Shown here: positions 1 through 64,000 of the stretch, piece after piece
How positions within the stretch are numbered: the stretch's first letter is position 1
Layout: every line of letters starts with the position of its first letter
Source of the DNA: Octopus vulgaris
Lineage: Eukaryota
Assembly: GCA_951406725.2 (NCBI GenBank)
Contig: OX597823.1
Span: forward strand, 56,482,001 to 56,546,000
Direction: 5' to 3'
DNA: 64,000 nt
Notes under the pieces: model-generated
What the model was told of the DNA's origin: nothing
Databases searched by the model: none
What the model saw: only the letters and a program-made list of their open reading frames with translations
Program-made: the position numbers and the translations under genes

Positions 1-796
1 TCTTTCGTCTGAGAATCTGGGCATCTTTTACTCGAGTAGCTTCTTGTCAACAAGCACTTGCATATATGTTGATAGATAAATAAATAGAAAGATAGATCGA
101 TAATTATACAGTAGCCCTTTGTTTTATTTATCTATATATTCTGCAAACATCATCTTGTGGTGCACCTGGACACCTCTTCATTGATGTATTTATTTACGTA
201 ACCGGACAACGATTAAAAACGTCGACCTTCGTTTGGGTTAAACCCCAGAACATTGCAGGACGCACATACCTTTTAGATATTTACTACATAACCAACGATG
301 CACTTATTATACCACCATCCTTTCGAGATTAGTTTTTATATTCTCCTATTAAATATAAAATTAAATTTTCGCAACAGAATGGCATCTAGTTGCTATCATG
401 TTTTCTGAAGGGCATTAGTTACGTAAATGAAATGTTGACTAATAATACTAAGGAATCGAAATCAGCGACTGAGTTTTGTTTAGGAACTTAGCTTGACCTG
501 TTTGTAACAGGAAATTGTGATATTCAATTTGTTTCTTAAGGGCCATTATCCGTAATTGGAAGTCAACACTGAGTTGCACCATTCATTGTTTTGGTCTACG
601 TATTATGTATGACCATCGAAATGTAATTCAAATTGATTTCGTTGGTAGTAGAGAAAGAGGTTAATATTAACCGAGAAAGATATATGTGGCATTCATGCCT
701 TTCCGAAGGGAAGTACTGACATAAACGAAGATAATATGACGATCTTTCATTATGAAGAAAAAATCGCCACTTTCCCTTGGAGTATCCGATTAATTT

Positions 797-1286
797 TGGT
801 ATTATTTATTATTACACTCGTCTTGTGTAATGAATATAACCTCTGATCCGTGAATTTTCGTAATAGCTAACTACTTCATGGAGAAAGAAAAGGGCAAGGA
901 ATTTAGGGACGGTTTCCATATGTAAAATAATTGCTTAATGTTTGTTCCCCCCCCCCCATTTTTGCACTTCCGTTCCGTTCCGTGCCCATCTCCGGCGTAA
1001 AAAAAATCTACCAGAAACCGCTATCCATTTTCTGCGGAGGTAAAGAATACGCACACCACCCGTTTTCTGCGTAACCCTAACCCGGCGAAAGTAAAGAATA
1101 CGGGTGGTGGTGTACGTATTTTTTTTTACCTCCGTTCCCTAACCCTAAACACCGGGTGGTCATATTCTTTACCTTCGCCCCATTTTCTTGCATTTCCTCT
1201 TCTCCATGAGGTAGTGGCAACTATTTCGAAGGTCCACCGAGATTACACCCGTCTCACGAAACGGGTGCAATAGCAAAAATGTACCA
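797..1286. mobile_element. Non-autonomous foldback/MITE-like element with nested inverted repeats and CCCTAA units
   Basis: Outer IR ggtattatttattattacactcgt / acgggtgcaatagcaaaaatgtacc; inner IR ctacttcatggaga / tctccatgaggtag; palindromic gaatacgcacaccacccg / cgggtggtggtgtacgtatt; taaccctaac units near 1072 and 1137. Confidence 0.55.
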
Positions 1287-2637
1287 TAATCAACACGTTG
1301 CTAATTCATAAATATCAATATTGATACTTTCCGAGTGTGTAAATGATTTTTTTTTTTTTGCTCGTTCATAAAATTTCTTACATTCATCGATCGTTCTCGC
1401 ACTGTTCGAACATTGCTATTAGCTGTTAGACCAACACCGCCTTGCTTCAAGAGTAAAGGGAGTCTCATCGTGCCTCCCGGCCTGCTAGAAATAGCAGTTA
1501 AATCTTTAACTGGCTCCTTATAGATGTGACGGCGAAGTGCCTTCGGGTTAAGACGAAAGATTGCCGATGTGACTTCAGATAATGCCGGTAAAGGTGACTT
1601 TAGATAAGGACGAGATTGTCATAGCTGGAATGCCTTGTGATTCTGAGGACAAACGGCATTTCTTCTTTGTGTGTATTGATAAAATTACTAGCTTCCACAA
1701 GGCAAACTAACAATATTTATGAATTTACTGCACGTCGGTAACATTTGTGGATTACTCACAAAAAGACAGTATCAATAAAATTATTTATCAAATATATCAG
1801 CTTAGAAAAGTGTGATCAAAAGAATGAGCCCTTAGCTGCCTTGTACGAAATTTGTTTCAGTCTTATCTTGATAACAAATCATTTAGTTTAATACATTATT
1901 CCACCCTTCCTGATAATTCTCTGCATAAGAAAAGGAATTGTTTTCTTTTCGCACCGAACGCAAGTGACATTCCGATGTCTCTGTTATATAAAAACTGTTA
2001 TGTAACATGTTCTTGACTGGGACCGTCGAATGACCTGCTTAACTCAATGATTCATTTTGACATTAACAAATATTAAGTATTACTATCATCCTGACCTTAG
2101 TAATTTTCATTCTTGGTTGTCAAAAGCTTTGGATCCAAAACCTTAACTGAACTAGGTTGTTTTGTTCTCAGTTTAGAGAACACTGTGTTAGGTACTCTAC
2201 AGGGTCAGTTGTTTAACAGCTGGCTCTATAATTTTAATAAGGCTCTAATTTTTTTCTCCCTTTTTCAAGCATAAGTAAAAAATAATGGGGATGAGAGAAA
2301 GTTGCGATAGAAAAAGAGGAAAAATGTTAATGTTATGAGAAACAAAATCGAACGGATGTATATGTAGCTACCTACATACAGTTAGAACTGCCGTAATTTT
2401 AAAAGCTGGACAATAAATTTGTTGAAGGCTTCTTGGTTCCTTGGCATGTTTAATCCCTTTTAACTGCAATTTCGTAAAAGGATAAATTTTCTTTTCATTT
2501 GAATGAACGTGGATATGTGTACTTAATTAATGATACTTATTTGTATTATATAAGACGGTGTTATGTAACGTTTCTCTTATCCTTGACTTGGAGGTTAAAT
2601 AGCCTTAATTTTACGACATATTTTAGCACCGTCTTGA

Positions 2638-2943
2638 TTAGGGGTCAGTATACTGGAGTAAATTACCCGAAGTGGGGTAAAAATGAAATTCTTGGGGCCA
2701 ATGATGACTCATTAGACATAAGTAAAATTATATAAAAACGTGTTCTTTGTTACGGCAGAAAATTTTCCTCTGGCAGCATTGCATCTGTCCAATGTATTGG
2801 ACGTGTAATAGATTCACAAAGATTCAATAAACCCTTTGAATTCAAAGAATCTATGATTTTATTCCTTTCAAATCAAGGGGGTAATGTTGGCGTAAATAAA
2901 TATGTCTTGGGGTAATGGGTTAAAAAAGTTCCCTGACCCCCTG
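2638..2943. mobile_element. hAT-like MITE (degenerate)
   Basis: Termini aggggtcag ... ctgacccccctg resemble the CAGGGGT-type TIRs of hAT/Charlie MITEs. Confidence 0.45.
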
Positions 2944-3461
2944 ATCTAGGTATATTGTTTATTATCATAAAGTGGGAAATTAAGATAAACCTACATTTGC
3001 TCTGTATGTCGTAACTACTAACACTACTTAAGTACAGTGGTCAACTAAGTACTATACAAGAAGCTGACTGGATTATGGTAATCTGCGTCGAGCTTTCTTT
3101 CATACTATAGTGAGTCGTGTTTCTAACTGTACACAGACGATATATTTTTGGTAAATTTTTATTTTATAATTTACTTGTTTCAGTCTATTAGACTGCGGTC
3201 ATGCTGAGTTCCCACCTTGAAGAATTTTTTGTTGACTGAATCGACCAAGGTATCTTTTTATTGGTGTTTAGGGGTTAGGATTACGGTTATGCCAAAAACA
3301 GGTGGTGTGCGTATTCTTTACCTATACTCTTTAATTTTTTTAAAGCTTGCTACTTATTCTCTTGATCTCTTTTGCCGAACTGCTAAGTTATAGGACATAA
3401 AGACATCAGTACTGGTTGTCAAGTGGTGGGGCAAACACACACACACATATATATATATATA

Positions 3462-5525
3462 CTAGCTGAAGGTGACCCGCTCTACGCGCGGGTAAGAGTG
3501 GACAGATGCAATGCTGCCAGAGGAAAATTTTCTGTCGTAACAAAGAACACGTTTTTATATAATTTTACTTATGTCTAATGAGTCCTCATTGGCCCAAAGA
3601 ATTTCATTTGTTACTTTCTGTTGCTTCCTTTCAGCACTTAAAAAGCACCATCTGAACGTGGCCGATTGCAGTGCCGCCTTGACTGGCTTCTGTGCTGGTG
3701 GCATGTAAAAAGCACCAACCGATCGTGGCCGCTGCCAGCCCCCCTGGCACCTGTGCCGGCGGCAGGAAAAAAGCACCCACTACGCTCACAGAGTGGTTGG
3801 CGTTAGGAAGGGCATCCACCTGTAGAAACACTGCCAGATCAGACTGGAGCTTGGTGCAGCCTTCTGGCTTCCCAGACCCCGGTCAAACTGTCCAACCCGT
3901 GCTAGCACGGAAAACGGACGTTAAACGATGATGATGTTGATGATGATTCTCCCTCCTTTCTCTCTCACTTTCCCACTCTGTTACTCTTCCTTTCTCATGG
4001 ACTCTCCCTCGCTTTCTCTTACTCTCTATCTTTATCTATCTCTCTCCCATTTATAAACAACAAAAGATCTTGAGTAAGTTGAGAAATAAAATATTTAGAA
4101 AGATCAATCATAAATATCAGGCAGTAACAACGGAAAGGTCTGCTTCAAGGCAGACAGCAAAACACTAACATTTAAAAGGGACAGACGAACTTGCGAGCTG
4201 AATAAAAATAATAAAATATTGGAAACCAAAGTTTTAAGGGATAGAATTTGAGGATAGTAGAGTCACCATGGCTGGCATTTCTTAACGACGGACAGCAACG
4301 TATTGACAGTTTAACGGCTGGCGTAAAATTTTGAACTTGATGTAAAAGAAAATCCCTAAACACCAAGTTTTGAATTGATTCTTTCTCACAACAGTAGACT
4401 CACCATGGCAAGCATTTAAAACTTCTTCATCATGGACGGCAACACATTGACGATTAAAAGGCTGGCGCAAATTTTTTAGCTTGATGTAACAGAGAATTGC
4501 TAAACACCCGCTCCTTTAAATTTTAATCCCCTTCAAGCCCCATTTAGACCCCTTTTCACATTTTGGTTAATATAACCCGATTTCATTCGGGTCTACTGGG
4601 GCCACATTTTATAAGATGAGGAATTTTGTCCTAGAGGTCACGCCTTTCATTTGAGGAAAAAAATAGTTGTCATGCAAACTTGCCAGCACTTTTAACATAG
4701 GTGTGCATATTTTCAGCTCAACCGACCACATAATGCACACATTATATATATGTATATATATATGTGTGTGTGTGTGTGTTGGAGTCTCTCTCATACGTGA
4801 GCGTTGACACTGAATTCGGCTGGTAAGCAGGTAACCTTGTCTTTGTTGAAATAGTTGTGAGCTGTTGGAGTTATTTCTCTGACGGGTAATAAGAATTTCC
4901 ATATCCTCCGAGGAAACGAACTGTTGACCCAGACAATTAGAATTAATTTTAATAAAAACATCAATTTAAGAAAAAATAATAAAGTAGTAAAAAATGAAAA
5001 TTTAGCACGAAAAATTTGCAGGGTTCTAAATAAATGTTAAAATGTAATAGATACGAAAAACCTATGTTATCACCAGAACACGAACGCTGGTTGGTGTGTT
5101 CTGTTTGTATTTGGTCGATCGGCACGTTGACAGGTAGACAATAGAATGCGATGGCGATGGAATATTTGTTTCTCTCTATGAATGCAGACAGATACTTAAG
5201 TGAAAGTTATGGGAAGGTAAGAAATAGAGTGAGTGAAAATGTACTGGGAAGAGAGGAAATAGCGAGAGTGAGTTGAGGAAAACAGATACATTAAATAATG
5301 GGAGTGGACTTGTCAAAGTTATATATGAAGGGGAGTTAGAGGGGAATGGAGGAAATAGCGTGAGTGAGGAAGATGGCCCCTAGCAACCACACCTTTTAAG
5401 ATAGAGATTTCTAAGGTAGCCCACGGGCATCGTCACCTCATTTTACATGTCCCTGTAAATTTTGGAGCGAATCGGACGGGATGTAGTGGCATTGAAAGCG
5501 AGCCAGGCGGTAAAAACGCATTTCA

Positions 5526-5535
<10 letters not shown>
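3462..5535 (-). mobile_element. Non-autonomous Helitron-like element carrying a nested SINE and an internal tandem duplication
   Basis: Minus-strand 3' end is a GC hairpin (acccgcgcg..gcgggt) followed by CTAG at 3462-3465, flanked by (TA)n. The 5' end runs into (TA)n near 5535. A ~135-bp diverged direct repeat lies at 4226-4510. Confidence 0.6.
3636..3946 (+). repeat. Family-A retroelement (SINE or LINE 3' UTR fragment) with (GAT)n tail
   Basis: ...aaaaagcacccactac...gttggcgttaggaagggcatcc...gtccaacccgtgctagcacggaaaacggacgttaaacgatgatg; at least 12 related copies in the window. Confidence 0.85.
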
Positions 5536-5565
<30 letters not shown>

Positions 5566-8019
5566 GACAGGCTTCTTTCAGTTTCCGTCTACCAAATCTA
5601 CTCACAGTGCTTTGGTTAGCCCAAGGCTATAGAAGACACTTGCCCAAGGCACCATAAAATGGAACTGAACCCAGAACCATGTGGTTGGGAAGCAAGCTTC
5701 TTGCCACACAGCTTCACCTGCACCTATTTATTTTCTTTTGTATATATTGTATGAATCGGATGTTCATTTACTGTTCCAACTTCCTTGGACAAGGCATTGT
5801 ATTTTACTGAAGCACCTTGTTAGTTCTTGGATTCTGTCCTGAGCTAAAAGCATACCCAGAAGGAGTTCCAAAATGTTTCTAGTCATAAAATTTATGACAG
5901 TTACATTTTATAAAACAAATACTATTTCCCTCTTTCTAAACATCTTTGCATATGTTTGCCATTGTATATCTTGTGCACTAGACATACAATTTTATGTCTG
6001 TATATGTTAAAGCAATGGATTATGTTGTGGGGGGGAGGAAAAGTTAATTTCTGTTGTAGTGTTTATCTGCTTTCTAGTGCAGATGCTGCTCATTTTTGCA
6101 TTGATGTAGCCACTATGTTGTTTCAATCAATGTGTTGCTCTGTCTGGTATGGCACAAAGCCACCAGATTTGGGGACATCATCGTTTAACATCTGTTCTCC
6201 ATGCTAGCATGGGTTGGACGGTTCGACCGGGGATCTGGGAAGCCAGAAGGCTGCATCAGGCTCTAGTCTGATCTGGCAGTGTTTCTACAGGGACAGGCTA
6301 GTGTATTATGTTGACTCCATCACTTCACTGGTATAAGACACTTTGTGAAAGAACTGACAAAAGAGGAGTACTGTTGCACAGTACAGGTAGTGGGAAGTTG
6401 GTGCACAAAGGTTTGTTGCAGCTTCTTTGTGCCTACTAATATTACTTGGTCAGTTTAGAGTCAAAAATTTGCAAAAGAACAGTGATGATGAACAGAGACA
6501 GCTGAGAGGAGCTCAGAATGGCTATGGGCAAAGAGAAATGACAGCTGGAGCTAAAAAGGGATACTGCAAGCTGCTTAAACATAGCAAAAAGGAAACCCAG
6601 TTTGAAATAGATCCACAGTGCAAGTTCTTTGGTGGTTTTTGTGGCTGAGCAATAGTACACCACAGTTCAGTGAAATAAGATCATCTGAAAGAGGTTCAAA
6701 CTTCAATCTCCATTAAAGATTGCATTTCAAAAGCAGCAGTAGGACATCTAGGAGTCATGACTTAGGTGGGCATGGCTCCCTTATTATGTCAAGAACTAAT
6801 GGGCCAAAAACACTTGATAGATGGAAGCACTTCTTCTGAAGGTTTCTGTTGCTGTTTGCTCACACACCATAGCAAGTTTCCACTTACTATTTTACTCATG
6901 ATAGTTGAAAGGCAGAGTTGGCTCTGGCAGGATTTGATCTTAGAATGTAGAATGATGCAGCTAAATACCACAAGACATAATAATTCTGCCGATGCATCAC
7001 TTTTAGATGGAATTAACTTTTCTTTCTTAACATTTCATGTTTCTAATTTCTTTGAAGAAGTGCTTCTGCCTGAAACCCCAGTTTACGCTTTTCACAGCAC
7101 ACAAATTTATCTGTATATGTTACTTTAATTCTAACGGAGAGGAGGACAATGACAACAAAACAACACAACCAGCTTAAAAAAGGTGCATCTTGAAGAATAT
7201 TACAAGCTTGCAACTAAATATATGCACTATATTATTGCATATTGTATTGAAATTTGGTCAAAGGTGTACATTTTTTATTACTTGTGATACCTTTGAAAGT
7301 GAGTGGTAGATAAAAAGTACTGGAAATTTACAGAATTATGTCAGACTAACTTGCTGGGTATTTACATTTAACAGGCTCATAACCTCTACATGATTGATAA
7401 AACTGCTTGAAATAACAGTTAAATCTCCCTCTAATCATCATTATTGTTTAATGTCCACTTTCCATGCCAGCATGGGTTGGATAGTTTGACAGGAGCCTGT
7501 TGGGTTAAAGAGTACCCCAGGCTACTGTGTCTGTTTTGGAATGGCTTTTATGGCTGGATGCCCTTCCTAACACCAATCATTCATCAGAGTAGACTGAGTC
7601 CTTTTCACGTGGCACGAGCACCAACAGGGTCACCAAGTAACTTGCAAGACACATAATTTTGAAAGGAGGGGAACTTGTGCCAAATGATGAAAGGTTAGAG
7701 TGTAACAGACAGGCAGAAACAGGTGTCTTGCTATAGAGGAGGGGCTGTCATTGGAAGAGGTGATCTTGTGTCAGATGATGAAAGGTTAGAGTGTGACAGT
7801 TATCCAAGAAAAAATAGAAAAAAGAATGAGTATATATTAGCTAATGTAGACCTACATAAACTATGTTTGAAGAAGGATTAGTTGTTCTTTGATTAGGTTT
7901 GTTCAGTCAGCACTGACCTGGGATTAAACAGGATACCATATTTGCTAGTGTATAAGACATGCTTTTTTTTTTTTGTTTTTGAATGTATCAAAAGTTGCCC
8001 TGTGTCTAAAGCAACTTTA

Positions 8020-8244
8020 TTAACCCTTTAGCATTCAGATTACTCTTATGTGTAATGCTTATTTATTCACATTTAAAAAAATATAATCTTGCATTATCTC
8101 ATAACTGAGATTTTGATGATGTGGTTATTTATTTTTAGAAGGCCATTGTAGAGTAAGTGTAAGAGGCCAGGTGTAGCTGGTTTGAACATAAAACAGGTAG
8201 AATATTTGGGCCATGTATGGTCAGTTTAAATACTAAAGGATTAA
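8020..8244. mobile_element. piggyBac-like MITE
   Basis: ttaa-ccctttagcatt ... aatactaaagga-ttaa (TTAA flanks, CCCTTT-type TIR). Related copies at ~22155-22382, ~31627-31990, and partial copies at ~12210 and ~35100-35180. Confidence 0.65.
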
Positions 8245-8504
8245 GGATGGGAGACCAAGTGTCACAGGTGGAAGCATGTGGCTTAGTGGTTAGGGTGTTG
8301 GACTCATGATCCTAAGAGTATGGTTTTGATTCCTGGACTGAGTAACACATGTTCTTGAGCAAAACACTTCCATTTCATGTTGCTCCAGTCCACTCAGCTG
8401 GCAAAAATGAGTAATTTTGCAACTGACTGGTGTTCTGTCCAAGTGGGGAATATATGCGCCATGGAAACTTGAAAATCAGCCCTTATGAGTTGGCATGATT
8501 TAGG

Positions 8505-9724
8505 CTGTCTATGGAGGAGTGATGCTAGGGCTGTGAAATCTTGTATGCATTAATTTCAGCTGTTCTTATTAATAACTGCATTGTTTCTTTCCAAGTAAAC
8601 TGACATCAGACTGTTCAAAGAAGACATCAAAAGTAACTAGTAGTGACTTCTCTTGAAAATCGACAAAATTTGGCATTGTGCTGTTATCAAGTACCAGCAG
8701 GAAAAGAGTTTATCCCTCAACAACATTCATGATGACATGGTTGCTACATTGGGAGATGACACTCCAGCTTTATCAACATTGCAAAAGTGGGCAGCTGAAT
8801 TTAGGAGGGGAAGGGAAAGTCTTGAAGATGACCCCAGATCTGGATGTCTTGCAACTGCCACCACTGAGGAAAACATTGATTATGATGGATGACAGGCGAT
8901 TGACTATAAATCAAATAGCCAATGCTATTAGCATATTCTGTGAGAGAGTTGAGAATATTCTGCTCAGTGAACTTAGAATGATAAAGGTTTCTCAGTGGGT
9001 GCCATACCTTCTGATATCTGATCAAAAGTGCACCAGGCTGATCACATCATGGCAAAATCTGACATTGTTTGAGGCAGATCCAGCTGGTTTTGTTGAATGT
9101 TTCCTAAGCCAAGATGAGAGTCAGCTTTACTTTGAGCCAGAGACAATCCATGCAGTGTAAACACTATTTCCTCACCTGCTCCAAAGAAGGCCAAGGACAT
9201 TTCATTTGCAGGGAAGGTGATGGCCTCAGTTTTTTTGCAGTGCAAAAGGCTTTGTGTTTATTTACTATCTTCAAAAGGGCTGCTCCATAAATGGAGAGTA
9301 CTATGCCAACTTGCTGAGGCAGTTACAAAAGGCTATCAAAACCCAAAACTCAGGAAAACTGACGAATGGTCTTGTTTCATCAGGGCAGTGTTCCAGCATT
9401 GGTTTCAATGACTGCTATGCATGACTGTAACTTTGAACTTGTTAATCACCCTCCCTGTTCTCCTGATTTGGCTCCATTTGTTCCTTGACATGAAAAAACA
9501 CTTGACTGGGAACCAGTGTCTCAGTGATGATGAAATCATATCTGCTGTTGACTTTTTTGACCAGCAAGATGAAAACTTCTTCACCAATGGGATCCAAGCA
9601 CTCCAACACTGATGGAAGAAGTGTGTGGACTACAAGGGGGGCTATGTTGAAAAATAAACCTCATTTGGTCACAATCTATGGGAGTATCTTGGTCAGACTA
9701 TGAGCTTTTCAGTCAACCATCATA
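8505..9724 (+). mobile_element. Mariner transposon remnant (frameshifted transposase)
   Basis: ORF pieces KWAAEFRRGRESLEDDPRSG, DRRLTINQIANAISI, WVPYLL, GKVMASVF and HPPCSPDLAP (the mariner WVPHEL and YSPDLAP motifs). 3' TIR-like gagcttttcagtcaaccatcata. Confidence 0.9.
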
Positions 9725-9860
9725 TGTATGTATGTATCTATTTCCATGTGTGTGCATGTGCACATTGGTTTACATTCACAAGCTACAGTCGGTGATGTTG
9801 TCATTTCTTTTATCAACAAATTGTTTTTTGCTTTTCACCTTTGAGGATGAAATATCAAGT

Positions 9861-10059
9861 GGTGACCAACTGTATAATTGACTATATGTTGGTCAAGGAA
9901 ATTACCAAACAGGATGTGAAACTTGTATTTCTGGTTTGAGGTTTTGTGTCTCTGTGATTAACCATCAGGGCAGTACACCACTACTATGGCTTTGTTATAT
10001 CCACTTGCTATGAGTAGCTGACATGCAGATGAAAATTTAACATCCCTTGATGTTTCTCA
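9861..10059. repeat. Copy 1 of a 199-bp local direct duplication
   Basis: Aligns without gaps to 11762-11960 (offset 1901), about 86% identical by hand count. Confidence 0.9.
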
Positions 10060-10294
10060 ACCAAGAGTTAGTGACGGGAAGGCTATTTGGCTGTAAAACA
10101 ATGCTTCATTGCTGTTGCAAAATGTCCAATTATATTTTTCCATCTTAAGTTCTAATGTGTATATACTTAAAGGCTTTCAGTCCATAAACTTTTGTAACTT
10201 TCTATATTCTGTAGACCAAATCTGCAGATTTATCACACTTTGCATAGAAAAAAATGTGTGTGTATGTATATATACACACGCACAAGCGCACGGA

Positions 10295-11521
10295 CAGGAG
10301 TTGGACAAAATAATGGAAACACCTTGCATCATAATTTTGAAATATTTATAAAACCGTCAAAAGCTTGTTTATTTTATTAATTTTTTTATTTATTATCAGT
10401 GTTGTTTAATATGTTTTGTTAAAATTGCTGCTTCTTTTCAGATATCATCAGAAAAAGGTAATTAAAATGCATTAAAATAACAGATTTATCGGACTTTGAA
10501 AGAGGTTAAATTGTTGGTGCTCATATGGCAGGTGCTCACATAATGAAAACAACCAAAATGTTTGGTATATCAAGAAGTACTGTCTCGAAAGTAATGAAGG
10601 CCTTTGAGAAACAAAACTCTGGAAGAAAACCAAAACTTTCAGATAGGGACTGTTGGACTCTTATGCATACCGTTAGAAAGGATCACAAAAGTACAGCTCC
10701 CAAAATTATGCAGAGCTTAATGACCACCTCGAGAACCCACTTTCCACAAAAACTGTTTGCTAGGAGCTGCACAATTCCAGATTTCACAGGAGGGCTGCAA
10801 TCAGAAACCACTACTTTCAAAAACAAATGTTGCAAAGCATTTAGAGTGGAGTAAAAGCCTACAGAATTGGTCCCTAGAGCAGTGGAAGAATGTTATTTTC
10901 TTGGACAAGTCATCCTTTACCTTATTTCCAACCACCGGCCGAGTATATGTGTGGAGACAGCCAAAAGAAACATTTGATGCAGACTGCCTTCTTCCAAGTG
11001 TTAAACATGGAGGAAGATCTGTGATGACCTGGAGGGCTATATCTTGGAAATCTGCTGGTCCAATGGTTTCACTTGATGGTAAAATTAATAGTCAAGACTA
11101 TTTAAGCATTTTATCTGATCATATTCATCCTTTGGTTGCAGAACTGTTTCCAAAGGGAAATGCAATCTTTCAGGATGATAATGTACCAATTCACACAGCT
11201 AAAGTTGTTATTGAATGGCATGAGAAACATTCTTAGTGAAGTTGAACATCTTATATGGCCACCACAGTCCCCAGATCTCAATATTATCGAACATTTATGG
11301 TGTATTTTAGAAAAACAAGTAAGGAGTCCACCATCATCTCTTCAAGAACTGGAAACTGTTTTAGCTGAAGAATGGACAAAAATTCCTTTGGAAACAATTC
11401 AAACTTTGTACGAGTTCCTACCTTGTAAAATTCAAGCTGTAATTACTGCCAAAGGCAGTCCTACCCCATATTAAAATAAATCTGAAATTTTAAGGTGTTT
11501 CCATTATTTTGTCCACCCCCC
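10295..11521 (+). mobile_element. Tc1-family transposon, both TIRs present, transposase disrupted
   Basis: TIRs ggacaaaataatggaaacacctt (10303-10325) / aaggtgtttccattattttgtcc (11492-11514). ORF pieces GISRSTVS, SGRKPKLSDRD, WKNVIFLDKSSF, VKHGGRSVMTW, FQDDNVPIH, WPPQSPDLNIIEHLW, VITAKGSPTPY. Confidence 0.95.
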
Positions 11522-11577
11522 TATGGTATTTGAGTACTCTTTTTTTCCACCTTGTTTCACATTTATGTGTTTACTCC

Positions 11578-11622
<45 letters not shown>

Positions 11623-11761
11623 AAATCACCATAAAGCTTTTTATAAGAATATAAAAGTCAAAATTTTACTATTATTTTACAAACATATTCTGTGGGAAAA
11701 CCCCCCACAAATTCTCTGTTTCATTACTTGTTGAAAGATATTTTAAAGTGGTTTTGTAGTT

Positions 11762-11960
11762 GGACACCAATTGTACAATTGCTTATATTTTGGTCAAGGG
11801 AATTACCATATGGGAAGTAAAACTTGTATTTCTGGTTTGAGGTTTTGTGTAATTGCGATTAACCACCAGGGCAGTACACCACTACTATGGTTTTGTTACA
11901 TGCACTTGTTGTGAATAGCTGACCTGCAGATAAAAATTTAACATTCCTTGGTGTTTCTCA
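11762..11960. repeat. Copy 2 of the 199-bp local direct duplication
   Basis: Gap-free alignment to 9861-10059. Confidence 0.9.
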
Positions 11961-13970
11961 GCTATTTTCTTTACTTATGAACTGCTTTCATCCCTAATTC
12001 GCTTAGCTGTAGCCACTTGGTTATTTGATGTTTTTGAAAATTCATATATTTTTATAATTAAATGTTATTAGTTGTATGAAAAATTAAAATATTTTGTGTA
12101 TTGAAGAAGTATAACCAATTTATTGTACATAAGTTTTTAACAACAATATTTTATATGGACCTCTAGGGGCCATATGAACCACAATTTTAGATAATTAAAA
12201 AAAATGTTTCTTAACCTTTTAGCATTCAGATTACTCTATCGAATGTAATGCTTATTTATTACTTCCACCTTAGCAAAGGTGGAGGTATTGTTTTCAGTTG
12301 TGTTTGTTTGTCCGTGGACAAGATATTTCAAGAACTGTTGGATGGATTCAGATGAAACTTTTAGGGTTGTTTGACCTTGTGACTAGCTCAAAGTGATTAG
12401 ATTTTGTAACTGGCATGTAAAAATCACCCAGTATGCTTTAAGTGGTTGGCATTAGGAAGGGCATCCAGCTGTAGAAGCCATGCCAAATCAGATTGGAACC
12501 TTGTCCAGCTCTCCAGCTTAGTAGTTTTCAGTCAAACCATCCAACCCATGCCAGCATGGAAAACAGATGTTTTATGATGATGATGATGATGATAAATTAC
12601 AAATCATATGTGGATTATGTATGCTGGAGAAGGAGGTGTAATGCAATGATGTGACCTCCTTACGTAAGTGCTGATGTACTTTAAATAAATAAGTTTTTGC
12701 CAGTAGTCTGATAATTTGGCTTTTCAATATTTTATTGTTGGTAATAGTTGTACCAAGCAGACTTATGCTCATCTAGCTTCCTAGCTTCCTTGGCTGCTCA
12801 CTCTCCCATGGCTGCTTTGAATGCAGCACAGCTTTTTCAGATACTTTTAAAAATAATAATGCACATTTTATACATGGGTAAATATGGTAGTTTAAAATTT
12901 CAGTTCATTTAAAAACCTAGGAAGACCCCTGTGTTTATTCAAGGTGACATTCTTGTTTACCAGTTGTCACAAAGTTATGTCAGGTTGTAGTTTTGCCAGA
13001 TTATGCGTCTATCTAGCAAATGTCAGAAAGCTAGTCCTAAATACTTTAAATGAAGTAATTGTTCACATATATATCCTAAACTTCAAGCATTTAGTCATAA
13101 AAGTGAAATAGTCCTTTGTGTATACAGTTAAATGAAACAGACTTTATCCCAATTTATGTGACAGCAGTTAAAAGGCATGAAGATTACTGTTCATGTTGCT
13201 CATGTGTTAGAAGTATTAAATATTGATAAAATTGGAACAGTATTTGCTAGATTAAAGTGAACAAAAACAAAAAAAAAACAACTGTGGTTTTGAAGCAGAA
13301 AGCAGCTGAAGGGTTGCTCAGGCTCTCTGTCTGTTTTGACATGGTTTCTATGGCTGGATGTTCTTCTTAATGCCAACTACTCTATGCGGCATCTGCAGGG
13401 GGTGCTTTTATGTAGCACCAGCATGGTGCTTTTTATGTGGCACCAGCACCTACAGGCCTGCGATATTTGGGATGCAGGGACAATCCTTTATGCAAAGACA
13501 ACTATGCTTTTACTTAGCTTGGTGTGTCTTTTCAAGCACAGCAAATCATGTCATTTCCTCTGTGAGTCCCAATGTCTGTAGATCTTTTTTCACCACTTCG
13601 TTCCACGTCTTCCTGGGTCTACCCCTTACACATGTTCCCTCTACAATTAGAGATCAGCACCTCTTGATGCAACTGTCTCCATTCATACACATTACATGGC
13701 CATACCAGTGCTGTCTTTCTTGCATACTGCATCTGATGCTATGCATATCCATTTTTTCTCTCAAATGACTTACACTTTGTTGAAGTTCATGTGGTTCACT
13801 TGGTCTTTGTGCTTATATATATATATATATATATATATAGCAATTAAGGACAACCTCTTAATAAGGAAAACTTAACAAGAAATTATCGGGTAGATAGCGT
13901 GAAAAACCTCATAAAAGGAAAAATTTCGAAAATAATTCTTTCTTATTGAACATATTAATTTATATATATA

Positions 13971-14385
13971 GAGGGCATTATTATACATACATGCCACACG
14001 CTAAGAGGGACAAAATTAGTCATTTCTACCAAAATTTTACTAATCCCACCGAATGCAATTTTTCAAAGTAAGACATTTAAAAATATGGACTTGTATCACC
14101 TGTGATTTCATACCTCTGTATTCATCAGCAAGTCTGGGCGTATCATAAATAAACGAACCCAACTCGTCTAAGCCGAGCACCCATCTGATCAACTTCAACG
14201 AAGCACATGGGTGGGTTTACATATATTACATCCGGTAAATGGCAGACTTTTACGAATTGCATTTCGGGAAAGGAAAAGTTTTTTCGGAATAAAAATTTAG
14301 CAATTAAGGTGGGATTAGTAAAATTTTTGGTAGGAATGACTAATTTTGTCCCTCTTAGCGTGTGGCATGTATGTATAATAATGCC

Positions 14386-14388
<3 letters not shown>
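13971..14388. mobile_element. Penelope-like element fragment: 80-bp inverted arms enclosing a hammerhead ribozyme
   Basis: 13971-14050 is the near-exact reverse complement of 14308-14388; both arms abut (TA)n; a hammerhead motif lies in the loop. The Penelope assignment is inferred from architecture only. Confidence 0.6.
14088..14134 (-). ncRNA. Type I hammerhead ribozyme
   Basis: Minus strand reads GACUUG-CUGAUGA-AUAC(AGAG)GUAU-GAA-AUCA(CAGG)UGAU-A-CAAGUC: complete catalytic core, all three stems Watson-Crick, AUA cleavage triplet. Confidence 0.88.
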
Positions 14389-14432
<44 letters not shown>

Positions 14433-14436
14433 TACC

Positions 14437-14643
14437 CTTTACTCTTTTACTTGTTTCAGTCATGCTGGAGCACCGCCTTTAGTCGAGCAAATCGACTCCA
14501 GGACTTATTCTTTGTAAGCCCAGTACATATTCTATCGGTCTGTTTTGCCGAACCGCTAAGTGACGGGGATGTAAACACACCAGCATCGGTTGTCAAGCAA
14601 TGCTAGGGGGACAAACACAGACACACAAACATATACACACACA

Positions 14644-14691
<48 letters not shown>

Positions 14692-14862
14692 CATATATAC
14701 GACAGGCTTCTTTCAGTTTCCGTCTACCAAATCCACTCACAAGGCATTGGTCGGCCCGGGGCTATAGCAGAAGACACTTCCCCAAGATGTCACGCAGTGG
14801 GACTGAACCCGGAACCATGTGGTTGGTTAGCAAGCTACTTACCACACAGCCACTCCTGCACC
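14437..14862 (-). mobile_element. Family-C tRNA/CORE-like SINE with internal (AC)n/(AT)n microsatellite
   Basis: Minus strand: A-box-like tggctgtgtggtaag, B-box-like gggttcagtcc, CORE-like cttgggaagtgtctt, tail ...ctgaaacaagtaaaagag. Confidence 0.85.
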
Positions 14863-14871
14863 TATATATAT

Positions 14872-15251
14872 ATATAAAGCTGAAGTTGTCTGTGTATGGC
14901 TGGTTTGGTAGCCTTCAACTAACACTATCTCCTCCAAGACCCTGCGGCGCAAGTTGACCAAAATTGAGAGTATGATAGAAGGCTTGCTCTTCATTCCATA
15001 CATGAAAAAATTCAAATCGGACCATGTTAATACCAAAAATTATTTACATCAAAAAGGTGCTTTTTTTTCTATGAAAATCCCTATTTTTTACGATTTTTTG
15101 ACTGCTGTGTCACCATTTTTCGGTGTATTTCAACCAGAAAAATCTTCACTTAAAGATAATAACAAGCTACATAGTTCAAAAATTTTACTTTTCAAAAATT
15201 CCAATTCTAAAGGGTTGAAACAAACCCGAGCAACGCCGGGTGATACTGCTA

Positions 15252-15252
<1 letters not shown>
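14872..15252 (+). mobile_element. Non-autonomous Helitron
   Basis: Starts tatataaagctgaagttgtctgtg; ends with hairpin cccgagcaacgccggg then CTAG (15249-15252) followed by T; inserted in (TA)n. Confidence 0.75.
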
Positions 15253-15285
<33 letters not shown>

Positions 15286-16573
15286 AGCAAAAGTGCAATA
15301 GAGGACAATTAAGCATCTGGACAGACAGATGATGCAAAGGTGGACAGGAAGAACAACAAAAAGAGGGACAGGAAAAAATTGGATGGGTCATTCATGGCCT
15401 TCTTTCATCAGTTTCCAGATTGTCCTCACAGTTTCGGGCAGTTACACTTAAGACTGTTCAAATCAGGTTTCCCCCAAAAAGTGTAAGCATTATATTTTTT
15501 TCTAAGAAAGAAAGTGAATATGACAACAAAGACAAAAGATGGAGAACCTGTTACACAATTACAAATACACAAATACAAACAACAAGAATATAACAACAGG
15601 CGTCTTTTGACTAATAAGGAAGAATCAAATTGAGCTGGCATGTATAGAGTGAAAGCCTTGAGGCAGGAACATAGATGGACATAAGAGATGTTGGCAGTCA
15701 AGCCAAGAAAGAAAGATCATGGCTGGCTGAACATCAGTCACGTGGAAGGAGGAGAGAGGGGTAACGGGCAGAGGGATTTGGAGAAGGGGAAAGAGAAAAA
15801 AAATCAAAAGGACAAAGAGAAGGGCCAAGAAATGTGAGAGAGGGGGAGCAAGAAAAAAAAAAAGAAAGTATGGGGGGGACTAAAAGATGGAGTGTGCTGA
15901 GTGCTTTTTACATGGTATTAGTAACTTGTATGACATTACTTGGTGACCTCTCTAATGTTGGTACCATGTAAAAAGCACCCTGTACATTGTGAAGTGGTTG
16001 GGTTACCTCCCTCTTGATTGTGTTTCCAATAATCTACTATAATGATACGCGTGTGTGTTTTTCTGTCACAACATGTGAATGGGAAAGGAAGGGGTGATGG
16101 CAAACTTGGTAGTGGGATGATGGAAATTCTACGGTGAAAAAAAAATCAAACCACCTTTCAACTCTGTGTGAGTGTCTATGTTAAAGAGGTGTGTGTGTGT
16201 GTGCAATGAAAGTGGGATAGTGAACATTCAACACCGAAAAGAAAAAGCAAACTGCATTTCAACTCTGTGTGAGTATGCATGTGCGTGTACAAGGGAAGTA
16301 TGTGAATGTTTATCTGTGTGAACCAGCTTTCTTTCAGTAACAAACGATGATAGATGTCAATTCTCAAAATACAGCCACTAGATAACATTGAGAAGTGTAT
16401 TAATTTGAATTACCATCCATATTCTATCTTTTGTCCTTATTTATATGTAAAATCCTACAATTAACTGTAATTTTTGATGGCACGGAGCCAGCTAGTGGTT
16501 ATATTTTCTTAGATTAACCTTTTGTCGATTTAATAATAATATGATTTATTATTAAACACACACACATATACAC

Positions 16574-16975
16574 TTTTACTTGTTTCAGTCATTTGACTGT
16601 GGCCATGCTGGAGCAGCACCTTTTAGTCGAGCAAATTGACCCCAGGACTTATTCTTTGTAAGCCTAGTACTTATTCTATTGGTCTCTTTTGCCAAACCGC
16701 TAAGTGACGGGGACGTAAACACACCAGCATCAGTTGTCAAGCGATGTTGGGGGGGACAAACATAGACACACAAACACACACATATATATATATATATATA
16801 CACACATATATGCAATGGGCTTCTTTCAGTTTCCGTCTACCAAATCCACTCACAAGGCTTTGGTTGGCCTGAGGCTATAGTAGAAGACACTTGCCCCAGG
16901 TGCCTCGCAGTGGGACTGAACCCAAACCATGTGGTTGGTAAGCAAGTTACTTACCACACAGCCACTTCTGTGCCT
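16574..16975 (-). mobile_element. Family-C SINE, full length
   Basis: Same head, CORE-like segment, microsatellite and tail as 14437-14862. Confidence 0.85.
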
Positions 16976-17925
16976 ATATGTGTAATATATATTTAATGTT
17001 AAAGCTGTATTATGTTTATAGAAACTTAAATGTACGTTATCATATTTTATGTACTTATTTATGTAATCTAGCTTGCTATGTTTACTCTTTGTGAGAAATT
17101 TAGTTCAGAATATCAAGGACTAAATAGGGACCGTTACATTGAGTGTAGGAAAAAAAAATGAAGGCAAAATACATGAACTGATTTTTAGGTACGAAAAGGT
17201 GAAAAGGTGAAGGCTACTTTATATTCAAAGATTGCATTGTACTCGAGAGTGAATAGAAGTAGTTCAGATTTAGATAATGAATTTCCTTTTTTTATCTATC
17301 ATACAAGATAACCATATAAAACAGAAAAAGCAATACTGTTACATATTAGAGCAGTGCAGCTGATTGGTTAAACTGATTGTTTACATACTTAGAAACATTG
17401 GTGAGGTAATTCATTAAAACATTTGCACTTGCTGCCTTTTTTTTTTTCTTTCTTTTCTTTTTATCATCATTGTGTCAGCGTACACTTTTCTATGATTTCA
17501 TAGACCTGGTGAAATTTGTTCGTGTATTTTTTGACAGTTGGATAATCTTTACTATTGCTCATCCTCACTTATCTCCAAACAAAGTAATATTTCACTAATT
17601 CTTCCAACACAAACAAATAAATGGCCAGGTTGTGTGTGTTGTTTTTTTTAATAGTAGATTGCAAAACAAATAACCATACTTCTATATAAAAAGTGATTTT
17701 GTATACAATCAATGTGCAGTGTTAAGACAGGATCTCTCTCCCTCCCTCTCCCTCTCTCTCTCACACTCACACAGATGCTTCTTTCAGTTTCCATCTTCCA
17801 AATTCACTTGTAGGGCTTTGATTGGCCAGGGGCTATAGTAGAAGGTACTTGTTCAAAGTGCCATGCTGTCGGACTGAACTGGAAACCGCATAGGTGGAAG
17901 GAACTTCTTAACCATACACGTGCCT

Positions 17926-18317
17926 ACTCTTTACTCTTTTACTTGTTTCAGTCAGTTGACTGCGGCCATGCTGGAGCACCGCCTTTAGTCGAGCAACTCG
18001 ACCCCGGGTCTTATTCTTTGTAAGCCCAGTACTTATTCTATCGGTCTCTTTTGCCGAACCGTTAAGTGACGGGGACATAAACACACCAGCATCGGTTGTC
18101 AAGCAATGCTAGGGGGACAAACACAGACACACAAACATACATATATATACACATATACGACGGGCTTCTTTCAGTTTGTGTCTACCAAATCCACTCACAA
18201 GGCTTTGGTCGACCCGAGGCTATAGTAGAAGACACTTGCCCAAGGTGCCACGCAGTGGGACTGAACCCGGAACCATGTGGTTGGTAAGCAAGCTACTTAC
18301 CACACAGCCACTCTTGC
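17926..18317 (-). mobile_element. Family-C SINE, full length, young (CpGs retained)
   Basis: Near-consensus copy. Confidence 0.85.
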
Positions 18318-18927
18318 CAACAATATTTTTTGTTATTTCTTGTAGTAGAGGTAAATTGATAAGTTGTGAGTTCAAATCCATTGTAAATTTTTCTTAAGGA
18401 CATTTAGGTCGTGCTGATAACAGATTCCTTCAAATGTACTCCACCATTTCAATTGTTTCATGATGTGTATTTTAGCTTTGCTGCTTGGTAGATCTAAATT
18501 CTCATGAAGAATTTTATCCTTGTGAATATAACCATTTACTTTGCCAATAACTTTTAGTGCTATTTTAAATCATATCAATGAAACTATATGCATTCAGAAA
18601 CCTTTAATTCCAATGAAAATGTTCTCTTGTCCAGCATTTATTTTGTTTTTAAATTAAGAAGATATAGTTGATGGAATCTACTTCAATATTGTATTTTCTA
18701 AGTATTACTGGAAATGAACATCTGCAATTTGTTTCTAATTGATCAGTCATCATTATGGTGATGTCCATTTCTGTTTTTTTTTTATTTATTTCTGACAACA
18801 TAATTGTTTTTCTCTATAATCATGAAAGTCGTTTGCCAATAATGATTTTCTTTAATTTTTTGATTGTGACTTAATTTCTCTGAGTTTTGATTTTTATTCT
18901 ATTGAGTCATCTATATTGTGATTTCAG

Positions 18928-43466
<24,539 letters not shown>

Positions 43467-44494
43467 GTTATTTTGTAAGTTTCTTTTACTCAACTGCTTT
43501 ATTTACACCTCTTTGTCATCTTCAGTTTCATATTTAATCCCTAAGGTGCAGAGATCAGATTAAAGCCACATACCACAGCAATGACTTCACTAGTGTGCTG
43601 CCTGTCCTCCTTCAAAGTGCATCCACCAAATCAAACCTACAAGTGTAGGGGAGGGCTGCAAAGGTTATGGGTGATGCTAGCTTCTCTTTTAAAATTGAAA
43701 AAAGAAAAAGAAAAACTGTAGCTATAGGTTTTAGCATTAAGAAGAGCATCCAACTATAGAAACCATGCCAAATCAGACTGGAACCTGGTGCAGCTCTCTG
43801 GTTTACCAATTTGTCAGACCACCCAACCCATGCCAGCATGGAAAGTGGACATTAAGTGATGATGATGAGGCATGGCAGTGTGGTAAGAAGTTTGCTTCCC
43901 AACCACATGGTTCTGGAGTCAGTCCTACTGCATAGTACTTTGGGAAAGTGTCTTCTACTATAGCCTTGTGCTGGCCTAAGCCATGTGAATGGATTTGGTA
44001 GACGAAAACTGAAAGAAGCCAGTCATATGTGTGTGTGTTTCTATTGGTGGCTTGGCAAAAGAGACTGATAGAATAAGTACCAGGCTTAAAAAAATGTACT
44101 GGGGGTCAATTTCTTTGTTCCTCAAGGTGGTGTTCCAGCATGGCCACAGTCTAATGACTGAAACAAGTAAAAGATATTAAGAACTTCCAGAACAACTCCA
44201 AATGGTTGATGAAAGAAGGATGTTAAGATTTATATTTTGGAAGAGATAAAATTGTTTTTATTGAATCATTCTGGAATCAGTAACTGTTAATCTCAGAATT
44301 CTCAGGAGTACAACACAATGGCTGTTATGTGTATGTTTGTGCTAATATTAGACCTCATGGCTATCTGATCAAAAGTTATCCTGTTAACCTCACAAAAGTT
44401 GGCATTTTATTGCATCAAATTTCATAAAATTTTTCAAATAAGATTTTTGGTCCACTGAAATCTCCTGGCATACAAGTCAATGTAGTATAAGAGT

Positions 44495-44812
44495 AAAAGG
44501 GTAAAGACCCCACCTTCAGTCATTAACTTCCAAGGTACAGGTCTGGGCAAGGTTGTTTTTGGAAGACCAGCAGTTGCCCATATGCATCAGTCTCGACTCT
44601 CCATGCCACTGATGTTATCCAAGGGAAAGGCAAAGGCCAATGCATTTTGGCGCCAGTGATGTCGTAACTCATTTCTACTGCTGAACGAACTGGAGCAATG
44701 TGAGATAAAGTGTCTTGTTCAAGAACACAAAACACAGCCCCCTCTGGGATTCGAACTCACTACCTCATGACTATGAGTCCAATGCTCTAACCACTGAGCC
44801 ATGTGCTTCACA
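44495..44812 (-). mobile_element. Family-B tRNA-derived SINE
   Basis: Reverse complement of 54447-54783. Confidence 0.8.
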
Positions 44813-46162
44813 CCAATGTAGTATGTAGTGTAAGCATTTAAACATTGTCAAAAGTTTCCAAATCTTACAGCATTTCACAGTGGTATAATTGGTCTTCCAT
44901 ATCATCCTGGTATATAACTTGATCGATCTTTTTCACTGTAAATTTTAGTCTGAAAAATTTGACATCTATGCTGGAAAATTCGATACATATGTAACTAAAT
45001 GACACCATGTCGGTTATGATGACGAGTGTTCCAATCGATCCAATAAACGGAACAGCCTGCTCATGAAATTAATGTGAAAGTGGCTGAGCACTCCACAGAC
45101 ATGCATGCCCTTAACATAGTTTTCAGGGAGATTCAATGTGACACAATGTACAAGGCTGGTTCCATTGAATTACAGGTACAATTCATTTTTGCCAGCTGAG
45201 TAGATGAGAGCAACGTGAAATAAAGTGCACAACACACCACCAGGAATTGAACTTATGACCTTAAGCCAAATACCCTAACCAATAAGCCACATGCTTTTAC
45301 AAATTTAAAAATTTTGGTCTGAAAAATTTGACTTGTATGCTGGAAAACTTGACACACACACACACACACACACATGCACACATGCATAATGTATATTCTT
45401 GCCTACAAGTCGACATACTATATGTTGCAAACATCCAAACATTGTCACCATCTTTCAAAATCCTACTGCATTTCACAATGGAATATTTGGTCTTCAGTAT
45501 CGTTTTGATGTATAAATCTGCCACTTTTTTGGATTGTAAATGTTGGTTTTAAAAACTCGACTTGTATGCTGAAAAATAATTTAATTTCTCCTAACAGACT
45601 CTGAGTTGAGATTCTGCTTTGGTTAAACTTTGTATTTCATCCTTACGAAGTTGATAAAATTAGTACCAGTTAACTATGGAATTCAAAGCATTTTGAAAAT
45701 TTCTGACCTTGTGCCAGTATTAGAGATTATTTGTTACTTTAGTTGTTGTTGTTTCACATTATAATTGTTGTAATATTTGCTTTATTATTGCAGCTAGAAA
45801 ACCTAAGAACCTTAGCGTTGGCCACCTCTTTTAGACGTTACCTGCAGCTGTCACAAATATATTTATGGTTTCTGGATATCTTCATCCTTTTCTCACAACT
45901 GGAAAGAAACTTATATAAACATTCACACACAGAGACACACACGTATGTTGATACATACATACATAAATACATATATACATACATACATACATAAATACAT
46001 ATATACATACATATATAATTAAATAAAAGAAGCACATCCACTTTGGAGAACATTCTGGGTTTACCCAGTCTTGTATAGATATTAAAATGTTTTAAAAAAA
46101 AAATATTTTTATTTTATTATTATGATTATTATTATGATTATTATTATTATTATTATTATTAT

Positions 46163-46378
46163 TAAGGCAGCAAGCTGGCAGAATTGTTAGCATGCCAGGT
46201 GAAATGCTTAGTGGTATTTCGTCTGTCACTACTTTCTGAGTTCAAATTCTGCCGAGGTCAACTTTGCCTTTCATCCTTTTGGGGTCGATACGTTAAGTAC
46301 CAGTTGAACACTGGGGTCGGTATAATTGACTAGTTCCCTCCCTCAAAATTTCAGGCCTTGTGCCTTTAGTAGAAAGGA
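46163..46378 (+). mobile_element. Family-E SINE flanked by (ATT)n
   Basis: aaggcagcaagctggcagaa...gagttcaaattc...gcctttcatccttttggggtcgata. Confidence 0.8.
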
Positions 46379-47099
46379 TTATTATTATTATTATTATTAT
46401 TGCTTTTTGGCAAATAAGGTCTCTTTCCTTTGTATCCTTAAGTTTAAAAATATCTTGTTTTTCTATTAGTGATAAATTGTGTTATTCATTGTTGTAGAAC
46501 CAATCACAACTGTAAATGACTAGTTGTTTCCTCTGTTTTTTGATCCCTTGGAGCCAAAATTTGAGAAGATATTTCTGAAACTTATTTTGAACACAATATT
46601 AGACTGTAACCAGCCAACCAGCCAGAGGGTTTAGTGAGGGGCGCTTTGAGAGGAAAATGGAACTATTTGTATGAATGTTTTCCTCCTGTGATAGGCCAAA
46701 GTTAAAAATATTAATACCCACCGCTGTAACAAGTATCAGCTTCGACAACAGTAACGATAACAAGTACAATTACATACCAAATGAAAAGTACTACAGTAGC
46801 AGAATGACAAAAACAACTCCACTGCTGCTGTTGTCACAAATACTACAACTCATTAAAATAAATTAATAAACGATGAACTATCTCTGGAATTTGGGATCTT
46901 CTCTCAAATAGCGAGATCTGAAGACTTTTAAGTGGAGCCTTCAAGGAATCTCTGAACTCCTTGGTAACCAGATTGTTTTTCAACCAAAAGTAAATAGATT
47001 CTCACCTTTTTCCCGCTACTCAGTGGAAAATGGTACTTAAAGTACATCTGACATTTAACAAATGACCTCAGCTTAGTAGGTAATAGATGTTGCGAGGGC

Positions 47100-48745
47100 T
47101 GGATGCATGCTCTTATGCCCATCGATAACTTCGATATATTGCTTCTCTTAGTCGGCCTTGAAAAGCCTGGATTTCGAAGTTCTGCCATACTTCCTAGATC
47201 TGGACGATGCATTGGTGGTCCTGGAAGTGAGCTGTAGTGAAGGCGGTGCCTTCAGACTTGTAGCTGTCTATTATCCCTTTTAAAGGAATGCAACTTCGAT
47301 CAAGGCAGAGATGAATCCGTAAAGTTGATGGGCTTGCGGTTTAGTACTTCGAGAAGCAAGACCAGATTGTTCATCCAGCGTCGTGGGCCAATGGGTGAAT
47401 GGTTCGGTTTTGTCGATTGGAGTCTGGTTTGCACCAGACCTCAAGTGACGTTAGGAACAGGGTGATCAGTTTCACCCCGAAATGGGCCGGGAGTACGATA
47501 AAATTGAAAGGTCTGGTAGAAGTTATATATCACCTTATATCGTCTCTCTATTTTGTTACTCTCTGACCATCTAGTTTACATTTGTGTAGTGAGGAGTGGT
47601 CTGCTCCTTGGCTTTTTGTGGAAAGGACGTGATCCTTTGCTCAGACAATCAGTCCATTTACTCTCATTCCTTCCTTACATGGGAGGTTTGATATGCTGTG
47701 GATGATGATGCCCTAGTGTGCTCTGGCTACAACACAAGATTCGTAGACGGTGAGCAGATGTGGCTCCCTATTGGCAGGAACATCTTTTCAAAGCTCGTCT
47801 CCTTGACAGAGCTGCAATCCTGGGTTAAGCAAAGCTCAAGACTGGGTACTTGGTATACGGGTATGAAATGTCAAGCGTTCTCCAGAGGACGAGTAATGAA
47901 GAAGGGCAACGAAGTTCTTGGAAACGCTAGGCATCAACAAGACTTGGTCTCTCTGGTACAGAAAACTTTCAACTCAGGAACTATGAATGAATTCAAGAAA
48001 TCTCCGACGTGGTGCTGTTACTGGTAGATATTGCTAATTCAAGACAAACTCTACAAGCCTGGAAATGCTGCTAGATGAGTCTGTACCAAATGTGAGCAGA
48101 CCAACGAAACTATTTTGTATGTACTCTTTCAGTATCTGAGCATTATTGGTTTGTGAATTTTTGTCAAATATAGCTGTTGTCGTGGGTCGAACGGTTTGCC
48201 TATCAGACAAATCTTTCAAGATTTCTACCCCCTCCCTACCAGTCATCTTTTACTGGCTTTGGCGAAAGCAGTTGTGTGGTGAGTCTGGAAAGAGTATAGA
48301 GATAGACATACTTTCAGTTTCCCCTCGGAAGAAGGTAAGAATGAAACAGGAAGTGCAGCCCCCAATTAGTTATTTGAAAAGTAAGTGGGAATGGTGAACA
48401 TAGTATTTACAAATGGACCTACTCTGAGCATGCAGCTGTAAGGCTAGAAAACGATAAATGGAGAGGGCACTTTTAATGGTTGATTCAAGGTTTTGTGGGA
48501 TTTCCTTAATTGGGCCCATGCAGTCGAGAGGGCACTTGCCTTTCGTAGTTAAGGTGATTCAGGTTTTGTGAGGTTTCCTCAATTGGGCCCAAGTAGCTGT
48601 CCCCTTTTTCATTGCGAAATTTTGTTGGAAGTTTTTTTTTTGTTATTTCTGTCTCCATGTTCTACTCAATACTCCTATGTTTGTATCTTGTCTTTTTGCA
48701 CTGTTCTCTTTCCTTTGTGCTTTTGTTTGTACCTAATAAAGAAAT
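47100..48745 (+). mobile_element. Highly decayed, internally deleted L1/Tx1-type LINE
   Basis: Endonuclease-like GGAFRLVAVY (~47240). C-terminal CTKCEQTNETILYVLFQY (48082-48135) resembles the CxxC..ETxxH..C knuckle of L1/Tx1 ORF2. AATAAA at 48735. Boundaries are approximate. Confidence 0.55.
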
Positions 48746-49477
48746 CATCATCATCAGTTTTATTATTATTATTATTATTAGTAGTAGTAGTAGTATTAGT
48801 ATTGTTGTTGTTATTAAGGCAGCGAGCTGGCAGAATCGTTAGCGCGCCGGACGAAATGCTTAGTGGTATTTCGCCCGTCGCTACATTCTGAGTTCAAATT
48901 CCGTCTTTCGGGGTCGATAAATTAAGTACCAGTGAAACACTGGGGTCAATGTAATCGACTATCCCCCCTCCTTCAAGATTTCAGGCTTTGTGCCTATGGT
49001 AGAAAGCATTATCAGTAATATTAATACGCCAACTTTTTGTCTTTGTACGTACCTGTTGTGTGCGTCACAGTTCTTTGAAGTGGCAAAGCGAGAGAGAGGA
49101 AATAAGAGAGGAGTGAGAGAGAAAGAGAGTGAAAGAGACATCAGTGGTGATGGCATTCGCTTTGTGCTTTTAAATGTTTCAGGGAGGACGTAAGAGAGAA
49201 AGAAAGAGAGTGAGAAAACGTGAAAGAGAAAGAGACAATGAGTGGTGACGGCGTTCGTTTTGTGTTTTTAGATGTTCATCACATCACTAGAGAAGTAGAT
49301 ACACACATTGTTTAATCAAAAGCGGGAAAGAAGGACACAGGAAGAGAAAGAGAAAGTGAGAGAGACAATTCATACATAGACACTGCGAATATTGGCTGTC
49401 AGTTTCACTTTACATTATCACACGAGAATAAAATTTACTCACAAATGGCTGAGTACTCCATAGCTATAACTCGAGAC

Positions 49478-49508
<31 letters not shown>

Positions 49509-49689
49509 AATATATATGCGTGTGTGTATAGTATAAGTTAGTTAAAACATGTTTGCAATAATCAGTGCCGCGTGGTGGAAATAAACGCATATTCCAAACT
49601 TTCATTCATAAATCCATTTATTATTTTGTTCTTTTGCATTTCAATTTGTACCCAGAAATTTTCGACAACTGCGCACCAGAAGAAATGGG

Positions 49690-50002
49690 GGAAAAAAATT
49701 CCCAGAATTAAACTTAGCCCAAGTGATGCAAATATTCCATTCACACTAAACATACTTCAGTTTCCACTTCGACTTGCATATTCAATGACAATTGATAAAG
49801 CTGAAGGGCAAGCATTTGAAAAAGTTGGAATACATTTGCCTCAACTGGTATTTTCTCATGGCCAATTATATGTCGCATTTTCAAGAGCACGAGCTATGAA
49901 CAATATCAAAGTAAGAGTTATGACACTCAATTGGGATGACAGACAAGGCCAAAAACGTGGTGTGACATACACACAAAATATTGTCTACCGCGAAGTACTG
50001 CG
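49690..50002 (+). mobile_element. Helitron Rep/helicase C-terminal (PIF1-like) fragment
   Basis: IPRIKLSPSDANIPFTLNILQFPLRLAYSMTIDKAEGQAFEKVGIHLPQLVFSHGQLYVAFSRAR...TQNIVYREVL matches SF1/PIF1 helicase motifs V-VI and the typical Helitron C-terminus. Confidence 0.9.
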
Positions 50003-50404
50003 AGGAAGATCACTGTACCAGCTAGCATCACATACCAGCCGCTCCATCATTACACATCCACATTACACCTTTAAGATCGGTGAACCAGTTAGAGACCCGC
50101 TGGATCTCAATCGGCATACAAGCAAACCACAAAATTGCACCAGCCAGCATCACAACTACCCGTCATATGTATGTATGAATGTATGTTTGTGTGTCTGTGT
50201 GTGTGTATTTGTCCCACCATCAGCATTGCTTGACAACCGATATTGGTGCGTTTGTGTCCCTGTAATTTAGCTGTTCAGCAGAAGAGACTGATAGAATAAG
50301 CACCAGGCTTACAGGGAATAAGTCCAGGGGCCAATTTCTTCGACTAAAGGGTGGCCACCGTGAAATGACTGAAACAAGTAAAAGAATAGCAGAAAAACGC
50401 TTGC

Positions 50405-50915
50405 CCCTCCTTGGAATTTTCCAGGAAATACCCACTATCCTCGGACTTTTCCAGGAAGTTCTCCCCTCCGGAATTTTCCAGTCCTTCATCCTCTCCTCAG
50501 ACTTTTGCAGGAAGTCCCGTTCACCCCTCCTCAAACTTTTCCAGGAAGTCCTTCCTCCCCTTTCTTGGACTTTTCCAGGAAGTTATCCTCCCTTCCTCCC
50601 TCCACGGACTTTTCCAGAAGTCCCACTCACCCTCCTCGGCCTTTTCTAGGAAGTCCTTCCTCCCCTTCTCGGTCTTTTCCAGGAAGTGCAACTCATCCCT
50701 CGGACTTTTCCAAGAACTCCCACTCATCCTCCTCGGATTTTTCCTGGAAGTCCTACCCACCACTCCGTGGTCTTTTCCAGGAAGTCCTTCTTCCCCCTCC
50801 ATGAACTTTTCCAGGAAATCCTTTCTCCCCTCCTTGGACTTTTCCAGGAAGTTCTTCTACCCATTCTTCTCCTTTCCCCCTCCTCGAACTTTTTCAGGAA
50901 ATCCTCCCTCTCCTC
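50405..50915. repeat. Pyrimidine-rich ~30-34-bp minisatellite
   Basis: About 15 diverged units of cggacttttccaggaagtcc(ttcctcccct). Confidence 0.9.
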
Positions 50916-51827
50916 CTTTTCCTTATTCTCCTTTAGAGTCTTCAATTAATATATGTTGGATATTCGCAAATAACATAATATAATGTGGTCACACACTTAT
51001 GCACGCACATACACATATGGATTGATACAATTGTCTCATTTGTATGATAAATTTCACTTTCATCAATAAATACATATATTGATTAGCTCGAATTGCATTA
51101 ATTGGTCTATCTGATTTATTTAAACGCTTAGTAATCGTGGATAATTTAAGGAAGGTGTCCGATCACTGATGAAATCCCACCAGAGAATTGAAATCAGACT
51201 GCGTAATCTCATTTGTTCCCTCCATGTAGATGCATGGAAAGACGTCTAGAGGGTAGATTTTGGCACAAGTCCAGCAAGATTAGGGGAGGGAGTAAGTCGA
51301 TTGCATCGACTCCAGTATCTGGCTGTTACTTGTTTTATCGACCCAGAAAAGATAAAAGACAAAGTGGACCCCGGCGGAATTTGAACACGGAACACCGCCT
51401 TAAAAATATTACTTTCAAGGTTTGGTAGAAGGCCAGCTATTTTGTGGAAATGATAGGTCGATTAGATCGACACCAGTGCTCAATTGGTACTTATTTTATC
51501 GACCGCGAAAGAATGAAAGGTAAAGTCGATCTCAATGGAATTTGAACTCGGAACGTAAAGACAGACGAAATGTTGCCAAGCATTTTGCCCAGCGTGCTAA
51601 CGATTCTGCCAAGTAGAATATTAACTTCAGGATTCTTTCCCTAACATTTATGACTATAGAGGAGGATAGAAACCAAATTGAAAATAATGGTAAGTAGGAG
51701 ACCTTTAAGTATCCTGAAGTCCTATTCGCGAATGATGGAAAGCAAGAAGATGAATTGGATACCAGAATTGCTGATGCTGACAACAGTAATGTGCTAACCC
51801 CATCATTCGATCCTTAGAAGAGAAGCG

Positions 51828-52032
51828 GTTATTCTTTTATTCTCTTATTTGTTTCAGTCATTTGACTGCGGCCATGCTGGAGCACCGCCTTTAGTCGAGC
51901 AAATCGACCCCAGGACTTATCCTTTGTAAGCCTAGTACTTATTCTATCGGTTTCTTTTGCCGAACCGCTAAGTGACGGGGACGTAAACACACCAGCATCG
52001 GTTGTCAAGCGATGGTGGGGGGACAAATACAG

Positions 52033-52084
<52 letters not shown>

Positions 52085-52242
52085 GACGGGCTTCTTTCAG
52101 TTTCCGTCTTCCAGATTCACTCACAAGACTTTGGTCGGCCCGAGGCTATAGTAGAAGACACTTGCCCAAGGTGCCACGCGGTGGGACTGAAACCGGAACA
52201 TTGTGGTTGGAAAGCAAACTACTTACCACAGCCATTCCTGCC
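51828..52242 (-). mobile_element. Family-C SINE, full length
   Basis: Near-consensus copy; further copies at ~52275-52625, 53052-53505 and 53525-54170. Confidence 0.88.
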
Positions 52243-52402
52243 TCTAATATTTTAGTAAAAGAATTTATGATTTGTCGTTTACTTGTTTCAGCCATTAGAT
52301 TGCGTCCATGCTGGGGCACTTCTTTGAATAATTTTTAGCCGAAAGAATCGAACTTAAGTTACATGAATGTAAACACGTTACAAACTAACACACACATATA
52401 CA

Positions 52403-52497
<95 letters not shown>

Positions 52498-53249
52498 GAC
52501 GGGTTTTCGGTTTCCATCTAATAAATCCACTCACAAGACTTTAGCTATCCCGAGGCTCAAGTGTCACGTAGAGGGACTGAATTCAGAACCATGTGGTTAG
52601 AAACATACTTATTGCCGCACAGTGACGAATGTTAAGTTGTCTGAAGTGATTTAGTTGCAATAATGACTATACATCTTAGGTAACTTGCGATAACTTCTAT
52701 AGATTGAGCCACAAATTAATTTACAAAAGTTATTGGAAAAAAAAAAGTAGTGTTCGTTCAAGGGAAATAACTTTCAAATAAATATACAAAGTTATCTCCC
52801 GTTAATTTGGGCACATTTTTATTTTTACGTCTTGAGGTATTCAGCAGGTAAACTCATGAGGGACTTGTTCGCGCGCGAGTTTAGCACGGACTTTTGTCAG
52901 TGAAAAGGTCGCGGTCTCAAAGCGACGAAAATATTTTGACAAATTACATTTAAATGTTGAAGCGAATCTAACGATTTCTGCATGTTTTTAAATGGCTTAT
53001 AAACACCTTCCACGCTGCAATTGTAAAAGAGTATATATATATATATATATATACTCTTTTACACGTTTCAGTCATTTGACTGTGGCCATGCTGGAACAAC
53101 GTCTTTAGTCGAAGAAATCGACCCCAGGACTAATTCTTTGTAAGCCTAGTACTTATTCTTTTGGTCACCTTTGCCGAACCGCTAAGTTTTGAGGACATAA
53201 ACACACCAACATCGGTTGTCAAGCGATGGTAGGAGGACAGACACAGACA

Positions 53250-53347
<98 letters not shown>

Positions 53348-53699
53348 CGATGGGCTTCTTTCAGTTTCCGTCTTCCAAATCCGCTCGCAAGACTTTGGTT
53401 GGCCCGAGGCTATAGTAGAAGACATTTACCCAAGGTAACACGCAGTGGGATTGAACCCAGAACCACGAGGTTGGGAAGCAAACTACTTACCACCCAGCCA
53501 CGCCCAATCTTTTATCTTGTTTTAGTCTACACCCATGCTGGGGCACCACCGTGAAGGGTTTTAGTCGAACAAATCGACCCTAGGTCTTATTTTTTTAAAA
53601 GTCTACTTTAAAAGTCATTTATCTATCGGTGTCTATTGCTGAACCGCTATGTTACAGAGATGTAAACATAGCGTCGGTTTTCAAACACAAAGACACTTA

Positions 53700-53759
<60 letters not shown>

Positions 53760-53786
53760 TATGTATATATGTGTGTGTATGTATAT

Positions 53787-53998
53787 AAAGTTAATCCAAA
53801 TATGAAAACACCAAGAGAAAACACAACAACGCGAGGACGTGGAACAAATATAGTATTATTGGACGCTCAGGAAGGAAGGGAAGAAGGAGGGTTTAACGTT
53901 TCGAGCGGATCTCTTCGTCGGAAACATAGGAGAAGGAAAGATCCAGGGAAGGGTAGACGGAGAAAAAAAATCGCCAACGGTACACACGCGGTCACATT
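53787..53998 (-). mobile_element. ~210-bp Penelope-like repeat with a minimal hammerhead (53891-53925), inserted in the microsatellite of a family-C SINE
   Basis: Homologous to 63164-63363; GUUU-CCGACGA-A-GAG(AUCCG)CUC-GAAACGUU-AAAC. Confidence 0.65.
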
Positions 53999-54446
53999 TT
54001 GGACAGGCTTCTTTCAGTTTGACTTTCAGTTCCCACCTACCAAATCTACTCACAAGACTTTGATCGGTCTGAGGTAGAAAACACTTGCCCAAGGTGCCAC
54101 GCTGTGGGATAAAACCCGGAATCATGTGTTTGAGAAGCAATCTTCTTATCACGCAGCCACATTTGCGTCTGTATATATATATGGATATATATGGATAAAA
54201 TCACGTTAATGATTTTTATCAGATAGTCAGCATGCTATAAATTAATAAATTAAGTAAAATAATTTAATTATTTTTACTCCTGATCAGAATAGCACTTCAT
54301 GCAGGGCTACTTTGACAATATACACGTTGTTGTCGTGAAAAATATTTAAATTTGACTTATTTTTTATCTATACGTGCAAATATTTGTATGTAGATGTGCG
54401 AATCTGCTTTCTACGGTATGTATTATTGTATTTATATTTCTTGTGT

Positions 54447-54783
54447 GAAAGCGCATGGCTCAGTGGTTAGAGCGTCGAGCTTACGATCGTGAGGTTGTGA
54501 GCTCGAATCCCGGACCGGGCTGAGTGTTGTGTTCTTGAGCAAAACACTTTATTTCACGTTGCTCCAGTTCACTCAGCTGTAGAAATGAGTTGCGACGTCA
54601 CAGGTGCCAAGCTGTATCGGCCCTTGCCTTTCCCTTGGATAACACTGGTGGCGTGGAGAGGGGAGGCCGGTATGCATGGGCAACTGCTGGTCTTCCATAA
54701 ACAACCTTGCCCGGACTTGTGCCAGGGAGGGTAACTTTCTAAGCGCAATCCCATGGTCTGTGTCGTGACCGAAGGGGGTCTCA
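54447..54783 (+). mobile_element. Family-B tRNA-derived SINE, CpG-intact copy
   Basis: A box tggctcagtgg, B box gagctcgaatcc, CORE-like ttgtgttcttgagcaaaacacttt. Confidence 0.85.
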
Positions 54784-55407
54784 AAATTTCTTGTGTATTG
54801 TGTTGACGAAGAAAAAAAGCCTGTTTTTATGGCTTTAATCCAGAAGTTGGACCCAGTTCACAATTAACATGAAATCGTTTAAATATTTTGTCACAAGCCC
54901 GATTTCAACCATGTGTATATTTAATCTGGAGTTTTTGGTAGTATTTGAGTGCCAAGACCAGACTGCTTATCCTGTCTCTCTCATAAGCTGTCTCCTGAAG
55001 CGTCCAGAATAAATTTTCCATCGTCTTGACTTAATACCCTCATCGTTTGTTTTTACTGCGTTATTCTCTTTGTTCTGTCTTTTACTGTTTTTACTTTTAT
55101 TGTTTTTACTGTCTTGTTTTGTTATTACTGTCCTGTTCTTGTTATCACTTTTACCCATCTGCAAAAAATCCCAAATTTTATTTAATTTGCTTTGCGGGAA
55201 GGACTGTTTCAATGAAGTCGCGTCTTGTCCGTACATTCGGGACGCGGAGTAGACGAAACAGGGACAACTGAAGAAGGGGTATATTTCTTGTGTTGTATGT
55301 CTTGCACTCTGTTTTTTCGTTGTTTGAAAAAAAATTTGTTTCCATGCTTTTGTTTTTATGTTTTCGTTTCTCATTGTGTTCAACGTTTTTTTGATGTCCT
55401 GTACCCA

Positions 55408-55574
55408 TATATGCATGTATATATACATATAGATGTAGATATGTACATACATGTATGTATATATGCATATATTATATATATTATTTATATTATTATATGA
55501 ATATATATATATGTAAATATATATATATGTGTAAATATATGTATATATATGTAAATATATATATGCATATGTAA

Positions 55575-55606
<32 letters not shown>

Positions 55607-55660
55607 GATATGTATGTATATGTAAATATATATATATATATATACATATGTATGTATATG

Positions 55661-55691
<31 letters not shown>

Positions 55692-55710
55692 CATATGTAT
55701 GTATATGTAC

Positions 55711-55752
<42 letters not shown>

Positions 55753-55891
55753 GTATGTATATGTAAATATATATAATATATATATATATATATACATATG
55801 TATGTATATGTAAATATATATATATATATACATATGTATGTATATGTAAATATATATATATATATATATATATACGTAAATATTTATATAT
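55408..55891. repeat. (TA)n/(TATG)n compound microsatellite
   Basis: Directly visible; resumes at 57917-58034 after the LINE. Confidence 0.95.
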
Positions 55892-57917
55892 TTCAGTTGG
55901 AAATTGGAAAATGTCTGCAACTCTCCCATGAAAAGGAAAGAGCAGACAAAGAAGCCTGGGCTATAGACAACATAAAATCTAACCCCAGAGCTTTCTACAG
56001 GTATGCCAAAGAAACAGCTATGATGCACTGTAGGATAGGGCAACTCCTTGAAAAGGATGGCACACTCAGAGGAAAACCAATTAGGGTAAGTGAAATACTG
56101 AATGAGCAATTCAAGAGTGTTTTCACTCCACCCCTTGGGCATTTCCAAATCACCAATCCAACTGACTTCTTTACCACTGCAGATATAAAATCAGAGGCGG
56201 CGACGATAGATTACATCGATATAAAGGAAGACGATGTAATAAAGGCTATAGATGAAATGAAAACAGACTCAGCTACTGGCCCCGATGGATTCCCGGCAAT
56301 CCTCCTAAAAGTATGTAAGAGAGTCCTAGCAAGACCACTGCAGTTCCTCTTTCAGAGCTTCCTTGCAGCTGGCAAACTTCCAAGAAAACTGAAGGAAGGT
56401 AAAATATGCCCTATTCATAAAGGAGGTAGCAGAGCGGAGGCCAAGAACTACAGACCTATCTCTCTGACCTCACACATCAGCAAGGTCATGGAACGAATAG
56501 TCAGAAGGAAACTGATCACCTTCCTTGAAGAAAATGACTTGCTGCCTGACACCCAACATGGTTTCCGACCAGGAAGAAGCTGCTTAACTCAGCTCCTACA
56601 ACACTATGACTGGGTGCTGAAACGACTGCTCAACCATTCAAATGTGGAAGTGATATATCTCGACTTTGCAAAGGCCTTTGATAAAGTCGATCATGGAATG
56701 ATATGTCACAAACTGCGTGATCTTAGCATAGTTGGAAAACTAGGAGAATGGCTTCATGACTTTCTGAAAGATAGAAGTCAGGTGGTAGTAGCCAATGGGG
56801 CCACTTCCATTAACACGCAAATAGTGAGCGGTGTTCCGCAGGGCACTGTTTTGGGACCACTACTGTTCATAATGGCCCTCTCAGACATGCCCTCAGCCAC
56901 GCAGAGAGCCACGATCACAAGTTATGCAGATGATACAAAAGTTTCACAGGCAATACAGAACCCCGAGGACACTAAACGCCTGCAATGTGAGCTGGACAAA
57001 ATATACAAGTGGGCTGAAAAGAATAGCATGCAGTTCAATGCTGAAAAGTTTCAAGCTTTATGCTATCAGCATGCAAAACTAAATGCAATACCCAATGAAT
57101 ACACTGGACCCGGAGGAATTGCAATCCCAGAGGCACAATCAGTGCGTGACCTGGGTATTTACATGAGTGATGACGCAACCTTTCGTGTACATATTGCTAA
57201 ATCGGCAATGAAATGTAGACGACTGGCCGGATGGATTCTCAGAACCTTTAGAACAAGAGAACAAGAAACCATGATGGTCCTCTGGAGGACACTTGTCCTA
57301 AGCCACTTTGACTATTGCTCTCAGCTATGGTCACCATCCAGTGTCAAGTTGAACACAGAACTTGAGGCGATCCAACGTAGCTACACGAAGAAGATAGCCT
57401 CTGTGCAGAATATAAGCTACTGGGAAAGACTCAAGAGATTAAAACTCTATTCCTTGGAGCGTAGGCGAGAAAGATATGCCATAATATACATCTGGAAGAT
57501 CCTGGAAAGACTTGTCCCAAACTTTGGCATCGAGAGTTACACAAATGCCAGAACTGGGCGCCACTGCATGGTGCCTAGGACTCCAAATTTGCCATCAAGA
57601 TGTAGGACAAGATACTGTGATAGCCTGGGCTTCCGAGGCCCACAGCTCTTCAATATCCTCCCGAAGAACCTAAGAGACCTGCATGGGGTGGATGCAGATG
57701 TCTTTAAAATGAAACTGGATCTCTTCTTGTCAGGTATCCCAGATGAACCAACTTCACGGCAGGAGGTGCAGATGAGGGCAGCTGCATCGAACTCTCTCAT
57801 GCACCAAATGACAGTTGCTAAAAAGCATTCGTGAAGTAAAACCATGTAGCAACACCAAATGGCGGTGCCCCAGCATGGCCACAGCTCGTGAGCTGAAACT
57901 AGAATCAATCAATCAAT
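55892..57917 (+). mobile_element. 5'-truncated CR1-group LINE with an uninterrupted reverse-transcriptase ORF (stop at 57834)
   Basis: GPDG, NYRPISLTS, QHGFRPGRSC, YLDFAKAFDKVDH, SGVPQGTVLGPLLF, YADDT, LGI, DYCSQLWSP, SLERRR; no endonuclease domain; short 3' UTR and (AATC)n tail. Confidence 0.95.
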
Positions 57918-57990
57918 TATATATATATATGTAAATATATATATATATATATATGTAAATATATATATACACATATGTATGTATATATAA

Positions 57991-58028
<38 letters not shown>

Positions 58029-59029
58029 ATATATCCCACCTCCTTTCAAGTCAAACTTGAAAATATAGATAAAAGTTTGGTCATTGAGGAAAATATTATA
58101 TCATCTCCAGTTGTTTTAGTGACTTTCACCTCTCAACCACCTCACTGCTGAAACCAACCCCTTCTTTCCTTTCATGTTTCATGATCGGCGATATCACCGC
58201 TATGTTACACTCGAAATTAGTTTCTGTCGATAAGATTTAAGAAATATAACTCTCAGGGGCTGGAAGCAAAAGAAACTGATTATCCTTTAAGGCCGTGATC
58301 GATTCTGCATCAAAATGGGACACGCAAACGTACAAAAAAAAAAAGAAAGAATAATGATAAAAAAACAAAACGAAATCAGATTGTAAATATTACAACAGCA
58401 AGCAAGACAAAAAAGGCATCACAAAAACCACAAAATCACAAAAAGAGAGAAATAACGAGCATTTTAATGAAAATATTTCGAATAGTCTAACAAATGATTT
58501 TGAAGGTAGCTATATGGAGATGACGAAAACAACCATAGAAACAACATAAATAGCGACGATATCAATAATGATTTCTAATTTAGGCACAAGGCCTGCATTT
58601 ATGAAGGAAGAGATCTTATTCGATAAGATCTGTTCCCACACTTGACTAGTATTTCATTTTATTCATCCTTGTTGACTTCGGCACAATTTTAACTAAAAAA
58701 GTAGAGGTGTAAGAAAAACAGCATGGCATTTCCCTCGAAGTTCTAACAATCCTGCTCTGACAATCCATCGCTCTTAAGGCTCATAAGAAGGTGAACTGGT
58801 AGAGTCGTTTGAGCTTTGGATAGAATAGTTTGCGGTATTTGTGCCGGCTGACTGCATTCTGAGTTCAAATCCCGCCAGGGATAAAATTACTTCTCTTTCT
58901 TGCAGGGTCGATTGAAAAGATAAAATACCAGTGCATGGCAGAGGGCTGACGGAATTGTGAGAGCACATTGCAGTGTTTGTTCCGGCTCTTTACGTTCTGA
59001 GTTCAATTTCCATTTAGGAATTCAATCCT

Positions 59030-59051
59030 CACCGCTGCTGCTACTGCTGCT

Positions 59052-59082
<31 letters not shown>

Positions 59083-59331
59083 ATGACGGTTGTAATAGTC
59101 TGAGAATAATAATGGTGGCGGTGTTGTTGGTGATGACTGTGGTGATGCTGATAGCTCTGTAGAGGATGGCGATGAAGCTGGTGGTAGTAGCAGTGATGAT
59201 AATAGTAAAGGTGGGGAAGATGATGGTGAGGGCGGAGGTGATGGTAATAGTAGTAGTAGTAGAGGTAATCACGATGGTGATGATATTGGTGTTACTGGTG
59301 TAGAAATGGTAACCCTAACCCTAAGCGCAGC

Positions 59332-59366
<35 letters not shown>

Positions 59367-59500
59367 CGGTGATAGTGTGTGCGACATTGACCACGTTGAT
59401 TAATCTTCCGCCACTGTTTCCGACGGTGACGTTGCCGGTGATAATCATATTGGCGGTGGTTATGATGATGGTAGTGGTGATGTTAGTGGTAGTGGCGATG

Positions 59501-59589
<89 letters not shown>

Positions 59590-60050
59590 GGTGGTGGTGG
59601 TGGTGATGATGATGATGATGATGATGGTGATGATGAAGATGATGATGGTAGTGGTGATGTTAGTGGTAGTGGCGATGATGATGATGATGATATTAATGAT
59701 AATGATGACGATGATGATGATGACGATGAGGATATTAATGACGATGATGATGATGATGATGGGGATGGTGATGATGATGCTGGGAGTGGTGATGGTGGTG
59801 GTGGTAGCAGTGGTGATGGTGGTGGTGGTAGCAGATGCGGGATGTAGTAATAAGCACGTTGATAGTGTTCTGCTGCTGCTGCTGCTGACGTTGTTACTGT
59901 TGTTGTTGTTGTTGGCGGTGGTGGTGGTGGTGACAACGATGGTGGTGAATGAGGATGATGATGATGTTGACAGTGGTGGTGGTGGTGGTGGTGGTGGTGA
60001 TGGCGATGATTGCGGTGGATGTGACGATGGTAAAGATGCTGCTGGAAGGG
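59030..60050. repeat. (GAT)n/(GGT)n/(GCT)n low-complexity tract
   Basis: Directly visible. Confidence 0.9.
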
Positions 60051-60301
60051 AAGACTGTCTCCGATGTGATCAGTTATTTCTCCAGTGACACACCTTTCAG
60101 CACTTAATTAATGTATTGCATTCTGTAACTGTTGACATTTTAAGCCACCAACCAACCATACATGGCTTACGTACGTACGTACACACACATACATACACAC
60201 ACGCGCACCCATATTCATATGAAGGCATACACGAAGACACATTCGTATAAGCCTTTATAGCATACAGACACCACTCACTCATATACACATTTGCACATAC
60301 A

Positions 60302-60342
<41 letters not shown>

Positions 60343-60468
60343 TCACACACACACACTTTCACACACACACACACTTTCACACACACACACACACTTTCAC
60401 ACACACACTTTCACACACACACACACACACTATCACACTATCACACGTACATAATACGCTCACATGAG

Positions 60469-60855
60469 TGGAGGCGCAATGGCCCAGTGGTGGTTAGGGC
60501 AGCGGACTCGCGGTCGTAGGATCGCGGTTTCGATTCCCATACCGGACGTTGTAAGTGTTTTTTGAGCGAAAATACCTCAAAGTCCCACGAGGTTCCGGCA
60601 CGGGGTGGTGGCGACCCCTGATGTACTCTTCCACCACAAACTTTCTCTCACTCTTTCTTCCTGTTTCTGCTGTACCTGTATTTCAAAGGGGTCAGCCTTG
60701 TTACACTCTGTGTCATGCGGAATCTCCCCAAAAACTACGTTAAGGGTACACGTGTCTGTGGAGTGCTAAGCCACTTGCACGTTAATTTCACGAGCGGGCT
60801 GTTCCGTTGATTGGATCAACTGGAACCCTCGGCGTCGCAACCGACGGAGTGCCAT
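60469..60855 (+). mobile_element. Family-D tRNA-derived SINE
   Basis: A box tggcccagtgg, B box ggtttcgattcc; related head at ~34105-34270 and related tail (reverse) at ~45010-45150. Confidence 0.75.
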
Positions 60856-61074
60856 GACATGACACTCACATGAAATCATTTGTAGGTGGCGAGTTGGCAG
60901 AATCTTTAGCACGTCTCGCAAAATGTTTAGCGGCATTTCGTCCGTCTTTACGTTCTGAGTTTAAATTCTGCTGAGATTGACTTTGCCTTTCATCCTTTCG
61001 GGGTCGATAAAATAAGTACCCGTTGAGCACTGGGGTCAACGTAATTGACCTTGTGCATATACAAGAAAGGATTA

Positions 61075-62055
61075 TTTAATATTAATTGGCAGGGAGGAAC
61101 TCAAATCCAAAGACTGACCACTAGCATTATCCATAACAAATAACACCATGAATTCCATTGGAGGTATTCCTTGGCTTGAGGGATGAAGTATTAGTGGAAC
61201 CAATTCAAAGTTAGACTTTTGGTAATCCAGACCTTAGGGTTGTGCATCAAGTGGACAAGCAGCAGTATTTTATTTTTATTTTTGAAAACCCTCGGTTTCG
61301 TGGACTTGTAGATAAGTCCTGATTTCATTATGAAGCCAGCAGCATTGTAACACATAATTAACACTACTCTGTCCTTCTGTGCCTTAAGTCCTGGGGCTCT
61401 GGATTCGTCCTTCATGATGTAAGTCCTAGAAGGCATCTTCTTCCAGAACAAGCTAGTCTCGTCCATACTGAAAACCCGTTCCGGCTTGTATCCCTTTTCT
61501 TCGATAATCTGCCTGAAGGTGTCGAGGTACGGTACTTCGATGCTGTCTCTTCAGGTAGGGAAGCACACTTTATTTTAAACTGTTTCTGGCAACGGTCAAA
61601 CCTTTCCTTGCTGGTTCGAACATCTTCGGGCTCCGGTGATGTCAATGGTGTTGATTGTAGTTCTTTGGTGCTTTCTATTCCGTCTCATTTGTCGATCTGC
61701 TGGTATAATTTCCGCTCTTTCTCGCGGATGATGTTACCGCTCAAGAAGATGTTTTTCTTTCCACAGTGCCAAGGCAGATTCAATCCTGACGAAGTGCCTA
61801 TTTCTCACTATCTTTTTGGCACTTTCACAGAAACTTACTGCTATGATAGTCCTGATCGCCACCTTGTTCTTCTTTATGTAGCATATGGTGCTTTTGTTGA
61901 CAACATAATAGCGACCTACTGCAGCATAACTGTTACCTTCCCGGAACATATCCAGCAGTTGTGCCTTCTCATGGAGTGTCATAACCTTCTTCTGGCGCTT
62001 AGGTTCACTGCCAGAATCCTCAGAAGATGTAAGGAGTTTGGACTTTAATAACATG
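61075..62055 (-). mobile_element. pogo/Tigger (TIGD/CENP-B-like) transposase remnant
   Basis: PKRQKKVMTLHEKAQLLDMFREGNSYAAVGRYYVVNKSTICYIKK (CENP-B N-terminal HTH) and MDETSLFWKKMPSRTYI...KDRVVLIMCYNAAG (DDE_1); frameshifted. Confidence 0.9.
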
Positions 62056-62834
62056 CCGCGAAAAACATAGCACTTAACAATATACTAGAGATAGCTACTG
62101 GACGCAGTCTCCCCACAAAAAAAAAACAAAAACAAAAACAAAAAACAAACAAAAAACCTACAAAAGATCTTCTTTGCGTTCTAATATGCGCATACCACCA
62201 ATGAAAGATTGGGCAGAGATTAAAAATAATCATGGTTTTGAAAAATTTAGTTTGTATTACCACTAGATATAGCAATCTATACTATAATAATGTGTGGGTG
62301 GGGAGAACAGTAAGTAGCCTAATTTCAATGAGGCTATATTGCCTCACAAACTTAAAAATTATCCTGTTGAAATAAACAATGCGCATGATCAAATGTAGCG
62401 ATGATTTAAAAAAAAGCGCTGGTATAAAATAAGCGTTCAGTCTCGTATTGAATATATCTTTGATCTAGCATCGCTTCCCCAAGTTTTGTTCAGAGACAAA
62501 TACAGCGAGAATGGGAGAGCGTGTATGTGGGAAATATAGATAGATGTCGCTTTACTAATTAGGTAAGTTTGACTGAAAGCAGGAATAAGAAATACAAGAT
62601 ATAGTGTACTTGTATTTAAAGAAAAATCAAGCCACGTGATGCGCGGCTATTCTAATCAGGGAGAGCTTCAGCTGCGAAGGGGCGTCCAGTAAGCCGGTAA
62701 ATACGGTATCGTAATTATTAAGGATTTAGCCTTAAAAAGTGTGAAAAAAAAAAAATATATATTGCCACGAGAAAAAGTCATAAAAAACTACGGACGATAT
62801 TTACGATTCCGCGAATATACGGTGGTTTCCGCTA

Positions 62835-63080
62835 TTGGGTTGGTGCATAATTATTGCGGCTTTTTTTCAACAAATTTTATTCTACAAAACAATAATAATA
62901 TCTAACAAAAACATCTTTAAATGACGGTCTGACCGTCTGCCAAGCAAACGGGAAGCAGTAATTGAAGTAGATGGTGAATATGCTCCGGAATAATCATTTA
63001 AAGATTTTTTGTTACATGTTATTGTTTTTTGTTGAATAAAATTTGTTGAAAAAAACCCGCAATAATTCTGCACCAACCCA

Positions 63081-63081
<1 letters not shown>
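62835..63081. mobile_element. Mariner-derived MITE
   Basis: TA flanks; TIRs ttgggttggtgcataattattgcggc / ccgcaataattctgcaccaacccaa. Confidence 0.85.
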
Positions 63082-63163
<82 letters not shown>

Positions 63164-63164
<1 letters not shown>

Positions 63165-63363
63165 GACCGCGTGTGTACCGTTGGCGATTTTTTTCCTCCG
63201 TCTTCCCTTCTTTGGATCTTTCCTTTTCCTATGTTTCTGACGAAGAACTCCGCTCGAAACGTTAAAGCCTCCTTCTTTCCCGAGCGTCCAATAATACTAT
63301 ACTTGTTCCACGTCCTCGCGTTGTTGTGTTTTCTCTTTGTGTTTTCATGTTTGGATTAACTTT
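63164..63363 (+). mobile_element. ~200-bp Penelope-like repeat with a minimal hammerhead (63233-63267)
   Basis: Homologous to 53787-53998 (reverse); GUUU-CUGACGA-A-GAA(CUCCG)CUC-GAAACGUU-AAAG; flanked by microsatellites. Confidence 0.65.
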
Positions 63364-63391
63364 ATATATATATATATATATACACACACAC

Positions 63392-63422
<31 letters not shown>

Positions 63423-64000
63423 TGTATGTATGTATGTATGTATGTATGTATGTATGTATGTATGTATGATATGTCTGGTTACCTAGACAACCAAGCTACT
63501 ATCCGTATGTCAAGACAAGCACCACCCCCACTGCAAGCACGTGTGTACTATAAAGTCTGTAGACTCACCAACAATTTGAACTTAACTGATCTCATCTGAA
63601 AACATACACTTTTTCACTTTTTCTCGATGTTGCTGGGGTCGGGAACGACGATGGCGGTGATAGTGGTGGTGCTGTCGATGGCGGTGGTAACAGTTAGAGC
63701 CGGTGACGTCAGCATTACTTTTACATTAACGTTTGTTATTGGTGTTACTACTGCGAGCTGTTTTTGTTTTTCTCATGAAAAACAAAATATTCACGCTTGA
63801 CATCTATTTAAAATTTAATAAGGGGTCACAGACCAATGGCAGAGGAAACTGGGGGAGTAAATAATGAAAGACGACAACATTGAAAAAATAAGTCAACGAA
63901 AATCGAAATAAATATTACTGTATGCATGTATATATTATGTATGCAGTATGTGTCCTATGAATGTATATACATTTGTGTGTGTGTGTGTGTGTGTATGAGT

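Follow-up and report, generated by a model that had tools for sequence, protein, structure and literature searches.

The window, by which we mean the whole 64,000-nucleotide stretch of Octopus vulgaris DNA analysed here, opens inside the first coding intron of SDHA (Table 1). A search for SDHA coding exon 1 within the window found none; this exon (residues 1-29) lies 230-144 bases upstream of the window start on the plus strand and matches a protein whose source name is Octopus vulgaris (P0122). Aligned block by block, the SDHA exons show an 88-100% match to a protein that bears the name Octopus SDHA, and the first coding intron spans ~19 kb. As SDHA coding exons 1 and 2 flank the intron and are both on the plus strand, a hammerhead motif on the minus strand at 14088-14134 is antisense within it, so the placement in the first SDHA intron given by the original prediction holds for the first coding intron. 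The same intron contains frames at 10510-11474 (plus) that we take to be remnants of a Tc1/mariner-like transposase, although the one frame tested has no Pfam match, and a short-unit tandem array occupies 28990-29797 of an SDHA intron. Elsewhere in the window, a 685-aa open frame at 55777-57834 (plus) carries an RVT_1 domain (E 2.7e-31) and belongs to a LINE-like element, and a region at 49542-50270 (plus), presumably a PIF1/Helitron-like helicase fragment, gives weak Pfam helicase matches. Copies of an abundant SINE-like repeat are found at 14430-14870, 16553-16990, 17925-18330, 51836-52250 and 53032-53504, one of them directly to the right of a (TA)n tract that borders the hammerhead-bearing element.

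Table 1. Positions, in window coordinates, of the SDHA intron and of the parts of the hammerhead-bearing insertion
Feature	Position	Strand	Remarks
SDHA first coding intron (host)	1-18927	plus	start 143 bases upstream of position 1; followed by exon 2 from 18928
Left (TA)n target tract	13814-13837
Main arm	13838-14309	minus	a non-coding monomer of 460 nt (14297-13838), with 12 nt from the one before it; 3' end is E2
Tail between fixed 3' ends E1 and E2	13838-13951	minus	~114 nt
Internal TA-rich site E1	13952-13963	minus	second fixed 3' end; other family arms stop here
Type I hammerhead ribozyme motif	14088-14134	minus	descriptor match and covariation across subfamilies; predicted cut at 14094/14093
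Helix I	14134-14129 with 14093-14088	minus	6 bp
Core CUGAUGA	14128-14122	minus
Helix II	14121-14110	minus	4 bp, AGAG loop
GAA	14109-14107	minus
Helix III	14106-14095	minus	4 bp, CAGG loop
H17 (A14094)	14094	minus	AUA triplet; predicted cut 14094/14093
Inverted 5'-truncated arm	14308-14390	plus	83 nt, ends at E1, free of hammerhead
Right (TA)n target tract	14391-14422

The helices, core, AUA triplet and cut site that had been predicted on the minus strand are present exactly as described, with every pair and the whole core intact. The motif has the parts of a type I hammerhead, namely the core CUGANGA and GAAA, an NUH triplet and three helices with helix I open, and it is the sole match to the hammerhead descriptor on either strand of the 64-kb window. 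Its pair 10.1-11.1 is A-U, as in the rest of its subfamily, in place of the usual G-C, which is typical and not obligatory; G10.1-C11.1 is described as highly conserved in hammerheads (PMC4209133) and is present in 33 of the 52 distinct motifs of this family. A chance match to the descriptor could be argued from two results: the minimum-energy fold of the 47-mer differs from the hammerhead fold, and the Rfam hammerhead models, proposed as a check, return no match at the gathering score and none at E<=10 within 13500-14800. Against chance, 300 dinucleotide-resampled windows gave 4 loose matches and a single match with stems of at least 6/4/4 bp; the genome-wide results below weigh further on this reading.

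An insertion of 553 bp (13838-14390) houses the hammerhead and has a (TA)n tract on each side, a repeat in which any target-site duplication would be unreadable. The original prediction had described the hammerhead correctly and had overlooked both the insertion and its inverted arm. Within the main arm, 14309-14298 repeats 13849-13838 and represents the end of a preceding monomer, whereas the inverted arm copies part of the sequence downstream of the hammerhead, and the junction between the two arms occurs nowhere else in the genome. The monomer has a GC content of 34%, its longest ATG ORF is 42 aa, and its circular form folds with a z of -3.8 against 40 shuffles. We saw no LTR layout in the element, and an ORF with RT and GIY-YIG domains, the mark of an autonomous Penelope-like element (PLE), is absent from it. 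The locus holds one hammerhead only, tandem hammerheads being a feature of other family members.

The exact hammerhead core is present in 114 copies genome-wide, and sister forms with G at the base of helix II, most of which have a longer helix II, number 101. A broader hammerhead pattern gives 771 matches, and a conserved 20-mer downstream gives 1,961, corresponding to at least 1,961 arms; the reversed-pattern controls for the exact core, the broader pattern and the 20-mer each return 0. The family comprises many subfamilies that form a resolved tree and differ in monomer spacing (458-460, 479 or 494 nt). This copy number and the family architecture bear out the proposed retrozyme or Penelope-like membership. 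The description of the family as young applies to the subfamily in the window, whereas the family overall is old and diverse.

Among 25 subfamily representatives, whose kinship inflates tests of covariation, 96.6% of helix cells are paired. Double changes affect 12 of 19 pairs, including 6/6 in helix I and 3/4 in proximal helix II; the core and helix III were fixed by the search pattern and carry no covariation information. The covariation score was reached by 0 of 500 shuffles, and slid-structure controls were at most 43% paired. The genome-wide search for covariation that had been suggested as a check thus found it, and as helices I and II covary strongly across subfamilies, the hammerhead fold is under selection. 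An independent sample collected by the downstream motif (37 rows, overlapping loci included) contained 14 exact motifs, 15 rows that fall short of helix III and 8 variants (6 with loop changes, 1 truncated and 1 with G12 changed to A), with the helix III loop altered and the 4-bp stem kept. The covariation of the helices already refutes a chance origin, and 771 related motifs against 0 in the control leave it virtually no room; we conclude that the hammerhead motif at 14088-14134 is real.

The mechanics of insertion were examined in 75 loci selected through the tail motif, which contain 122 arms; of 86 loci chosen for length, 11 were excluded. In this sample, 119/122 arms terminate at one of two fixed 3' ends, E1 or E2, which are 114 nt apart, and (TA)n is present on at least one side in 73/75 loci and on both sides in 58. 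Simple inverted insertions pair E1 with E2 in 39 of 41 cases, with E2 used twice in 1. More than one monomer is present in 35/122 arms, which wrap head to tail for up to 2.4 monomers (longest 1,094 nt), and 9/75 loci have two same-strand hammerheads in tandem. The cut site is crossed by 72/122 arms, 11 of which cross it twice. Segments repeated within a locus differ by 1.7%, compared to a median of 4.0% between loci (lower in 49/55 loci), and have 278 non-majority bases in common; therefore, both arms of a locus derive from one RNA variant. We found no pile-up of 5' ends at the cut site, and none at monomer positions 200-213; a mild excess at positions 210-269 (30/117; 219-264 lies 15-60 nt downstream of the cut) was not significant after scan correction (200/2000). 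The insertions thus show the partial tandems, inverted 5'-truncated copies, one-end tails and microsatellite targets of Penelope-like products, in a pattern that fits a circular template and an uncut multimer equally well.

The same genome contains a young family of Neptune-type PLEs, several copies of which have uninterrupted 781-aa frames with RT and GIY-YIG domains and with GxKF, DKG and CX2-5CxxC motifs; a CX2-5CxxC linker has been described for Neptune and Nematis (PMC8557442). These elements (L091-L097; for example, L091:2245-4587, plus) have pLTRs of ~460-500 bp. Their insertions are also at (TA)n targets and include partial tandems, and they use two fixed 3' ends ~35 nt apart: 15 rows stop at the first of these, 8 (from 7 loci) stop at the second, and 3 read through into the following unit. 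The two arms of L096 differ in this respect, the inverted arm having one end and the main arm the other. The Neptune element and the retrozyme have the same insertion fingerprint: (TA)n targets, partial tandems and one of each end.

Several further features of the resident elements were recorded. The L091-L097 elements carry a minimal hammerhead-like motif with a U3-A8 core swap, a swap known from schistosome PLEs. A second Neptune-like family (L100 and L064) has a minimal hammerhead 520-620 nt after the ORF, with a one-pair helix III and a palindromic loop. Beside a Neptune tail, L092:5545-5950 is a different hammerhead-bearing inverted mini-element, with a similar helix III of 5 bp and a 2-nt loop, and likely represents another retrozyme family. 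By eye, the Neptune tail and some retrozyme tails looked alike over their last 13-17 bases; this likeness was picked out post hoc in AT-rich sequence and was set aside.

As inverted 5'-truncated arms, one-end tails and (TA)n targets are standard features of PLEs (PMC8557442), the copies could instead be mere 5'-truncated pLTR pieces of an autonomous PLE, each made afresh. At L124:799-3147, one arm is indeed joined at its 5' end, with no microsatellite between, to the 3' region of a decayed PLE of like orientation; the junction could be a template-switch chimera or an insertion. The GIY-YIG search scored 150 of 6,136 candidates, so PLE sampling is partial and a parent could lie among the unsampled elements; within the sampled loci, an autonomous parent was not found by this search, by a profile scan or by a screen of 5' flanks. 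A 74-segment profile found no homology between the monomer and the termini of PLEs in 50 PLE loci, the only match being an unrelated insertion in L068. Truncation of a parent is further opposed by the long arms, which wrap head to tail up to 1,094 nt, by the subfamily-specific monomer lengths and resolved tree, and by the different minimal hammerheads of the resident PLEs. In addition, 156 distinct elements have 73 free 5' ends, 51 of which abut a microsatellite; among the other 22, 1 joins PLE sequence and one pair has a common flank. We therefore regard the copies as unlikely to be truncated PLE tails, and treat them as a retrozyme family in its own right.

The history of the hammerhead was followed in a midpoint-rooted tree built from sequence outside the ribozyme in 36 of 44 candidate loci. 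All 16 short-helix-II rows share one branch (support 99/94) that arises from within the long forms; this short-helix-II group in turn contains the A10.1-U11.1 group, to which the window copy belongs. An extended helix I and a distal helix II with internal loops, where tertiary contacts between the loops of helices I and II might form, are present in the long subfamilies; the subfamily in the window has neither, and most short forms, including that in the window, also lack the helix I extension. After the shrinkage, compensated changes continued, from G-C to A-U at 10.1-11.1 and from U-A through G-U to A-U in helix I. As pairs kept changing in compensated steps after a single shrinkage, continued selection on the fold is implied.

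In folding predictions, the monomeric hammerhead of the window copy (-5.8 kcal/mol) is outcompeted by an alternative structure that pairs the core with helix III (-10.3 kcal/mol, a gap of 4.5). Folding energies are a weak guide here, because ViennaRNA assigns low weight to the monomeric hammerhead fold in every subfamily. Helix III is predicted at +0.4 kcal/mol as a hairpin, while its 12 bases form a homoduplex at -11.2, and a dimeric hammerhead at -23.6 kcal/mol is within 0.6 of the two-copy cofold minimum (-24.2). Dependence on dimers is known for animal and PLE hammerheads (PMC4209133; PMC7229834). The original prediction had called the window copy probably active. Since a good fold is predicted for this shrunken hammerhead only in dimeric form and the copy is solitary, its activity is doubtful; the family is likely catalytic, and the window copy alone, with its one antisense hammerhead, is predicted to be weak and nearly inert.

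These data also bear on a stronger proposal, in which the family is a retrozyme whose shrunken hammerhead in the window's subfamily is dead or nearly so, spread being from uncut multimeric transcripts. The missing distal helix II and helix I extension, the A10.1-U11.1 pair, the competing fold and the free crossing of the cut site by arms are all in its favour, as is the finding that one of nine Xenopus retrozyme dimers cleaved in vitro and eight did not (10.64898/2026.07.22.740005). The compensated pair changes after the single shrinkage event, with the continued selection that they imply, speak against it, and we consider this proposal doubtful, if a serious minority view, and retain a hammerhead that probably works in the family through dimers.

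For the host gene, the expected consequences are modest. As a sense-strand hammerhead is absent at the locus, cis-cleavage of the SDHA pre-mRNA is not expected, in agreement with the claim that the antisense orientation would spare it. In SDHA-sense RNA, the inverted arm (14308-14390) and 13969-14050 could form an 83-bp hairpin, with 82 of 83 nt pairing, so the effect on SDHA is probably small and due to an intronic hairpin rather than to cleavage. A depth-3 contig from a run that is RNA by guess (X2) covers 14280-14376 and spans the junction found only at this locus, reaching 29 bases beyond it on the shorter side. It has A-to-G differences at 14332, 14342 and 14343, all within predicted A-U pairs, and no two of them are found together in any of 280 aligned family arms. 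A-to-I editing of the hairpin is possible on this weak hint, with an allele or an error as alternatives.

The intronic site in a highly expressed housekeeping gene and the intact core might suggest that the motif was co-opted by the host as a ribozyme that regulates SDHA or an antisense RNA, for which the conserved intronic hammerheads of amniotes would be a model. The core is one of 114 identical copies in a young subfamily and is antisense to the gene, and the element is 98% identical overall to that at another locus, with no locus-specific conservation. Co-option is therefore very improbable, and we interpret the insertion as one dispersed member of the retrozyme family.

Taken together, we conclude that this is most probably a metazoan non-LTR retrozyme that is mobilised in trans by a Neptune-type PLE from circular or multimeric RNA. 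Around the directly observed sequence, architecture, copy number, covariation, fixed ends and target, we infer cleavage, circularisation and the identity of the helper, the last from architecture only, because the monomer is without PLE homology and the sampling of PLEs is partial; another PLE family could be the helper instead. In the proposed cycle, tandem copies would be transcribed, and pairs of hammerheads, likely dimeric through the self-complementary segment of helix III, would excise monomers that are then likely ligated into circles. The PLE protein would nick (TA)n DNA and prime on the RNA at the two fixed TA-rich sites, E1 and E2, one per DNA strand. Rolling round the template would give arms longer than the unit, and the two cDNAs would join 5' to 5' to form the inverted repeat. 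A more specific picture, which we hold to be evenly balanced, is that of a free-living RNA-circle parasite of Neptune elements, with two-ended E1 and E2 insertion at (TA)n in the absence of sequence homology to its helper, and with a hammerhead that became, by stepwise shrinkage, a dimer-dependent switch.

Parts of the element are covered by contigs of four runs whose RNA nature is a guess. One of 229 nt is identical to 14070-14298 and extends only 24 nt past the cut site, and another joins the end of a monomer to its start, as is equally expected from tandem DNA; neither was used as evidence of expression.

If the proposed cycle is correct, the retrozyme and the intact Neptune ORFs in the same genome are a ready pair with which to test the trans-mobilisation of retrozyme circles by a PLE. 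The pairing of E1 with E2 (39/41), as in the resident Neptune element, is a mechanistic fingerprint, at a time when arguments about what mobilises animal retrozymes still draw on co-occurrence and on homology to pLTRs (PMC7229834; 10.64898/2026.07.22.740005) and the function of hammerheads in PLEs is described as unclear (PMC8557442). The strict E1 and E2 inversion, the long tail and the traced shrinkage of the hammerhead make the PLE-helper hypothesis testable. The family is also a natural series of hammerheads with compensatory changes.

We found no description of an octopus or cephalopod retrozyme in the literature searched, which lies outside the supplement of PMC7229834, Repbase and Dfam. 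A giant squid paper gives 235 Rfam hammerhead_1 matches, which the text consulted leaves without analysis (PMC6962438), and no molluscs appear among the species sampled in the consulted text of the vertebrate study (10.64898/2026.07.22.740005).

Compared to the metazoan non-LTR retrozymes of coral, mussel and axolotl (PMC7229834), the octopus family is alike in that its unit is short, non-coding and low in GC (34%) and carries a type I hammerhead, and in its head-to-tail repeats, its self-paired monomer and the presence of PLEs in the genome. It differs in that its monomer is 460-494 nt, against reported repeats of 150-450 bp, and in that its copies are mostly dispersed and shorter than 2.5 units, in contrast to the long arrays of classic retrozymes (PMC7229834). 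Its insertions also include arms inverted as in PLEs, have their 3' ends at two fixed sites and are strictly targeted to (TA)n, whereas the words "inverted" and "microsatellite" are absent from the main text of that paper. The earlier retrozymes show expression of linear as well as circular monomer RNA (PMC7229834), whereas the octopus family is described here from its sequence. The vertebrate non-LTR retrozymes of Li, Clavereau and Pollet (2026; 10.64898/2026.07.22.740005) are likewise non-autonomous and hammerhead-bearing, occur alongside PLEs, and include monomers, dimers and intronic copies, as in octopus. In Xenopus, 24 of 57 families are homologous to known elements, mostly PLE pLTRs (10.64898/2026.07.22.740005), whereas the octopus monomer has no homology to the sampled PLE termini.

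The Neptune-type endonuclease-positive PLEs described by Craig et al. (2021; PMC8557442) resemble the octopus family in their partial tandems, inverted 5'-truncated copy, one-end tail and microsatellite targeting. The octopus unit differs in having no ORF and a tail of ~114 nt, as opposed to 30-40 bp. The type I hammerheads of PLE pLTRs are suited to dimer folding (Cervera and de la Pena 2014; PMC4209133), as is that of octopus; the octopus motif, with helices I (6 bp) and II (4 bp) of canonical size and a helix III of 4-5 bp that contains a self-complementary segment, differs from the minimal PLE type without helix III. Neither an autonomous PLE nor shown to be derived from a pLTR, the octopus family has the testable features of a metazoan non-LTR retrozyme and inserts in the manner of a PLE.
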